Below, piece by piece: positions 1-64,000 of a stretch of DNA of 64,000 bases. Each line of letters begins with the position of its first letter. Positions within the stretch are counted from its first letter, which is position 1. The position numbers and the translations under genes are program-made. Source of the DNA: Candidatus Multivoradales bacterium (lineage in GTDB: Bacteria > Acidobacteriota > Thermoanaerobaculia > Multivoradales > J023); assembly GCA_965248925.1 (NCBI GenBank), contig CBDFLE010000005.1, positions 1,024,001-1,088,000 of the forward strand. The letters are read 5' to 3'. A model generated the notes under the pieces. The model saw only the letters and a list, made by a program, of their open reading frames with translations, did not search any database and was not told the DNA's origin.

Positions 1-2
1 TC

Positions 3-1013
3 GCCTGGCATTTCGATCCCGATCGCGGCACTCCCTTTTGGCTCGACAAAGAGCGTGAGTTGGGAATCAACGCGCGCAAGGAGGTGCACACCTTCGACGA
101 CCTTCGCATCTTCGGCCATTTCCAGGACGAATGGCTCCGCGGTGGCCCGGCTCGGCGCTGGCTGCCACGGGGGTTTCGCGGCAAGCCGATCTACGTTTTC
201 GAGACCGGCGGTTCCACTGGCCTGCCCAAGAGTCGCATCAATTTGCAGGACTTCGAGATCGATTACGAGCTGTTCGCCGACCAACTCGACGACGAGACCT
301 TCCCCCGCGGCGCCGACTGGTTGATGCTCGGCCCCTCGGGACCGCGTCGGCTGCGGCTGGCGATCGAGCATCTGGCGCAATATCGCGGCGGTATCGCCTT
401 CTGCATCGACCTCGATCCGCGATGGGTCAACAAATTGGTCAAGGCGCAGCGTTGGGACGAGATGAACGCTTACAAGGATCACGTCATTGATCAGGCGCTG
501 AAGATCCTCCGCGGTCACGATTCCGTGCAGTGCATCTTCACCACTCCCAAGCTGCTCGAAGCCCTGTGCGAGAAGGTCTCGTTGGAGAAGTACGGCATCA
601 CCGGCATCTTCTGCGGCGGCACCGAGATGAACGCCGAGTTTCACCGCTTCGTGCGCGAAGAACTGGCGCCGCAAGCTGATTTTAGGCCGGTCTACGGCAA
701 CACGCTGATGGGTTTAGCGCCGACCCCCCCCTTCGACCCGGTGAAGAAGGACTACACCATCTCCTACTATCCGCCGCTGCCCCGCGCGGTGTTCGAGATC
801 GTCGATCCGGACGATCCAGACACCCTGGTCGACTATGGAGAAACTGGTCGTGTGATCCTCACCACCCTGACCCGTGAGTTCTTCATGCCCCGCTTCTTGG
901 AACGTGATGAGGGGGAGCGCGCGGCTCCCTGCGAGATCTATCCTTGGGACGGGGTGTCGAACCTGCGACTGTTCTCGCGCTTCAACAAATCGGTGGCCGT
1001 GGGGGTCTACTGA
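3..1013 (+). CDS. EhpF/LuxE/PaaK-like adenylate-forming enzyme (5' partial)
   Basis: Frame is open from base 3 (AWHFDPDRGTPFWL...). It has the ANL-type P-loop FETGGSTGLPK, YGNT and a C-terminal FLERD, resembling phenazine-modifying EhpF. Confidence 0.75.
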   Translation, partial: AWHFDPDRGTPFWLDKERELGINARKEVHTFDDLRIFGHFQDEWLRGGPARRWLPRGFRGKPIYVFETGGSTGLPKSRINLQDFEIDYELFADQLDDETFPRGADWLMLGPSGPRRLRLAIEHLAQYRGGIAFCIDLDPRWVNKLVKAQRWDEMNAYKDHVIDQALKILRGHDSVQCIFTTPKLLEALCEKVSLEKYGITGIFCGGTEMNAEFHRFVREELAPQADFRPVYGNTLMGLAPTPPFDPVKKDYTISYYPPLPRAVFEIVDPDDPDTLVDYGETGRVILTTLTREFFMPRFLERDEGERAAPCEIYPWDGVSNLRLFSRFNKSVAVGVY

Positions 1014-1015
1014 CC

Positions 1016-2449
1016 ATGTCGTTGCTACGACTGCCGATGCTGCGCGCCGGCGAGCCCTACTTCAGCCTCAAGACCATGACGCTGACCGATATTCGCGACG
1101 GTTCGCCGGTGGCCGAGGTCAGCCAGGCGATCCCCGGCATCATCGCCCGCGACCTCCTACGCATCGCCGACAGTCGGCGGGCGCTCGAGGCACTGCCGGT
1201 AGCCCGGCTACTGGCAATCTGCCGCGAGGCCGGCCGCCGTTTCCTCGAAGACACCCTGCCGGTCGGCGAGCAAGAGCAAACGCCGGACGACTACCTCGAG
1301 CAACTCGCCGCCACCACCGGCATGCCGGTGGTCATGGGGCGGCTGAATATGGGCAAGATTTTCAAGGTCCTGGACGAGATGGAGGCGGTGCTCGACGGCC
1401 TCACCCGCGGTCTCGATCTGCGGGTGCTCGACCATGGCTGGGCAGTGCAGAACGAGCGCCAACTGAGCTACATGCGACTGAGCGACGCGCTGGGCGCGGT
1501 GCTGCCCAACAACTCCCCCGGCGTGCATTCCCTGTGGTTGCCGGCAATTCCGCTAAGAACACCGCTGGTGCTCAAGCCCGGCAGTGCCGAGCCCTGGACG
1601 CCGCTGCGCATTGCCCAGGCGATGATCGCCGCCGGCTGCCCCAAAGAGGCCTTTTTCCTCTACCCCACGGACCACGGCGGCGCCACCGAACTGCTGCTGC
1701 GCTCGGGCCGCTCGTTATTCTTCGGCGATGCCAGCACCGTCGCAGGGTGGCGCGCCAGCGGCAAGGTACAAGTCCACGGTCCGGGCTGGAGCAAAGTCAT
1801 CCTGGCCGCCGACCAGGCCGACGCCTGGGAGCAACACCTGGACCTGATGGTGGGCTCGATCACCGCCAACGGCGGCCGCTCGTGTATCAATGCTTCCGGT
1901 GTCTGGACCACCGCCCACGGCCGCGAGCTAGCGGCGGCACTGGCCAGCCGACTAGCGGCGATAGAAGCCCGTCCACTGGACGATCCGCAAGCCGCCCTAG
2001 CGGCATTTCCCGACCCAGAGGTGGCGCGGCGAATCTCAGAGAGAATCGATCAGCAGTTAGCTGAGACGCCCGGCGCGGTGGATCTGACCGCCGCAGTTCG
2101 TGGAGCGGAGCGGGTGGCGGAGGCCGGAGGCTGCACCTTCCTGCTGCCCACCGTGATCTGGTGCGAAGATCCCACCCACCCACTGGCCCACAGCGAGTAC
2201 GGTTTCCCCTTTGCCGCCGTGGTTGAGCAGCCGGAAAAATTGCTAGTGCAAGCCATCGGGCCCACCTTGGTGGGCTCAGTGGTGACCGCGACGGAAGAGG
2301 GCGAACGGCGTTTCTTGGCTTGCCGCCACATCGATCGGCTCAACTTTGGAGCGATCCCGACGTACGAGATCTCATGGGATCAACCCCACGAAGGCAATCT
2401 GTTCGATCACCTCTACCAGCAACGTGCTTTTCAGCGGCGGTCTGCTTGA
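1016..2449 (+). CDS. Aldehyde dehydrogenase-superfamily protein (EhpG/LuxC-like acyl reductase)
   Basis: LPNNSPGVH, LKPG, HGPGWSK, NGGRSC (catalytic Cys) and EYGFP motifs. ATG lies 2 nt after the upstream stop. Confidence 0.8.
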   Translation: MSLLRLPMLRAGEPYFSLKTMTLTDIRDGSPVAEVSQAIPGIIARDLLRIADSRRALEALPVARLLAICREAGRRFLEDTLPVGEQEQTPDDYLEQLAATTGMPVVMGRLNMGKIFKVLDEMEAVLDGLTRGLDLRVLDHGWAVQNERQLSYMRLSDALGAVLPNNSPGVHSLWLPAIPLRTPLVLKPGSAEPWTPLRIAQAMIAAGCPKEAFFLYPTDHGGATELLLRSGRSLFFGDASTVAGWRASGKVQVHGPGWSKVILAADQADAWEQHLDLMVGSITANGGRSCINASGVWTTAHGRELAAALASRLAAIEARPLDDPQAALAAFPDPEVARRISERIDQQLAETPGAVDLTAAVRGAERVAEAGGCTFLLPTVIWCEDPTHPLAHSEYGFPFAAVVEQPEKLLVQAIGPTLVGSVVTATEEGERRFLACRHIDRLNFGAIPTYEISWDQPHEGNLFDHLYQQRAFQRRSA

Positions 2450-2471
2450 TGGACTGTTCGGTGGTCGCCCG

Positions 2472-3659
2472 GTGAGCGGCCACGCTCCATGGCGGCCCGA
2501 TGGCACCTGGAAGGTAGATCTGGGAGGCATCGAGGTGACCTTTGGCGACCACACCCTAAGTCGCCTCGGAGATCTCTGCCGCGCCGCTGGCATGTCGCGA
2601 GTGCTGCTGGTGACCGATCCCGGGATCGTCGAGGCGGGGCATATCCGCCCAGCCTTGGCGGCGCTCGCCGAAGCTGGGCTGAAAGCAGCCGTATTCGACG
2701 GCGTTGGCGAAAATCCCACCACCGAGCACGTCGCCGCCGGGGTTGACGCAGCTCGGCAGTTGGGCGCCGATGGGCTAGTGGGGCTAGGTGGCGGCAGCTC
2801 GATGGACTGCGCCAAAGGGGTCAACTTCCTGCTCACCCAAGGCGGCTCGATGGCCGACTATTGGGGCGATGGCAAGGCCAGACGAACCATGTTGCCCGCA
2901 ATCGGCGTACCGACTACTGCCGGTACTGGCAGCGAGGCACAACGTTTTGCCCTAATCTCGGACGTCGAGACTCATCGCAAAATGGCCTGTGGCGATCGCC
3001 GAGCCCGCTTTCACAGCGTTATTCTCGACCCCCGGCTGTTGACCAGCCTGCCCCGCTCGGTAGCGGCGGTCACCGCCATGGACGCTCTGTCCCACGCCGT
3101 CGAGAGCTACGTCACCCGACGCCGCAACCCGATTTCGCAACTCTTCGCCCGCGAAGCCTGGCGCCTGCTGGAACGCAGCTTCGAACGTTTCCTCGCCGAC
3201 CCCGAAGATCCGGCCAGCGCCGACATGTTGCTCGGCGCCCACCTGGCCGGCGCCGCCATCGAAACCTCGATGCTCGGCGCGGCCCACTCCTGCGCCAATC
3301 CGCTGACCGCCCGCTACGGCGTCACCCACGGCGTGGCGGTAGGTCTGATGCTGCCACCGGTGGTGCGGTTCAACGGCAACGAAGTCGAACCCCTCTACCG
3401 TGAACTGGCCACTACCGCCTCGCTCAACGGCGACCTCGGCAATGGATCAAGTGGCGGCGCCAGCGCCCTACGGGTCAGCCGCCGGGTCAGTGAATTGCGC
3501 GCCGTCGCGGGGCTGCCTGGCCGGCTCGAAGATTGTGGCGTCGAGCGCCCACGTTTGCGCGAGCTAGCGGAGGCCGCTGCCAAAGAATGGACCGCCAGTT
3601 TCAATCCCCGCGCTGTTGGCGCCGACGAACTCGAGTCGATCTATGTCGATGCTTTCTGA
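2472..3659 (+). CDS. Iron-containing alcohol dehydrogenase
   Basis: GGGSSMD, PTTAGTGSE, DALSHAVES, AAH...HG metal ligands. Start uncertain (GTG 2472). Confidence 0.9.
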   Translation: MSGHAPWRPDGTWKVDLGGIEVTFGDHTLSRLGDLCRAAGMSRVLLVTDPGIVEAGHIRPALAALAEAGLKAAVFDGVGENPTTEHVAAGVDAARQLGADGLVGLGGGSSMDCAKGVNFLLTQGGSMADYWGDGKARRTMLPAIGVPTTAGTGSEAQRFALISDVETHRKMACGDRRARFHSVILDPRLLTSLPRSVAAVTAMDALSHAVESYVTRRRNPISQLFAREAWRLLERSFERFLADPEDPASADMLLGAHLAGAAIETSMLGAAHSCANPLTARYGVTHGVAVGLMLPPVVRFNGNEVEPLYRELATTASLNGDLGNGSSGGASALRVSRRVSELRAVAGLPGRLEDCGVERPRLRELAEAAAKEWTASFNPRAVGADELESIYVDAF

Positions 3660-3713
3660 AGCGCGGCAGCGGTTTTGTCGGCATCGGAACCGATCGCGGT
3701 GGAGCCTGCAAGC

Positions 3714-4871
3714 ATGAAGTGGGTCACCCCCGCGGCAGCGGCGTTGCTCTTTTGGATTCTCCTGACGGCCGCGGCCATCCAAACCCAGCCGGCTACTAGC
3801 GTCGACACTTGGGGCCAGTTCCGCGGCGGCGGCGCCCAAACCGGTGTCGCCACCAGCTCCCTCGAAGGCGATCTCCAACCACTCTGGACCTTCGAGGCAG
3901 ACGACGCCATCGAAGCCACCGCCGCCATCGCTGGCGACACGGTCTATGTCGCCTCCCTCGATGGCAGGCTCTACGCCCTTGACCTCAAGACCGGCCAAGA
4001 GAAATTCCGCTACGACGCCGGAGACGAGATCAAGTCCTCTCCCTTGGTGGCCGCCGGCCGGGTCTACTTCGGCGACGAATACGGCCGCCTGCACGCCATC
4101 GACGCCGCGACCGGCAAGCGGATCTGGGTTTTCGAAACCGACGCCAGCATCTCGGGCTCGGCCAACTTGGGTGATGGTTGCCTGGTCTTCGGCGCCTACG
4201 ACAACTACCTCTACTGCCTCAATCCCAAGGACGGCAAGCTGCGCTGGAAGGTCGAAACCGAAGGCTACATCCAAGCTACACCCGCGATCTGGAACGGCCA
4301 GTCGATCTCGACCGGCTGCGACGGTTTTCTGCGCCAACTCGATCTGCGCAGTGGCGAAGCCAAAGGCCAGATAGCGCTCGGCGGCTACGTCGCCTCTAGT
4401 CCAGCAATCGCCGGCAGCAGGGCCTTCCTGGGCTCGTTCGACAACAAAGTGCTGGCGGTCGATCTGGCGGAACAGAAGCTCTTGTGGGAATACAAACACC
4501 CCAAGCGGGAGTTTCCTTTCTTCAGTTCGCCAGCAGTGTCCGGCAACCGGGTGGTGATCGGCGGTCGCGATAAAATCGTCCATGCCTTAGATCCCGAGAG
4601 CGGTGAGGCGGCGTGGACGGTAACCCTACGAGCGCGGGTCGATGCCTCGCCGGTGATCTCCGGGCAGCGAGTCTTCGTCGCCGATCAAAGCGGCGTGCTG
4701 CTCGCCCTGGCCCTGGACGACGGCAGCGAGAGCTGGCGCTTCGAAACCGGCGACAGTTTCACCGCTTCGCCGGCCATCGCCTCAGGCACCCTGGTCATCG
4801 GCACCGACGGCGGGGTGGTCTACGCCTTTACCCCCTCCGCCACAGCTAGAGAAACGAAGGAGCTTCCATGA
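3714..4871 (+). CDS. PQQ-like (BamB-like) beta-propeller protein, secreted
   Basis: Signal peptide, WGQFRG, repeated ALDxxTGxxxW and SSP blades. Confidence 0.85.
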   Translation: MKWVTPAAAALLFWILLTAAAIQTQPATSVDTWGQFRGGGAQTGVATSSLEGDLQPLWTFEADDAIEATAAIAGDTVYVASLDGRLYALDLKTGQEKFRYDAGDEIKSSPLVAAGRVYFGDEYGRLHAIDAATGKRIWVFETDASISGSANLGDGCLVFGAYDNYLYCLNPKDGKLRWKVETEGYIQATPAIWNGQSISTGCDGFLRQLDLRSGEAKGQIALGGYVASSPAIAGSRAFLGSFDNKVLAVDLAEQKLLWEYKHPKREFPFFSSPAVSGNRVVIGGRDKIVHALDPESGEAAWTVTLRARVDASPVISGQRVFVADQSGVLLALALDDGSESWRFETGDSFTASPAIASGTLVIGTDGGVVYAFTPSATARETKELP

Positions 4872-6217
4872 CTGACTCCACCGCTCCCGCGGGCGTCCCG
4901 CCGGCCAAAAAGGCAACGGAAGTCGGCAGCGTTTTCGTCTCCAACTATCCACCCTTCTCAGTGTGGGGCGAGGACGGGCTCGACGATTACCGGCGCCAGC
5001 TAGCTACACCGCCGGCCAAAGAGTCCCCAACTCTGGGTCTCTACCTCCACATTCCGTTCTGCCGCAAGCGCTGCAAGTTCTGCTACTTCAGAGTTTACGT
5101 CGATAAGAACGCAGGGGAGATTCAACGCTACCTGGATTGCCTGGCGCGCGAAGTAGAGCTTTACGCCGCCCAACCGGCGTTCGCCGAGCGGAAACTCGAC
5201 TTCGTCTACTTTGGCGGCGGCACACCTTCTTACATCGCCGCCAAGCATCTGCGGTCGCTGGTCGATCGCATCCAAGCCGTGCTTCCTTGGCAGCAGGCGC
5301 AGGAGATAACTTTCGAATGCGAGCCCGGCACCCTGACCCAATCCAAGCTCGACGCCATCCGCGAGATCGGCGTCACCCGGCTCAGCTTGGGTATCGAGAA
5401 TTGGAACGATGACATCTTGCGCGACAACGGCCGCGCCCACCTAACTCCAGAGATCGACCGCTGCCTGCCCTGGATCCGCGAACGGGGCTTCGATCAGCTC
5501 AACGTCGATCTGATCGCCGGCATGGTCGGCGAGACCTGGGAGACCTGGCGCGACACGGTGCAGCGCACCATCGACATCGACCCCGACAGCGTCACCATCT
5601 ACCAGATGGAATTGCCTTTCAACACTGTCTATTCCCAAGGCATCCTAGACGGCGGCAGCTCGCCGGTGGCCGATTGGCAGACCAAGAGGGCCTGGAATGA
5701 CCACGCCATCAAGCAGCTGAGCACTGCCGGCTACGAGATTTCGAGCGCTTACACCATGGTCAAGAAGCGCTCTGGCGACACCAGTGGCAAGAGCCGCTTC
5801 GCCTACCGCGACTCGCTGTGGCACGGCGCTGACCTGCTTGGCACCGGCATCGCCTCCTTCGGCCACCTCGGCGGCGTACATTTCCAGAATGTCACCGGCT
5901 GGAAGCCCTATCTCGACGCTCTAGAGGCCGGCGAGCTGGCCCTCGGCCGCGCTTACGCCACCACGGCCGACGAACGCCTGACCCGCGAGTTGATCTTGCA
6001 AATGAAACTCGGCAGGCTGGGCACTAGCTATTTCCGCGACAAATTCGGCGTCGACGTGCTGGACCGCTGGCGCCAGAAGTTCGCTGACCTCGAACAACGG
6101 CAGATGCTGAGCATCGACGGCGACCACATCGAACTCAGCCGCCGTGGCCTACTGCAGGTCGATAGCCTGCTGCCCGGTTTCTACGATCAGCGCTTCCAGA
6201 ACGCCCGCTACACTTGA
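4868..6217 (+). CDS. HemN-like radical SAM enzyme (class C methyltransferase/HemN family)
   Basis: LYLHIPFCRKRCKFC (CxxxCxxC), YFGGGTPS, RLSLG. ATGA overlap with the upstream gene. Confidence 0.9.
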   Translation: MTDSTAPAGVPPAKKATEVGSVFVSNYPPFSVWGEDGLDDYRRQLATPPAKESPTLGLYLHIPFCRKRCKFCYFRVYVDKNAGEIQRYLDCLAREVELYAAQPAFAERKLDFVYFGGGTPSYIAAKHLRSLVDRIQAVLPWQQAQEITFECEPGTLTQSKLDAIREIGVTRLSLGIENWNDDILRDNGRAHLTPEIDRCLPWIRERGFDQLNVDLIAGMVGETWETWRDTVQRTIDIDPDSVTIYQMELPFNTVYSQGILDGGSSPVADWQTKRAWNDHAIKQLSTAGYEISSAYTMVKKRSGDTSGKSRFAYRDSLWHGADLLGTGIASFGHLGGVHFQNVTGWKPYLDALEAGELALGRAYATTADERLTRELILQMKLGRLGTSYFRDKFGVDVLDRWRQKFADLEQRQMLSIDGDHIELSRRGLLQVDSLLPGFYDQRFQNARYT

Positions 6218-6239
6218 TTTCGAAGACCTGGAGATAATC

Positions 6240-7496
6240 ATGCACTCCCTACGTCCCGGCCTCCTGCTCACCAGTCTGCTGTTCGCCAGTCTTTTGCTCA
6301 CCGGCCTGCTGAGCACTACCTCCGTCTTCGCCCAGATCAAACCAGTCGATTGGCCGAGCTTCCGCGGTGCCAATCGCGACGGCCTTTCCGCAGAGAAGGG
6401 CCTAGCCACCACTTGGCCAGAAGACGGCCCGCGGATGATTTGGCGGGCCGATGGTGGTTCCGGCTTCTCCAGCTTGGTGCTGGTCGCTGGCCGCCTCTAC
6501 ACCCAACTCGGCCGTGACGGCGACGAGCTGCTAGCCGCCTTCGACGCCGGCAACGGTCGCCCGCTGTGGACCTACCGCACCGGCAGTGAGCGCCCTGACG
6601 ATTGGGGCAAAGGGCCGCGGTCGACGCCCCTCTTTGACGATGGTTTGCTCTACGCCGCCAGCGCCCTCGGCCAGCTGCACGCGGTCAAGGCCGACAACGG
6701 CGAAATGGTGTGGAGCCACGACCTGGTCAAAGAGTACGGCGCGCGAGTACCCACCTGGGGGATTTCCAGTCAACCGCTGGTGGAAGGCGATCTGCTGCTC
6801 TTCGATACCGGCGGCAAGGCCGGCCACTCGATTCTCGCCTTCGACAAGAAAAGTGGAGCGCTGCGTTGGAAAAGCGGTTCACGCCTGCCCGGCTACTCCA
6901 ACCCGATCGCCTTCGACAGCGTCGGCAAACGGCAGGTCCTTTTCTTCACCGGCAACGGCTTGGTGGCTCTGGCGCCAAAGGACGGCAAGGAGCTGTGGAG
7001 CTTCGATTGGCAAACCAGCTACGACATCAACGCCGCTAGCCCAATCTTCATCCCGCCCAACAGAATCCTGGTCTCGAGCGGCTACGACGTTGGCAGCGCC
7101 CTACTCCAGCTCTCTCCCGCCGAAGATGGCATAGCGGTCAAAGAGCTGTGGCGAAGCCGCCGCCTGAAGAACAAATTCAGCTCCTCGGTCTACAGCGAAG
7201 GCTACCTCTACGGCTTCGACGAAGCGACGCTCAAGTGCATCGACGCCACCACCGGCGACGAGATCTGGCGCCAAAGGGGCCTCGGCCACGGGTCTTTGAT
7301 CTGGGCCGATGGCCACCTCATCGTGCTCGGCGAAAAAGGCCAGCTGGTGCTGGTAGAAGCTACGCCCGAGAGCTACCAAGAGAAGGCCCGCACCCAAGTC
7401 ACCACCGGCAAACACTGGACCGCGCCAACGGTTTACGCCGGCCGGTACTACCTGCGCAACGAGAAGGAGATCGTCTGCTTGAAGGCAACCGGGTAA
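6240..7496 (+). CDS. PQQ-like beta-propeller protein, secreted
   Basis: Signal peptide, DWPSFRGANRDG, GPRSTP, C-terminal YLRNEKEIVCL. Confidence 0.85.
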   Translation: MHSLRPGLLLTSLLFASLLLTGLLSTTSVFAQIKPVDWPSFRGANRDGLSAEKGLATTWPEDGPRMIWRADGGSGFSSLVLVAGRLYTQLGRDGDELLAAFDAGNGRPLWTYRTGSERPDDWGKGPRSTPLFDDGLLYAASALGQLHAVKADNGEMVWSHDLVKEYGARVPTWGISSQPLVEGDLLLFDTGGKAGHSILAFDKKSGALRWKSGSRLPGYSNPIAFDSVGKRQVLFFTGNGLVALAPKDGKELWSFDWQTSYDINAASPIFIPPNRILVSSGYDVGSALLQLSPAEDGIAVKELWRSRRLKNKFSSSVYSEGYLYGFDEATLKCIDATTGDEIWRQRGLGHGSLIWADGHLIVLGEKGQLVLVEATPESYQEKARTQVTTGKHWTAPTVYAGRYYLRNEKEIVCLKATG

Positions 7497-7518
7497 GAGC
7501 GGGAGCTTCCGGGCATCT

Positions 7519-7564
7519 CAGTTGTCTTTCACGGCTTGACCGCAGTGAAAGACAACTGTAATAT
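7519..7564 (+). promoter_or_regulatory. Sigma70-like promoter with operator palindrome upstream of the Xre-RES pair
   Basis: TTGACC (7536-7541) and TAATAT (7559-7564) are 17 bp apart. A perfect 14-bp inverted repeat, CAGTTGTCTTTCAC (7519-7532) / GTGAAAGACAACTG (7545-7558), flanks the -35. Confidence 0.7.
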
Positions 7565-7682
7565 TTGTCTTGAGGCAGGCTACGCCGCCAGGCTAAGACC
7601 CTGCGGCGGTCGATTGGGGAAACCGTGACTTCGCCCGCTAGCGACCGACAGGGCAAAGGGCAAAACAAGGGAGCCAGGCCGG

Positions 7683-8024
7683 ATGCCAACGACAGCAGTT
7701 GCAAGAATACTCGACGACCTCAAAAGTCGCGGAGGTTTACGCGGCGCCGACATCGCCAATATTGTCGATGTCTCTCCCCCCACGGTTTCGCGCTGGACCA
7801 CCGGCAAGGGATCTCCTCCCTTGAGTACCCAGACCGAGATCGCCGACTTAAGATTCGTGGTCGAGAGGCTGTCGGATTTCTACACCCCAGACGAAACCAG
7901 ACTTTGGCTGCACACTCCCCACCCCCTGCTCGACCGCGAACGAGCCGTTGACTTGATCCACTCAGGAAAAATCAAAGAGGTCTTGGCGGTTATCGATCGC
8001 ATAGAGGCGGGAGTCTTTCTCTAA
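7683..8024 (+). CDS. Xre/MbcA/ParS-type antitoxin (HTH plus DUF2384-like C-terminus)
   Basis: HTH IANIVDVSPPTVSRW and C-terminal WLHTPHPLL..ERAVDLI. Directly upstream of a RES gene. Confidence 0.85.
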   Translation: MPTTAVARILDDLKSRGGLRGADIANIVDVSPPTVSRWTTGKGSPPLSTQTEIADLRFVVERLSDFYTPDETRLWLHTPHPLLDRERAVDLIHSGKIKEVLAVIDRIEAGVFL

Positions 8025-8028
8025 TTCG

Positions 8029-8577
8029 ATGAATAATGACCGAAGAGCGCGCGATCTGGCGCTCTTAGACTTCCTCGACAAGTTGGATCGGGTGCCGCTA
8101 AAGGCTACGGTCTGGCGCATCGTCCGCGAAGGCCGCGACCCCCTACTTTGCAGCTCCTCGGCAGGGCGCTGGGATCCGGGCCGTTTCGACGTTCTCTACA
8201 CCTCCTGCAGCGCCGAAGGAGCCCTCGCGGAAGTACACTTCCACCTCTCCAGGCAGCCCGTATTTCCCTCTGCTTCTTTTCTGCTGAACGAGATCCACAT
8301 CGAGACACGACGCACCTTGCAGCTGTCGGGGTCCGCAGATCTCAGAGCTTTAGGAGTCAACCCAGACGACTCCCAAGGCGTTCTGTACCAGAGAAGCCAG
8401 GAAATCGGCGACGCCGCCGCATTCTTAGGATTCGATGCGATCGTTGTTCCCAGCGCGCGTTGGCAGTGCCTTAACTTGGTCGCTTTTTGCGACAGCTTGG
8501 AGCCGGGGGATATTGAGCTCGCGAGCTCGGCAGAGGTTGATTGGACTGGGTGGAGAGGTAAGAGCAAAGACATTTGA
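8029..8577 (+). CDS. RES-domain toxin (NAD+-consuming family)
   Basis: GRW..., LYTS...ALAE, Y.RSQ.IG and VPSAR motifs. Confidence 0.85.
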   Translation: MNNDRRARDLALLDFLDKLDRVPLKATVWRIVREGRDPLLCSSSAGRWDPGRFDVLYTSCSAEGALAEVHFHLSRQPVFPSASFLLNEIHIETRRTLQLSGSADLRALGVNPDDSQGVLYQRSQEIGDAAAFLGFDAIVVPSARWQCLNLVAFCDSLEPGDIELASSAEVDWTGWRGKSKDI

Positions 8578-8667
8578 AAGATCGGCCACTTTGAGCAACG
8601 CAACGAGAAAGATCTCGTCTGGCTGAAAGTAACCGACCTTTATCTACGTCGGTGAATAAAAGGCTGG

Positions 8668-9168
8668 TCACTTGTTCTTGCGACCGAAGCTCCAGCCAAA
8701 GCCGATCAATACATACTCTCCTTCCTCATCATCGTCGGCCATAAAATTGTAACCATATACAGCCGAGAGGGTAAAAGACCCCTGCTCGAGGCCATCCCCG
8801 TTGAGCCGATATAGAAGACCAAGGCCAATGCCAGTTTCGAAATCGATGTCGTCGTAGAAGTCCAGCGCTGACAAGTTGACGATGAAGTGATTTCGATCAT
8901 TGCCGAGTTTTGATAGTGAGTAGTAGAAAGAAGCACCGCCGAAATACCGAGCCCCCAAGCTGTCTCCCGCCCGGTCTATCACGTTCAACGCGACGCCGAG
9001 GTCGGTGCCCATCCTTTGATCGCCATCGCCATCGCCACCGTCATCCGACGCTACGCCCAGGGCATCGTCATCTTGAGCAACCTCGGCGGCCAGATCGTCC
9101 GCCGCAGCGAGACGTCCCGGTACCAGCAAGATCAAGAGAACAACTAGGTAAGCTGAATAACTTCTCAT
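8668..9168 (-). CDS. Secreted/outer-membrane hypothetical protein
   Basis: GAGGAG RBS, signal peptide, acidic linker, amphipathic beta-strands ending FGWSF. Confidence 0.6.
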   Translation of the reverse strand: MRSYSAYLVVLLILLVPGRLAAADDLAAEVAQDDDALGVASDDGGDGDGDQRMGTDLGVALNVIDRAGDSLGARYFGGASFYYSLSKLGNDRNHFIVNLSALDFYDDIDFETGIGLGLLYRLNGDGLEQGSFTLSAVYGYNFMADDDEEGEYVLIGFGWSFGRKNK

Positions 9169-9396
9169 GGTTCGCTCCTCTAGGACCCACCGGCCCTGGT
9201 TATTTCGCAAGGTCCCTGAAGATTGCTTCGGCTACTACAGCGAAAAACCTGCCCGCAAACACCCACCCAACTCCGCTCGTTCTTTTGGATCGATCACATT
9301 GGTGGATTCGGCGAGTGACCGCCGCTGTAGAGATTCGAAGCATGGTCTTTTGAGGAAAAACCGCAAAATGGAGTCAAGAATGGCTACAATTGCCTC

Positions 9397-9978
9397 ATGG
9401 CAACAAGTTCTGGCGAGGTCACGGAGCTGCTCCGGGCGTGGGAGAAGGATCCGGAAGCACTCGATCGGCTACTTCCGCTGGTGATGGAAGAGGTGCGCAC
9501 GCTGGCTCGTAGGGCGCTGTTGGGGGAAGGTCGCGGCTATTCGCTGGAACCCACCGAGCTGCTTAACGAGGTCTATCTGCGTCTGGTTGGCCGCAAGGTC
9601 TACTGGTGGAAGAACCGCGCCCAATTCTTCAGTATCCTGGCCGAGCTGATGCGGCGCATTCTGGTCGATCGAGCCCGCCGCCGGCTGGCCGCCAAGCGCG
9701 GCAGCGGCGCCGAGAAGCTGAGTCTGGATGAAGGTATCTTCGCCGCTGACCAGCCCGACCCACAGCTGATCTTGCTCGACGACGCGCTGCAGCAGCTGAA
9801 GAAGCTGGATCCGATGAAGTACAAGATCGTTTCCCTCAGCTTCTTCGTCGGCCTGAGCCAGAAGGAGACCGCCAAAGAACTCGGCGTGTCGGTCAATACC
9901 GTTGGCCGTCACTGGCAGGCAGCCCGCCTGTGGCTGCAAACCCAGATGTTGCAGAGCGACAATCAGGGCACAAAGTGA
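9397..9978 (+). CDS. ECF sigma factor, kinase-associated type (TIGR02999-like)
   Basis: VTELLRAW, SLEPTELLNEVYL, MRRILVDRAR...KRG and a region 4 HTH. Overlaps the downstream kinase gene. Confidence 0.9.
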   Translation: MATSSGEVTELLRAWEKDPEALDRLLPLVMEEVRTLARRALLGEGRGYSLEPTELLNEVYLRLVGRKVYWWKNRAQFFSILAELMRRILVDRARRRLAAKRGSGAEKLSLDEGIFAADQPDPQLILLDDALQQLKKLDPMKYKIVSLSFFVGLSQKETAKELGVSVNTVGRHWQAARLWLQTQMLQSDNQGTK

Positions 9979-12377
9979 GCCAAGACAGTGGCCAGGAGCT
10001 GGATCTCCTTTTCCGGGCCCTTGATGTACCGACTGCAGAAAGAGTCGACTTCCTGCGCCGAGAGTGCCCGGAGGACGCGGCTCTGGCCCAGCGAGTTTTC
10101 GCCATGTTGGCCAGCCAGGACACCGCCAGCCTGATCGACCAGCCCCTCTTCGATATCCACCAGGAAGAGCCCCTGCCGGTCGAGAAGATTGGCTCCTACC
10201 GGCTGCTGAAACGCCTCGGTCGCGGCGGTATGGGTTCAGTCTTTCTCGCCGAGCGCGAAGATTTCGCACAGCGGGTGGCGTTGAAAGTCATCCGCCGCGG
10301 CCTCGATCTGGACGCTGGACTGGTGCGCCGCTTTCACAACGAGCGCCAGATCCTGGCGCGCTTGCAACACAAGAATATCGCTCAGGTCTTCGATGGTGGC
10401 ACCGTCAGCGATCGGCTGCCCTACTTCGTCATGGAGTACGTCGAGGGCGAGCCGATCAATGCCTACTGCTTGCGGCAGCGGCTCGGAATTCCAGAGCGGC
10501 TCGAGCTTTTCCGCCAAGTCTGCGACGCGGTGGGCTACGCGCATCAAAACCTGGTGGTCCATCGCGACCTCAAACCCAGCAACATCTTGATCACCGCTAG
10601 CGGCGAGCCCAAACTGCTCGACTTCGGAGTCGCCAAGCTGCTTGACGAGAGTGTCGCCAACACCCCCCTGGCCACCGTGACCGGGCAGGCGCCAATGACC
10701 CCGCGCTACGCCAGCCCGGAGCAAATCAAAGGCGAATCGATCACCACGGTCGCCGACGTCTACTCGCTCGGAGTGCTGCTCTACGAGCTACTCACCGGCC
10801 TTAGTCCCTACCGGGTCGACACCGACATCGAGCACGATCTGGCGCGCGCGGTCTGCGAGCAAGAGCCAGATCGCCCCAGCACCGCCGCGCGTCGCCGCTC
10901 CAACGAGCACACATTGGTGATCGCCGACCGACTCGACCGCAAACTCAGCGGCGACCTCGACGCCATCGTATTGAAGGCAATCCGCAAAGAGCCTGAGCAG
11001 CGGTATGGCTCGGTCGAGCAGCTGGCGGAGGATATCGGCAGATATCTGGAGGGAATGCCGGTTGAGGCACGGGCTGGGACGTGGGCCTACCGAGCGACAA
11101 GATTCAGCCGCCGGCACCGGATCGGCCTAGCGACCGCCCTTGCCTTCGTCATACTGTCGATCAGCTACGGTCTACACGCCAACTATCTCGCTCGGCAATC
11201 CGAGGAGCAAAAGGAGATTGCCGAGAAGCAGAAGGAAATCGCCGAGAAGCAGAAGGAAAATGCCGAGAGAACGCTTGAGTTCCTGAAATCACTGTTCCTG
11301 GAAGCTTCGCCCGATGCAGTAGCAATATCCAAGCTGTCGGCGATCGACCTGCTGCGCCGAGGCAAGGACAGGGTCCTCAACCAAGAGCTAGCCAGCCACC
11401 AATCCAGAGAGGTGATTGCCGGAGACCTAGGTTCCTTGTTCCGAGAACTTGGTTACTACGATGATTCCCAACAGCTCATGCAGCGCGCCCTAGAACTTGC
11501 ACTTGATAACCATCCTTCTCCCCATCAAGACATTGCAAGAAGACTCAATAACCTCGCTGTGGTCTACCACGAGTTCGACAAATATGACGACGCAGCGAAG
11601 CGCTTCAGAGAAGTCCTGCAGATGAAGGAGGTGCTCAAGCAGACTGCCCAGCAGATCTTCAAAGCGAAGAGCAACCTCGCATCCGCCTTGATGCACGCTG
11701 GGCATCCGCGGCAAGCCGAAATTCTCTTCGAGGAAGTATTGGTGGGCCGCAGAGCGCTCTACAAGAACTCAGAAACTGATCTGAATCTTGCTTCGAGCTA
11801 TCAAAATTCTGCTGCCAACCAACTTCAATTAGGCAATCTTGACCGAGCCCTAGAAAGATCCCAGAGAGCCCTTAGCGCTCGACGCAAGAGCAAGAAACCC
11901 ACATTCGTCGCCGATTCGCTGCACCTCATCGGCAAGATATGGCTCGAAAAAGGCGACAGTTCGCAAGCGAGAATCTCATTCAGTGAGTCGTTTAGTATCC
12001 GTGATATTCATTTGAAGAGCGACCACCGAAAGATCTCTCTCTCCAAGCGCTTTCTCTCAGAGTCCCTTCTTGAAACCGATCTCGATACCGCCGAAGTCCG
12101 CCTCGATCAAGCTATCGCAGCTCTTTCGAAGTCCCCTGATCCGGGCTGGCGCATGGCGGATTTTCTGAGTGTCAAAGGGGAACTCAGATCGCGCCAAGGT
12201 GATCCCGAGGAGGCAGCGATTCTACTACAACAAAGTTACGATCGCCTTCGCGAGATTCGCGGGCCGCAAGTCTGGGTTACCCGACGTGCCAAGGCCCGTC
12301 TGCAGGAGTTCCTACAGGCGGGCCCAAGCGATCAAATGCCCCTCTACCAGGCCGAAGTGTCGACCCGCAGCCCATAG
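9975..12377 (+). CDS. Hanks-type Ser/Thr kinase with TM helix and C-terminal TPRs
   Basis: LGRGGMG, VALK, HRDLKPSN, DFG, YASPEQ, a TM segment and TPR-like LNNLA repeats. GTG start overlaps the ECF stop. Confidence 0.9.
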   Translation: MSQDSGQELDLLFRALDVPTAERVDFLRRECPEDAALAQRVFAMLASQDTASLIDQPLFDIHQEEPLPVEKIGSYRLLKRLGRGGMGSVFLAEREDFAQRVALKVIRRGLDLDAGLVRRFHNERQILARLQHKNIAQVFDGGTVSDRLPYFVMEYVEGEPINAYCLRQRLGIPERLELFRQVCDAVGYAHQNLVVHRDLKPSNILITASGEPKLLDFGVAKLLDESVANTPLATVTGQAPMTPRYASPEQIKGESITTVADVYSLGVLLYELLTGLSPYRVDTDIEHDLARAVCEQEPDRPSTAARRRSNEHTLVIADRLDRKLSGDLDAIVLKAIRKEPEQRYGSVEQLAEDIGRYLEGMPVEARAGTWAYRATRFSRRHRIGLATALAFVILSISYGLHANYLARQSEEQKEIAEKQKEIAEKQKENAERTLEFLKSLFLEASPDAVAISKLSAIDLLRRGKDRVLNQELASHQSREVIAGDLGSLFRELGYYDDSQQLMQRALELALDNHPSPHQDIARRLNNLAVVYHEFDKYDDAAKRFREVLQMKEVLKQTAQQIFKAKSNLASALMHAGHPRQAEILFEEVLVGRRALYKNSETDLNLASSYQNSAANQLQLGNLDRALERSQRALSARRKSKKPTFVADSLHLIGKIWLEKGDSSQARISFSESFSIRDIHLKSDHRKISLSKRFLSESLLETDLDTAEVRLDQAIAALSKSPDPGWRMADFLSVKGELRSRQGDPEEAAILLQQSYDRLREIRGPQVWVTRRAKARLQEFLQAGPSDQMPLYQAEVSTRSP

Positions 12378-13258
12378 GCACCCTCGGCGCCGTCGCGGCC
12401 TGCGACCCGTAGATAGTACGTGCCGGAAACTAGCGCCGTGGCTAGCCGAAAGTTGCTGCCTTCGCCATCATCGTCACTGAAGACTATCTGCTGCCCCTGC
12501 TTGTTGTAGAGCCGAGCCACGGTATCGAGATCGCCAGTACTTTCGACCACCAAGCGCCAGATCTGCGCCCCGTCGGGACTACCAAGATTGATGCGGTAGT
12601 AGTCCTCATCGTCGCCCCAACGGTTGGAGATCTCAGCCGCTAGACCCGCTGAATCCAACAGGCTGGCACAGGATCGTGAATCACCGTGATCGTCCCCCGG
12701 CGCAATGCATGAGCCGGACAAGACCGGGCCACCAAGCCCCTGTGGGGCGCCGCCGCCGGCATCGATCTCAATCTCATCCTCATCTTCCCCTTCCTTGGCC
12801 TGCACTACACCGGCCGCATGATCCGCCAGCGACAGGAAGCTGCTATGCACCTTGACCACGCCGAGCTCGCGGCGTTGATCGGCGGCCGACAAACGGAAGA
12901 GCAAGGAGCCTGGGCGGTCAACGCGGGCCAACAAGGCGTTCGGACTACGCTCGATGATCTGTAACGGGTCTGCTGAATTTGCGTGACAAGAGAATCCCCA
13001 GAAGGAAAGCAAGGAGGACTCGGCGGCACCGCTGATCTCAATCTTGACCCAACCGGCTGCTGGGGCATCGAAGCGAAGCCACTCGCCACCGCGCGAAACC
13101 ACAGTTCGCGCAACTTGTCCGGCAACCAGATCCAAGGGTCGGAAGCAAGCGGCAGAAGAGGGTTGCGCGTAACTCGCACGCGGTACCACCAAGACCAAAG
13201 CGGCAGCTATTAGAAGGTATCTGACAGGACTGGTGCTGATCGACAAATTTGCAAACAT
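12344..13258 (-). CDS. Secreted protein with PPC (pre-peptidase C-terminal)-like domain
   Basis: Signal peptide, DDHGD, DEDYY, DDDGEGSNF, GTYYLRV...G.Y.L. Confidence 0.7.
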   Translation of the reverse strand: MFANLSISTSPVRYLLIAAALVLVVPRASYAQPSSAACFRPLDLVAGQVARTVVSRGGEWLRFDAPAAGWVKIEISGAAESSLLSFWGFSCHANSADPLQIIERSPNALLARVDRPGSLLFRLSAADQRRELGVVKVHSSFLSLADHAAGVVQAKEGEDEDEIEIDAGGGAPQGLGGPVLSGSCIAPGDDHGDSRSCASLLDSAGLAAEISNRWGDDEDYYRINLGSPDGAQIWRLVVESTGDLDTVARLYNKQGQQIVFSDDDGEGSNFRLATALVSGTYYLRVAGRDGAEGAYGLRVDTSAW

Positions 13259-13531
13259 CACATGCTCCATTCTCGGCCTCGAGAGGCCAATTAAAGATGT
13301 TCTGTTTGCCGGCAAACAAAGACTGAGCTCGCAATGTAAGACGGACGTGGCTGGATTCTTCCGGCAAGAAAGTGTCGAAAGGAGTGGTATTTCCAGAAAG
13401 ATCCTAAGGAGGATCGCTAGAAACCATAAATCTTCGGCGGTGAACTCGCCGCAATCGGCTGGATAGCAAGTGTCCGACAAGAAGCGTCGGGGCCGGCTAA
13501 GCTGCCGGCCAAGGGACTGCGGCGAGTCTGT

Positions 13532-13858
13532 CTACTTGGCGGGCAAGGAACGCACGAAGCGGCCGCCGCGCTCGACCCAGGCGGCCAGCGTGCTGTCCTC
13601 GGCGATGCCCTCCGGGGCGACGAAAACGAAACCTCTCAGGGGCCGGCCGGTGAAATCCATCTTGCGGGCAAAGGACTGCTCCAGCGCCTCGGCGTAAGCT
13701 TCCGGGCCGACCCTCACCATCAGCTCGTCGCCCGAGACGCCGACGCACATGTGGCCCCGCACCATGAAGCACAGGCCGCCGAACATTTTCTTCTCCTCGT
13801 ACGCTTCGCCTGCCAGAGTGTCGCGCAGGCGCTCGGCAAGACCTTCGTCATAGGGCAT
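13532..13858 (-). CDS. TfoX/Sxy N-terminal domain protein
   Basis: YDEGLAERLR, EKKMFGGLCFMV.GHMC, MDFTGRP. Confidence 0.9.
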   Translation of the reverse strand: MPYDEGLAERLRDTLAGEAYEEKKMFGGLCFMVRGHMCVGVSGDELMVRVGPEAYAEALEQSFARKMDFTGRPLRGFVFVAPEGIAEDSTLAAWVERGGRFVRSLPAK

Positions 13859-14096
13859 CGGTGGCTCCTGGTAGATCGTCCTCAATCGTCCTCAAGGGGA
13901 GGAAAGTCGCAGGGATTATACAGCCCAACGCGGAATTCCCTGCTTGCCGGCTCACCTTGTGCGGTTTGGGATAGGGTCGCTAGCATCAGGATGCAGACGA
14001 GAATCATGCCCGAAGACCCTTCGATGACCGCAACCGACGGCCAGCCGCCGATCAGCTGGCCCAAGACCGTCGACCAGCAGAGCTGAGCCAATATCG

Positions 14097-14945
14097 ATGG
14101 AGCTATTCCGCACTCTCGGCTGTCTGCTCGAGACACCGACCCCCGAGACTGACCGCCTCGCTCAGCTACTCGACCTTGGCCCGCCGCCGTCAGCGGCTGA
14201 GCACACGGCGGTTTTTGTGCTCGAACTCTACCCCTATGCTTCGGTCTATCTGGGAGAGGGCGGCAAGCTCGGCGGCGAAGCCCGCGATGCGATCGCCGGC
14301 TTCTGGCGCGTACTGGGTGAAGAGCCACCGAAGGAGCCCGACCACCTGGTCGTTCTGCTGGCGACTTACGCCCGCCTGGCCGAACTCGAGGACCAAGACC
14401 TACGGCACACTGAGCGCTGGCGCCATGCGCGTCTGGCTTTTCTCTGGGAGCACCTGCTGAGCTGGCTGCCGATCTACCTCGACAAGCTGGCGCAGGCCGA
14501 GTTCCCCTTCTATCGCCGCTGGTCCGAAGTGGCCCGACAAGCCTTGAATTCCCAAGCCGACGAGATCGACGCTCCTCCAGCCCTGCCCCTTCACTTGCGC
14601 CGAGCAGCTCAGCTGGCGGATCCCCGGCAGGCCGGTGCCGAAGCGTTTCTCAGAGACCTGCTCAGCCCGGTACAGAGTGGCCTGCTGCTGACCCGAAGCG
14701 ATTTGGCCCGCCTTGGCGAGGAGCTGGATCTGGGTCTGCGGCGGGGCGAGCGCCGCTTTCAGCTCAACGCCCTGCTCGGCCAAGATGGCGCTGGGGTCTT
14801 GGCCTGGCTGGCGGACTACGCCGGCCAGCCAGGCGGGCGATTCCCGGCGCCGGCCAAGGTGATCAAGAACCACTGGCAGCAGCGGCGGCACACTACCGCG
14901 AAGCTCCTCGAAGAGCTCTCCATCGAGCAAGCTCGTTCAGCATAG
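14097..14945 (+). CDS. TorD/DmsD-family chaperone
   Basis: PYASVYL, EPDHL, FLWEHLLSW motifs. Confidence 0.8.
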   Translation: MELFRTLGCLLETPTPETDRLAQLLDLGPPPSAAEHTAVFVLELYPYASVYLGEGGKLGGEARDAIAGFWRVLGEEPPKEPDHLVVLLATYARLAELEDQDLRHTERWRHARLAFLWEHLLSWLPIYLDKLAQAEFPFYRRWSEVARQALNSQADEIDAPPALPLHLRRAAQLADPRQAGAEAFLRDLLSPVQSGLLLTRSDLARLGEELDLGLRRGERRFQLNALLGQDGAGVLAWLADYAGQPGGRFPAPAKVIKNHWQQRRHTTAKLLEELSIEQARSA

Positions 14946-15435
14946 ACCTCGACCAAGAAGGAACCTGAAGAGGCGGTGATCACCCAGACTCGCAGCAGTC
15001 GGAATAGAATCAAGCGCACAGAGTCAAACTCAGATTCGGGTATGGGCGAGATCGGTCAAGAGTATGGACGAGATCTGCATCAGCTATCACTTTGCTTTCC
15101 AATGCAAAGTCTGGGGGAGAAGGGAGCAGGCGTGATGGCGAGATGGCAGGGTTGCAAAAGGGTCGCCTCCCGATAGTGTGACAGGGTAAGGATGATGCCG
15201 GAAGTGAACCCTCAAGCCGGCCGCAGTGACGCCCTACGAGGACGATGCAGACCGGTAGCGACAAACCACCCCTTCGGGTAGCGACGACATCCTTGCTTCA
15301 GTGAAAGGATGGGCCCGTGCTCAGGACGGAGTACGGCAGTCCCGCCTCAAGTAGTCCCGAGTCGCACTCGGCTCTGGGGATTTGGGCTTGCGCTTCGGAC
15401 AGACCGGGATCGGGAGCGAAGGTGAGGTGGTGCCA

Positions 15436-15903
15436 GTGAAACGAGTACAGCAAATCCTAAGAAGCTTGATGAGTTCGACGCCTGACCTCGAAGGCGCCAC
15501 GGTGGTGACTCCGGACGGCCGAGCGTTGGCCTCGACGTTTCCGGCGGGGACCGACCAGGACCGGGTCTCCGCGATGGCGGCGGCCCTGCTCTCGCTCGGT
15601 GAGCGAATCGCTGGCGAACTCGAGCGCGGCGTGTTGGAGCAGATCTACGTCAAAGGAAGCAGTGGCTACACCGTTCTGATGCATGCGGACGGCGAGTGGG
15701 TCTTGGAAGTAGTTACCGGGCCGCTGGCGAGGTTGGGAATGGTACTGCTCGAAATGGAAGAAGCGGTGCGACATCTCAACGAAATGTCCGACCTGGCCAA
15801 GAGCACCCAGGAGATCGTACTCGCCAAAGGTACCCAGGAACTCTCGATACCTGCCACCAATGCCAGCGACACTGCTGGCACCCTATTCGAATCCAGGTAC
15901 TAA
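15436..15903 (+). CDS. Roadblock/LC7 (MglB-like) protein 1
   Basis: VVTPDG..LAS, DRVSAMAAALLSLGER, GVLEQIYVKG, RLGMV. Has a ~35-aa C-terminal extension. Confidence 0.88.
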   Translation: MKRVQQILRSLMSSTPDLEGATVVTPDGRALASTFPAGTDQDRVSAMAAALLSLGERIAGELERGVLEQIYVKGSSGYTVLMHADGEWVLEVVTGPLARLGMVLLEMEEAVRHLNEMSDLAKSTQEIVLAKGTQELSIPATNASDTAGTLFESRY

Positions 15904-15922
15904 ACGACAGAAAGGAGATTGC

Positions 15923-16291
15923 ATGGCAACGCGAGCAGAAGCGATGCAGCAAACGCTGAAGAATCTGGTAGCCAACACACCGGACCTAGAAGGTGCCGCG
16001 ATGGTCAGCACTGACGGTCTGGTGTTGACCTCGGTCTTGCCGGCGGGGACCGATGAGGACCGGGTCTCCGCGATGGCGGCGGCCCTGCTCTCGCTCGGTG
16101 AACGCACCGCTGGCGAGTTGGAGCGCGGCGAGCTGGAGCAGATCTACGTCAAGGGAGCCAACGGCTATATCGTACTGATGCAGGCCGGCACCGACACGGT
16201 CTTGGAGGCCATCGCCGGACAGTCGGCGAAGCTCGGCATGGTGCTCCTCGAGATGAAGCGAGCAGCCCACGAGCTTGTCAGGATCGTCTAG
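15923..16291 (+). CDS. Roadblock/LC7 (MglB-like) protein 2
   Basis: AAGGAG RBS, VSTDGL, DRVSAMAAALLSLGER, KLGMVLLEMKR. Confidence 0.92.
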   Translation: MATRAEAMQQTLKNLVANTPDLEGAAMVSTDGLVLTSVLPAGTDEDRVSAMAAALLSLGERTAGELERGELEQIYVKGANGYIVLMQAGTDTVLEAIAGQSAKLGMVLLEMKRAAHELVRIV

Positions 16292-16296
16292 TAGCA

Positions 16297-16722
16297 ATGC
16301 CTTCCTCGGCCGAGCTGCTCAAGGACTGTCTCTTCTCTCTGACCACCCGAGTGCAGGAGATCCGGGCGCTGTCGCTGGTCGACCGCAACGGTCTGCCCCT
16401 GGTCTCTACGCTGGGCACCGGAGCGTTGGAGGAGATGCTGGCGGCGTTCGGCGGCTCGATCTGGACCCAGCTCGACCGCGCGCAACAGGACTTCCAGATG
16501 GGGCCGCTCTATCAGGCACATATCATCGGACGGGACCGGCAGATCTTTGTCACCCCGATAAATCAAGACGCGGCGCTGGTGGCCATGGTTGAGTCCTACG
16601 CCACCGCGGCCACCATCACCATGCATCTACTGGCCCTTTCCCGCACCGTAGCGCAACACCTACCAGAATCACTGGCCGCCAGCGATGAAGCCGTCGCCAA
16701 CTCAGTGAGTCACAAGACCTAG
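16297..16722 (+). CDS. Roadblock/LC7-like protein 3 (divergent)
   Basis: LVDRNGLPLVS, LAA.G, G.L.Q..I.G pattern. Operonic spacing. Confidence 0.75.
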   Translation: MPSSAELLKDCLFSLTTRVQEIRALSLVDRNGLPLVSTLGTGALEEMLAAFGGSIWTQLDRAQQDFQMGPLYQAHIIGRDRQIFVTPINQDAALVAMVESYATAATITMHLLALSRTVAQHLPESLAASDEAVANSVSHKT

Positions 16723-16731
16723 GAGAATTCG

Positions 16732-17292
16732 ATGAAGGCGACTCTGGAGCATCTGATCTCGTTGACCGGTCACACGGAGGAGGACTTCGAGATCCTCGGG
16801 CGCCACGCTGCGATCACGCAGCAGTGGGCCGACGACGCCGTGCAGGCCTTTTACGACACCCTATTCGCCTACCCGCCCACCTCGGTAGTCTTCCGCGAGG
16901 GCGAGCGCCCGGAGCGTGAGGCCACCCTGCGCGCCTGGTACCTGGAGGTCACCAGCGGCACAATCCGCGGCGACTTCTGGAACCATCAGTGGATCGTCGG
17001 CCTAGTCCACATCAAGCGCCAGGTCACCAACAGCTTCATGATCTCGATGGTCAGCCGGCTGCAGCTGGTGTTTCTCGAGAAGTGCCTCGCGACGCTCGAT
17101 CAAGCCGCGGCGGAGGCCGTCTTCGGAGCCTTCAAGCGGGTCACCGACATCGTGCTGGGGCTGATCGCAGAGGGTTACCATCAGGGCTACATCGAAGCGG
17201 TGACCGACGTCACTGGCATGAACGCGGCGTTGATCGACCGCATGGCAGACGTAGCGGTCGACAAGCTGCTTACCAAAGCCCGTCAAGGCTGA
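16732..17292 (+). CDS. Stand-alone protoglobin / sensor-globin domain protein
   Basis: G.TEED...L, FYD.LF (B10 Tyr), L.AWY, VGLVH (proximal His). AGGAG RBS. Confidence 0.85.
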   Translation: MKATLEHLISLTGHTEEDFEILGRHAAITQQWADDAVQAFYDTLFAYPPTSVVFREGERPEREATLRAWYLEVTSGTIRGDFWNHQWIVGLVHIKRQVTNSFMISMVSRLQLVFLEKCLATLDQAAAEAVFGAFKRVTDIVLGLIAEGYHQGYIEAVTDVTGMNAALIDRMADVAVDKLLTKARQG

Positions 17293-17310
17293 GCAGGAGC
17301 CTGTACCGAC

Positions 17311-17838
17311 ATGGCGAGAGGACTCGGGCCGCCACCCTGCGGCGGCACCACAGTGCGCGGCAAGGTCGTGATCCTCGGTGCAGCCGAGGCCGGCAAGAGC
17401 ACGCTCATCACCACCCTCTGCCCAAACAGCATGAACCTCCACGTCGACGGCCGGACGGTGGCGATGGACCATGGCATGCTGAGTCGAGGAAGCAGCTGTC
17501 TCTCGTTGGTCGGTGTCCCCGGGCAACAGCGCTTTGCCGCCGTCCGAGATGCTCTCGTCGCCCACGCGCTGGCCGCGGTCTGGGTCCATGCCGCCGGAGC
17601 GGAGACAGATCTGTCGACCACCGAGCTGATCCGCCGGACCGCTCTACCCTATCTGGTGTACGTCAATCTCCATGGTCGCGGAGGAGGAGAGTGGTTGACG
17701 CCGACGGTGCTACGACGCCCGCGCGCGGTGCTCGTCGGCGACCTGCTCGATCCGATGCGTAGCGAGGTGGACACTTTGAAGATGGGAATCTGGAAGCTCG
17801 CTGCCGAGCTTCCGATCGGCGCCGGCAGCTCCTCTTGA
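17311..17838 (+). CDS. MglA-like small GTPase with degenerate G4
   Basis: GAAEAGKST P-loop, TVAMDHG, GVPGQQRF. NLHG is found where NKxD is expected. Confidence 0.8.
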   Translation: MARGLGPPPCGGTTVRGKVVILGAAEAGKSTLITTLCPNSMNLHVDGRTVAMDHGMLSRGSSCLSLVGVPGQQRFAAVRDALVAHALAAVWVHAAGAETDLSTTELIRRTALPYLVYVNLHGRGGGEWLTPTVLRRPRAVLVGDLLDPMRSEVDTLKMGIWKLAAELPIGAGSSS

Positions 17839-17906
17839 AGGAATAGAAGACGCCGGGTTGACGATTCGAGCGGTTTGCGATCTTGTCGAGGGAGGGCGAG
17901 GGTGGC

Positions 17907-18311
17907 ATGACTACAACTAATGACATGGTCGCGAGTCTAATGTCCAACATCCCGCAAATCACCTCTTGCGGAGTCTTGGACTTGGAGACCAGCAAGTGGC
18001 GGCGACTGGTGCACGGACGCAGCGACCCGGAGGAGCTTCTCGACTTCGTGGCCCTTTCGGTCAAGAAGATTTTCGGCGGAGATCGGGTCAAGACCATCAA
18101 GACCCTCCTCGATGAGCACTCTACGAACCGGCCGCGCCAAAGAGAGTTCGAGGAAGTCATCCTGCGGTCGACCAACTTCTTACATGTGTTTCTGCGCCTG
18201 CATCATGAGCCTGGCACTGCGCTCTGCGCAGTGGTGTCGGGGGATGTCAAGCTAGGAATCGTCCTCAATCTGATGCGTACCGCCATCGATCGGGCCGCTG
18301 GCCCGCCATGA
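17907..18311 (+). CDS. Hypothetical protein, possibly roadblock/profilin-like fold
   Basis: GVLDLET, FEEVILRSTNFLHVF, VKLGIVL pattern. Last gene of the operon. Confidence 0.6.
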   Translation: MTTTNDMVASLMSNIPQITSCGVLDLETSKWRRLVHGRSDPEELLDFVALSVKKIFGGDRVKTIKTLLDEHSTNRPRQREFEEVILRSTNFLHVFLRLHHEPGTALCAVVSGDVKLGIVLNLMRTAIDRAAGPP

Positions 18312-18432
18312 CCTTTCGCCAGGTCGGCGGTGATCCTGCGCCGGCTCGGCAAGAATTCCGGAACTCCCGCGACCCACCGCCGTATCAGCAAGGGATCGAA
18401 CGCCGAGTCCACGCCCGACGCCCCAGAGATCT

Positions 18433-19698
18433 ATGCCCAGCGCCTCAACCACCTACGACGCCGTCGTCATCGGCGCCGGCCCCGCCGGTTCGACCGCCGC
18501 TACACTGGTGGCGAAGGCCGGCCATCGGGTGCTGCAGCTGGAGCGGGCGAATTTTCCTCGCTTCAAAGTCGGCGAATCACTGATTCCGGCGACTTACGAT
18601 GTGCTCCGCCGGCTCGGCATGTTGCCGCGGCTGCGCGGCGGACGTTTCGTCGAGAAACACAGCGTGCAGTTCTACTCCGGTGATGGCCGCGCCGGTCGGC
18701 CGTTCTACTTTCACGAGACCGACCCCAGTGAGCGCTCGCAAACCTGGCAAGTGCTGCGCAGTGAGTTCGATCAAATGATGTTGGAGAATGCTCGCCAGCA
18801 CGGTGTAGAGGCCCAGGAGGGAGTCGGTGTGCGGCAAGTGCTGTTCGATGAGCAACAGCGGGCGGTGGGGGTGGAGGCGCGGTTCGCCGACGGCGAGCAA
18901 CGGCGATTTAGCGCCCGAGTGGTCATCGACGCCTCCGGACAGCGTTCTCTGCTGGCCCGCAAGCTGGGCCTGCGGGTGACCGACGAACGGCTGAAAATGG
19001 CTTCGATCTTCACCCATTTTGAAGGCGGCCAGCGCGATCCGGGAATCGACGAAGGGGCGACTTTGATCTGTCACAGCGAGGGCAGCAAGTCCTGGCTGTG
19101 GTACATCCCGATGCCGGACAACATGGTCTCGGTCGGCGTGGTCGGGCCGATTCCTCATTTGATCCACGGCCGCCAAGGCAATCCCCAGCAAGTGCTCGAT
19201 GAAGAGATCGCCCGCTGTCCCGGAGTCCAACCGCGGCTCGTCGGCGCCCGCCAGGCGCTCGAGGTCAAGGTGCTGAACGACTTCTCCTACGTCTCGAGCC
19301 AGCTAGCTGGCGACGGCTGGGTGCTCGCTGGCGATGCCTTCGGCTTCCTCGACCCGATGTACTCCACCGGGGTACTGCTGGCCCTCAAATCTGGCGAAAT
19401 GGCCGGCGACGCGGTCGCCGCGGCACTCAGCCAAGGAGATACCTCAGCCGCTCGGCTAGGGGGTTTCGAAGCCACTCTGCGCGGTGGCCTGAACGCCTTT
19501 CGCCGCCTGATCTTCGCCTTCTACTCTCCCAAATTCAGCTTCGGCCGCTTCTTGAAGAGGTTTCCCGAACACCGTCCGCAGGTGGTCGACATCTTGGTCG
19601 GCGATGTCTTCGAACGAGACTTCGAACGCTTCTTCCACGACCTGGAAGGAATGCTCGGCGCGGCCACCAACAGCGACAAAGCGGAGATGGACGCTTGA
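18433..19698 (+). CDS. FAD-dependent oxidoreductase, flavin-dependent halogenase-like
   Basis: GAGPAG, FPRFKVGESL, WLWYIP (WxWxIP), GDAFGFLDPMYSTG. Confidence 0.85.
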   Translation: MPSASTTYDAVVIGAGPAGSTAATLVAKAGHRVLQLERANFPRFKVGESLIPATYDVLRRLGMLPRLRGGRFVEKHSVQFYSGDGRAGRPFYFHETDPSERSQTWQVLRSEFDQMMLENARQHGVEAQEGVGVRQVLFDEQQRAVGVEARFADGEQRRFSARVVIDASGQRSLLARKLGLRVTDERLKMASIFTHFEGGQRDPGIDEGATLICHSEGSKSWLWYIPMPDNMVSVGVVGPIPHLIHGRQGNPQQVLDEEIARCPGVQPRLVGARQALEVKVLNDFSYVSSQLAGDGWVLAGDAFGFLDPMYSTGVLLALKSGEMAGDAVAAALSQGDTSAARLGGFEATLRGGLNAFRRLIFAFYSPKFSFGRFLKRFPEHRPQVVDILVGDVFERDFERFFHDLEGMLGAATNSDKAEMDA

Positions 19699-21059
19699 GC
19701 AACGCGGCCCCGCAGGCACCACTGAAGATCGCCTTCATCACCGCCGGCGCGGCGGGCATGTACTGCGGCTCCTGCATGCACGACAATACTCTGGCTCGAC
19801 AACTGATGGGCCGCGGCCATGATGTCTCGTTGATGGCCCTCTACACGCCGCTGCGCACCGACGAGGAAAACGTCACCCTCGACCGTGTGTTTTACGGCGC
19901 GATCAATATCTACTTGCAGTCCAAGCTGTCTTTCTTCCGCCACACTCCGCGGCTGATCGATTGGTTGCTCGACCGACCCCGTCTACTAGGTTGGGCGGCC
20001 AAGCTGGGCTCTTCGACCGCTGCCTCGGAACTTGGCGACATCACCTTGGCCACTTTGCAAGGAGCCGACGGCCCGCAAGCTAAGGAACTCGATCGCCTGG
20101 TCGCCTGGTTGCGCGACGACCTACGCCCCGACCTGGTCCACCTCTCGCAGACCCTGATGCTCGGCCTGGCACCGCGCCTGGGCGAGGAACTGGGGGTACC
20201 GATCACTTGCGCGCTGCTCGGCGAGGACATCTTTCTCGATGGCCTGCGCGAGCCCTTTCACTCGCAAGTGCTGGAGATCATGCGCCGCAATGCCCGTCAG
20301 GTGGCGGCCTTTATCGCCCCCTGCCAGTATTTCGCCGACTTGATGGGAGAGCAGCTCGATCTGGATGAGACCAAAATCCACCAGGTGCCCTTGGGGGTCG
20401 ACAACCAGGATTTCAACAGCCCGCCACCGACCCCTCGCCCCGTCGACCGCGTCACTCTCGGCTACCTGGCGCGAATGTGCCCTGAGAAGGGTTTCCACCT
20501 GCTGCTCGACGCCTTCCGCCGGCTGGCCAGCGAGGATCCTCGACTCCGGCTCGAGGTCGCCGGCTACCTCGGCGGCGGTGATCGGGCCTATTTCGAGGAA
20601 CAGCGGCGGCGAGTCGCCGCCTGGGGGCTCGAAGATCGAGTGCGATTTCACGGTGAGGTCGACCGCGCCGGCAAGATCCGCTTGCTGCACAGCCTCGACC
20701 TCTTCTCGGTGCCGTCGGTCTATAGCGAGCCCAAAGGACTGTCAGTTCTTGAAGCGATGGCTGCCGGGGTGCCCGTGGTGGTCCCTGAGCATGGCGCGTT
20801 CCCGGAGATCCTCGGCGCCACCGGCGCCGGTTTGCTAGTCGAACCCGGTTCGGTGGATTCGCTGGTCACTGGACTGCGTCGCCTGATCGCCGATCCAGAT
20901 CAGCGCCGGCACCTGGGGGAACAGGGGCGGCGAGCGGTTGAGCACGGAGCCTATGGCGCTTCAGCGATGGCCGTGGCCACCCTGGACGTCTTCCACCAGG
21001 TGCTTGCCACGGGCGCAACCGAAGTCGAACAGGAACTGAGCCTCGGCGCTACGGGCTGA
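19695..21059 (+). CDS. Glycosyltransferase family 4
   Basis: YLARMCPEKG, EPKGLSVLEAMAAG. N-terminal MYCGSCMHDN motif. Confidence 0.9.
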   Translation: MSNAAPQAPLKIAFITAGAAGMYCGSCMHDNTLARQLMGRGHDVSLMALYTPLRTDEENVTLDRVFYGAINIYLQSKLSFFRHTPRLIDWLLDRPRLLGWAAKLGSSTAASELGDITLATLQGADGPQAKELDRLVAWLRDDLRPDLVHLSQTLMLGLAPRLGEELGVPITCALLGEDIFLDGLREPFHSQVLEIMRRNARQVAAFIAPCQYFADLMGEQLDLDETKIHQVPLGVDNQDFNSPPPTPRPVDRVTLGYLARMCPEKGFHLLLDAFRRLASEDPRLRLEVAGYLGGGDRAYFEEQRRRVAAWGLEDRVRFHGEVDRAGKIRLLHSLDLFSVPSVYSEPKGLSVLEAMAAGVPVVVPEHGAFPEILGATGAGLLVEPGSVDSLVTGLRRLIADPDQRRHLGEQGRRAVEHGAYGASAMAVATLDVFHQVLATGATEVEQELSLGATG

Positions 21060-21092
21060 AGCGGCAAGACTCAAGTAGGCTACGATCTGCCG

Positions 21093-21527
21093 ATGTATGA
21101 ATTCCGCACTAGTCGCCGGATCGAATTCGCCGATACCGACATGGCCGGCATCGTCCACTTCAGTCGCTTCTTCGTCTTCATGGAAACCGCCGAGCATGAG
21201 TTTCAGCGCTCCTTGGGCTCGGCGGTGCATTTTCAACACGAGGGAGTTGAGATCGGCTGGCCGCGGGTCGAGGCCAACTGCCGCTACCGCAGCCCGGCAC
21301 GGCTCGGCGATGAACTCGATATTCACTTGCGGATCCTGCGCAAGGGTCGCCGGTCGCTGACATACAGTTTCGATATCCGCTGTGGCGAGCGCTTAGTGGC
21401 CGAGGGGCGCTTGTCGATGATCTGCTGTGCCCTCGAGCCTGGACAGCCGCCGCGGCCAGTGGCCATTCCCTCCTTTCTGGCGGAGCGGCTGGAACAAGCG
21501 CCCGACAACGCTAAGATGCAGGCTTAA
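21093..21527 (+). CDS. Acyl-CoA thioesterase (4HBT/YbgC hotdog)
   Basis: FADTDMAGIVHFSRF, CRYRSPAR. Confidence 0.9.
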   Translation: MYEFRTSRRIEFADTDMAGIVHFSRFFVFMETAEHEFQRSLGSAVHFQHEGVEIGWPRVEANCRYRSPARLGDELDIHLRILRKGRRSLTYSFDIRCGERLVAEGRLSMICCALEPGQPPRPVAIPSFLAERLEQAPDNAKMQA

Positions 21528-21537
21528 ACCAACCCAC

Positions 21538-21612
21538 AGGAAAACAAGTGCCAGGAGAACAAGTGCTAGGAGAACAAGTGCTAGGAGAACAAGTGCTAGG
21601 AGAACAAGTGCC
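21538..21612 (+). repeat. 5 x 15-bp tandem repeat AGGAGAACAAGTGC(T/C)
   Basis: Units start at 21538, 21553, 21568, 21583 and 21598. The first unit has one A-for-G variant. Confidence 0.97.
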
Positions 21613-22297
21613 GCCCACGCCGCAGATCTCGCTCAAGGTTTCCAACTTGTTCAAGGACTTCGCCACCGGACAACAGACTGTCGAAGTGCTGCGAGGCATC
21701 ACTCTTGAAATGCGGGCTGGTCAATCGCTCGCCGTCACCGGGCCTTCAGGATCCGGCAAGAGCACTTTGCTGCATTTGATCGGCACCCTCGATGTGCCCA
21801 GCCGCGGCGAGATCACCATCAACGGTGAGAACCCCTTTGCCCTCAGCGAACCGCGGCTGGCGCGCTTCCGCAATCGCCAAATTGGCTTCGTCTTCCAAGA
21901 CCACCACTTGCTGCCACAATACTCAGTGCTGGAAAACGTGCTGGTACCGACCCTGGCCCACGGTTCGCCGGATGGCGACGCCGAGGATCGCGCGCGCCAT
22001 CTACTCGGCCGGGTCGGCTTGGAGCACCGCCTCCTGCATCGGCCAGGGGAGTTGTCCGGCGGCGAGCGCCAGCGAGTGGCGGTGGCGCGGGCCCTGATCC
22101 AACGACCGGCGCTGCTGCTCTGTGACGAACCCACCGGCAGCCTTGATCAACACACCGCCATGATGGTTGGCGATCTGCTCGCCGAATTACACCAGGAGGA
22201 GCAAAACATTCTCATTGTGGTCACCCACAGCCCGGAGTTAGCACACCGCTTCACCCGCCGCTTCGAATTGCGTGAGGGCACATGCGCGCTACTCTGA
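21548..22297 (+). CDS. ABC transporter ATP-binding protein (LolD/MacB type)
   Basis: GPSGSGKST, LSGGERQR, LLCDEPTG, VVTH. The start could be any GTG from 21548 to 21608. Confidence 0.95.
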   Translation: MPGEQVLGEQVLGEQVLGEQVPPTPQISLKVSNLFKDFATGQQTVEVLRGITLEMRAGQSLAVTGPSGSGKSTLLHLIGTLDVPSRGEITINGENPFALSEPRLARFRNRQIGFVFQDHHLLPQYSVLENVLVPTLAHGSPDGDAEDRARHLLGRVGLEHRLLHRPGELSGGERQRVAVARALIQRPALLLCDEPTGSLDQHTAMMVGDLLAELHQEEQNILIVVTHSPELAHRFTRRFELREGTCALL

Positions 22298-25200
22298 GCT
22301 TCTACTGGCGCACCCACCTGGCGGTAATCCTCGGCGCCGCGGTGGCCACCGCGGTGCTTACCGGCGCCCTACTGGTCGGCGACTCGGTGCGCGGCAGCCT
22401 GCGCCAACTCACCTTGGAACGCCTCGGCCACATCGACTTCGCTCTGGCCGGCCAGCGCTTCTTTCCCCAGCACATTGTTCAGCGACTGACCGACGACGAC
22501 GATTTCACCACTCAAGTCGATAGCGTGGCGCCGGTCATCCTGCTGCGCGCCAGCGCCCAACACGCCAGCAGCCGGGCGCGCGCCAATGGCGTCGGCTTGC
22601 AGGGGGTTGGCCGGCATGCATTGGCCCTTTTTGACCACGGCCCGGGCAAGCCACAGGCTCTTTACGCCGAGCGCAAACGCAGCCCATTTCCACCCGCGGC
22701 GATCAATCGAACCCTGGCCAGGGAACTCGGCGCCGAAGTCGGTGACGACCTGCTGCTGTCGCTGAAACGCTGGAGCCAGGTACCCACCGGCTCGCTCTTG
22801 GGCCAGAAAGCTATCGCAGATGTGGTCCAGACCCTGCGCCTGCGGGTGGTCGAGATCGTTGCTGACCGTGGCATGGGACGTTTTGCGCTGGAGACCCACC
22901 AAGGCACCACACGCAATATCTTCGTACCCCTGGAGCGGCTGCAGAAAGCCCTCGCCGAGGACGGCTCGATCAACGGTCTGTGGGTCGATGGCAAAGACGA
23001 AGACAGCGATCCCCAGGAGCAAGCCAAGCTCCTCGATGAGACGCTGCGGCGCCAGCTGCACCTGGCTGATATCGGGGTGCTGGCCAAGCCACACGACGCC
23101 GTTGTCACCCTGGAAAGCGAGGAGTTCATCCTCCGCCCTAGCCTGGTCACGGCGGTCGAGCAAGTTGCCGGCGACGCCGCCGTGTTGCCGATCTACACCT
23201 ACCTCGCCAACAGCCTCAGCATCGGTGAGCGGCACCTCGCCTACTCGACCGTCAGTGCCATGCCCACCCAACCGGCAGCAGCCTTCGGCGATTTGCGCTT
23301 GATCGATGGCAGCCTCGCGCCACGGCTAGCGGAGAACGAGATCCTGCTCAACACCTGGGCTGCCGAGGAACTTGGCGCGAAGGTCGGCGACAGCGTCCAG
23401 CTGGACTACTTCGTGGTCGGTCCGCGAGAAGAGCTGCGCGAAGACAGCCACCCGCTGCGTTTGGCCGGCATCGTCGCTCTCACCGGCCTGGGGGCCGATT
23501 CCCGATTGAGCCAGGACTACCCAGGCATTGCCGGCGCCGCCGACATGTCAGATTGGGATCCGCCTTTCCCCCTCGACCTCAGCCTGGTCAGCGACCGCGA
23601 CGAGGCGTATTGGGATCTCTACCGCGGCACCCCCAAGGCCTTCGTCCACCTGGCGACCGGCCAACGGCTGTGGCGCAATCGCTGGGGAGCTTTGACCGCC
23701 CTGCGCCTGGCCCCCTCGGATGGCGACCGCGACGCGCTGATCGGTCGCTTGGAGCGCGAGCTGCCGGCGCTACTTCCTGCCGAGAGTCTCGGACTGGTCT
23801 TGCAACCGGTCAAGGCTCTGGGATTGGCGGCGGCCAGCGGGGCCACCGACTTCGGCGGCCTCTTCGTCGGTTTCAGCATCTTCTTGATCGTCGCCGCGGC
23901 GTTGCTGGCGGCCTTACTCTTCGGCCTCGGCGTCGAGCAGCGAGCGGCCGAGATCGGCCTGCTCGAAGCGGTTGGCTGGACAGTGCGCCAGGTGCGCCAC
24001 CGGCTGCTCGGCGAGGGGCTGTTGTTGGCGCTGCTCGGCGGCCTGCTCGGGCTGGCCGGCGCGGTCGGCTATGCGGCACTGATGATGGCCGCCCTGCGCA
24101 GCTGGTGGCAGCCGGCGATGGGCACCTCGGCGCTCTACCTGCACATCTTGCCGAGCAGCTTGGCAAGCGGCTTCTTGATCAGCCTGGTGGTGGTTCTGGT
24201 GTCGATCTGGTGGACCGTGCGGCGCATCGGCCAAGTGCCGGCAACGCGCCTGCTCAAGCGCTTGGTCGAACCCCCGACAAGCGGCCCGCGGGGACGCCTG
24301 GCGCGGTGGCTGTCGCTGCTGGTGCCACTCGCTCTGCTGCTGCTTGGCTGGGCGGTGAGTAGTGACAACAGCGAGAATCCAGCCGTCTTCTTCACCGCCG
24401 GTCCACTGCTGTTGCTCGGCTTTCTGGCCTGGTTTTCGTTGTGGACCGGGCGCGGTCGCCGCCGGCCGACGGTCGGGTTGCCCTCGCTGCTCAGCATGGC
24501 AGCGGCCAACAGCGGTCGCCAAAGAGGACGTGGCCTGCTCTCGGCCAGCTTGTTGGCGGCGGCCAGCTTTCTCATCGTCACTGTCGCTTCGATGCAGCAC
24601 GACTACCGGCGCGAGGAGCTTGATCGCAGCTCCGGAACCGGCGGCTTTGCCCTGGTGGCGCAGTCAGACATACCTCTGCATCATGATCTTGACAGCGACC
24701 CAGGCCGCTTTGAGCTGGGCATGCCCGACGCCGCCACTCAGCGCCTGGCTGGAGTTGCCATCACTCCCCTGCGTTTGCTGCCCGGCGACGACACCAGCTG
24801 TCTCAACCTCTACCAACCTGGCCAACCACGGATCTTGGGCGTCCCCGACTCCTTGATCGAACGCGGCGCTTTCACTTTCACTCGCCAAGCGACGGCGGTG
24901 GACAACCCCTGGACCTTGCTGCAGCAGGACCTCGGCGCGGGAGTAGTGCCGGCGATTGGCGACTTCGAGTCGCTGTCCTACATTCTCAAAGTCAAGCTGG
25001 GCGAGACGGTGGAACTCGAAGACGAACATGGCCAGCCGTTGCGATTACAGATCGTCGGCATGCTGGCGACCAGCATCTTCCAGAGCGAGTTACTGATCTC
25101 AGAAGCCAACTTGCTCCGTCATTTCCCCAGCCGCGATGGCTTCTCCTACTTTCTTGCCGACGCGCCACGGGAGCGCCGCCAAGACGTGGCTCAAGCGTTG

Positions 25201-25662
25201 GAGGTCTACCTCGAACCCTACGGCTTTGACGCCAGCACCGCGGCCGATAAACTGGCCGCCTTCCACGCCGTGCGCAACACCTTCTTACAGACCTTCCAGA
25301 CCCTCGGCGGTCTCGGTCTGCTGCTCGGCACCATCGGCTTGGCGGTGGTGCTGGTGCGCGGCCTAGTGGAGCGCCGCGGCGAACTAGCCACCCTGCGAGC
25401 GTTTGGCTTTCGCCAGGCCAGATTGACCCTGCTGGTGGTGCTGGAAAACGCCGTGCCGCTGGTCGGTGGCTTGGCCATCGGTACCACCGCGGCGCTAGTC
25501 ACCGTGATGCCCTTTCTGCTCAGCGACGGCTCGGCGGTACCTTGGCGATCGATCGCGCTGACTCTGCTCGGCATCTTGGCCTTCGGCTTATTGAGCGCCG
25601 CGGTAGCCGCCAAAGGGGCGCTGCGAGCCGACCTCTTGCCGGCTCTCAAAGCCGAGCAGTGA
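22282..25662 (+). CDS. Large FtsX/MacB-like ABC permease (duplicated architecture)
   Basis: TAVLTGALLVGDSVRGSL, VEQRAAEIGLL.AVG and ERRGELATLRAFGF permease motifs. 1126 aa. Confidence 0.9.
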   Translation: MRATLSFYWRTHLAVILGAAVATAVLTGALLVGDSVRGSLRQLTLERLGHIDFALAGQRFFPQHIVQRLTDDDDFTTQVDSVAPVILLRASAQHASSRARANGVGLQGVGRHALALFDHGPGKPQALYAERKRSPFPPAAINRTLARELGAEVGDDLLLSLKRWSQVPTGSLLGQKAIADVVQTLRLRVVEIVADRGMGRFALETHQGTTRNIFVPLERLQKALAEDGSINGLWVDGKDEDSDPQEQAKLLDETLRRQLHLADIGVLAKPHDAVVTLESEEFILRPSLVTAVEQVAGDAAVLPIYTYLANSLSIGERHLAYSTVSAMPTQPAAAFGDLRLIDGSLAPRLAENEILLNTWAAEELGAKVGDSVQLDYFVVGPREELREDSHPLRLAGIVALTGLGADSRLSQDYPGIAGAADMSDWDPPFPLDLSLVSDRDEAYWDLYRGTPKAFVHLATGQRLWRNRWGALTALRLAPSDGDRDALIGRLERELPALLPAESLGLVLQPVKALGLAAASGATDFGGLFVGFSIFLIVAAALLAALLFGLGVEQRAAEIGLLEAVGWTVRQVRHRLLGEGLLLALLGGLLGLAGAVGYAALMMAALRSWWQPAMGTSALYLHILPSSLASGFLISLVVVLVSIWWTVRRIGQVPATRLLKRLVEPPTSGPRGRLARWLSLLVPLALLLLGWAVSSDNSENPAVFFTAGPLLLLGFLAWFSLWTGRGRRRPTVGLPSLLSMAAANSGRQRGRGLLSASLLAAASFLIVTVASMQHDYRREELDRSSGTGGFALVAQSDIPLHHDLDSDPGRFELGMPDAATQRLAGVAITPLRLLPGDDTSCLNLYQPGQPRILGVPDSLIERGAFTFTRQATAVDNPWTLLQQDLGAGVVPAIGDFESLSYILKVKLGETVELEDEHGQPLRLQIVGMLATSIFQSELLISEANLLRHFPSRDGFSYFLADAPRERRQDVAQALEVYLEPYGFDASTAADKLAAFHAVRNTFLQTFQTLGGLGLLLGTIGLAVVLVRGLVERRGELATLRAFGFRQARLTLLVVLENAVPLVGGLAIGTTAALVTVMPFLLSDGSAVPWRSIALTLLGILAFGLLSAAVAAKGALRADLLPALKAEQ

Positions 25663-25777
25663 AGCGACGAACGGCACCCCCGCGGCTGCCGCGAGCGGTC
25701 TAGAATTGCCCGCACTTGCACACCAACGCTGAACCACTCGCTGACCTCTACGGCCGCCGGCCGAGGAACCTATCGTG

Positions 25778-26230
25778 ATGAAGATGTGGATGCTCTTTGC
25801 CCTGCTCGCCGCCCTGTCTTGGGGCGCTTATGTTCCGATTCTGCACCAAGGCCAGATGCTGCTCGACAAGGGCTCCTTGCGCGCCTTCCTCTGCGTCGGC
25901 CTGGCCTACTTCTTCACCGCCGTAGTAGTACCGCTGATCCTGCTGCTGGGACCAAAGATCGAGCCGATGGAATTCAACAGCAAGGGGGTAACGGTAGCCA
26001 CCATCGCCGGGGTGCTGGGTGCTGCCGGAGCGCTGTTCGTGATTCTGGCGCTCAAGAGCGGCGGCTCTCCCCTCTTTGTAGCGCCCCTGGTTTTCGCCGG
26101 TGCGCCGATCGTCAACGCCTTGGTCAGCATGACCTGGCACCGGCCCAAGGCGCCACCGGAACCGTGGTTCTGGGTCGGCATGTTGTTAGCCGCCGCGGGT
26201 GCCGCCATGGTGCTGCGCTTCAAACCCTGA
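25778..26230 (+). CDS. Small multi-pass membrane protein (DMT/EamA-like)
   Basis: Five hydrophobic segments, SWGAY, PLVFAGAP. Confidence 0.7.
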   Translation: MKMWMLFALLAALSWGAYVPILHQGQMLLDKGSLRAFLCVGLAYFFTAVVVPLILLLGPKIEPMEFNSKGVTVATIAGVLGAAGALFVILALKSGGSPLFVAPLVFAGAPIVNALVSMTWHRPKAPPEPWFWVGMLLAAAGAAMVLRFKP

Positions 26231-26240
26231 GGACATCGAG

Positions 26241-27017
26241 ATGAGTGAATTTATCGACATCCAAGACCAAGACGGCGTGCGCACGGTGACCATGAACCGG
26301 CCACGGTTGAAGAACGCCCTGTCGCACGAGATGTACACCGCGATGGCCAACACCATCTTCAGCGCCGCAGACGATCCGGCAATCCGGGTGGTGCTGCTGA
26401 CCGGCGCCGGCGATGCCTTTACTTCCGGCAACGACGTGCAGGAGTTCTTGTCCGCGCCGCCATCGCTGGTGGACGGCAGTGAACCGCCGGTGTTGCGCTT
26501 CCTACAAGCCATTGTCAGCGCCCCAAAACCGCTGATTGCCGCGGTCAACGGGCTGGCGGTGGGCATCGGCACCACCATGCTGCTGCACTGTGACCTGGTC
26601 TACGCCGCCGACAACGCGACCTTCTGCACTCCGTTCATCGACCTCGGACTGGTACCGGAAGCCGCTTCCAGCCTGCTATTGCCGCAAATTGCCGGCTTCC
26701 GCCGCGCTTACGAGATGCTGATGCTCGGCCAATGGCTCGATGCCGCCGAGGCCGAGTCGTGCGGTCTGGTGAGCCGGGTTTTCGCCACCGATGAGCTGCC
26801 CGAGGCGAGTCGGAAGAGCGCTCTGAAACTGGCCGCCAAACCTCCCGACGCCTTACGCCGCACCAAGGCATTGTTGCGCCAGAACATCACGGCCGTACCA
26901 CAGCGCATCGCGGAGGAGGCGAAACAATTCGGCAAAGCGTTGGCCAGTGCTGAATTCAAGGAAGCCGCTCAGGCCTTCGTCGAAAAACGCAAACCAGACT
27001 TCTCGCGCTGCGCCTAA
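26241..27017 (+). CDS. Enoyl-CoA hydratase/isomerase
   Basis: NRPRLKNA, FTSGND, AVNGLAVGIG, LGLVPEAASS. Confidence 0.93.
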   Translation: MSEFIDIQDQDGVRTVTMNRPRLKNALSHEMYTAMANTIFSAADDPAIRVVLLTGAGDAFTSGNDVQEFLSAPPSLVDGSEPPVLRFLQAIVSAPKPLIAAVNGLAVGIGTTMLLHCDLVYAADNATFCTPFIDLGLVPEAASSLLLPQIAGFRRAYEMLMLGQWLDAAEAESCGLVSRVFATDELPEASRKSALKLAAKPPDALRRTKALLRQNITAVPQRIAEEAKQFGKALASAEFKEAAQAFVEKRKPDFSRCA

Positions 27018-27186
27018 CCGCGACCTTCGCGAGTAGATCCCGGGGCAACCTACAGACCGGTCAGGGCAGCTATGGGTTCTTCAGTCAATAGCTGACCATC
27101 TGGCCGCGAACCTTTACCGAGACGAGAGCTGCTCACCGCTAGCGGGGAAAAGCAGGCCGTGGTCGAAGAGAGTACTAGCGAGCACC

Positions 27187-27222
27187 AACTTGTTGAGCCG
27201 AGTTAACTTGTTGAGCCGAGTT
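27187..27222 (+). repeat. 2 x 18-bp direct repeat AACTTGTTGAGCCGAGTT upstream of the antitoxin
   Basis: Perfect copies at 27187-27204 and 27205-27222. Confidence 0.95.
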
Positions 27223-27239
27223 GTAGTAAGATCAGGATT

Positions 27240-27590
27240 ATGCAACTCCTTGATCTTGCCAAATCCCTGCCAGCAGCCCAGGTCAGCATTGGCCAGGTCA
27301 AGCGCGACATCTCGCAGCTGGTCAACCGGGTCAGTTTTGGCGGCGAGCGCATCGTCCTCACCTCCAGAGGCCGCCCCAAAGCTGCCCTGGTGAGCCTCCG
27401 AGATCTGACTTGGCTAGAGCAGCAAGGTGCTGAACAGAGCCTCGAACGGTGGCGCGCTTGGGATGAGTCCGCCGGCCGTCTGGCCGCAGAAATCGCTCAG
27501 CGCCGGGGTGGTGAGCCGCTGGCCCTCGACCGGGCTCTCGACAGCAGCCGCAGCGATTTAGAAGAGCGCTCGCGGCCCGAGCGCGGCTAG
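27240..27590 (+). CDS. Phd/YefM-family antitoxin
   Basis: VSIGQVKRDISQLVNRV..GERIVLTSRGRPKAALVS. Confidence 0.88.
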   Translation: MQLLDLAKSLPAAQVSIGQVKRDISQLVNRVSFGGERIVLTSRGRPKAALVSLRDLTWLEQQGAEQSLERWRAWDESAGRLAAEIAQRRGGEPLALDRALDSSRSDLEERSRPERG

Positions 27591-27599
27591 GGTCCGGCG

Positions 27600-28031
27600 T
27601 TGGACTCGACCGTCGTCATCGACGCTTGCGTGGCCATAAGCGCACTCATGCCCGGCCCCAGACAGGCGACTTGCCGGCAGCACTTGCGGCGCTGTGCCGA
27701 GGATGGCAGGCAGCTTTTCGCACCGACCCTGTGGGCCTATGAGACCACCTCGACACTGAATAAGTTGCATCATTTTGGCGACCTGACCGGCAGCGAAGCG
27801 CGCCGCGCCTTGGCCCAGCTAGACAGCTTTGACATCCGCTTGATTGCCCCCGATGGAGAACTCCGCCAGCGGGCCTTCGACTGGTCTCTGAAACTCGAAC
27901 GCGCCAGTGCTTACGACTCCTTCTATCTCGCCTTGGCGCAAACCCTCGACTGCGAGTTGTGGACCACCGACAAGAGGCTGCGCCGAGCCGTCGCTGAGAG
28001 TTGGGTCCGTGAACTCGAGCCGACCGACTGA
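27600..28031 (+). CDS. vapC: VapC-like PIN-domain toxin
   Basis: VVIDA, APTLWAYE, SAYDSFYLALA, LWTTDKRL. Confidence 0.88.
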   Translation: MDSTVVIDACVAISALMPGPRQATCRQHLRRCAEDGRQLFAPTLWAYETTSTLNKLHHFGDLTGSEARRALAQLDSFDIRLIAPDGELRQRAFDWSLKLERASAYDSFYLALAQTLDCELWTTDKRLRRAVAESWVRELEPTD

Positions 28032-28218
28032 CCCAGCGCTCTTCGACAGCGCGGTTCTCTGAACCTCCCGACCCTAAATCCATCCATTCCGAGTAGCAGA
28101 TCTGAACAGCTGGTCCCGCGATCCCAGCTCGCAGGCGGTGCCAGAACCTTGTCCCAGGCCGAACCGTACCAAGCAGCAGCTGCGCTACCCGCAACTCCCA
28201 AACCAGAGGAAATGAGGA

Positions 28219-29382
28219 ATGAGAATTAGAAAACCTAGTCGCGTCGTTCTCTTGATCTTGCTCTTCGCTGCGCTAACCGTCGGCACTAGCTTGGCGCAAC
28301 CGCCGGGTATTACCACCCCACCAGCCGGCGACAATCAGCGCTCCGTAACCACCCAATACATGGGCTTTGTAGCTGTGACCGTGGACTACAACAGCCCCGA
28401 TGTTCACGCCCCGAACGGAGGCGATCGCAGCGGAAAAATTTGGGGCACGTTGGTGCCCTGGGGGATGAAAAACCTTGGCTTCGGCACCGCCACCGAGAGT
28501 CCCTGGCGGGTTGGCGCTAACCAGAACACCACCATCACTTTTTCCCACGACGTCGAAATCGAAGGACAGGCCCTTGCCGCCGGCACCTATGGATTGCATA
28601 TGGCACCCGGCGAAGAGGAATGGCAAATCATCTTCTCCAACAACTCAACCTCCTGGGGAAGCTTCTTCTACGACCCCACCGAGGACGCCTTGCGAGTGAC
28701 GGTGAAGTCCGAGCCGGCGCCTTATCGCGAGTGGATGAGTTTTGAATTCCTAGATCGCCAGCTGGACACCACCTTGGTGGCCTTGGAGTGGGAGAATCTC
28801 CGCGTTCCCTTCCGCGTCTCGCTGCCCGACATGGTCGGTCTTTACATTGCCAAGATCGAAGACGAGCTGCGCAACGCACCGGGGTTCTCGTGGCAGAGCT
28901 GGCAAGGTGCGGCGCAATACCTCTTGCAGCGAGACACCGAGGGTAAGCACCTGGACAAGGCATTAGCTTGGGCCGAGTTCGCCCTCAGTTCTCCCTTCCC
29001 CGGCCAGGAAAACTTGCAAACTCTGCAAACGAAAGCACGGGTTCTCGACCGCATGGGCAATAGCGAGGAGGCTCTGGCCACCCTCACGAAGGGTCTCGAT
29101 CACCCCACCGCGACGGTATTTCAAGTCCACCAGATAGGCCGTGGACTGCTGGCCCAGGGACGCAGCGATGTGGCGATGATGGTTTTCCAGCACAATGCCC
29201 AGCGCTTCCCCGACACCTGGCCGATCAACGTCGGCCTGGCCCGTGGTTACAAAGGTGTGGGCGACAACGCCAAGGCCCTCGAACACGCCAAGAAGGCACT
29301 CCAGAACGCTCCCGATGATCTCAACCGCCAGGCGCTTGCCGGCATGGTCGAGCAGCTCGAGGCAGCGGTCAGCGGCAAATAG
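28219..29382 (+). CDS. DUF2911-like secreted protein with TPRs
   Basis: Signal peptide, IWGTLVPWG, PWRVGAN.NT, L.AG.Y and a helical C-terminus. Confidence 0.85.
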   Translation: MRIRKPSRVVLLILLFAALTVGTSLAQPPGITTPPAGDNQRSVTTQYMGFVAVTVDYNSPDVHAPNGGDRSGKIWGTLVPWGMKNLGFGTATESPWRVGANQNTTITFSHDVEIEGQALAAGTYGLHMAPGEEEWQIIFSNNSTSWGSFFYDPTEDALRVTVKSEPAPYREWMSFEFLDRQLDTTLVALEWENLRVPFRVSLPDMVGLYIAKIEDELRNAPGFSWQSWQGAAQYLLQRDTEGKHLDKALAWAEFALSSPFPGQENLQTLQTKARVLDRMGNSEEALATLTKGLDHPTATVFQVHQIGRGLLAQGRSDVAMMVFQHNAQRFPDTWPINVGLARGYKGVGDNAKALEHAKKALQNAPDDLNRQALAGMVEQLEAAVSGK

Positions 29383-29418
29383 GCGATGGGACTCGGCCGG
29401 TGGGTTACACTCACGGCC

Positions 29419-30378
29419 ATGATCGCCCTCCACCTGGGGCCGCGAGGCCCGCGGCTGCTGGCCAACTACCCCACACCCGAGCCGGCGGCTGGCGAAGCCC
29501 TGATTCGCATCACCAAGGCCGGCATCTGTGCTACCGATCTACAGCTGATCGCCGGCTACGCTGGCTTCCGAGGCATCCTAGGTCACGAGTTCGTCGGCCG
29601 GGTCGAAGGCGGTGACGACCCGGCCTGGATTGGCCGTCGTGTGGTCGGTTCGATCAACCTTGGCTGCGGCCAGTGTGCCAGCTGCGGCGCGGGCTGCGCC
29701 GAGCATTGTCCGCGGCGCCGAGTGCTGGGGATCCGCCAACACGACGGGGTATTTGCCCACTACGCCACCCTGCCCCTAGCCAATCTACTAACGGTTGCCG
29801 ACACCCTGAGCGACTCAGAAGCCGTCTTCACCGAGCCCCTAGCGGCAGCGCTGCGCATTGGCGAGCAACTAACCCTGCCGCCGTCGGCGCGAGTGGCCGT
29901 ACTCGGACCTGGCAAACTGGGGCTATTGGTCGCCCAAGTGCTCGCCCTGACCGGTGGTAAGCCCAGATTGCTGGGCCGCAGGCCAGAATCGCTGACTCTT
30001 GCCAGCAGCCTCGGCCTAGAGGTTAGCTTGGCCACGGAAGCAGAAGATCATGCCTGGGATCTGGTGGTCGAGGCCACTGGCAACGCCGCCGGTTGGGACA
30101 CCGCCCTACGTTTGCTGCGACCCGGTGGCACTTTAGTATTGAAGAGCACCTTCGCCGCACCTGCGAGCTATGACCTCAGCCGCTTGGTGATCCACGAGAT
30201 CCGCGTCATCGGCTCACGCTGCGGCCCGTTCGCGCCGGCTCTTCGTCTGCTCGAACAAGGCGCCGTACAGGTGCGTCCCCTGATCGACGGCGACTACCCA
30301 CTGGCTCAGGGCCTCGAAGCGCTGCACCACGCTGCTCGGCAAGGTACGCGCAAGATCCTGCTCAGTCCAGCGGGGTAG
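29419..30378 (+). CDS. Zinc-dependent MDR alcohol dehydrogenase
   Basis: GICATD, GHEFVG, CGQCASC...C, GPGKLG. Confidence 0.92.
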   Translation: MIALHLGPRGPRLLANYPTPEPAAGEALIRITKAGICATDLQLIAGYAGFRGILGHEFVGRVEGGDDPAWIGRRVVGSINLGCGQCASCGAGCAEHCPRRRVLGIRQHDGVFAHYATLPLANLLTVADTLSDSEAVFTEPLAAALRIGEQLTLPPSARVAVLGPGKLGLLVAQVLALTGGKPRLLGRRPESLTLASSLGLEVSLATEAEDHAWDLVVEATGNAAGWDTALRLLRPGGTLVLKSTFAAPASYDLSRLVIHEIRVIGSRCGPFAPALRLLEQGAVQVRPLIDGDYPLAQGLEALHHAARQGTRKILLSPAG

Positions 30379-30395
30379 TGAAATAGACTTGTTCG

Positions 30396-31130
30396 ATGGA
30401 GATCAATGCACCAACCGCTCGATTCCTTACCGCCCGCTGGGTCCATCTGGCGCTGCTCAACTACGAGGTTGCGCCCGAAATTCTGGCACCGCTGGTGCCG
30501 GCGGGCACCGAACTCGACAGTTTCGCCGGCAAGACCTTCCTCAGCATGGTGGGTTTTCAGTTTCTCGACACCCGCGTCCTCGGCCTACCGATCCCCTTCC
30601 ACCGCCACTTCGAAGAGGTCAACCTGCGCTTCTATGTCCGCCGTGAGACCACAGAAGGTCCTCGCCGCGGGGTGGTCTTCGTCAAAGAGCTAGTGCCCAA
30701 GCGGGCCATCGCTTGGACCGCTCGCTGGCTCTATAACGAGAACTACGTCCCCCTGCCGATGAGCCACCAAGACAGCCTGGACGAAGGAACTGGCGGCTGG
30801 ATTCGCTACTGCTGGAACCACCGCGGCCAGGACGAGGAGTTGGCGGCCCGCATCACCGGCCAGCCCTACCTGCCCGATCTCGACAGCGAAGAGAGCTTCA
30901 TCGCCGAGCACTATTGGGGCTACTCCCGGCAACGCTCCGGGGCGACCGTCGAATATCAGGTACAGCATCCACCCTGGCGGCTGTGGAATGCGCGCGAGTC
31001 CTCTTTCAGCTGCGACAGCGGCAGGCTCTACGGCAGTCGATTCGCAGATTTAGCCGGGAAAAAACCGAGTTCGGCATTCGTCGCCGAGGGCTCGGAGATC
31101 GTCGTCCACCGCGGACGCCGCCTCCGGTGA
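30396..31130 (+). CDS. YqjF/DUF2071-family protein
   Basis: FLTARW..L...NY, FEEVNLRFYVR, EHYWGY, EYQVQHPPW. Confidence 0.88.
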   Translation: MEINAPTARFLTARWVHLALLNYEVAPEILAPLVPAGTELDSFAGKTFLSMVGFQFLDTRVLGLPIPFHRHFEEVNLRFYVRRETTEGPRRGVVFVKELVPKRAIAWTARWLYNENYVPLPMSHQDSLDEGTGGWIRYCWNHRGQDEELAARITGQPYLPDLDSEESFIAEHYWGYSRQRSGATVEYQVQHPPWRLWNARESSFSCDSGRLYGSRFADLAGKKPSSAFVAEGSEIVVHRGRRLR

Positions 31131-31140
31131 CATTGCGCTC

Positions 31141-31226
31141 GGCGAGAGGTGCCGGCGAGAGGTGGCGAGAGGTGCCGGCGAGAGGTGCCAGGCACATTTT
31201 GAGCGGGCACATTTTGAGCGGGCACA
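31141..31226. repeat. Compound intergenic tandem repeat around a GGTGCCAGGCAC palindrome
   Basis: 4 x GGCGAGAGGT(GCC) at 31141-31189, then about 2.4 x GGCACATTTTGAGCG at 31191-31226, between convergent genes. Confidence 0.9.
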
Positions 31227-31245
31227 CCATCAATTCCCCCCGCCT

Positions 31246-32688
31246 CTACTCGTACTGAATAAATCCCGGATTAAGAATCCCATCAGGGTCGAATTTCTTC
31301 TTCGCCGCGCAGATGACCGGCCATTTGTCGCCGAAGTGGGCGGCCCATCTTTCGGCCGTGTCGAAGGTTATGTAACCCGAGAGATAGCGCTTGCCACCGT
31401 AGCCGATCGATAACTCACTGACCATGTCGAGATTGCTCAGGGCCTGCTCTAGGAACTTCTCCGGCACCGCCGGCAGGATGCCCCAGCCCATCACATGGTC
31501 GCCCCCAGGGTGCATGAAGAGGGGTACGTCGGAGGTGTCGCCACGGGATGGCCACAGCAGGATGTGTCCGGCCGGTCCCAGAGCTTGGGGCGGCAGGTTG
31601 TCGAGGGCAAATTCGATGAATCCCTGTGCCTTGTCCCACGGCAGCACGGTCTCCATCCATGGGTGGGCCATCTCCCAGTTGCCCGACATATGCCAGATCT
31701 CGAATACCGGGTCGAGGCGGCAGCAGAACTCGAGCTGGGTATATTCGTCGGTACGCAGGTGGCGGTGAAAACTCAGCCCTTTGAGCAACTCGGCGTCGTT
31801 GGGCTCTTCGCCTTCGTCGTACTCGACGGTGAGGAACATCGGATAGGTCCAGTAGGCGTAGAGCTGACAACCCTCGCGCAGCTTCATTCCCTCGCCGATC
31901 CGCTTCATGAAGATCGGACACGGCGCGCAACGCGATTCCAAGGTGTGGAAACGCCGATCATCCGGGTTCATCACCGTCTCGGCGTCTTTCATGAAGTCGC
32001 CTAGCTCGTCGTAGAGCAGGTGGTACATCCGCACCTTGGGCTTGCATTCGCGCAGCCGGGTCTTGACCCGCGTAATGATGCCGAACTGGCCCAGACTGCA
32101 ACGCACCGCATCAAAGACCTCGGTGTTTTCTTGCCGCGAGCAAGTCACCACTTCACCGGTTCCCAGCACCACCTCGAGTTCGACCGCGTTGTCGGCCTGG
32201 GTGCCGTAGCGATAGCTCGCCACACCGAGGCCGGCTACCGAAGTGGTGCCAGCCAGGGTGACGTTGAGATTGTTGGTCAACACCCGCGGCACTAAGCCTT
32301 GCGGCACGGTCGCCTCGACCAGGTCGCGCCACGGCGTACCGCCGCCGCAATCGGCAGTCAAGGTGTCGTGATCGATTGAGTAGATCTTGCTCATGCCACC
32401 GCACATGTCGATCACCACGCCCCCTTCGGTGGTCGATTGACCGCTTTGGGTATGGCCCAAACCTCGGCTCGCCACCGGTACCCGATGTTGGCGGCAATGG
32501 CGCACCACCAACGCCACCTCCGCGGTCGAAGTACAGCGGGCGATGGCGCCGGGTGTGCGATGTTTCAGCTTGCCAAAATCGGTACAAAACTCACCTCGGA
32601 CATCTTCGTCGAGGTGCAGCTTGTCGCCCAATTGCTGCTTCAACGCTTGGATGGCGGCAGTCAGATCGGCGGCGGCGGTGGGGGGCAT
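31246..32688 (-). CDS. FAD-binding oxidoreductase, cytokinin dehydrogenase-like (VAO family)
   Basis: RGLGHTQSGQS, LGQFGIIT, HPWM, KKKFDPDGILNPG. AAGGAG RBS. Confidence 0.85.
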   Translation of the reverse strand: MPPTAAADLTAAIQALKQQLGDKLHLDEDVRGEFCTDFGKLKHRTPGAIARCTSTAEVALVVRHCRQHRVPVASRGLGHTQSGQSTTEGGVVIDMCGGMSKIYSIDHDTLTADCGGGTPWRDLVEATVPQGLVPRVLTNNLNVTLAGTTSVAGLGVASYRYGTQADNAVELEVVLGTGEVVTCSRQENTEVFDAVRCSLGQFGIITRVKTRLRECKPKVRMYHLLYDELGDFMKDAETVMNPDDRRFHTLESRCAPCPIFMKRIGEGMKLREGCQLYAYWTYPMFLTVEYDEGEEPNDAELLKGLSFHRHLRTDEYTQLEFCCRLDPVFEIWHMSGNWEMAHPWMETVLPWDKAQGFIEFALDNLPPQALGPAGHILLWPSRGDTSDVPLFMHPGGDHVMGWGILPAVPEKFLEQALSNLDMVSELSIGYGGKRYLSGYITFDTAERWAAHFGDKWPVICAAKKKFDPDGILNPGFIQYE

Positions 32689-32819
32689 GAACTCTCCTTC
32701 TCTGGGCACCTCGGAATTCGGTGATGCCATCTTGGTCCTGCAACTCAGCCCGTGGCTCGGGCCGGTCCTGTATTTGTGGTTCAACGACGCGAGGCGCCGT
32801 CGATGATCTTCTTCTAACT

Positions 32820-33275
32820 TCAGTTCTCGGTCACCGGGACCAGCGGTTGATCAGCTACGCCGAGCCCCGCCGCCAACCACCCCTCGATACCGTCCGCGAG
32901 CAGAAAGACATTCTCGAAACCGGCGTCGAGAAAAAGTTGCACCCCTTTGGCACCACAGTCGTCCGCGGCACGACAGTAGACCAGAACGCCGCTGGAACTC
33001 GGGATTCGCAGCCCAGCGAGTCGCCGCTCCAGCTCCGCCAGGGGAAAGTTGACAGCACCGCGGAGGTGTCCCCGTGGACTGATGTACTCCAGCTCGGTAC
33101 GTAGATCGAAGATCAGCAAACCGGCCGCATCGCGCAACAAATGAAAAGCAACCGGTGCGCTGAGCAGCCGCGCCCCAGCGATGGTCTGCGGCTGCTTAAG
33201 GCCACCACCACAAGCGAGGCACATCACCCCCAGAGCCACGATCCAACTGGCCGTCCACGACCCCTTTCGCCCCAT
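32820..33275 (-). CDS. Rhodanese-like domain lipoprotein
   Basis: Lipobox-like CLAC, DLRT..EY...GHLRGA, VYC, GIEGW. Confidence 0.85.
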   Translation of the reverse strand: MGRKGSWTASWIVALGVMCLACGGGLKQPQTIAGARLLSAPVAFHLLRDAAGLLIFDLRTELEYISPRGHLRGAVNFPLAELERRLAGLRIPSSSGVLVYCRAADDCGAKGVQLFLDAGFENVFLLADGIEGWLAAGLGVADQPLVPVTEN

Positions 33276-33294
33276 GCTGCCCTAACCCCTCTGC

Positions 33295-33633
33295 TCAGCT
33301 CTGCGCCGCCAGCGCTTCCTCGACCGTTGCATATATCGCGAACAGGCTGTCGAGCTGGGCAACCGCCAGTAGTTTGCGGATGCGCTCGGATGGTTGCACC
33401 AAGATTAAGTTGCGATCACGGTTCTGGAAGCGGCCCAGGTAGGCCACCAATTCGCCGATACCCGTCGAGTCGATGTAGTTGATCTTCTCCAGATCGAGCA
33501 GGACGTTGCCCTGATCCTGCTCTAGTACCCGCTCCAGAGTCTGGACTAGAAACTGGGCACTTTCGCCAAGCTTGATGATGCCCTCGACCTTGAGGACTAC
33601 GGAGCCATCGACTTTCTGTTTCTCGACAAACAC
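33295..33633 (-). CDS. STAS-domain anti-sigma factor antagonist
   Basis: LLDLEKINYIDSTGIGELV. Confidence 0.9.
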   Translation of the reverse strand: MFVEKQKVDGSVVLKVEGIIKLGESAQFLVQTLERVLEQDQGNVLLDLEKINYIDSTGIGELVAYLGRFQNRDRNLILVQPSERIRKLLAVAQLDSLFAIYATVEEALAAQS

Positions 33634-33903
33634 TTCTGCCTCGGTGGATTCAGGTCGCTCGGAACGGTTCAACAAACGCCAGCGGGGCTCATCCCAAAAC
33701 CTTGGAAACAGTGCCCTGGCGGGCGCTCAACTGGCGGCAATCCGAGACTGAGAGTAGCATACAATGCCTCCTTCGCCGCACCTCGGCATGCTCCTGGTCA
33801 CTCCCGGACTGCCCGGCTAGCGGTCGCTTGAGCGAATCAGTACCGTCGACTCAATCCCCTCTGTTGACGATGCAAATCACTCCGAAATCGTGAGGTTCTG
33901 GCC

Positions 33904-34422
33904 ATGAAGCAGTCCGTCGTCCTGACATTGATCGGTAAAGACCGGCCCGGATTGGTCGAGACTTTGGCGGCGGTGGTCGACCAGCATGGTGGCAACTGGG
34001 AAGAGAGCCGCATGGCGCAACTGGCGGGTACTTTTGCCGGCCTACTGCGGGTGCGCATCGTGGCCGAGCGGGCGCTCGGCTTGGAGCGGGATCTGGGACG
34101 TCTGCCGGGCATTGCAACAGCGGTGATCCGCCCTCACGTAGCACCGCCAGTTAGTGCTGGCAGCGCCTTCCTGCGCCTTGAGGTAGTCGGCCAGGACCAT
34201 CCAGGAATCGTCCGCGCCTTGACTGAGGCTATCGCCGCCCACCGGATCAATGTCGAGGAACTCGAAACTGAGGTGCTCAGCGCGCCGATGAGCGGCGAGC
34301 GCATATTCCAGGCCCGGGCTCGTTTGCAGGCACCGACCAACGCCGACCTGGAAATCGTGCAGCGCGACCTCGAAGGCCTGGCGGCCGATCTGATGGTCGA
34401 CATCCGGCTCGAAGAGCCCTGA
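33904..34422 (+). CDS. GcvR-like tandem ACT domain protein
   Basis: GKDRPGLV, GNWEESRM, GQDHPGIV. Confidence 0.9.
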   Translation: MKQSVVLTLIGKDRPGLVETLAAVVDQHGGNWEESRMAQLAGTFAGLLRVRIVAERALGLERDLGRLPGIATAVIRPHVAPPVSAGSAFLRLEVVGQDHPGIVRALTEAIAAHRINVEELETEVLSAPMSGERIFQARARLQAPTNADLEIVQRDLEGLAADLMVDIRLEEP

Positions 34423-34480
34423 GCCCGAAACTCCACTCCGCGGAACGCGCTGTGGGCAATTGCCGGTCGCTCCAGCCGAC

Positions 34481-35602
34481 TCAGCTGGTAGAAACCGGAA
34501 GACCACGCAACTGGCGGAAAGTCACCAACTTGTGGCTGTCCTCATCCCAGAGCTTCAGCCGAGCAGTCTTGAAGCTCTGCCAGAGAGTCAGCCGGGTGAC
34601 TTGACCCACCTCGGGAACCTCGCGCATACAGTGCGCCAGATTGTAATTGGGGATGGAACTCGACAGATGATGGATGTGATGATAGCCAATGTTGCCGGTC
34701 AGCCAGTGCAACCAGGCCGGTAGATCGTAGAACGAGCTGCCCTGCAAGCCGGCGGCATGGATGTCCCACTCTTCCTCGTACTCCCAGTAGGTATCGACGA
34801 ACTGGTGTTGGACGTAGAACAGCCAAATCCCCGCCAAACCGGCGATCAAAGTGATTGGAATCTGGACCATGAGGTAGGTGCCGATACCAATCGTCCGCCA
34901 GCACAGCAGCAGAACCGCTGCCAGCGCCAAGTTGTTGAACAGGATGCTGCGCCACTCACGCTTCCACGAAGCCGGAACATCGTAGGGCAAGCGATGCTTG
35001 AGCAGGAATTGGTAGCCCGGTCCGATCAGCAACAGGACGACCATGCTGCGGTACATCCGGTAGGCCATGCGGCCGAGCTTGGAGCGGCGGCGATACTCAC
35101 TCACGGTCAGCGTCACCACATCGCCAAACTCACGCACATCGAGATTGCCTGAGGAAGCATGGTGGATGGCATGGGTGCGTTTCCAATAGCTGAAGGGAGT
35201 GAAGGTAAGCACCCCGAGCAGCCCTCCGACCCGCTGGTTGAGCTTGCGCTTGCGGAAGAACGAGCCGTGGCCGCAATCGTGCTGGAAAATAAACAGCCGG
35301 ATCGACATGCCAGCGGCCGGAATGCCAAGCAACAGCGTCACCCAATAAGGGCTGGTCGACAAGCTGCGCAGCATCAGCCCCCAGAAGACAGCGAACAGCA
35401 ACGCGGTGGTGCTCAGCTGAAACCAAGCCTTGCGGTCATCGGCCTGCTTGTAAGGAGCCAGAATCCGGCCCCAGAACTTGGCCGATGATTCTGTAGGAGG
35501 CGATTCAACGGCGGTGGGTTTGCTCGGCGCCGGTTCGACGGCTGCGAGTTCTTTGGCTGTGGGTTCGGCGGCGGTGGGGACGGCTGAAGTCTGCATGCTC
35601 AT
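34481..35602 (-). CDS. Membrane fatty acid desaturase
   Basis: Histidine boxes HDCGH, HAIHH, HHIHH, plus FYVQHQF. Confidence 0.93.
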   Translation of the reverse strand: MSMQTSAVPTAAEPTAKELAAVEPAPSKPTAVESPPTESSAKFWGRILAPYKQADDRKAWFQLSTTALLFAVFWGLMLRSLSTSPYWVTLLLGIPAAGMSIRLFIFQHDCGHGSFFRKRKLNQRVGGLLGVLTFTPFSYWKRTHAIHHASSGNLDVREFGDVVTLTVSEYRRRSKLGRMAYRMYRSMVVLLLIGPGYQFLLKHRLPYDVPASWKREWRSILFNNLALAAVLLLCWRTIGIGTYLMVQIPITLIAGLAGIWLFYVQHQFVDTYWEYEEEWDIHAAGLQGSSFYDLPAWLHWLTGNIGYHHIHHLSSSIPNYNLAHCMREVPEVGQVTRLTLWQSFKTARLKLWDEDSHKLVTFRQLRGLPVSTS

Positions 35603-35663
35603 AGCGTATCCCGCCAGGCGGGTGGCTGATCGCCGCTTGAGTAATATTCGTGACACCGTACTG

Positions 35664-36455
35664 TCATTGCTTGTTGATCCCCTTGTCGTAGGCGAAGTAC
35701 TTGACCCGGAAATCCCGTGGCACTTGCCCATCAGAGTCGCGGTACCGATTGACATAGTCGACTATCCGCGGAGCGGCATTGCCTTGGCGGCGCTCAAAGT
35801 CGAGGAAGTCGCCAGGGAAAAAGTCAAAAATCTCCGACAAATAGACGGTGCGCTCGTCGCGGTCGAGCTTGAAGTGCTGCGCAGCGCTGACAAACTCGCG
35901 CATGGCGGCATCGAGCTGGGCATCCAAATCAGTCGCGACGAAAGCCTGCTGAGGCAGTCGCGGACAGGAGATCGAGGCGCAATTCAGCGCCGCATGGACG
36001 CGCGGGTCAGTGAAGCCCTCGCGAATCAGCCGGTCTTCCAACCGCTTCAGACTCATGGTCTCGCCACCGATGGTGACGCGCATGCGGACAAAAAAGGCGA
36101 AGCCCGAAATCCATCCTCGCCAGACACTCTTCTCCTCTGGCCCGCGTGCCAGCACCCCTTTGAAGACCTGGGCGTTGTAGGCATTGAGGTAGTAGGCCAG
36201 GGCCTCCTCGCGTCGGCGAAAGAATTCGGGCCGGGATGCCGGAGAGACCTTCTCGATCGCCGCCACATAGCGGTCGAAGACAACTCGATCCGCCGCCAAG
36301 CCGCGGTAATCGACTCGCCCCTGCGGGTCGACAAAACGCTCCAGCACGGTGGTCCAGTCGGCATGCGAAAAAACCTCGGCAGCAGCTGGCGCGGCGCTAT
36401 CCAAGAGCATCAGGGCGGCCATCATCAATGGTGTGATCCAGCGCAATTCGTGCAC
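35664..36455 (-). CDS. DUF547-domain secreted protein
   Basis: GRVDY, LAYYLNAYNA, DPRVHAALNCASISCPRL. Confidence 0.9.
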   Translation of the reverse strand: MHELRWITPLMMAALMLLDSAAPAAAEVFSHADWTTVLERFVDPQGRVDYRGLAADRVVFDRYVAAIEKVSPASRPEFFRRREEALAYYLNAYNAQVFKGVLARGPEEKSVWRGWISGFAFFVRMRVTIGGETMSLKRLEDRLIREGFTDPRVHAALNCASISCPRLPQQAFVATDLDAQLDAAMREFVSAAQHFKLDRDERTVYLSEIFDFFPGDFLDFERRQGNAAPRIVDYVNRYRDSDGQVPRDFRVKYFAYDKGINKQ

Positions 36456-36618
36456 CTCTCTCCTCTTTATCTTCCTGAGACCAAGCCAAGGCGATGGACT
36501 AGACTGCTTGGATTCACCGGTGGGTACGCCCTCAACCCTCCATTTGGATGGCCAGCAGGGCTCGGGAACGTAATCTATGGCAGGATGAAGCCGTCATAGA
36601 ATCCTGGAGACAATCCAC

Positions 36619-38037
36619 ATGAAGTTATCGCCCCCTATCCGGATGCTGGCGATTTTGTTAGTCGCCGCCAGCGCGACCGCGGGTGAATCGCCCAGCCAGC
36701 CACCAATGCAAGCCGCTTCAGCGGCTGAGGAGTCAGCGGCCGCCGCCAGCTGGCCATCGTTCCGTGGCCCCTCCGCCTCGGGAGTATCCGATGGGCAGAA
36801 TTTGCCCGACGAGTGGTCGGCCGCAGACGGCCACAACATTCTCTGGCGCACTGCCATCACCGGCCTCGGTCACTCCAGCCCGATCGTCTGGGGCAACCGC
36901 ATATTCCTCACCACCGCCAGCAGTGAGGGCGCCGAGCCCGATTTCAAGCCAGGACTCTACGGCGACGGTAACTCCACCGACGATCACCAGAAACAGCACC
37001 GCTGGGAACTGCTGGCCATCGACCGCCTTAGTGGCGCCATCGAATGGCGCCGCACCACGCACCATGGCAAGCCGCGCACCGCCCGCCATCCCAAAGCCAG
37101 CCACGCCACTCCCACGGCGGCCACCAACGGTCGTCTGGTGGTCGCTTATTTCGGCTCCGAGGGCGTTCATGCCTACACCGTCGAAGGGCGCCAACTATGG
37201 AGCCGCGACCTGGGGGTGATCGACGCCGGTGCCTACAACGCCGCGGTCTATCAATGGGGAGTGGCCAGCTCGCCGATCCTCTGGCACGATCTGGTCATTC
37301 TGCAATGCGATGGCCAGGGCGAAGACTTCTTGATTGCCCTCGACCAGGCCACCGGCCTCACCCGCTGGCGCGCGGCGCGCGACGAGTGGCCATCGTGGAG
37401 CACTCCGACGGTAATTGACAACGGCACTTCAGTCGAGGTGGTAACCAACGCGCCCAAGTTCATTCGCGGCTACGATCCTGCGAGCGGTGACGAGCTGTGG
37501 CGTCTGGGGCCGAGTTCAGATATCACCACGCCGACGCCGATCTTCGCCGATGGCCTGATCGTCGTGACCAGCGGCCGGCGACCGGTCAAGCCGCTGCATG
37601 TGCTGCGCCCCGGCGGTCGCGGCGACCTGACCGCAGGCGAAGGCGAAGCGCTGGGCAGCCACCAGCAAGTGGCGTGGAGCCAGCTGCGAGTGGGCTCCTA
37701 CATCCCTACTCCACTGGCCTATCGCGGCTTGCTCTACATACTGAACAACGACGGCACCCTAGCGGTCTTTCGCCTGGCCACCGGCGAGGAGTTCTACCGC
37801 CAGCGCATTCCGCACGGCGGCGGCGGCTTCAGCGGCTCCCCGGTAGCCGCCGATGGCAAGCTCTACCTGGCCAGCGAAGACGGCGACATCTTCGTCGTGC
37901 GCGCCGGTGAGAGCTTCGAACTGATCGCCCAGAACTCCCTCGACGAAGTCATCATGACCACCCCGGCCCTAGCCGCCGGCGCCATGTACGTCCGCGGCCG
38001 GCGCCACCTCTTCGCCATCGGCTCGGCTAGCGATTGA
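36619..38037 (+). CDS. PQQ-like beta-propeller protein, secreted
   Basis: Signal peptide, WPSFRGP, GLGHSSPIVWG, WSTP, C-terminal YVRGRRHLFAIG. Confidence 0.88.
   Translation: MKLSPPIRMLAILLVAASATAGESPSQPPMQAASAAEESAAAASWPSFRGPSASGVSDGQNLPDEWSAADGHNILWRTAITGLGHSSPIVWGNRIFLTTASSEGAEPDFKPGLYGDGNSTDDHQKQHRWELLAIDRLSGAIEWRRTTHHGKPRTARHPKASHATPTAATNGRLVVAYFGSEGVHAYTVEGRQLWSRDLGVIDAGAYNAAVYQWGVASSPILWHDLVILQCDGQGEDFLIALDQATGLTRWRAARDEWPSWSTPTVIDNGTSVEVVTNAPKFIRGYDPASGDELWRLGPSSDITTPTPIFADGLIVVTSGRRPVKPLHVLRPGGRGDLTAGEGEALGSHQQVAWSQLRVGSYIPTPLAYRGLLYILNNDGTLAVFRLATGEEFYRQRIPHGGGGFSGSPVAADGKLYLASEDGDIFVVRAGESFELIAQNSLDEVIMTTPALAAGAMYVRGRRHLFAIGSASD
37934..38018 (+). repeat. Left copy of 85-bp diverged direct repeat (3' end of the propeller gene)
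   Basis: Aligns without gaps to 55546-55630 with 11 mismatches by hand count. The first 21 bp are identical. Confidence 0.92.
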
Positions 38038-38148
38038 GAGCCCGGTGAGCCGCCGGCGCCCGCCAAGACAATCGAGCCACCCAGAGGACGAGGAACGGCC
38101 GGAACCACGACTTTCTTCGGTGATCCCGGCCGGAGCAGAGATCGAGGG

Positions 38149-40512
38149 TCAGGACAGCCCAAGACAAATCGGGACGGTGTCGTCACAGCTGAACTTGGCC
38201 GTGCAGCTCTGATCTTCGCCCAACACGAATGAGATAACCGAACTCGTTCCAGAGCAGTCACCAAGCCACCGAACGAACTCGAAGTTGCCGTCGTCGTGAG
38301 CGGTCAGAGTTACCACCGTGCCAACAGCCAGGTTCTCCGTGCATTGGGTTTCGCAGAAGGTCCCGGGCGGCTCGATCTCGACCGTCGGTACTCCCTGACC
38401 GATGGTCGCGGCCACAGATACCGTCAGCTCTCGCATCTCCGGCACCGCGAACTCGGCCTGACAGGTCTTGTTCGAATTCATGGTGACGGCGGTCACGGTC
38501 GAAGTTCCGTTACAAGCTCCGGTCCAGCGTACGAAGATGTTGCCGGCGTCGGCCGTGGCCGTCAGAGTCACCGAGGATCCCTGGCTGAAAGCGGCGGTCT
38601 GCTGATTGCAGCCACTAGAACAGTCGATGCCAGTCGGCGAGCTGACCACTCGGCCGCTTCCGCCACCTGCTTTTTGCACCGTCAGATTGTAGGTCGGCAG
38701 GTCGTCGTAGTGGGCAGTGCAGGTCTCGTCCGCGGTCATGGTTACCGTCGTCGTGGGGTTGCTGCCCGAGCAGCTGCCGCTCCAGCTACTGAACTGAGAA
38801 GCACCGTCAGCGACCGCGGTCAGGGTTACGGTTGTGCCGTCGTCGAAAGTAGCGGAATCCTGCGAGCAACCCGGATCGCAGTCGATGCCCGCGGGATTGC
38901 TGAACAGGTCGCCGTCGCCGCTACCCGACTTGTTAGCGGTCAGCAACCAAGAGGTACCTGGCGAGGTGGTGAAGCTCGCCGTGCAGAACCGGTCGCCGGT
39001 CACCGTGAAGGTGAAACTCGGGTCACTGCCAGCGCAGCCACCGCTCCAGCCGGCAAAATCTGATCCCGAATCCGGCACCGCCGACAACGTGACGTCGATA
39101 TCAAATGGGAAGTAATCCTCGCAGACGTCACCGCAGGAGATCTCACCGGGCGAAGAGCTCACCACACCGCTCCCAGAGCCCACGTTGTTGACACTGACCA
39201 GGGCCAAGGTCGGCAGATCTCGGAAACCTTCGACCAGGCCGGCGGTGTTGTTGATCGTTCGTGCATTGTCGCGAGTCGAGCTACCCACCGACAGTCCGAG
39301 ATAAGTGACATCCGGACTCGAGAAATATTTCACCACGTCACAGAACCCGATCGTGCAGCGATAGGCCATCACTGTACGAATGCCGTCACTGGAGCCGTTG
39401 TAGCCGCGGGGGTAGGAGAAAGCTCCACTCGGGCCACCGTCGTCCTCGTGATGCGCGGCGCCCATGTTGTGCCCCATCTCGTGCAGAGCCACCCCATCGA
39501 AAATGAATTCGACACTGAAGATGCTGTAGGCCCGCGAAGCAAAGCCGGAGTCCCCGGCGCTCATCAGCTGGCTGGCGATGCCACCGACGAAGCTCCAGCC
39601 CGGCTGGACGGCCAGCTGCACCAGATCCGCGGCATGGATGTCGCGCAGCTCCTGGATCTCGGGGTTGGCGATCAGGTTGTCAAGATCGAAATCCGGACTG
39701 CCGATCAGATCGACCTCGACCCGCTGCGAGTGCGCCAGGTACATTCTCTGGGTGAGGAAGTTGTTGAACAGCACGTCGTTCATGTCCTGGACGATGATGA
39801 AGGCCAGCGCGTCTCCCGCTCCGCCCCAGGCGACCTCGGCCTCTAGAGTGTAGAGGATCATCACGTCGATGTCCTCGAACGCCTTGGCGGCTCCTGCATC
39901 GCCGACGGTCGGCGAGGGGCCTTGCAGCGCAAGCCCGGCAGCCGCACCCCGGTCGCTCTTCAGGCCGGTGCCGCCGCTCACCACCGCGATATCGGTCCAG
40001 GCTACGGACCGATCCATCTCTTCCACCGCGAATAGATTCAGGGTGGCAAATCGCATCCCCACCTTGCGAATCTGATATACCGCTCCGGGCAGTCGAATGA
40101 AGCCGGCCATAACGGCCCCGCCGACGCCGAGCGCTGACTCCTCGACCAGAATGAAGCTACTTCATAGCTGACCGATAAGACCTCCCTTCCAGATCTGCAG
40201 TCCGCCAGCAGTCGACCTCGAGACCTCGGCGGTATAGCTCGTATCGGCGAATAGATTGAGCTCGACTTCGAGTTTGTTCCTATTGGTCACCTGCGCATCG
40301 CGGTCGAGCAGCGCGTAGTTGCGACGCAGGATCAGGGGATCCCAGTCAGCTTCGATCTGCAGCTCCGCAGCGGTCAGCGACTGCTCTGCCGCTTCTTGAT
40401 CGAGGGTCGAGAAGAGCGGCTCTTGACCCCAGGCGTTGCTACCGAACACAGCGAACCACAAACAAGCCGCCAATAGCTTCAATTTCGTTCGGCCACTCTT
40501 GATCTCTGACAT
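38149..40512 (-). pseudogene. M12/reprolysin-like zinc metallopeptidase with four InlB-B-like repeats, interrupted by an in-frame TGA
   Basis: HEMGHNMGAAH, Met-turn RTVMAY, repeats G.V.S.P.GI.C...W.G.C.G. The signal-peptide ORF starting at 40512 is in the same frame, with a single TGA at 40162-40164. Confidence 0.8.
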
Positions 40513-40740
40513 TTCCGTCTCCTTGCAGGTTTTGCGTTCAGGCCCGTGAGCCCGCCGGCTCGACAGTCCGAAACGAGCCATCGGCCGACAGGTCTCGGCG
40601 GGTCCCCGGCGGGAGCAGGGCCCCGGCAAGCTGCCGGATTCCAGGTGAACAAGAGGACTCGCCCCGCGCCGGGAGTGCTTCCACTCACTGACGCGCAAAG
40701 TTCGAGCTAGAGATGCCACAGAAGGACTGGAGCGAACCAA

Positions 40741-40755
40741 GGGGGGGGGGGGGGG
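40741..40755. repeat. G15 homopolymer
   Basis: 15 consecutive G between the 40825 gene and the peptidase start. Confidence 0.9.
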
Positions 40756-40824
40756 TGGAGAAAGGGCAGAGAACAATCCGCGGCTGACGGCGCCCGCTGC
40801 AGCGGGCACCGACCGCTCACCAGC

Positions 40825-41514
40825 TCAGGGATCGTCGACACCGCTGACGCTGCCAGGCGGCACGAGAGACCAGCTCTCCGACAAGGGGCGAAATAGCAGC
40901 GTGCCATCGACCGGTTGCTCGCTGGCTAGCAGGCCCAGAATCGCCATGCGGGGCCGGCTGAACGAGCTCATCTGCAGGCCGTTCAACGCCAGCACCTGCT
41001 GGCCGTCGACGGCGAACCTCAGGCCGCCGTCGTTCTGGGTGCGATTCTCGATCCAGCTGACCCGGATCCGGCGGTCCCCTGGCAAGAGATTGACCAGCTG
41101 GTATTGCCCACCATTACCCAGGTCGTCGCTCCAGCTGGCCAGCAAGAACCGCCGCATCTGCTGCTGGCGGATGCTCAACCGCACGACCTCCGGCAGATTG
41201 ACCTCTCGACGCAGCTCGAAAACGTGAATCTCAGCATTCTGCTCGAGCTGCAGCTGATCCAGGTTCAGCTCGATCTCGAAATCCAGCTGCGCCCATCGGC
41301 GGATCAAGTCGAGCTCGATCCAGCCAATATCGGAAACCGCGCCGCGGCAGTCGTCGTCGTCGATGACCACCACCGTCACGTTCTCGGTAGCGCCATCGAA
41401 GCGCTCGAGAAAAGACGAGTCGCCCTGGCAGATCCAGCCGACCTCGGCCGCTTCCGCTAGCGCCGGAATCAGCAGCAATGACGCCAGGGTGATGATGTTC
41501 TTGGTCCACAACAT
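40825..41514 (-). CDS. Secreted hypothetical protein (beta-sandwich/LamG-like?)
   Basis: AAGGAG RBS, signal peptide, beta-rich sequence with G.LRFAVDG. Confidence 0.6.
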   Translation of the reverse strand: MLWTKNIITLASLLLIPALAEAAEVGWICQGDSSFLERFDGATENVTVVVIDDDDCRGAVSDIGWIELDLIRRWAQLDFEIELNLDQLQLEQNAEIHVFELRREVNLPEVVRLSIRQQQMRRFLLASWSDDLGNGGQYQLVNLLPGDRRIRVSWIENRTQNDGGLRFAVDGQQVLALNGLQMSSFSRPRMAILGLLASEQPVDGTLLFRPLSESWSLVPPGSVSGVDDP

Positions 41515-41784
41515 GTCCAGGTTCTCCTTGGTTCGGTCTTGGCTTCAAAATGAGCCGTCTATGTCTCTCCGCGACGGAAATGCGATCCCTATCCCTTGAC
41601 GCGTAATCGATGACTGGAAGCTGACACGGCCGGAAAGAAGCCTCAGGTCGGAAGAGACCAGGCTAGTCTTCTAGTTCAGCTGGAGATTTGGTAGAGAAGC
41701 CCAGGTTAGCAGCCGACCCGGACCGTACGGTACAGTCCCTGTCAACACCTCTGGACCGAAACTCGGAATCACAGGCAGATTGGC

Positions 41785-44334
41785 ATGACCGGCATTGATT
41801 GGCTACGGGCCAAGGAGCTCTTTCTGGAGTTGGCGGAGCTTGACGAGGGCTCTCGGCGAATGCACTTGAACGTTCTCGCCCAGCATGAATCGGAACTCGC
41901 TGATCAAGTCCGCTCCTTGCTCCGTCACGACACCGAAGGTCTCTCACCGACGGTTGCAGCCGGAGCCCTGGCCAAGACATTGGATCAGGCTCAGGACCGG
42001 CTCTGGGCTCAGCGGCGGCTGGGTCGCTACCGGCTCAAGAAGAAACTCGGCCAGGGCGGCATGGGAGTGGTCTACCTCGCTGAGCGGGCGGATCGAGAGT
42101 TCGAGAAAGAGGTGGCGCTGAAAGTGCTGCCGCTGGGCCTCGACACGCCCCTGGCGATCGACCGCTTCCGCCGCGAACGTCAGATCTTGGCGATGCTCGA
42201 GCATCCGGCGATCGCCCGTCTCCTGGACGGTGGCACCACCGACGACGGCCTGCCCTTCTTGATGATGGAGTACGCCCCGGGGCTACCGATCACCGATTAC
42301 TGCGAGCAGCAGCGGCTGCCCATAAGACAGCGCATCAAGCTGCTGCTGGAGGTCTGTGCGGCGGTCAGCTTCGCCAACGCCAATCTGGTGGTCCACCAAG
42401 ATCTGAAACCAAGCAACATCCTGGTCGACGCCGGCGGCAAACCGAAGCTACTCGACTTCGGTATCGCCAAGCTACTCGACGACCCAGCGGCCGAGCAGAC
42501 CCAGGTTCTCGCCTTGACCCCGGGCTACGCCAGCCCGGAACAACATGCCGGCGGACCGATCACCACCGCCAGCGACGTCTATTCACTGGGCGTCCTGCTG
42601 GGCGAGCTGCTGACCGGCCAGCGCCCGCGAACCGCCAACCCCCATGACTCTCTCGCCCCCTACAGTCTGACAGCCAAGCTCTCAGGCGACCTCGACAGCA
42701 TCGTCGACAAGGCGTTGCGCGAGAACCCGGCCGAACGCTACGGCTCGGTCGATCGTCTGGCCGGGGATCTGCGCCGCTACCTCGCAGGCCAGCCGGTCGA
42801 AGCCCGGCCGCCGACCTTCGTCTACCATGCCGGTAAGTTCCTCCGCCGCCATCGCTGGGCAGCTTCGACAGCTATTGCTTTCGCCTCCCTGCTGGTGGCT
42901 TTCTCCGTCTCTTCACTGCTCCAAGCACGCGCCACGGCACGCCAGCGCGACCGCGCGGAAGCGGTCTCTGACCTGCTCACTGAAGCCTTCCTCCAGGCAG
43001 ACCCATCACATAGCCGCCGCGGCGACGTCAGCGCGCGGGAGATCCTCGCCATCGGCAGCAGGATGGTGCGGAGGAAGCTGCGAAATGAGCCTCAAGTCAT
43101 GGCCGAGATGCTGCACACCATCGGCTCCGTGCAGTCTGCATTGGGCCTTTATCAAGAGGCCACCACCAACCTCGACGAGGCTGGCCTGCTACGCCGGCAG
43201 CTCAGTGGCGACGACAGCGCCAGCTCGGCCTCGACCGAACTCGAACAAGCACGATTGCACTATTTTCGCGCCAACTTCGACTTGGCAGAGGAGATCGCCC
43301 GCCGGGCCGCGGGCAAGCTGCGCCGCTACCGCTCGCCGGCAGTCGCGGAGGCGACCCACCTGATCGCCGACATCGTCTACAGCAGGGGTGACAAGGGTGC
43401 TCGCGACCGGGGCGTGGCGCTCCACCTTCAGGCGCTGGCAGAGAATGCGGCTCTGCTGGGCGAGGACAGCCTGCAGCATGCTGAAGGTCTATGCCGCTTG
43501 GCGGGCGCCTTGGGGCCCCATGGTCAGCGTCAGGAAGCTGCCGAGCTCTACCGACAATCCCTCTCTCTGCTCAACCGCTTGGCTCCGCCGAGCATCCGAC
43601 AGCAGCCCTTGCACTGCGCCAGCTAGCCTTCACCCAAGGCAGTCTGGGAGAGCTCGATTCAGCCCTCAGGTTGAGCCAGATGGCGCTCGCCATGGCCCAG
43701 CGGCTCTACGGCGGGAGCCACCCTTCAGTCGCTGAGGCGCTCAATGCGTTGGGCAGCGTTCACGTCGACCGGGGCGACCTCGAAGCCGCGACAGAGCAAT
43801 TCGAGGAAGCGTTGAGAATCCGCAAGAGAATCTATGGCGACGACAGTCCCAGGCTGTCGGTGGCGCACAACAACCTAGCCGTGGTGTATCGGGAATCTCG
43901 GTCGGCCGGAAGCCGCCGAGCCCCAGTTCCGCCGCGCCCTGGGGCTGCATCTGGCGGTCTCTGGCGCGGAGAACGTCCAGGCCGGGATGTTCTCCGCCAG
44001 CCTGGGAGAGACCCTGATCCACCTGAACAGGCTCGAAGAAGCTGAGTCACTGCTGCGTCAGGCGGTCGGCATCTTCGAGCGCCACTCTCGGGACGGCAAG
44101 AACGGCCGCAACGCCTGCATCGCCACCGCCGACCTCGGCGGCGCCCTGCTGCGGCAAGGGGAGATTGCCCAGGCGGAGAAGCTCCTCGGCCCCTGCCATC
44201 GCCTGCTCAGCAGCCAGCTGCGGCTGCCACCACGATTCAGGTTCCGTGCCACTGGCTGTCTGGTGGAGCTCTACTAGCAGACCGGTCGCGACGAATCGGC
44301 CGCCGAGCTAAATGCTTTGATCCACCTGCACTGA
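41785..44334 (+). pseudogene. Ser/Thr kinase-TPR gene with two frameshifts and a nonsense codon
   Basis: Kinase motifs present but HQD replaces HRD. The TPR region continues in other frames after about 43578 and 43895. In-frame TAG at 44275-44277, next stop at 44332-44334. Confidence 0.8.
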
Positions 44335-44353
44335 GCGGCTAGGCTGAGCATCG

Positions 44354-44932
44354 ATGAGCCAACCCTCGCCACCGGTCACCCAGCTCTTGCAACGCTGGAA
44401 GGAAGGCGAAGCACACGTTGAGGAAGACCTGCTGCGAGCAATCTACCCGGCCTTGCGGGCGATCGCCATCAAGCGCATCTCGAGCGACCCCTCGGCTTTC
44501 TCGCTGCAGCCGACCGAGCTGGTCCACGAGGCCTACCTGAAGCTCGTCGGGCAGACCGCTCGGTGGCAGAACCGAGAGCACTTTTTCGCTATCGCGGCAC
44601 GCATCATGCGCCGGATCCTGATCGATCAGCTGCGCCGCAAGCACAGCCAGAAGCGCGGTGCCGGGCTGCCGGTACTACCGCTCAGCGCGGCCCTCGAGAT
44701 CGCCGCCACTAACACCTTCGACTGGCTCGACCTACACTCGGCGTTGAGCGAGCTGGAGAAGGTCGATCCGCGGGCTGGGCGGATCGTCGAGCTGCGTTTT
44801 TTCGCCGGTCTGTCGGTCGAAGAAACCGCCACAGTGCTCGAGCTGAGCTCCCGCACCGTGCTCCGCGAATGGCGTTTTGCCCGCGCCTTCTTACAGCGGC
44901 AGCTGAGCGACAGCAGCAGCGATCATGTCTAG
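44354..44932 (+). CDS. ECF sigma factor, kinase-associated type (TIGR02999-like)
   Basis: VTQLLQRW, SLQPTELVHEAYL, MRRILID, VELRFFAGLS.EE. Confidence 0.92.
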   Translation: MSQPSPPVTQLLQRWKEGEAHVEEDLLRAIYPALRAIAIKRISSDPSAFSLQPTELVHEAYLKLVGQTARWQNREHFFAIAARIMRRILIDQLRRKHSQKRGAGLPVLPLSAALEIAATNTFDWLDLHSALSELEKVDPRAGRIVELRFFAGLSVEETATVLELSSRTVLREWRFARAFLQRQLSDSSSDHV

Positions 44933-45550
44933 GAACCAATCTCTCAACGGTGGTCTAGAGCCGATCGCCGTTGCCGCAGAGCAACCTCTGACGAGAGAAG
45001 CCGACAAGGGAAGGGGATGGTCGCAGCCAAACCTGGGGCAGAAGGTGGGGACTGGCGCGATGCCAGACCTCGGCGTGAGCCAGAGAAGCTCTAGAAGCTA
45101 AGAACCTACCCGCCCTGACCTCTCGGCCAAGGCCAATTAACACGGGCTGCGGACCCTTGTACGAGCGAGGCCGGCGCCACATCTTCGCATTTGCTGAGAC
45201 GACCCCACCAAGCGCAGAGGCCAGCAGCAAGACCAACAGGCGTAGTCCCTAGCTAGCCGCAGCGATGGGCTACCAGGTGTTAGCGGCTACGGGAAAGCGT
45301 ACGTAGTTGGTGTAGAGCGCAGACCAGCACCATTCTCTAGATCCCGCCCAACGGAATCATCATCCCCGCCGCAGGCGGGTCCGTGATCTTGCAGAATAGG
45401 GCTGTGGACGGAAGAGACGAAGGTCCAGGGGCAATTTGACTAGGCGGTCGAAACCCCTGGACCTCCCCAAGAAGCGCGACCGATAGGCCGGCTCGCGCTA
45501 AGTATCTTCGGAAATCATCGTCTCGTCTACCCTCTGTCCAGCTGGAGACG

Positions 45551-45973
45551 GTGCGCGAGGACTACCGGTGGTATTTCTGTGCTGGGTGTCGAGCCTCGGT
45601 CGAGATCTGCTCGCACTGTGACCGGGGGCAGATTTACTGTGGCCAGGAGTGCTCCAGCGCCGCCCGCCGCGAGTCCTTGCGAGTTGCTGGTTGGCGCTAC
45701 TGCCAGACCCCTCAAGGTCGCCGAAATCAGGCCGAGCGGCAGGCCCGATGGCGTCAGCGCCAGCAGGCCGAAGCGCAGAAAGTAACGCATCAGGGTACCC
45801 CACCCCCAGAGCCCCCAGTCATCCTCACTACGCCACCCCCGAGTGGGTCCAAGGACCGCCTTGCCCCGCTCGGCGAGCCGCGATGCTGCTTCTGTGGCGT
45901 TCTCTGCCGTCCATTCGTCCGTCTGGATCCCCTCAGACGACGACGGCGGCGCAAACGGAGAGATCGAAGATGA
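45551..45973 (+). CDS. Cys-rich (putative zinc-binding), basic protein inside IS21
   Basis: CAGC..ICSHCDRGQIYC...C and CCFCG. Stop overlaps the istA ATG (ATGA). Confidence 0.7.
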   Translation: MREDYRWYFCAGCRASVEICSHCDRGQIYCGQECSSAARRESLRVAGWRYCQTPQGRRNQAERQARWRQRQQAEAQKVTHQGTPPPEPPVILTTPPPSGSKDRLAPLGEPRCCFCGVLCRPFVRLDPLRRRRRRKRRDRR

Positions 45974-47469
45974 TTTCAGAAGAGAAGAAACAGGAGATCC
46001 TGCGCTACCACTTCGTGGAGAAATGGCGGCCGGGCACGATCAGCCGGCAGCTCGGAGTTCACTACGAGACGGTGCAGCGAGCCCTGCGGGATGCCGGGGC
46101 GCCGACGGCGATTTCGACCCGCAGCTCGATAGTTGATCCTTACCAGCCCTTCATGCACCAGACCTTGGAGAAGTTCCCGAGCCTCCCGGCGAGTCGGCTC
46201 TACCAGATGGTCAAGGAGCGCGGCTACTCAGGAGGTGAGGATCATTTCCGTCACCTGGTGGCTCGAATAAGACCTCGTCGCAAGGCTGAGGCTTACCTGC
46301 GCCTGACCACCTTGGCTGGCGAGCAAGGGCAAGTGGATTGGGGCCATTTCGGCTCTATCAAGGTGGGAGGCGCGGAGCACAGCCTGATGGGCTTCGTTCT
46401 GGTAGCGAGCTACTCGCGTCGGATCTTCCTCCGGTTCTTCCTCAACGCGCGGATGGAGAATTTTCTGCGCGGTCATGTGGCCACCTTCGAGAGATGGCAA
46501 GGTGTCTTCAAGATCTTGCTCTACGACAATCTGAAAAGTGTGGTGCTCGAACGCCGGGGCGAGGCGATTCGCTACAACCCCAAGTTCCAGGAATTTGCCG
46601 GCCACTACCGATTCGAGCCACGGCCAGTAGCGATCGCTCGGGGCAACGAGAAAGGACGTGTAGAGCGCGCCATTCGCTATATCCGAACTTCGTTCTTCGC
46701 CGGTCGGGAGTTCAAGGATCTCGACGATTTGAATCGTCAAGCCGAGGCATGGTGTGAGGGCTGGGCAGATCGTCGGAAATGGCATCAGGACCCCAGCAGA
46801 ACGGTCAGCGAAGCCTTCGAGGACGAGAGGTCCTACCTGATCGAGCTGCCCACCGAGCCGTTTCGGACCGAGGAGCGCGGCGAGGCTCACATTGGCAAGA
46901 CGCCGTATGCACGCTTTGATCGCAACGATTACTCGGTGCCGTTCGATCGGGTGCGCCGCACTCTGACGGTGCGCGCCAGCCTCTTAGAGGTACGCATCTT
47001 CGACGGTCACAAGGTCGTGGCGTGCCATCCCAGATCCTTCGATCGCAGCCAGCAGATCGAGAACCCCGAGCATATCCAGGAGCTTGTCGATCACAAACAC
47101 CGGGCGAAGAAACATCGGGGGCTCGATCGTCTCAGGCGCGCGGCTCCAAGGTGCGAGGCGCTGTTGCAGCGACTCGCCGAGAGAGGGCTGCCTCTGGGAA
47201 CCGCTACCGCAGCACTCCTGCGTTTGCTCGACCACTACGGCACCGAGGCTCTCACCTCGGCCGTCGAAGAGGCGCTCGGCAACCACTCCTGCGACGTCCA
47301 GGCCGTTCGCCTGGTGCTCGAGCGCCGTGAGCGCGAGCGTCAGGCCACGCCGATGCTTCCTCTCCGCCTACCCAAAGATCCCAGAATCCGGGATCTCGAC
47401 GTGCGCCCTCATGATCTCAACGACTACGACCGTCTCAGCCGCCAGGAGGATCCTCATGACGACGACTGA
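45970..47469 (+). CDS. istA: IS21 DDE transposase
   Basis: N-terminal HTH, GEQGQVDWG, LYDNLKS, EKGRVERAIRY. Confidence 0.95.
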   Translation: MISEEKKQEILRYHFVEKWRPGTISRQLGVHYETVQRALRDAGAPTAISTRSSIVDPYQPFMHQTLEKFPSLPASRLYQMVKERGYSGGEDHFRHLVARIRPRRKAEAYLRLTTLAGEQGQVDWGHFGSIKVGGAEHSLMGFVLVASYSRRIFLRFFLNARMENFLRGHVATFERWQGVFKILLYDNLKSVVLERRGEAIRYNPKFQEFAGHYRFEPRPVAIARGNEKGRVERAIRYIRTSFFAGREFKDLDDLNRQAEAWCEGWADRRKWHQDPSRTVSEAFEDERSYLIELPTEPFRTEERGEAHIGKTPYARFDRNDYSVPFDRVRRTLTVRASLLEVRIFDGHKVVACHPRSFDRSQQIENPEHIQELVDHKHRAKKHRGLDRLRRAAPRCEALLQRLAERGLPLGTATAALLRLLDHYGTEALTSAVEEALGNHSCDVQAVRLVLERRERERQATPMLPLRLPKDPRIRDLDVRPHDLNDYDRLSRQEDPHDDD

Positions 47470-48220
47470 AGATCTGCTCATCCGGGCCAAGAAGCTCGGG
47501 CTGCACGGTCTGGTCGAAGATTGGAGTCAACTTCAGAACCAGCCTTGGGTGCTGCCTTTGATCGACCGAGAGGAGATAGTGCGACACCAGAGGAGCCTCG
47601 AGAGGCGAATCCGCAACGCACACATCGGCACCTTCAAGCCGATGGCCGACTTCGACTACAAGTGGCCACGAAAGATCGATCGCCTGATGGTGGAAGACCT
47701 CTTCAACTTCCAATGGCTCGAAGAAGGAGCCAACGTCATCCTCTTCGGTCCCAACGGCGTCGGCAAGTCGATGATCGTTCAGAATCTCACCTACCAGGCC
47801 TTGTTGCGTGGCGCCACCGGACGCATGCTCACCGCCAGCGAACTGCTCAACGACCTCGCGGCACAAGAGAGTTCCAGGGCTCTGCAGCGGCGCCTGGCCC
47901 TCTACACCCGGCCCGATCTGCTGGCCATTGACGAGCTAGGCTACCTGTCCTACGACCATCGCCACGCCGACCTCCTCTTCGAGGTGGTAAGCCGGAGGTA
48001 TCAGAAGAAATCTATTCTGCTGACCACCAACAAACCCTTCTCCGAGTGGCAGAGCGTCTTCGCCTCGGCCACCTGCGTGGTCACCCTTGTCGATCGGCTC
48101 GTACATCACGCCGAGATCGTCACCATCGAAGGCGACTCCTATCGGCGCAAAGAAGCAGAAGAGGAAAAGAAACGGCGAGCACAAGACCGCGCGCGGCGGC
48201 GAAAGGCGAAGGTGTCATGA
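47456..48220 (+). CDS. istB: IS21 AAA+ helper ATPase
   Basis: GPNGVGKS, LLAIDELGY, TTNKPFSEW, DRLVHH..G.SYR. Confidence 0.95.
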   Translation: MTTTEDLLIRAKKLGLHGLVEDWSQLQNQPWVLPLIDREEIVRHQRSLERRIRNAHIGTFKPMADFDYKWPRKIDRLMVEDLFNFQWLEEGANVILFGPNGVGKSMIVQNLTYQALLRGATGRMLTASELLNDLAAQESSRALQRRLALYTRPDLLAIDELGYLSYDHRHADLLFEVVSRRYQKKSILLTTNKPFSEWQSVFASATCVVTLVDRLVHHAEIVTIEGDSYRRKEAEEEKKRRAQDRARRRKAKVS

Positions 48221-48558
48221 GCAAGTGCGACTACGTCCAGGCGATTCTCAGAGCTTACCTTGAGCAGCAGGAGACCCCTGCTCAGGCAAGACCCACTGAC
48301 CGCGTACTCGCTCTTGATCTCTACCAGCAGCAAGTCTCCATCGATCAGATCAGAGCAGCCATTCTCCTCGCAGCCGGTCGACGAATCCAGCGATCTCCAG
48401 AGGCACCCAAGCTAGCCAAGATCCGATCCCTCGCCTACTTTGCGCCGGTGATTCGAGAACTCGATGGCCTTGAAGACATCGAGGGGTATCTCAAGTATCT
48501 CCAAAGCACCGCTCGGCGCGAGCAGGGGCTGCACACCGGCTCGGATTACACCGAATAG
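48217..48558 (+). CDS. Hypothetical protein inside IS21
   Basis: ATGA-coupled to istB. Contains IRSLAYFAPVI. Ends inside the right IR region. Confidence 0.65.
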   Translation: MSKCDYVQAILRAYLEQQETPAQARPTDRVLALDLYQQQVSIDQIRAAILLAAGRRIQRSPEAPKLAKIRSLAYFAPVIRELDGLEDIEGYLKYLQSTARREQGLHTGSDYTE

Positions 48559-48577
48559 ATACGTTCTTGCTCAGCCG

Positions 48578-49939
48578 CTAACACCAGGACGGTCTCTGGT
48601 CTAGCACACCGAGCAGCGGCGATCTGCCTCGAGAATCCTTCTTGATCGGATGCCAGGCATCCGCCAATAATGTGCCTGGCACCTTTTCGACCGGCCCTTT
48701 GTTGTTGTGGCGCCTTCGCGCCCATCTCCAGAGCTGTCCGAAGATGAAGTGGTCGATATTCTGGAAGGTCTTCGAGGCAACGAGATGACGGAACTGGTGA
48801 GCCCAGCCGCGGAGGACGCGGTTGAGCTGGTGCAGTAGATTTTCCGTCTTGGTTCCGAAGTTCCGACGAATGAGGCTCCGCGTTCTTTGGATGAGATCCT
48901 TGACGTTGGCCCGCATTGGGCGCATCAGGAGCTTGCCGTTGTACTTACGTACATTGGCTCCAAGGAAATCGAAACCGTCGTCGATATGCACGATCTGGGA
49001 CTTCTTTTCGGACAGTCTCAGACCGCGTTCTTTGAGAAAGGCGGTAACCGCGGGGACGACGTTCTCTTCCAGGAGTTCCCTGGTTCTGGCCGTGGCCACG
49101 AGATCGTCTGCGTACCGAATGACATGGACCTTGGCGGCGGGCTCCTTCCCTTTTGGGCGTGGAACCGCCGAAAGGACATGAGCTTCTAAACCGTCCAAGG
49201 TCATATTCGCCAAGGTTGGCGAGAGGATTCCTCCTTGGGGAGTGCCTTGCTCAGTGGGGTGGAACATCTCACCTTCGAAATATCCGGCCTTCAGCCATTT
49301 CCGGAGTAGACTTCTATCCATCGGGATATGGTCTAGTAACCATTGATGGCTGATTTGATCAAAACAGGCTTCGATGTCCGCGTCGAGCACCCATTCAGCT
49401 GCGTTGCCCTTAGCCAATACCATGTGGCATCGCACATGGGCATCTTGGATCGAACGGGCTTTGCGGAATCCATAGGAATTTGGATCCGCCCTTTGCTCGG
49501 CTACTGGCTCGAGAGCCAGCAGATGAAGAGCTTGCATCGCTCGATCGTGCATACACGGGATACTCAGCGGACGTTTTCCGCCGTTGCGTTTTGGAATGTG
49601 GATTCGCCGTAGTGGCTGAGGCTGATAGCCTCGCCGCTTCAGCTCGTCCACGGCCTGCATCTTCTGCCGAGAGGTGTTCCAGAGAACACCGTCGATTCCC
49701 GGCGTGCGCTTTCCCTGGTTCGTCGTCACCCGACGAACCGCCAGCCGCTTCGCAGGCAGCGCCTGAACCAAAATTCGCTGGAGGGAGCGCACCTTCCCCC
49801 AGCGTTCTTTCCGAGCTGCCTTCGCAATACGAACTTGTAGCCGCTCAACGGTTTTGTACGTCCACCGCCAGTCGATATCCGACCAGCTTTCGACACCGCC
49901 CGAAGGTGCGCCGACCGCGAATTTCTTCGGGTCATCCAT
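48578..49939 (-). pseudogene. ltrA: Group II intron reverse transcriptase/maturase, C-terminally truncated
   Basis: RT N-terminal extension (W..IDW...V.RLQ.RI.KA), TPGIDG, SYGFR, GTPQGGILSP, RYADD, GFDFLG, domain X up to WARRRHNNKG. After about 48695 the sequence is unrelated and reads into the IS end. Confidence 0.9.
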
Positions 49940-50621
49940 CGCCATTCCTCCGCAGAATCGGTTCTCCAAGCGCTCTTACAAAGAAACACCCGCTGGACGT
50001 TGGCTCGCTTTCGCGCCGGGCAAATTCCGAACCCGTATCCGATCCATTACAGACCGGCATTCGCTTCTTCCAGCGTCCTACTCCGGCACATCCAATAGCC
50101 TCCCTTGCGGTCAGCCTGCCTGGTTGACGATAGGAGTCGGAACGATCCCGGGCCGTTCGCTGACGCGGTGGGGCGGGAAAGATCGGACTCTCACCTTCGT
50201 AGGCGGACATACCAGGTTTACAAGTTCCGCTTTCGGAGTACGTAGCTTTAGGCATCAGCTTTAGACCGGGTGATCGACGACCGCGGGCCACGACTACGAG
50301 AACGTGGCCCCTGCCACCTTGCCGTTTGGCCAGGCCTGTCAGCCCCTTTGGCCCTTCATCATAACGATCCCTGCGCTGATTCACATGTGTTTGCCATGGC
50401 TACTACCAGACGCTATCCCGGATCGGGGCTCCCAGGAGCCTTGACGCCTCGCGGTGTCAAGACCGCACCGAGGTGCTTCGCGCATTGTCTGGCCCGCTCT
50501 TTATTCAGGGCCGTAGGTTCATCTGGCGGTACAGATGGTCCTCGCTCATGGGATGGGAAATCAAATAATTGCATTTCGGAGGACAACTCCTTTCATATAG
50601 AAAAGCGGCTTCTTGCCGCAC
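48692..50621 (-). mobile_element. Group II intron (chloroplast-like class inferred), 5' end intact, domains V/VI missing
   Basis: Minus strand begins GTGCGGCAAGAAG at 50621, ~680 nt upstream of the RT start. No domain V motif was seen downstream or beyond the IS21. Confidence 0.8.
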
Positions 50622-50975
50622 TCGTAGTTGCTATAGGTGATCCGCTGTGCCTCGGGGTGATTCTCGGAGAGGAGAAAGCCTCGACCGTCGTACTCGAAGG
50701 TACGAATCTGGGTGGTGTTACCGCCCTTCAGATTAGCCTGTTTCAACCGATCGCCGGAGTCGTAGAAATAGGTCGCCTGCAGGCCGCCCGCGGGCTCGGC
50801 TACCCGCACCAGCCGGCCGTAGCCATCGTAGATCTCTTCGGTGGCAAACTGGCTTTGGTTGACGCTGCCGTTGCCAGCCACGGAGGTGCCCACCCTTCCC
50901 CGGCGCTCCACCCGCCGATCGCCGACGTAGGTCACTCGCACATCGTGGGTAGCGCCGTCTGGCGAGGGCAGCGGC
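50622..50975 (-). pseudogene. RHS/YD-repeat protein fragment (intron 5' exon)
   Basis: YDGYGRLVRVAEP, YFYDSGDRL, RTFEYDGRGFLLSENHPE...YSNY, cut exactly at the intron GTGCG. Upper boundary approximate. Confidence 0.8.
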
Positions 50976-51019
50976 CGAGCAAGAAGTGCCCGACCGCTTG
51001 CGTCGCGTCTGCTAGAGAA

Positions 51020-51439
51020 TCAGAAGAACGGATCCAAACACGGCTCTCTGCAGCTGCTGAAATCAGAGTCCGAGAAGATCGGCAACAGCCCACCTCCAAT
51101 CGTCGCAAATGTTTCGCAGCTGGCCCGAACCGGGCATGGAACGCCCTCGTGAGAGTTGTTCAGGATCGCACTGTTCCCATCGCTAACACAGCAGAAGGTA
51201 ATATTTCTATCTACGTGAGGGATACAGTTGAACAGGTCGTGAGTAGTCTGCCATCGAATCGGTTCGGTTGCCCAGATCGCCGGAATAGTGCCTGTGACTT
51301 CTACTGTATAAATGAACTGTACCTGTACTGCGAGGGAGCAATTGGGCGCCATTGCATGGGCGGTAACCGAGATAGCAATGGCATGGGAAGCGGCCGGAAG
51401 ACAAAGAGCCACCACGGTGATTATTAGAATCTTACGCAT
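51020..51439 (-). CDS. Small secreted Cys-rich hypothetical protein
   Basis: GGAGG RBS, signal peptide, 8 Cys in the mature part. Confidence 0.6.
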   Translation of the reverse strand: MRKILIITVVALCLPAASHAIAISVTAHAMAPNCSLAVQVQFIYTVEVTGTIPAIWATEPIRWQTTHDLFNCIPHVDRNITFCCVSDGNSAILNNSHEGVPCPVRASCETFATIGGGLLPIFSDSDFSSCREPCLDPFF

Positions 51440-51455
51440 AGCAAGCCTCCTTTGT

Positions 51456-52094
51456 TCAGTGTTCTTGGGTTGCGAAATGACGTTCGAAAGTTTCAGCGAC
51501 TTCCCAGACAGAACTACCCTCTAGAAACGGCTTGTCGCTCGTTACAGAAGTGTTCATACGCAGGTCTCGGTCCAGATAGATGTCAATTCCACTCGTATCG
51601 AGACCTATGGTCTTCAGATCCCGATCCAGGCTTGCATAGATCTCAGCAAGATGTCGCACTCGGTCTAGAGACCGCTCGTGATTTGCTTGTATCCTGGCAT
51701 CACCCACCAGCCCGGCTAGCTCAATCGGATCCGGAGCACTTGAATCTCCATATTTCAGAACTGTTGTCGAGCCGTCCTCTTCCTGTGTTTCACGCACAAT
51801 CATCGGTTGACCATTTGTTACGATATCAAGATATCGGTTGGCTGCGGCGAGGAGAATCGAAGACACCCGAGGATCTTTGAGGTTGATTGATTCGAGCAGA
51901 ACCTCAGTCGATCCCGAATGCTCGAGTTGAGTCGGGACGGCTAGGAAAAAATGATGCAACAGGATATGTTTGGGAATTTCCTGCTTATCGTACTTGTACG
52001 AAAGATCTGGCAGCTCACTGGCGACTTGCTGCGCAGCGGCCATCGTGGAGAGGAGAAGGCCAATGCTCACGGCCAGGATAGGAAGTACATTCAT
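51456..52094 (-). CDS. Secreted hypothetical protein
   Basis: GGAG RBS, signal peptide, 212 aa, 16 nt from the next gene. Confidence 0.7.
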   Translation of the reverse strand: MNVLPILAVSIGLLLSTMAAAQQVASELPDLSYKYDKQEIPKHILLHHFFLAVPTQLEHSGSTEVLLESINLKDPRVSSILLAAANRYLDIVTNGQPMIVRETQEEDGSTTVLKYGDSSAPDPIELAGLVGDARIQANHERSLDRVRHLAEIYASLDRDLKTIGLDTSGIDIYLDRDLRMNTSVTSDKPFLEGSSVWEVAETFERHFATQEH

Positions 52095-52307
52095 GATTCA
52101 TTCCTCCAATTAGGAAATTATCGCGGTTCATCTGGCGCGAAATCAGATAGCGAGGGAAACGCTAGCATATCTCGGCCTGCTTTTCTACGAACTTACGGGG
52201 AGCGCCTAGGACTGGTCAGCGCATTTCATGTTTCCTCCTTGGGATTCAGCAGGTTGTGTTGGTCTGCGCGTTTGTGAACGCCTCGCGATCGATGGTGCAA
52301 CCCATTA

Positions 52308-52475
52308 TCACCGGCACTCTGTATCGGCCACCGACAAGCGCTCGGCCGCCAAGCCGACGGCAGTGGCTGCGTGGCTGTCGAAAGTCAGATCGAGAGCCTG
52401 GGTTGGGGATGGCAGGGTGAGCAGGGCGGTGAGTAGAAGAACCGGCAAGGCAAGAGGGAGGTGATGGCTCGGCAT
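52308..52475 (-). CDS. 55-aa signal-peptide ORF (small secreted peptide or gene remnant)
   Basis: AAGGAG RBS, then MPSHHLPLALPVLLLTALLTLPSPTQA followed by 28 residues. Confidence 0.4.
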   Translation of the reverse strand: MPSHHLPLALPVLLLTALLTLPSPTQALDLTFDSHAATAVGLAAERLSVADTECR

Positions 52476-52573
52476 TGGGGGTCGCTCCTTTCGCGGATGC
52501 GGGTTGCGGAGAATCGCTTCAGTCTCTATAGGCGTAAATGGGCCGGCTTCGTTACAACAGGGGTCAAAAACTT

Positions 52574-52993
52574 TCATCGGCGGTCGTTGACTTGGCTGGC
52601 GGCCAGGGCTGTTTCGAGGGCACATTCCGTGAGGGTGTTGGCCAGCTGGTCCATGGCTTCGCAGCGGCGCTGCCCATTCATCGGAATGCGCTCTCGCTCA
52701 GCCAAGGTGCGCAGAAACTGCTCGGCTTGCCGCTGACCACCACGGCGCGAGTCGAGGACTTTGTCGATGAACCAGAGAATGGCGGATGCGGGCTCCAGGT
52801 AGCAGCGGTTAAGGCTCGCCAGGAAGCTGCCGGCAAGGTCTCCGGTGGAGGTGCTGGGGTTCACTTGGAGCTTGGCCCGCGCCACGATCCAGGAATGCTC
52901 CAAGCGCAGGGAGGCACCGGTGACTTGAGAGGCGACCTGGCGTAGCAGAGCGCGCAGCTCAAGGTCGTCTAGTTGCTCTGTCCCGCTATCCAT
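52574..52993 (-). CDS. Hypothetical protein
   Basis: 139-aa ORF whose start overlaps the upstream stop. Confidence 0.5.
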   Translation of the reverse strand: MDSGTEQLDDLELRALLRQVASQVTGASLRLEHSWIVARAKLQVNPSTSTGDLAGSFLASLNRCYLEPASAILWFIDKVLDSRRGGQRQAEQFLRTLAERERIPMNGQRRCEAMDQLANTLTECALETALAASQVNDRR

Positions 52994-53297
52994 GACGGGG
53001 TGTCCGCTGCTCTACCTCGGCGGCGAGGCTCTCGATGGCGCGGGCCAGGGAGAGATGGCGCTCGGTGAGTTCGGTTTCGGTAGCACAGGGCAGGCGCACT
53101 TTCAAAGTGCTGCCTTGGAGGTGCAGATCGAGCGGCATCTCCAGCCTCTTGGCCAGCACGAGGCTCTTGCGCAGCAGGTCGCTGGCGCTGGTGAAGTTGG
53201 CGAGGCCGATCTGGCGGCTGATGACCTGGTCTGCGGTACTGGGTTGACGCCAGTGGACTAAACCCTTCAAGCCGAGTTGGATGCGTTCTGGTTTCAT
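52986..53297 (-). CDS. Pterin-4a-carbinolamine dehydratase (PCD)-like protein 2, degenerate
   Basis: AGGAG RBS, ERIQ..L..L.HW......ISR....NF..A, C-terminal LTERHLSLARAIE. No HHP motif. Confidence 0.6.
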   Translation of the reverse strand: MKPERIQLGLKGLVHWRQPSTADQVISRQIGLANFTSASDLLRKSLVLAKRLEMPLDLHLQGSTLKVRLPCATETELTERHLSLARAIESLAAEVEQRTPRHG

Positions 53298-53330
53298 CGC
53301 TGTTCTCCTGGTGAGTGTCATGACCGGGTG

Positions 53331-53372
53331 AAAAAAGAGCCTCCGGGCCGGGAGAGAGGGCCGGCCCGGAGG
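53331..53372 (-). terminator. Intrinsic terminator between the two PCD-like genes
   Basis: 12-bp stem CCTCCGGGCCGG / CCGGCCCGGAGG followed by CTCTTTTTT on the minus strand. Confidence 0.75.
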
Positions 53373-53399
53373 TAGGGAGGGTTCCGGCGGCCTCAGGGT

Positions 53400-53687
53400 C
53401 TAACCGCCGGATCCGCATGGGAGGTCGAGGGAATGGGCATATTCGAAATGCCGGTGAGTCAGGCTGGCTGGGGGTCGTGGCGCGATCTGGATACTGAGCC
53501 GCCGGCCGACGACGACGATTCGCGGGGTGATCGCCAGCCGCTCGCCGGTGAAGAGCACGAAATCGACGAAGATCATGGCGTCGCGCCAAGTGTCGAGCAG
53601 GTAGTGCTTGCCGATCGCTTGGACGTTTTCGGCGCGGCGCCAGCCGCTCAGTGGGCTCAAGGCGGCTTGGATTTGATCGTCGGTCAT
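53400..53687 (-). CDS. PCD-like protein 1, degenerate
   Basis: MTDDQIQAALSPLSGW....AI.K.Y....W.DAM.FV, C-terminal LTHRHFEYAHSLD. ITP is found where HHP is expected. Confidence 0.7.
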   Translation of the reverse strand: MTDDQIQAALSPLSGWRRAENVQAIGKHYLLDTWRDAMIFVDFVLFTGERLAITPRIVVVGRRLSIQIAPRPPASLTHRHFEYAHSLDLPCGSGG

Positions 53688-53897
53688 CACGGGCGATCTA
53701 CTTTCGAGTAGGAACGATTCAGGCATGCCAAGAGCCTAGAGGGCAGGCGGAACTCTCCGAGCACAATTTAGAAGAATCAGCAAAGATGCTGATCTCATCT
53801 CGGATTGGCAGCAGATGGATCAGCATCTTTGCTGACTAGGTTGTCGATCTGCCTGTCGTGCGAGGCTGCGGGGAAATCGAATTGGGAGCGCCATGTC

Positions 53898-55316
53898 ATG
53901 GAGGGGAAGCTGCTACGGAGGGTTATCGAGGTTCTGAGCCGGATGGTCGAGGCTCACCCGCTGCTGAAGAGAGAAATCGATATCCGAGCTGGCCTCAGCA
54001 CCGGCTACTTGAGTCGCGCGCTGAACACTGGCGCGATGAGCTTGCCCAGCCTGGATCTGGTGCTGGCGGCGATGAGGGTGTCGCCCCAGGAGTTCTTCAG
54101 TAGGGTGACCGGGCTCGACCCGGCCGAGTTCCTCGGTACCAGCCGTGGCGATCCAGGCGTCAGTGCTGCTCTGCGAGCGGTGTTCCTTGGCGAGACTTCC
54201 TCCTGCTGCGCTACAGAGCCGCACAGGCTTCAACTGCTACTCGAGGTGCTACCAGAAGCGGCGCTGGCTCGGCATTTTCGAGAGAATGAGTGTTGGAGAA
54301 CGTTGCAGGCGGTGGAAGTAGCTTGTGACCACCTAGCCCTCGTACGCTTCACAGACCCGGGCGCCTCAGCGGAGTTGGCCCGGTCTTTGGTCGAGGGGGT
54401 CGGAGGACGCGGCGGTTGCTGTGCAGGAGCCTTGAAGGCAAGCAGAGCTTTAGTAAGCGCCAATCAGCTAGGTGGCTGGATGACGGCTGCAAAGAGTGCG
54501 GCCTACAGCATGGTGGTGCCATCATGCGGGCGAGGTTCCTTCATTTCCTATATGACCGGCGGGCAGATTATTTTCGCACTTGGAGAGTATCCCAAAGCAC
54601 GGAGGTACTACAGGGAGGCTCGGAGGTTGGCGCTGGGCGACTCTGCTTGTTACCTTGAAGCAGAAGTAGCGACTGCTCGCTGTCTGGTTGTACTGGATGA
54701 AATGGACAATCGACAACTCGACTGATACCTGGATCTCCTGAAAGGTTCTTCGAACTGGCTTCGATCAATTAGCATGCACCAGTGTGCTGCCAATTGGTTC
54801 GCACGAAAGAAAATGCAGATTGAAGCGAATGTTCAGTTGCAACGCGCGAGAGCTTTTCTGCCGCATAGCGGAGCACCGTATCTAGAGGCGTGGCTGCTTT
54901 GGACCGAATCAACGATCCAACAGTCAACTGGCAACCTTGAAGCAACCGAAGAACATGTTTCGCTGGCGGTGGAGTTGTTCGCCGGTATCAATCCATTTGA
55001 TGCTGTGTTGGCTAACATAGATCTTGTCGATCTCTTGATCTCGATGGGAAGGATAGAGGAGGCAAGGTCCGAATTTCACGATTTACAACAGCGGTATCTT
55101 TGGGGTACTGAGCGCCTTGGTATGCTTGCCCCACTAGAGCAAGAGTCGGAGGAGTTATCTTCAAGGACAAGCGGCGCTCAAAAGTCCAGGTTTCGGCCCA
55201 CCACACAGGTTTTCTCGCGCATCAACGGACTAATCACTAGAACAACACGCCGAATTCGTCAGCGAGGAGGTGGTCGCACTTGCTATTCTGATATGGGAAC
55301 TGGAAAACGACAGTAG
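53898..55316 (+). pseudogene. Xre-like HTH plus TPR-like helical protein, split by an in-frame TGA
   Basis: HTH-like RAGLSTGYLSRAL...VSPQEFF and TPR-like LGEYPKARRYYREA. ORFs ending at 54725 and starting at 54774 share a frame with only the TGA at 54723-54725 between them. Confidence 0.65.
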
Positions 55317-55545
55317 TTCGTGGTGCAGGCGGTGCCCACCAAGCTAGCAGCGGAGCTGTACTTAGGGCTTCATTGAAGACTCTTCGCCTTGCTGCTAGGC
55401 AACTAGGCGAGGGGGTTGAGCGATTCTCTCCAATTGAGGGCAGAAGCGAGAAGTCCGGGATGGGTACTTCTCTAGACAAGAGTAGACTCTCTGGTAACCA
55501 GCCGGTGTCTTCTGTGCGGCAGCGGCCACTGCCCCACCGAGAGTT

Positions 55546-55630
55546 ACTCCCTCGACGAAGTCATCAGGACAACTCCGGCCTTGGCTAGCGGCGCCATGTA
55601 CGTGCGAGGCCGGCGCCACCTCTTCGCGAT
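55546..55630 (+). repeat. Right copy of 85-bp diverged direct repeat (orphan propeller C-terminus)
   Basis: Translates SLDEVIRTTPALASGAMYVRGRRHLFAI, with no propeller sequence upstream. Confidence 0.92.
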
Positions 55631-55713
55631 TGCTGCGGCGGCTCCGCCGACTGCTCAAGGCGGTAACACCCCCCCCACCCCAATAGTCGTCCCCAGGCAC
55701 CCGAAGCGACAAG

Positions 55714-56463
55714 CTACCAAGCCGGGCCCTGGTCTAGCTTATCGAGCAGCGATGACCTGCCTGAAGAATCCGTCTTGATCGGATACCAGGAACCGGCACG
55801 GCGCATCGCGACAGGATTTCCGTCGAGCGGCCGCAGCGTCAGCAGATCACTAGACGCCTGGTAGGTGGCGCAGGTTGCCGGCGTGCCTCCAGCTTGTAGA
55901 ACCAGTTGGCCATCTTCAATCGAACATCTGATCTCGAAAACCGCCATCGGCAGGCGAAATTGATGCCACCCATCGGCGAGAAATCGATGATAGGCCCAAG
56001 TACCCTTGGCAACCTTACTTTTCCACGAGCCGAGCACAGAGTCGGCAGACCCCGACAAACGGCGGTGCCGTATAGCCTCCTTGCCCGTTCCTAGAATGAG
56101 CTTCTTGTCAGTGAGTTGAAACGGCGTTCCCTGCGTCCTTTCAGCAGGCAGCCAGATGAGCCCGTTCTCTACTCTAAAAGCGCTGTCCACAATGACCACT
56201 ACGACACTTGAGCAAGTGCCATCGCCTCGCACCTCCAATGCCGAGCTGATGCCGCTACTTGGAGTTTCGACCGCCTCCCACAGGCCATTGATCGTGACCC
56301 CTTCGGCACTTGCCGAGGGCACCGTTGGAGAGGGAGACCGAGCAAGGCTGAGACTCGGCAGAAAAACCAAGGCGAGGGAGAGAATGAATGCCGCTCGACG
56401 TTGTTCTTGAGCTTGAAAGAAAGTCACTTTTAGCCTCCTACTACTGTTGAATTGCTCCCTCAT
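55714..56463 (-). CDS. Hypothetical exported protein (lipocalin-like repeats?)
   Basis: Hydrophobic N-terminal segment and two (I/L).G.W...(DG) units. Start uncertain. Confidence 0.5.
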   Translation of the reverse strand: MREQFNSSRRLKVTFFQAQEQRRAAFILSLALVFLPSLSLARSPSPTVPSASAEGVTINGLWEAVETPSSGISSALEVRGDGTCSSVVVVIVDSAFRVENGLIWLPAERTQGTPFQLTDKKLILGTGKEAIRHRRLSGSADSVLGSWKSKVAKGTWAYHRFLADGWHQFRLPMAVFEIRCSIEDGQLVLQAGGTPATCATYQASSDLLTLRPLDGNPVAMRRAGSWYPIKTDSSGRSSLLDKLDQGPAW

Positions 56464-56668
56464 GTTGCCCCCTAAAGGCAGTTACGAAAGCAATGCTCAT
56501 GCCAGCAGTCGGCGGCCAGCAGAAGGCCGTGATTTCGGGGATTTGGCGGGTCGGACAGAGGGAGAAGAAGCTCCTTCACCGTACAAGTCTGTACAAGGAA
56601 CGCCTATCGATCTAAAGCAAGAGAGGGGTGAGCCAATCTACAGACTCGAAGTTCCCCGAGCGAAACAG

Positions 56669-59600
56669 CTAAGAACCCACCCGCCCCGCCCGCTCGGCCA
56701 AGGCCACGTAACCACGGGCCGCGGCGCGCTCGCGGACTCGCTGGGCGATGGCGCCACCTTCAGCGCCGCCGCCGGCAGCAATTCGTAACTCGGCGCGCAG
56801 CAACTCGCCCAACAGCTGTTGTTCGGCGTAGCCCGAGAGAGTGGCGAGGGCGGTGGCCGCTTCCAGGTGCCGTCCCGCCGCCGCTGTGTGGTGACGGGCG
56901 AGTTCGAGGCCAACACCGGCCAGGCCGACCTCGATCACCACTAGCTTGCGGTCACTGATGGCGGCCAGGCTCTCGGCCAACCGCAACTCGGCGGCGGCAT
57001 CGGCGTAGCGACCACTAGCCCCCAGAGCCTGCACCACAACCGCTCGCGCCAAGGCTTCTTCGGCCGCGCGGCCGGCCCGCTGGCAGGCGGCGGCGGCCAG
57101 AACTGCTTGCTCCTCGGCAGCAACCGGCTCGCCTTCGAGAATGGAGAGGCGGGCGAGGGCGATCTGGCTCTCGGTTAGCCCGGCTACTTCGCCGAGTTCG
57201 CGGCGTAGCTCTAGAGCCTCTTGGTGTAGCTGGCGAGCGGCTGCTCTCTCTCCCACCACTCGCTCTAGCTCGGCTTGTTGGTAGAGGGTCTGGGCCAGCT
57301 TGCTGGGGCTGTCTATTTCTTCGGCCAGAGTCCGCGCTTGGCCGAGCAAGTCGCCGGCTCGCTCTAGCTCGCCGACCCTGAAGAACACCAGAGCTAGGTT
57401 GTTGAGGGCGCTGACCTCGCCGCCTTTCTGACCCAGCTGGCGGTGCAGCTCGAGAGCCTCGGCGCCACGCCGGCGACTGGCCTCGAGTTCGCCAGCGAGA
57501 CGCTCTACCGCCGCCAGGTTGTTGAGCGTGTAGGCCACTGCGCCACGCTGGCCAAGCTCTTTCCAGGTGATCAGTACGTCTTCGAGTAGGTCGCGGGCCT
57601 TTTCCAGGTCATCGCGATTGACGAATAACACCGCCAAGTTGTTGAGCGCGGTGGCCAACCCGTGACGATTGCCGGTCTCGCGGTAGATGGCGGCGGTTTC
57701 ACCGTACAGGGTCTGGGCCCGGTCTAACTCGCCCCGCCGCCGCGCCTGCAACGCCAAGCTGCCGAGGGAGGTGGCGACGCCGTCTTGATCACCAATTGAG
57801 CGAAAGCGCGACAGGGCCTCGGTGTAGTCGCGTTCGGCGTCGGCCATGTGACCCAGATCGAGCAGCGAGTTGCCCCGCTTGAGCAAAGCCAGGGCGGCGT
57901 GGGTGGGCAACGCCAGTCGGGTGTAGATAGCCAAGGCTTGCTCGGCCGAGGCCCGCGACGCCGCCGCCTGCCCAAGCGCCTGTTGGGCGTCAGCAGCCAC
58001 CAAACGAGCTTCGCCGAGCAACAGGCTGGCACCCAGACCGCCGGCAGCCTCGGCGGCGCTCTCGGCGGCCGCCAGCTTGCCGGCGAAATCGCCCAAGGCG
58101 GTGCTGGCCGAGGCCATCGCCAAGTCGATTCGAGGATCGTCTGAACTCGGTGGCGGTAGGAGCTGCAATTCGTCGGTTGTCTCAAGGGCAGCCCGCGGCG
58201 AACCGCCAGCGACCTCCACCGCCGCCAACCTCAAACCGTATTCCAAGTTGTCGGGAAAGGTCTGCCATAGGGAGTCGAAGATCTCGATCGCCGCTGGCCA
58301 CTCGCCAGCCGATTTGCGATACAGGCCTTCGAGCAGCAAGCGGTCTTCGCGTCCCAACTCGGTCGACAGCTCGAAGGCCCGCTTTGCCTGCTGGGTTGCC
58401 CGAGCAGCGTAACCCAACGCATCCCAAGCTTGGGACAAGGCAGAGTGCAGGAAGGCTCGACCGGGCTCACCAGCCACCGCTTGCTGCAACAAATCGCGTG
58501 CCTCGACCGGCCGCGAACCTCGCAGCGCCTCAATCGCTTCGGCGTAGAGGCGGGCAATGCCGGCATTGGTGGGCAAGCCACTGACCGCGCTGGTGGTGGC
58601 GGCTTCGGCGCCGAGTTGTTGCCGCAGCTGATCGCCAAGTCGGGTCACCAGGGCGAAAATGTCGCCGTCGGCAGCGGTTTCACCCAAAGACGCCACGGTG
58701 CGGGCCAAAGCAGTGTCTTGCAAACGCAAATCGAGACGCAGCGGCTGCCCGTCACCGCGCGCCACATAGCCGCCGCTAACCACGAAATCGCAACCAGCGG
58801 TGGCCCGCAGACGGTGCAGCAGGTCTTCGGACAAGACGCCACCGGCGCTGAGCTGAAGCTCGCGCCGCACCCGGGCAATAGTCGCCGCCGGAACCGTTCG
58901 CAAGCTCTCTCCACGGGCCAGCTCGGTGGACAGCATCTCGCCCAAGGCGGTGGACATCCAAGCCACCTCGTCGCGACCGGTGCGGTTCTCGAATCCAAGC
59001 ACCGCTACGGAACTGCGCGGAGTCAGAGTTTGCGCCCCCGGCTGCCACCAGCGGTTCCAGGCCCACACCCCGGCCGCCAACAAGACCACCAGCATCAGCG
59101 CCGCGCCCAAGCCAGGTCGGCGCCGATTCGGAAGCCGTAGGCTAGCTGTTGGGGGACCCACGGCGGTGGAGTCCAAATCCGCGGTCGCTCGCCGTGACAA
59201 ATTAAGTGTCGGCCCGGCGAGCGCAGTCGGTGAAGGGTGCAGCGGTTTCGCTTCCAGCGCCGCAACCACCTCTACCGCCGAGTGGAAGCGATCTGCCGGC
59301 CGACGCTCCAAGCAGCGCAGGATCACCCGCTGCCAACGCGGGTCGATGTCCGGCAGATGAACATGCGGCGGCGTCGGCGGTTCCTTGAGTCGCTTGACTG
59401 CCTTGATCAGCGGCGTCTCGCCTTCGAAAGGCAATCTGCCGGTGAGCAGCTCGTAGAGCACCACGCCAAAGGCATAGACGTCGGCCTCCGGAGTGATGGT
59501 CTCGCTCTCGAGCTGCTCCGGCGCCATGTAGGCCGGCGTGCCGACGTAGCCGGCACCGGTAACCTCGGCAGCGAACGGATCGTCGGCCCGAGCAATGCCA

Positions 59601-60436
59601 AAATCGGTCACCACCACCCGCGGCTCGGCGCCGGCGCCCGGCACCAGGAAGACGTTTTCGCACTTGAAATCGCGATGGACAACCCCAGCCCGGTGGGCAG
59701 CGTCGAGCGCCGCCGCCATCTGCCCCGCCAAGGGTAGAATCTCGCTGCAAGCCAGGCGACCTCGACGGCGGACGAGCGCTTGCAGGGTCTCACCCTCGAG
59801 CAGTTCCATGCTGAGGAAGATTAGCGGCGGCGCCGCCCGTGAGACGCGATGCTGACCGAGGTCGAAGATGCGGCAAACATTGGGATGGGTCACCCGGCGG
59901 GCCAGATGAATCTCCCTCTTGAAGCGATCGACCACTCCGGCATCGGCCCCCACCCGGGCGCCGATGGTTTTCAGTGCCACGCGGGTGCGCAGCTCGGTGT
60001 CTTCAGCTTCGTAGACCTCACCCATGCCACCATGGGCGATGAAACGGACAATGCGGTAGCGGTCCTGGAGAATCTCACCCGGCTGGAAAACCTGTGGCAG
60101 AGGCAGAATCACCGACTCGACCGGTGGCAGAGCATATCCCCTGGCCTCACCGACAGCCGGTGTCGACTGGCGCAACTGGCCGGTGGAGACCACTGCCGTG
60201 GGGTTCGGCGGCATGCCGGTCACCGCTCTCCCCAAGGCTGCCGAAGGAGCGGGAGACGGACGACTTGGAGGGCGGGTCGGCCGCGGCGGCGGCGCGCTGC
60301 CGCCAGCTGAGGCAGCACGATGGCGCAAGCGATAGCGCGCTCCACACGACGGACACACCACCCTCACCGCGGCACCCTTGCGCTGCTCAGCCGAGATTGG
60401 AATGTCGACGCTACACTTGCTACATCTGAGCTTCAC
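56669..60436 (-). CDS. Ser/Thr kinase with N-terminal zinc ribbon, TM, TolB-N/FlgO-like domain and TPRs
   Basis: CSKC...CPSC, GGMGEVY, HRDFK, DFG, GTPAYMAPEQ, SVAVLGFENRTG and many LNNLA repeats. Confidence 0.92.
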   Translation of the reverse strand: MKLRCSKCSVDIPISAEQRKGAAVRVVCPSCGARYRLRHRAASAGGSAPPPRPTRPPSRPSPAPSAALGRAVTGMPPNPTAVVSTGQLRQSTPAVGEARGYALPPVESVILPLPQVFQPGEILQDRYRIVRFIAHGGMGEVYEAEDTELRTRVALKTIGARVGADAGVVDRFKREIHLARRVTHPNVCRIFDLGQHRVSRAAPPLIFLSMELLEGETLQALVRRRGRLACSEILPLAGQMAAALDAAHRAGVVHRDFKCENVFLVPGAGAEPRVVVTDFGIARADDPFAAEVTGAGYVGTPAYMAPEQLESETITPEADVYAFGVVLYELLTGRLPFEGETPLIKAVKRLKEPPTPPHVHLPDIDPRWQRVILRCLERRPADRFHSAVEVVAALEAKPLHPSPTALAGPTLNLSRRATADLDSTAVGPPTASLRLPNRRRPGLGAALMLVVLLAAGVWAWNRWWQPGAQTLTPRSSVAVLGFENRTGRDEVAWMSTALGEMLSTELARGESLRTVPAATIARVRRELQLSAGGVLSEDLLHRLRATAGCDFVVSGGYVARGDGQPLRLDLRLQDTALARTVASLGETAADGDIFALVTRLGDQLRQQLGAEAATTSAVSGLPTNAGIARLYAEAIEALRGSRPVEARDLLQQAVAGEPGRAFLHSALSQAWDALGYAARATQQAKRAFELSTELGREDRLLLEGLYRKSAGEWPAAIEIFDSLWQTFPDNLEYGLRLAAVEVAGGSPRAALETTDELQLLPPPSSDDPRIDLAMASASTALGDFAGKLAAAESAAEAAGGLGASLLLGEARLVAADAQQALGQAAASRASAEQALAIYTRLALPTHAALALLKRGNSLLDLGHMADAERDYTEALSRFRSIGDQDGVATSLGSLALQARRRGELDRAQTLYGETAAIYRETGNRHGLATALNNLAVLFVNRDDLEKARDLLEDVLITWKELGQRGAVAYTLNNLAAVERLAGELEASRRRGAEALELHRQLGQKGGEVSALNNLALVFFRVGELERAGDLLGQARTLAEEIDSPSKLAQTLYQQAELERVVGERAAARQLHQEALELRRELGEVAGLTESQIALARLSILEGEPVAAEEQAVLAAAACQRAGRAAEEALARAVVVQALGASGRYADAAAELRLAESLAAISDRKLVVIEVGLAGVGLELARHHTAAAGRHLEAATALATLSGYAEQQLLGELLRAELRIAAGGGAEGGAIAQRVRERAAARGYVALAERAGRVGS

Positions 60437-60598
60437 CCACCCATGCTCCTAGCCAGACCCGCCAAGCGAGCCGTCCAAGCGGTGCTCGTCTGAGCAGCGC
60501 TGGAGGTTGTGGAATTCGGCCAAGCATATCCAATCGGCCGGCCCTGCCGCCGGGCGATGGCTCTTTTTTGCATCAAACCCAGAACCAGCGAAGCCTCT

Positions 60599-62701
60599 TC
60601 AGAAACGGTGGCGCACCCCGCCAAAGCCCTCGAAACCGGCCGCCGGGCGTGCTGAGAAAGCGCCAAATGCCTGCGTGAAGTAGTCTTCGCCGGTGAGGTT
60701 CTTGAGCACCAACCGCCAACTGGTCGGGCCCCGATGGTAGCTCAGGCTGGCGTCGACAATCACCGCTTCGCCGAGTTCCAAGGCGTTGTTGGCATAGGCA
60801 TATTGCTCGCCCAGGTAGCGTGCCCCGCCCGCGATGCCGAGGCCGTTGGGGAAGCGCTTGGACAGCCACAAGCTGGCCAGATGCCGGGGAGCAAAGGCGG
60901 CGGCGTTACCCGAGTAGTCGGCGATGAAGAAGTCGGTCGGGCCGGGACCGAAGACCACCAACTCGGCAAACTCCACCAACTCGGCCTCGGTGAAAGCGTA
61001 GGTGAAGGAGCAGTCGAAGCCTTCCGCCAAGCGGGCGTACAGCTCGAATTCGGCACCCCGCGAGCGCTGATCGCCTTGCTGGCCGGTGATGCCGGAGGAG
61101 TCCGGAATCGACAGATTGCTGCGCTCGATCTGGTACAGCGACAAATTGAGCCGCAGACGACCGTCGGCCAGGTCGAGCTTGGCGCCGACTTCGATCTGCT
61201 GCCCTTCCTCGGGTTCGATCTCGCCGACGGTCAAGGTCGAGGGCGGCTCGAAGGATTCGGCATATTGAACGTAGAGCGACAGCTGTTCGAGCGGCTGACC
61301 GACGATCGCCACCAGGGGACTGAGCTGGCTATCGTCACGGTCGCTGCGCACCGTGCCATCGGCCTGGTAGTCGACGATGTCGAGACGCGCTCCGAGCACC
61401 ACCTGGAAGAGGTCGGAAAAGCTGATTTGATCGAGCACATAAGGCGCAATCACCACGCTGCGCCCGTCCACTGCCAAGCCTTGGCCAGGTATCGGGAATA
61501 GGGGCAGCTGGGCGGTTTCGACGGGGTGAAAGGCATCGACCGAGGGCAGAAATGCAACCCCGAGGGTGAAATCGTCGGCAAGCCGCTGCACTTCCAAACC
61601 GGCGATCAGCTGGTGGCTGAAAGCGCCGCTCTCGAGCGTCAGCACCGCATCGATCTGCAGCCCGGCAAAGCTCTGCTGGTCGTCCAGTTCGGTCTGCGTT
61701 CGCAGCACGTCGATTCCGCCTTGCCGCCCGGGAGAGACACCGACGATCAAGGTGCCGTCACTCCGCCAATCGAGGCTGGTAAAGTAGATCTTCTCGCGCC
61801 ATCGCAAGCTGTCCGACAGGCGGTGTTCCAGATCGAGCTGCAAGCGGGTAACGCGCTGTACAGAAAAGTCGAACGGGCTCGAGTAGTTGCGTTCCCGCGG
61901 CAGGTCGAGCAGGTTGCCGAAGAAGACCGGTAACCCGGAGTCCGGCCGATACTCACTCTCCGCCGCCTCCAAGCTTAGCGAAGCGGTGGTGCTCTCTCCG
62001 AGCCGCCAGTTGAACACCGGGTTGATCGCCCAGGCCGTGCTGTCGTTGCGCTCGCGATGGTTGTCAGACTGACGCCAAAAGCCGTTGATCCGCAGCCCTT
62101 GCCGGCGCTCGGCGAAATCGCGGTTGATGTCAAAAGCGGCTTCGATCGTCGAGTTTGAGCCGCCGTAAAGGCCAACCTCGGTGAAGTTGCTGGCCGCGGG
62201 TTGTTTGCGCACCAAGTTCACCGTGCCGGCCAACGCCCGACCGCCGTAGAGAAATCCCGCCGCCCCTTTCAGCACCTCGACCCGCTCGATGTTGTAGAGA
62301 TGATGAATCGTCGACTCAGGCTCGATGGCACCGTCGGAGAGGATCAAGGCGCCGGTCACCGACTCGAAGCCCCGCAGCACGAAGCGGTCGAAGACTCCTG
62401 AACCGGTCTGGGGATTGACCCCGCTGACATTGCGCAGCGCATCGCCGAGGTTCTCGGCTCCTTGTTGCAGCAGCCGCTCTCGCTCCACTCGCGACAAGCT
62501 GGCCGGGATGGCAGCTTCGGTCATCGGCAAGCGAGTGGCGATCGAACTCTGGCTCGAACGTGGCGGCAGACGCTCCTCCACTTCGACGGTTTCACTCAGG
62601 GTGAGCTGCGGTTGCTGCTCCGCTGTCACTTCCGGCGCCGCGGTTTGAGCACCAGAAGTCCAGCAGAGGGCCGCGCATACGCAAAAAATCATCGACTTCA
62701 T
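60599..62701 (-). CDS. TonB-dependent receptor (siderophore-receptor-like)
   Basis: Signal peptide, ETVEV TonB box, IERVEVLKG...LYG, KNLTGEDY and terminal Phe. Confidence 0.93.
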   Translation of the reverse strand: MKSMIFCVCAALCWTSGAQTAAPEVTAEQQPQLTLSETVEVEERLPPRSSQSSIATRLPMTEAAIPASLSRVERERLLQQGAENLGDALRNVSGVNPQTGSGVFDRFVLRGFESVTGALILSDGAIEPESTIHHLYNIERVEVLKGAAGFLYGGRALAGTVNLVRKQPAASNFTEVGLYGGSNSTIEAAFDINRDFAERRQGLRINGFWRQSDNHRERNDSTAWAINPVFNWRLGESTTASLSLEAAESEYRPDSGLPVFFGNLLDLPRERNYSSPFDFSVQRVTRLQLDLEHRLSDSLRWREKIYFTSLDWRSDGTLIVGVSPGRQGGIDVLRTQTELDDQQSFAGLQIDAVLTLESGAFSHQLIAGLEVQRLADDFTLGVAFLPSVDAFHPVETAQLPLFPIPGQGLAVDGRSVVIAPYVLDQISFSDLFQVVLGARLDIVDYQADGTVRSDRDDSQLSPLVAIVGQPLEQLSLYVQYAESFEPPSTLTVGEIEPEEGQQIEVGAKLDLADGRLRLNLSLYQIERSNLSIPDSSGITGQQGDQRSRGAEFELYARLAEGFDCSFTYAFTEAELVEFAELVVFGPGPTDFFIADYSGNAAAFAPRHLASLWLSKRFPNGLGIAGGARYLGEQYAYANNALELGEAVIVDASLSYHRGPTSWRLVLKNLTGEDYFTQAFGAFSARPAAGFEGFGGVRHRF

Positions 62702-62821
62702 CGCTGCATTATTCCTCTTCGCGGCGTTCCTTGCCACAAGTTGTTCACTGCTGAAACGCGAAAAGGCAGGAAGCCGACCCTTCAGCTTCCCGCCTCGCAC
62801 TGCCCATCGTCGCGACTGGGT

Positions 62822-64000
62822 TTAGGGCATGGTAAACGACCAGATGCTGGTGTCGCCAGTTTCGAAGCCATTCAAGAAGATGGGAATGCCCCCACAATCA
62901 TTGGAGAAGCTACCAATGCGGTGTCCCCAGGGTGCTGTAATTCCGAGTGAGGTCTTCGAGTACAGGCCCAGGTACCAAGTGCGATTACCATCTGGATCGC
63001 TGGTGGCACCCGCGTAATCGCCCCAACGAGTTGGGTTGGCGGCCTGAGAGTAGTGCCCCTCGCCGGCCTTCAAAGTGCCTTCAGCCATGGTCGTGCCGAG
63101 GGCGTCTGCCGCCAAGCGGCCGGTAACATAAGCGCCCGCGAAGGAGGTCGTACTGCTCTTGGAATAGCCGATGGTCATGTTGCCGCAGGCGTCGACCGCC
63201 AGATCCGCGAAGGTGCGGTACTCGCCATCGCTGGAGATCACACCCGATTGGACAACCGTGGGGCCGCTGGGATCGATCTCCGCCCAGCGAATGCAATTGA
63301 CCGTACCCGCTCCCGGATTACAAGAGATTGCCTGATCGGTCCACACCGAGCCATTGCGATACTCAGCGTCCTGCACCCGCCAGTCGTTGGCTTGAAGATT
63401 CGGCGCACCGCCCATCTGCGGACTGTTGACCGGGAAACCGGCGGATACGCCCGAGGGGACGCCGAGATCGAGGGGGCCGATGTTGGTGAGCGTGTTGGCG
63501 CCCAGAGGATCGACCCACGACCAGATACCAATGCTGTCGCCGTTGCCGAAAACCGCGTCGGTCAGGATGTAGTGAATGCCGTTCGAGGGCCAGGTGCCCT
63601 GGTCGAACCCGTGCAAGTTCATCGGCTGCGGCGTGCTTTCGCTACCCAAGCTGCGCATCACCGGCGCGGGCAGCGGGTCGCCCGCATACATCGCCGCCTT
63701 GTCGATGGCGAAAAGGACGCCACGTACTCCCCCCCCGGCCAGGAAGTTGTTGGCACCCATGACAATGGCGTCTTCGCCAACCCCGGCGTGGGGATAGTCG
63801 AAGAAATCACCGCCGGTGGCGGTGACGAAACGGTAGGCGTTCCACAGACCGGTCGGATCGCTGGTCTGGCTGACCGCGATGCAGTAGCCGACGCCCCCCT
63901 GGTCGACACCCAGGATGTAGCGCCCGGTCGACTCGTCGTAGAGAACGTTGGGATCGAACAGTCCAGTACAGCCGGCAACGCCCGAGAAGAAGCTGCCGAA
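62822..64000 (-). CDS. Secreted beta-rich protein (5' partial) with C-terminal IFLNGFETGDTSIWS motif
   Basis: Frame is open from the window end (FDPNVLYD, AVSQTSDPTG.W, DYP, RWGDY). Confidence 0.85.
   Translation of the reverse strand, partial: FGSFFSGVAGCTGLFDPNVLYDESTGRYILGVDQGGVGYCIAVSQTSDPTGLWNAYRFVTATGGDFFDYPHAGVGEDAIVMGANNFLAGGGVRGVLFAIDKAAMYAGDPLPAPVMRSLGSESTPQPMNLHGFDQGTWPSNGIHYILTDAVFGNGDSIGIWSWVDPLGANTLTNIGPLDLGVPSGVSAGFPVNSPQMGGAPNLQANDWRVQDAEYRNGSVWTDQAISCNPGAGTVNCIRWAEIDPSGPTVVQSGVISSDGEYRTFADLAVDACGNMTIGYSKSSTTSFAGAYVTGRLAADALGTTMAEGTLKAGEGHYSQAANPTRWGDYAGATSDPDGNRTWYLGLYSKTSLGITAPWGHRIGSFSNDCGGIPIFLNGFETGDTSIWSFTMP

Follow-up and report, generated by a model that had tools for sequence, protein, structure and literature searches.

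Bacterial modules that combine a small GTPase with Roadblock/LC7 proteins are already known, namely, MglA/MglB and the conservons, and stand-alone sensor globins have been catalogued in globin surveys. In Myxococcus xanthus and Thermus thermophilus, the small Ras-like GTPase MglA is encoded with the Roadblock/LC7 protein MglB, and one report describes how roadblock dimers position the intrinsic Arg53 and Gln82 of MglA (PMC3199381). For the actinobacterial conservons (CvnA-D), in which a GTPase and a roadblock protein accompany the CvnA-type histidine kinase, stand-alone cytosolic accessory sensors that feed these G-protein systems are described, namely, CvnF (GAF) and the heme protein CvnE (P450) (PMC13343842). 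A globin and a roadblock module are directly coupled in HGbRL of Methylacidiphilum infernorum, a single polypeptide in which an FHb/Vitreoscilla-like globin is fused to Roadblock/LC7; this protein is reported from one genus only, and the same genome also carries an MglA-like GTPase/roadblock pair (PMC4476040). In the literature on globin-roadblock coupling, this fused protein is the sole precedent that we found. In the globin-coupled sensors (GCS), such as HemAT, AfGcHK, DosC, BpeGReg and GsGCS, the sensor globin is covalently joined to its transmitter, and in the eukaryotic Ragulator/EGO complexes several distinct roadblock-fold subunits serve one GTPase system (Rag/Gtr).

The operon described here consists of six tightly packed co-oriented genes at positions 15436-18311 on the plus strand of the window (the whole stretch of 64,000 nucleotides that was analysed). 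Like the MglA/MglB loci, it encodes a small Ras-like GTPase with Roadblock/LC7 proteins, and this GTPase has an Arg-Thr pair in the position of Arg53-Thr54 of MglA and the switch-II Gln in an xVPGQ motif; however, the GTPase is short, opens the G3 motif with G instead of T and lacks NKxD, and there are four roadblock-fold genes rather than one, plus a predicted heme globin. With the conservons (PMC13343842), the operon shares the GTPase-roadblock combination and a stand-alone cytosolic accessory sensor, of which CvnE is a heme-protein type. By contrast, it has no CvnA-type histidine kinase, none of its products could be recognised as a CvnC-type protein, and the globin would act directly on the roadblock/GTPase rather than on a kinase; identification of the operon as a conservon was rejected because the six products contain neither a kinase domain nor any further Pfam family. 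HGbRL is similar in coupling globin and roadblock modules in a genome with an MglA-like GTPase/roadblock pair, whereas the present globin is encoded by a separate gene, belongs to the S family and is linked to roadblock genes in many phyla, not, as reported for the FHb-type fusion, in one genus. The GCS have the same fold, Tyr B10 and proximal His as this globin, which nevertheless lacks a covalent transmitter; a roadblock protein encoded separately is presumed to take that part. The multiplicity of roadblock-fold proteins, which may form a hetero-oligomer, recalls Ragulator/EGO; in contrast to Rag/Gtr, the GTPase carries no roadblock domain at its C-terminus, and no p18/Ego1-like wrapping subunit was apparent.

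Composition of the operon

The genes encode, in order, Robl1, Robl2, Robl3, the globin, the GTPase and P6, with intergenic gaps of 19, 5, 9, 18 and 68 nt. The operon is flanked by 121 nt of free sequence behind P6 and by 490 nt ahead of Robl1; the latter segment (14946..15435), which follows a TorD/NarJ-like gene ending at 14945, is the presumed promoter region, and in it no Rfam family was matched, nor did a scan of 14500-19000 detect a sigma-70-like site. Robl1 (15436..15903, +; 155 aa with a C-terminal tail of ~40 aa) probably starts at GTG 15436, as previously proposed, and Robl2 (15923..16291, +; 122 aa) likewise at ATG 15923, with the Shine-Dalgarno sequence AAAGGAG ahead of it. The Pfam searches were run with the longest ORFs (including 15382-15903, 15860-16291, 16297-16722, 16732-17292 and 17311-17838). 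The first three of these each exceed the gathering cut-off of the Robl_LC7 family (PF03259; 23 bits), namely, Robl1 with 55.6 bits (4.5e-15), Robl2 with 70.0 bits (1.4e-19) and the divergent Robl3 (16297..16722, +; 141 aa) with 32.9 bits (5.5e-08). The whole 7.98-Mb genome yields four Robl_LC7 matches, three of them in this operon. Robl1 is a paralog of Robl2 (66% amino acid identity; 81.6% DNA identity over 206 nt), and Robl3 is only 15% identical to Robl1. The nearest solved structures to Robl2 are 7f8m (1.2e-24), 9jue and the conservon protein CvnB5 (3leq, 8.1e-10), to which it is related.

The last gene (17907..18311, +) encodes P6, which has no match in Pfam or NCBIfam and only 66 relatives among 1.84 billion representatives; translation from ATG 17907 gives 134 aa, equal in length to its library representative. 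Comparison of the P6 family profile with the roadblock profile using hhalign gave 95.6% (E 1.1e-8, 121 columns). The AF2 model of P6 (pLDDT 92.3) has the topology a-b-b-a-a-b-b-b-a, in agreement with the alpha-beta-beta-alpha-beta-beta-beta(-alpha) fold of roadblock proteins, and its top Foldseek matches were 3kye, 9jue, the p14/MP1 chains of Ragulator, MglB and MglC (best E 2.3e-7), all of the matches listed being Roadblock/LC7, MglB, MglC, Ragulator or dynein-LC7-containing entries. [quoted passage not shown] Genes of the P6 family, which is present in seven of the 401 genomes of the phylum, adjoin MglA/Arf-like GTPase genes in three other loci (L086, L104 and L105); in L107, the neighbour is a weak match to the GTPase profile that Pfam reads as an ABC-type P-loop protein.

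The GTPase (17311..17838, +; 175 aa) belongs to a short MglA-like subfamily of the Ras superfamily that is found in 3 of the 401 genomes. Its ORF scores above the cut-off of Pfam MMR_HSR1 (8.5e-05; 23.1 bits against 21.9) and under those of Pfam Ras (1.5e-3) and NCBIfam small_GTP (7.5e-07; 29.1 bits against 42.5). The P-loop reads GAAEAGKST, switch I contains R48-T49, and a GVPGQ motif with Q72 follows. The R48-T49 pair is invariant in all 17 subfamily sequences and aligns with the 'DRT' of the GTPase of locus L018, which matches T. thermophilus MglA at 1.1e-52 and whose RT corresponds to Arg53-Thr54; the GTPase thus appears to keep the intrinsic Arg-Thr pair of the MglA type, with a predicted catalytic role. 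In switch II of the subfamily, G68, P70, G71 and Q72 are invariant and V69 nearly so. GVPGQ fits the MglA-family G3 pattern [TG][VT]PGQ, which comprises TVPGQ in Group 1 and GTPGQ in Groups 2-5 (Wuichet and Sogaard-Andersen 2015, PMC4316618). The same work places in the MglA family genes no more than four genes away from an MglB/Roadblock gene (PMC4316618), and here the operon itself contains four roadblock-fold genes. The canonical NKxD is absent from the GTPase, VNLH taking its place, and in the G4 region of the subfamily only the Asn is invariant, with Asp at +3 in three of the 17 aligned sequences; since the guanine-specifying Asp is missing from this GTPase and from 14 of the 17, GTP specificity is not assured. 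With the GTPase sequence as the single query, a PDB search (E up to 0.1) yielded Ras alone, at E values no better than 0.03, and no MglA. A profile search matched small GTPases (best 8oun, 5.4e-08), with Asgard GTP-binding proteins and Rabs ranking first and no MglA among the best 60 of 328 matches. Elsewhere in the genome there is a separate canonical MglA, which matches that of M. xanthus at 1.6e-93 and is accompanied by a roadblock gene of its own.

The globin (16732..17292, +; 186 aa) matches the Pfam Protoglobin family (PF11563) at 3.6e-18 and 66.5 bits (cut-off 25) and is the only gene of this family found in the genome. F40, Y41 and H93 are invariant in all 21 aligned sequences; in the alignment with the AfGcHK globin, H93 falls on the His of 'rvHvrigl' and Y41 on the Tyr of 'fYd', and we take them to be the proximal His F8 and the distal Tyr B10, respectively. 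Heme would be bound through His93. The AF2 model (pLDDT 95.2) contains helices only, namely, a globin domain and one extra C-terminal helix. In Foldseek, it is best matched by AfGcHK (5ohf/5ohe, TMt 0.86-0.88), followed by 8h17, GsGCS and HemAT (E 1e-6 to 4e-5 for all of these), the TMt range being 0.76-0.88 for GCS sensor domains as opposed to 0.62-0.70 for protoglobins, and a sequence search of the PDB retrieved 8h17, AfGcHK and GsGCS and no protoglobin at E up to 0.1. The Pfam score, the sensor-type 3-on-3 fold of the model and the His and Tyr B10 residues together mark the protein as a predicted sensor (S-family) globin. It is not a protoglobin proper of the Methanosarcina/Aeropyrum type, the chains of which rank under the GCS sensor domains in Foldseek and are missing from the PDB search results. 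Neither is it a globin-coupled sensor, because the 186 residues make up the globin and one helix, with no fused transmitter; a globin without an attached transmitter is termed, in the globin nomenclature, a sensor single-domain globin (PMC7475203). All 53 near-length homologs span 111-228 aa, and a weak search found no longer relatives at E up to 1e-5; finding no fused globin-roadblock form of this family is likewise weak evidence.

Most of what the sequence-only reading had proposed for the individual genes holds. The six co-oriented, mostly closely spaced ORFs are all present (gaps of 5-68 nt), the three roadblock/LC7 genes stand on their Pfam scores, and the call of a small GTPase is upheld by MMR_HSR1 and by the retained Arg-Thr and xVPGQ motifs, with a degenerate NKxD. 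P6 is indeed a fourth roadblock-like protein by profile and model comparison, and Pfam detects neither a kinase nor a receiver or cyclase in any of the six proteins, as had been stated, nor any recognisable output component. The description of the globin as protoglobin-type was right as to the Pfam family and has to be amended as to the fold, the model being nearer to GCS sensor domains than to true protoglobins.

Linkage of the globin to roadblock genes in other genomes

The genomic context of this globin family was surveyed in the best 80 loci out of 98 confirmed relatives from other genomes. A roadblock gene is located within 1 kb of the globin on the same strand in 31 of the 80 loci and within 5 kb in 34, and in 19 loci an MglA-like GTPase gene is also present within 5 kb; the HMMs behind these counts were built partly from proteins of the same loci, and Pfam confirmed a subset. 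An independent jackhmmer pass gave a similar picture. Adjacency of the globin to roadblock and GTPase homologs, on which the sequence-only reading had staked its interpretation, is therefore conserved. The linked loci are labelled as Actinomycetota, Chloroflexota, WOR-3/Caldifarciminota, KSB1-like, Calditrichota, Bacteroidota, Deferribacterota, Pseudomonadota and Thermus, that is, about nine phyla, and cultured carriers on record are Thermus sp. JCM 17653, Millisia brevis and Propioniciclava flava. The globin and roadblock frames overlap by 4 nt in L064, L066 and L067 and are separated by 2-35 nt in L072, L076, L081, L014 and L029. On the globin tree, linkage switches 11 times (bootstrap range 10-13), with at least five switches forced by well-supported branches, so the linkage is not one inherited accident.

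The conserved unit in other genomes is the pair of a Robl2-type roadblock and the globin. Robl2 is 43-49% identical to the globin-adjacent roadblocks of nine loci (L014, L010, L029, L072, L033, L041, L022, L026 and L053), and Robl1 is 39-42% identical to globin-flanking roadblocks from other phyla; judged by these identities, Robl2 is of the roadblock type that adjoins this globin family elsewhere. Pfam identifies receiver, HATPase_c, HisKA, PATAN (DUF4388) and PAS domains in the globin-linked clusters of other phyla, and in the Chloroflexota clusters the GTPase, with a match of 1.1e-52 to that of T. thermophilus, is a true MglA.

In the remaining 46 of the 80 loci, including nine from Thermus, four from Aquificota and two from Thermofilaceae, there is no roadblock gene within 5 kb, about eight of these 46 having a flank of less than 1 kb on one side. 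The globin family thus also works, or at least is encoded, away from roadblock genes; the neighbours of the roadblock-free globins are unrelated and variable (57 proteins from 15 loci). Conversely, a relative (G031) possesses a cluster orthologous to the operon (RoblA 73% identical to Robl2, RoblB 50% to Robl3, GTPase 48%, P6 27%) that has no globin. Nor is there a globin in any of the 20 metagenome loci of the GTPase subfamily, half of which are shorter than 3.1 kb. These observations suggest that the globin is an add-on input and not a core part of the module. Among related genomes, the globin was found in 2 of 41, and G020, from the same family of organisms, has a second, divergent globin in the order GTPase-Robl-globin.

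A putative gas- or redox-responsive switch

We propose, with a probability of roughly 0.55, that the operon encodes a cytoplasmic switch of the MglA/MglB kind which has gained a heme sensor that acts in trans and is read by roadblock proteins. The core would comprise the GTPase, P6 and one roadblock each of the Robl2 and Robl3 types, to which the sensor globin, as a protein of its own, and a further copy of the Robl2 type (Robl1) would have been added in this genome. Having taken heme via His93, the globin, probably a dimer like the GCS sensor domains, would be altered by binding of O2, NO or CO or by a redox change of the iron, and the altered form would be sensed by a dimer of Robl2-type roadblocks (Robl1, Robl2 or both). 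The roadblocks could then shift the placement of the GTPase's own Arg48 and Gln72, in a GAP-like manner, or else hold or release the GTPase; either effect would determine its nucleotide state, and in its active form the GTPase would address an effector encoded elsewhere. In this scheme, heme binding, physical contact, the direction of the signal, the ligand and the output are all inferred, and the earlier interpretation of the locus as a gas/redox-controlled G-protein switch is partly supported.

The direction of the signal could conceivably be the opposite, with the GTPase and roadblocks controlling the location, oligomeric state or activity of a chemically working heme protein engaged in NO/O2 detoxification, O2 buffering or peroxidase-like chemistry. 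Linkage by itself says nothing about direction, members of this globin family are often found alone among metabolic genes, as would befit an enzyme or ligand carrier, and enzyme-like activities are reported for Protoglobin-family members (PMC4020757). We nevertheless consider a regulated globin unlikely, given that AfGcHK, GsGCS, HemAT, BpeGReg and DosC outrank protoglobins and NO-dioxygenase-type globins in the Foldseek comparison, that Pfam detects no reductase partner in the operon and that the linked clusters of other phyla are rich in REC, HATPase_c, HisKA, PATAN and PAS domains. The probability is far lower still that the globin-fold protein is a heme-free scaffold, a structural subunit of the roadblock complex similar to the N-terminal domain of Bacillus RsbR: heme-free globin-fold sensor modules of this kind do exist, yet the proximal His is replaced in RsbR (PMC4476040), whereas H93, F40 and Y41 are invariant here in 21 of 21 sequences.

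An equally improbable explanation is that the roadblock and GTPase proteins take part in heme loading or assembly of the globin instead of signalling. The genes are co-located with that of a cofactor protein, and 490 nt upstream there is a gene for a maturation chaperone of the TorD/NarJ type; against this, the chaperone is not recurrent among the neighbours scanned, the orthologous module of G031 and the 20 metagenome loci do without a globin, and in 46 of the 80 loci the globin stands apart from the module. A role in cofactor insertion is not known to us for any roadblock/MglA system. Least probable of all, in our estimate, is that the adjacency is functionally meaningless, a product of hitch-hiking or rearrangement. 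The cluster is rare in relatives (globin in 2 of 41 genomes, GTPase subfamily in 3 and P6 family in 7 of 401), a pattern consistent with horizontal acquisition; however, a roadblock gene lies within 1 kb in 31 of the 80 loci, with about nine phyla represented, often in overlapping or near-abutting frames, and with four roadblock matches in 7.98 Mb the chance that a random gene has one within 1 kb is well under 1%.

Beyond the switch proposed for this operon, sensor single-domain globins as a rule might be trans-acting gas/redox sensors that dock on Robl2-type dimers of Ras-like switches, placing MglA-type polarity/motility modules and their offshoots under oxygen control; this generalisation is tentative, and we regard it as somewhat doubtful. 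Candidates for such oxygen-controlled MglA-type modules are those of Chloroflexota and WOR-3 that include PATAN and receiver proteins, and the present operon would be among the offshoots. Should the generalisation be true, it would provide a route for aerotaxis or oxygen response in non-flagellar bacteria of about nine phyla and a bacterial parallel to the roadblock scaffolds that pass a metabolic signal to Rag GTPases.

The linkage of this globin family to roadblocks suggests an undescribed gas/redox input into a bacterial G-protein switch. With the globin as candidate input and the roadblock as candidate transmitter, each protein gains a testable role. If confirmed, the pairing would carry the principle of globin-coupled sensors over to partners that are not covalently joined, and prokaryotic G-protein signalling would gain an input that senses gases.

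The operon and its globin

The operon comprises six open reading frames on the + strand (15436-18311) that encode three Roadblock/LC7 proteins (Robl1, Robl2 and Robl3), a globin, a small GTPase and a sixth product, P6; the co-orientation and mostly tight spacing described in the sequence-only reading were confirmed, with intergenic gaps of 19, 5, 9, 18 and 68 nt and flanking gaps of 490 nt upstream and 121 nt downstream. Shine-Dalgarno-like purine runs precede the ATG codons at 15923 (AAAGGAG), 16732 (AGGAG), 17311 and 17907. Pfam recognizes Robl_LC7 in products 1-3 (55.6, 70.0 and 32.9 bits; cut-off 23) and Protoglobin (PF11563) in product 4 (66.5 bits; cut-off 25); product 5 matches small-GTPase models weakly, with MMR_HSR1 (23.1 bits) barely over its cut-off and Ras and Roc under theirs, and product 6 has no Pfam match. 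NCBIfam adds for the operon only a sub-threshold small_GTP match to product 5. A simple scan of the interval 14500-19000 found no promoter-like sites, and the terminator scan of the same interval returned a single terminator-like site, on the minus strand within Robl1, which is below the shuffle expectation; the Rfam scan of the whole window placed no family near the operon.

Upstream of the operon, across the 490-nt gap, lies a gene for a TorD/NarJ/DmsD-like redox-enzyme maturation chaperone (14097-14945, +; Pfam Nitrate_red_del, 2.3e-12), with no obvious molybdoenzyme partner adjoining it. Just 3' of the operon, also on the + strand (18433-22297), are genes for a FAD-dependent halogenase/geranylgeranyl-reductase-like protein, a GT4 glycosyltransferase whose start overlaps the halogenase-like gene by 4 nt, a 4HBT thioesterase, an ABC ATPase and a large FtsX/MacB-type permease; these genes did not recur among the neighbours scanned at other loci. 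Elsewhere in the window, the stretch 45649-51427 contains mobile elements. One is represented by a Mu-transposase-like ORF (45649-47469, +); another, a group II intron, has its reverse-transcriptase/maturase ORF at 48578-49969 (-) and matches Rfam group-II-D1D4-7 at 50410-50538 (-; 64 bits).

The globin consists of 186 aa and is the sole Protoglobin-family gene detected in the 7.98-Mb genome. A search of 5.8 billion proteins yielded 53 homologs of 111-228 aa, all with PF11563 as the sole domain, the full-length ones being 41-77% identical; longer, fused forms were not found at E <=1e-5, which, by the tool's own note, is weak evidence. In an alignment of 21 homologs, F40, Y41, H93 and ten more positions are invariant, and in the phmmer alignment to the globin domain of AfGcHK, Y41 falls on 'fYd' and H93 on the 'rvHvrigl' segment; from general knowledge of globins, we take the former to be Tyr B10 and the latter to be the proximal His F8. 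Only helices make up the AF2 model (pLDDT 95.2), and one of them (165-185) lies past the globin core. In Foldseek, the sensor domain of AfGcHK comes out on top (TMt 0.86-0.88, rmsd 1.7-2.1), followed by the Thermosynechococcus globin 8h17, GsGCS, HemAT, BpeGReg and DosC, and then by protoglobins proper (TMt 0.62-0.70). Because the sensor domains of globin-coupled sensors (GCS) rank above protoglobins proper, we rejected the identity of a true protoglobin in favour of a GCS-like sensor globin. The earlier description of a protoglobin-type globin without an output domain thus stands with respect to the PF11563 match and the lack of a transmitter, but the fold is nearer to GCS sensor domains. The all-helical model of only 186 aa, together with this ranking, indicates a sensor-family globin without a transmitter, a class described as the 'sensor single-domain globin' (PMC7475203).

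Linkage of the globin to roadblock and GTPase genes

When one genome per species was scanned by pattern, 98 relatives of the globin were confirmed, of which the best 80 were used with their flanks. Neighbours on the same strand were counted at E <=1e-4 among all ORFs of the 80 loci, with profiles from the alignments of this analysis; some of the proteins behind these profiles come from the very loci that were counted, an overlap that favours detection but not false positives. Among these best 80 of 98 relatives, a roadblock gene lies within 1 kb of the globin in 31 and within 5 kb in 34, and 19 have both a roadblock and an MglA-like GTPase gene within 5 kb, so the conservation of the globin beside roadblock and GTPase homologs, on which the original proposal was staked, held up on inspection. 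A P6-family gene was found near none of the 80 globins. An independent jackhmmer pass over the globin loci gave the same picture, and a Pfam rescan confirmed Robl_LC7 in five proteins of three linked loci (L018, L071 and L073). The linked loci carry about nine phylum labels, and their reading frames frequently abut or overlap by 4 nt. Typical gene orders are GTPase-Robl-globin (WOR-3, Thermus sp. JCM 17653, Methylohalobius), Robl-globin (Methylothermaceae, Actinomycetota) and Robl-globin-Robl (KSB1-like records); in Chloroflexota, genes for REC-HATPase_c, MglA, Robl, Robl and PATAN-Robl proteins are followed by one or two globins.

This linkage is not universal, the evidence against universality being the 46 of the 80 loci at which no roadblock gene was found within 5 kb of the globin (including nine from Thermus, four from Aquificota and two from Thermofilaceae), about eight of which are flanked on one side by less than 1 kb. 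At 15 of the unlinked loci, a scan of 57 neighbouring proteins showed them to be unrelated and variable. By raw count, four of five genomes with an unlinked globin encode a Robl2-type protein elsewhere; the genome of Thermus composti, whose globin is unlinked, contains no Robl2-type gene at E 1e-5. Mapped on a carefully built maximum-likelihood tree of 81 globins, the linked or unlinked state requires 11 changes (bootstrap 10-13), compared with a shuffled mean of 26.5, so that the linkage is clustered, yet was gained or lost many times; at least five of the 11 changes are forced by well-supported branches.

Tandem sensor globins, two or three in number, follow roadblock genes at eight loci (L018, L021, L027, L031, L032, L077, L033 and L041); the second copy is a divergent paralog in Chloroflexota, and three copies are present in Calditrichota. 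At two KSB1-like loci, the Robl-globin-Robl clusters are found among genes for B12-binding domain proteins, along with a URO-D/MtaA-like gene and a DUF1638 gene at one (L053) and a Tll0287-like protein and a further roadblock at the other (L004), a corrinoid-related context that may be worth a look.

The GTPase and the sixth product

The GTPase belongs to a compact subfamily (50 matches, mostly 143-205 aa) whose members share without exception a GxxEAGKST P-loop and, in switch I, G47-R48-T49; within the GVPGQ motif, G68, P70, G71 and Q72 are likewise invariant and V69 is nearly so. In a joint alignment, R48-T49 lies opposite 'DRT' of the GTPase from the Chloroflexota locus L018, which is clearly an MglA (1.1e-52 to that of T. 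thermophilus) and in which the RT pair, counted along the alignment, corresponds to Arg53-Thr54 of MglA; Arg53 is described as the intrinsic arginine finger of MglA and Thr54 as its gamma-phosphate Thr (PMC3199381). The GVPGQ sequence fits the G3 pattern given by Wuichet and Sogaard-Andersen for the MglA family, TVPGQ in Group 1 and GTPGQ in Groups 2-5 (PMC4316618), and so would be compatible with membership in that family, whereas VNLH in the place of NKxD speaks against a simple assignment. Of NKxD, the subfamily has lost the Lys and, in all but three of the 17 members aligned, the guanine-specifying Asp, but it retains the Asn, as it does the P-loop, the Arg-Thr pair and PGQ; nucleotide specificity may, to judge from these residues, be relaxed. 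Other globin-linked GTPases keep [NT]KQD or TQMD. As a single sequence, the GTPase retrieved from the PDB only Ras, at E 0.03 or weaker; with the subfamily profile, Asgard GTP-binding proteins and Rabs rank first. Another contig of the genome carries the gene for a canonical MglA (1.6e-93 to the M. xanthus protein; L089, G000:C6:2895000-2906000), adjoining the fourth Robl_LC7 gene of the genome, so the module in the window is an extra one beside the classical polarity pair.

For P6 (17907-18311, 134 aa), 66 relatives were found at E <=1e-3 in a set of 1.84 billion representatives, and its own representative is of the same length, which fits the start at 17907. Pfam finds Robl_LC7 in none of the 26 family members scanned, and a PDB profile search with the family gave only chance-level matches (E >=0.22); the roadblock fold is recognized by hhalign and Foldseek only. 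The 32-member P6 profile aligns with a 24-protein roadblock profile over 121 columns (95.6% probability, E 1.1e-8), and the AF2 model (pLDDT 92.3; helix, two strands, helices, three strands, helix) matches, among the entries listed by Foldseek, Roadblock/LC7 proteins, Asgard roadblocks, Ragulator p14/MP1, MglB, MglC and LC7-containing dynein complexes (best E 2.3e-7). The protein atlas places P6 among clusters without names; a roadblock cluster appears there at rank 21 (score 0.91), to be taken as a lead only. The suggested fourth roadblock-like protein was therefore borne out by the profile and structure comparisons, and the operon contains four roadblock-fold genes.

The P6 family is present in seven of the 401 genomes of the phylum. 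Among the 26 proteins scanned, the P6 domain forms the C-terminus of three Ser/Thr kinases and four DSP-type phosphatases, as well as of proteins that match Arf-like or DUF4388 (PATAN) models weakly. The 64-kb window itself encodes three Ser/Thr protein kinases that contain TPR regions (9930-12377, 41785-43626 and 56669-60436); Pfam detects no P6-type domain in them, such fusions being found in other organisms. In three of five regions read (L086, L104 and L105, with three P6 copies in tandem at L105), P6 adjoins MglA/Arf-like GTPase genes; its neighbour is a weak GTPase-profile match that Pfam reads as an ABC-type P-loop at L107, and a P-loop protein unrecognized by GTPase profiles at L106. 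One of these regions, on the same contig about 930 kb upstream of the window (L104, G000:C5:86000-102000), is a second P6 cluster with three P6-family domains, in a REC-PATAN(DUF4388)-P6 fusion and in P6 proteins of 143 and 170 aa; it also holds an Arf-like GTPase and an ABC-ATPase/DSP-phosphatase fusion protein.

Assembly of the operon and a candidate heme-globin input

The cluster is rare among relatives: the globin was found in two of 41 related genomes, that of the window included, and the GTPase subfamily in three of the 401 genomes of the phylum. A genome of the same order (G031) encodes a P6-like protein (27% identity to P6), the GTPase (48%) and two roadblocks, RoblA (73% to Robl2) and RoblB (50% to Robl3); no globin was found in it. 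In JGI metagenomes, a Robl2-type gene follows the subfamily GTPase at 13 of 20 loci and is itself usually followed by one of Robl3 type, and a globin was seen near the GTPase at none of the 20, half of the contigs being shorter than 3.1 kb. The closest relatives of the globin (63-77% identity) and of the GTPase (49-66%) appear to lie on shared contigs, as judged solely by equal sizes (P0006/P0055, 8528 nt; P0008/P0065, 15352 nt). Robl1 and Robl2 resemble globin-flanking roadblocks elsewhere (39-49% identity) and are paralogs (66% amino acid identity), Robl1 having a C-terminal tail of about 40 aa that is absent from Robl2; because their DNA is 81.6% identical over 206 nt, including a long near-identical stretch, the comparison suggests a recent tandem duplication or gene conversion. 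We interpret the operon as the product of a merger between a pre-existing GTPase/Robl2/Robl3/P6 module and a sensor pair of the 'Robl2-type + globin' kind.

In globin-coupled sensors, the globin passes heme ligation on to a transmitter. MglA is activated by roadblock dimers that position its own Arg and Gln (PMC3199381), actinobacterial G-protein systems are fed by stand-alone accessory sensors, the GAF protein CvnF and the P450 CvnE (PMC13343842), and in HGbRL of Methylacidiphilum infernorum a globin is fused to a roadblock domain (PMC4476040). The component proteins with their folds, the conservation of the heme-ligand residues and that of the linkage are the basis of a model in which the globin would bind heme and dock on a roadblock dimer of the Robl2 type, the action of the roadblocks on the GTPase would change with the ligand or redox state of the globin, and the GTPase would signal to an effector outside the operon. 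We put the probability of this model as a whole at roughly 0.55. The coupling of heme state to the GTPase proposed from the sequence is supported in part, by the cross-phylum gene linkage and the conserved heme-ligand residues, with heme binding, docking and signal flow as its putative steps. In a complex prediction for Robl1(1-125), Robl2, the globin and heme, run without controls, the globin as a partner scored 0.11, the mark being 0.32, a result that weighs neither for nor against binding. Given the same genes, the globin could instead be a regulated enzyme or carrier, which we consider unlikely; that a protein with invariant Y41 and H93 serves as a heme-free scaffold is quite improbable, and a role of the GTPase/roadblock module in maturation deserves equally little credence. 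Adjacency without meaning, for genes linked in diverse phyla, is the hardest of all to credit. Some of the probability is assigned to none of these explanations.

Membership in the conservons was rejected, as Pfam finds no kinase among the six products. In literature searches with subscription journals largely outside their scope, no publication on a protoglobin paired with a roadblock was found, and the HGbRL paper was the only one to connect a globin-coupled sensor with a roadblock. The matches listed for a globin with MglB, LC7, a small GTPase or a gene neighbourhood contained nothing further, and those for a sensor globin or protoglobin with PATAN, conservon or MglA contained no globin/G-protein pairing; a search for 'Tlr1989', the closest solved relative of the globin, found no literature. 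The word 'globin' has 0 occurrences in the survey of prokaryotic small GTPases (PMC4316618), whose supplementary neighbourhood tables, outside our scope, might list globins. An earlier description of an MglA/MglB-type G-protein module with a putative non-covalent heme-globin input was thus not found in these sources. The operon is of a known kind, an MglA/MglB-type G-protein module; the new part, to which the gene linkage across phyla points, is a candidate non-covalent heme-globin input.
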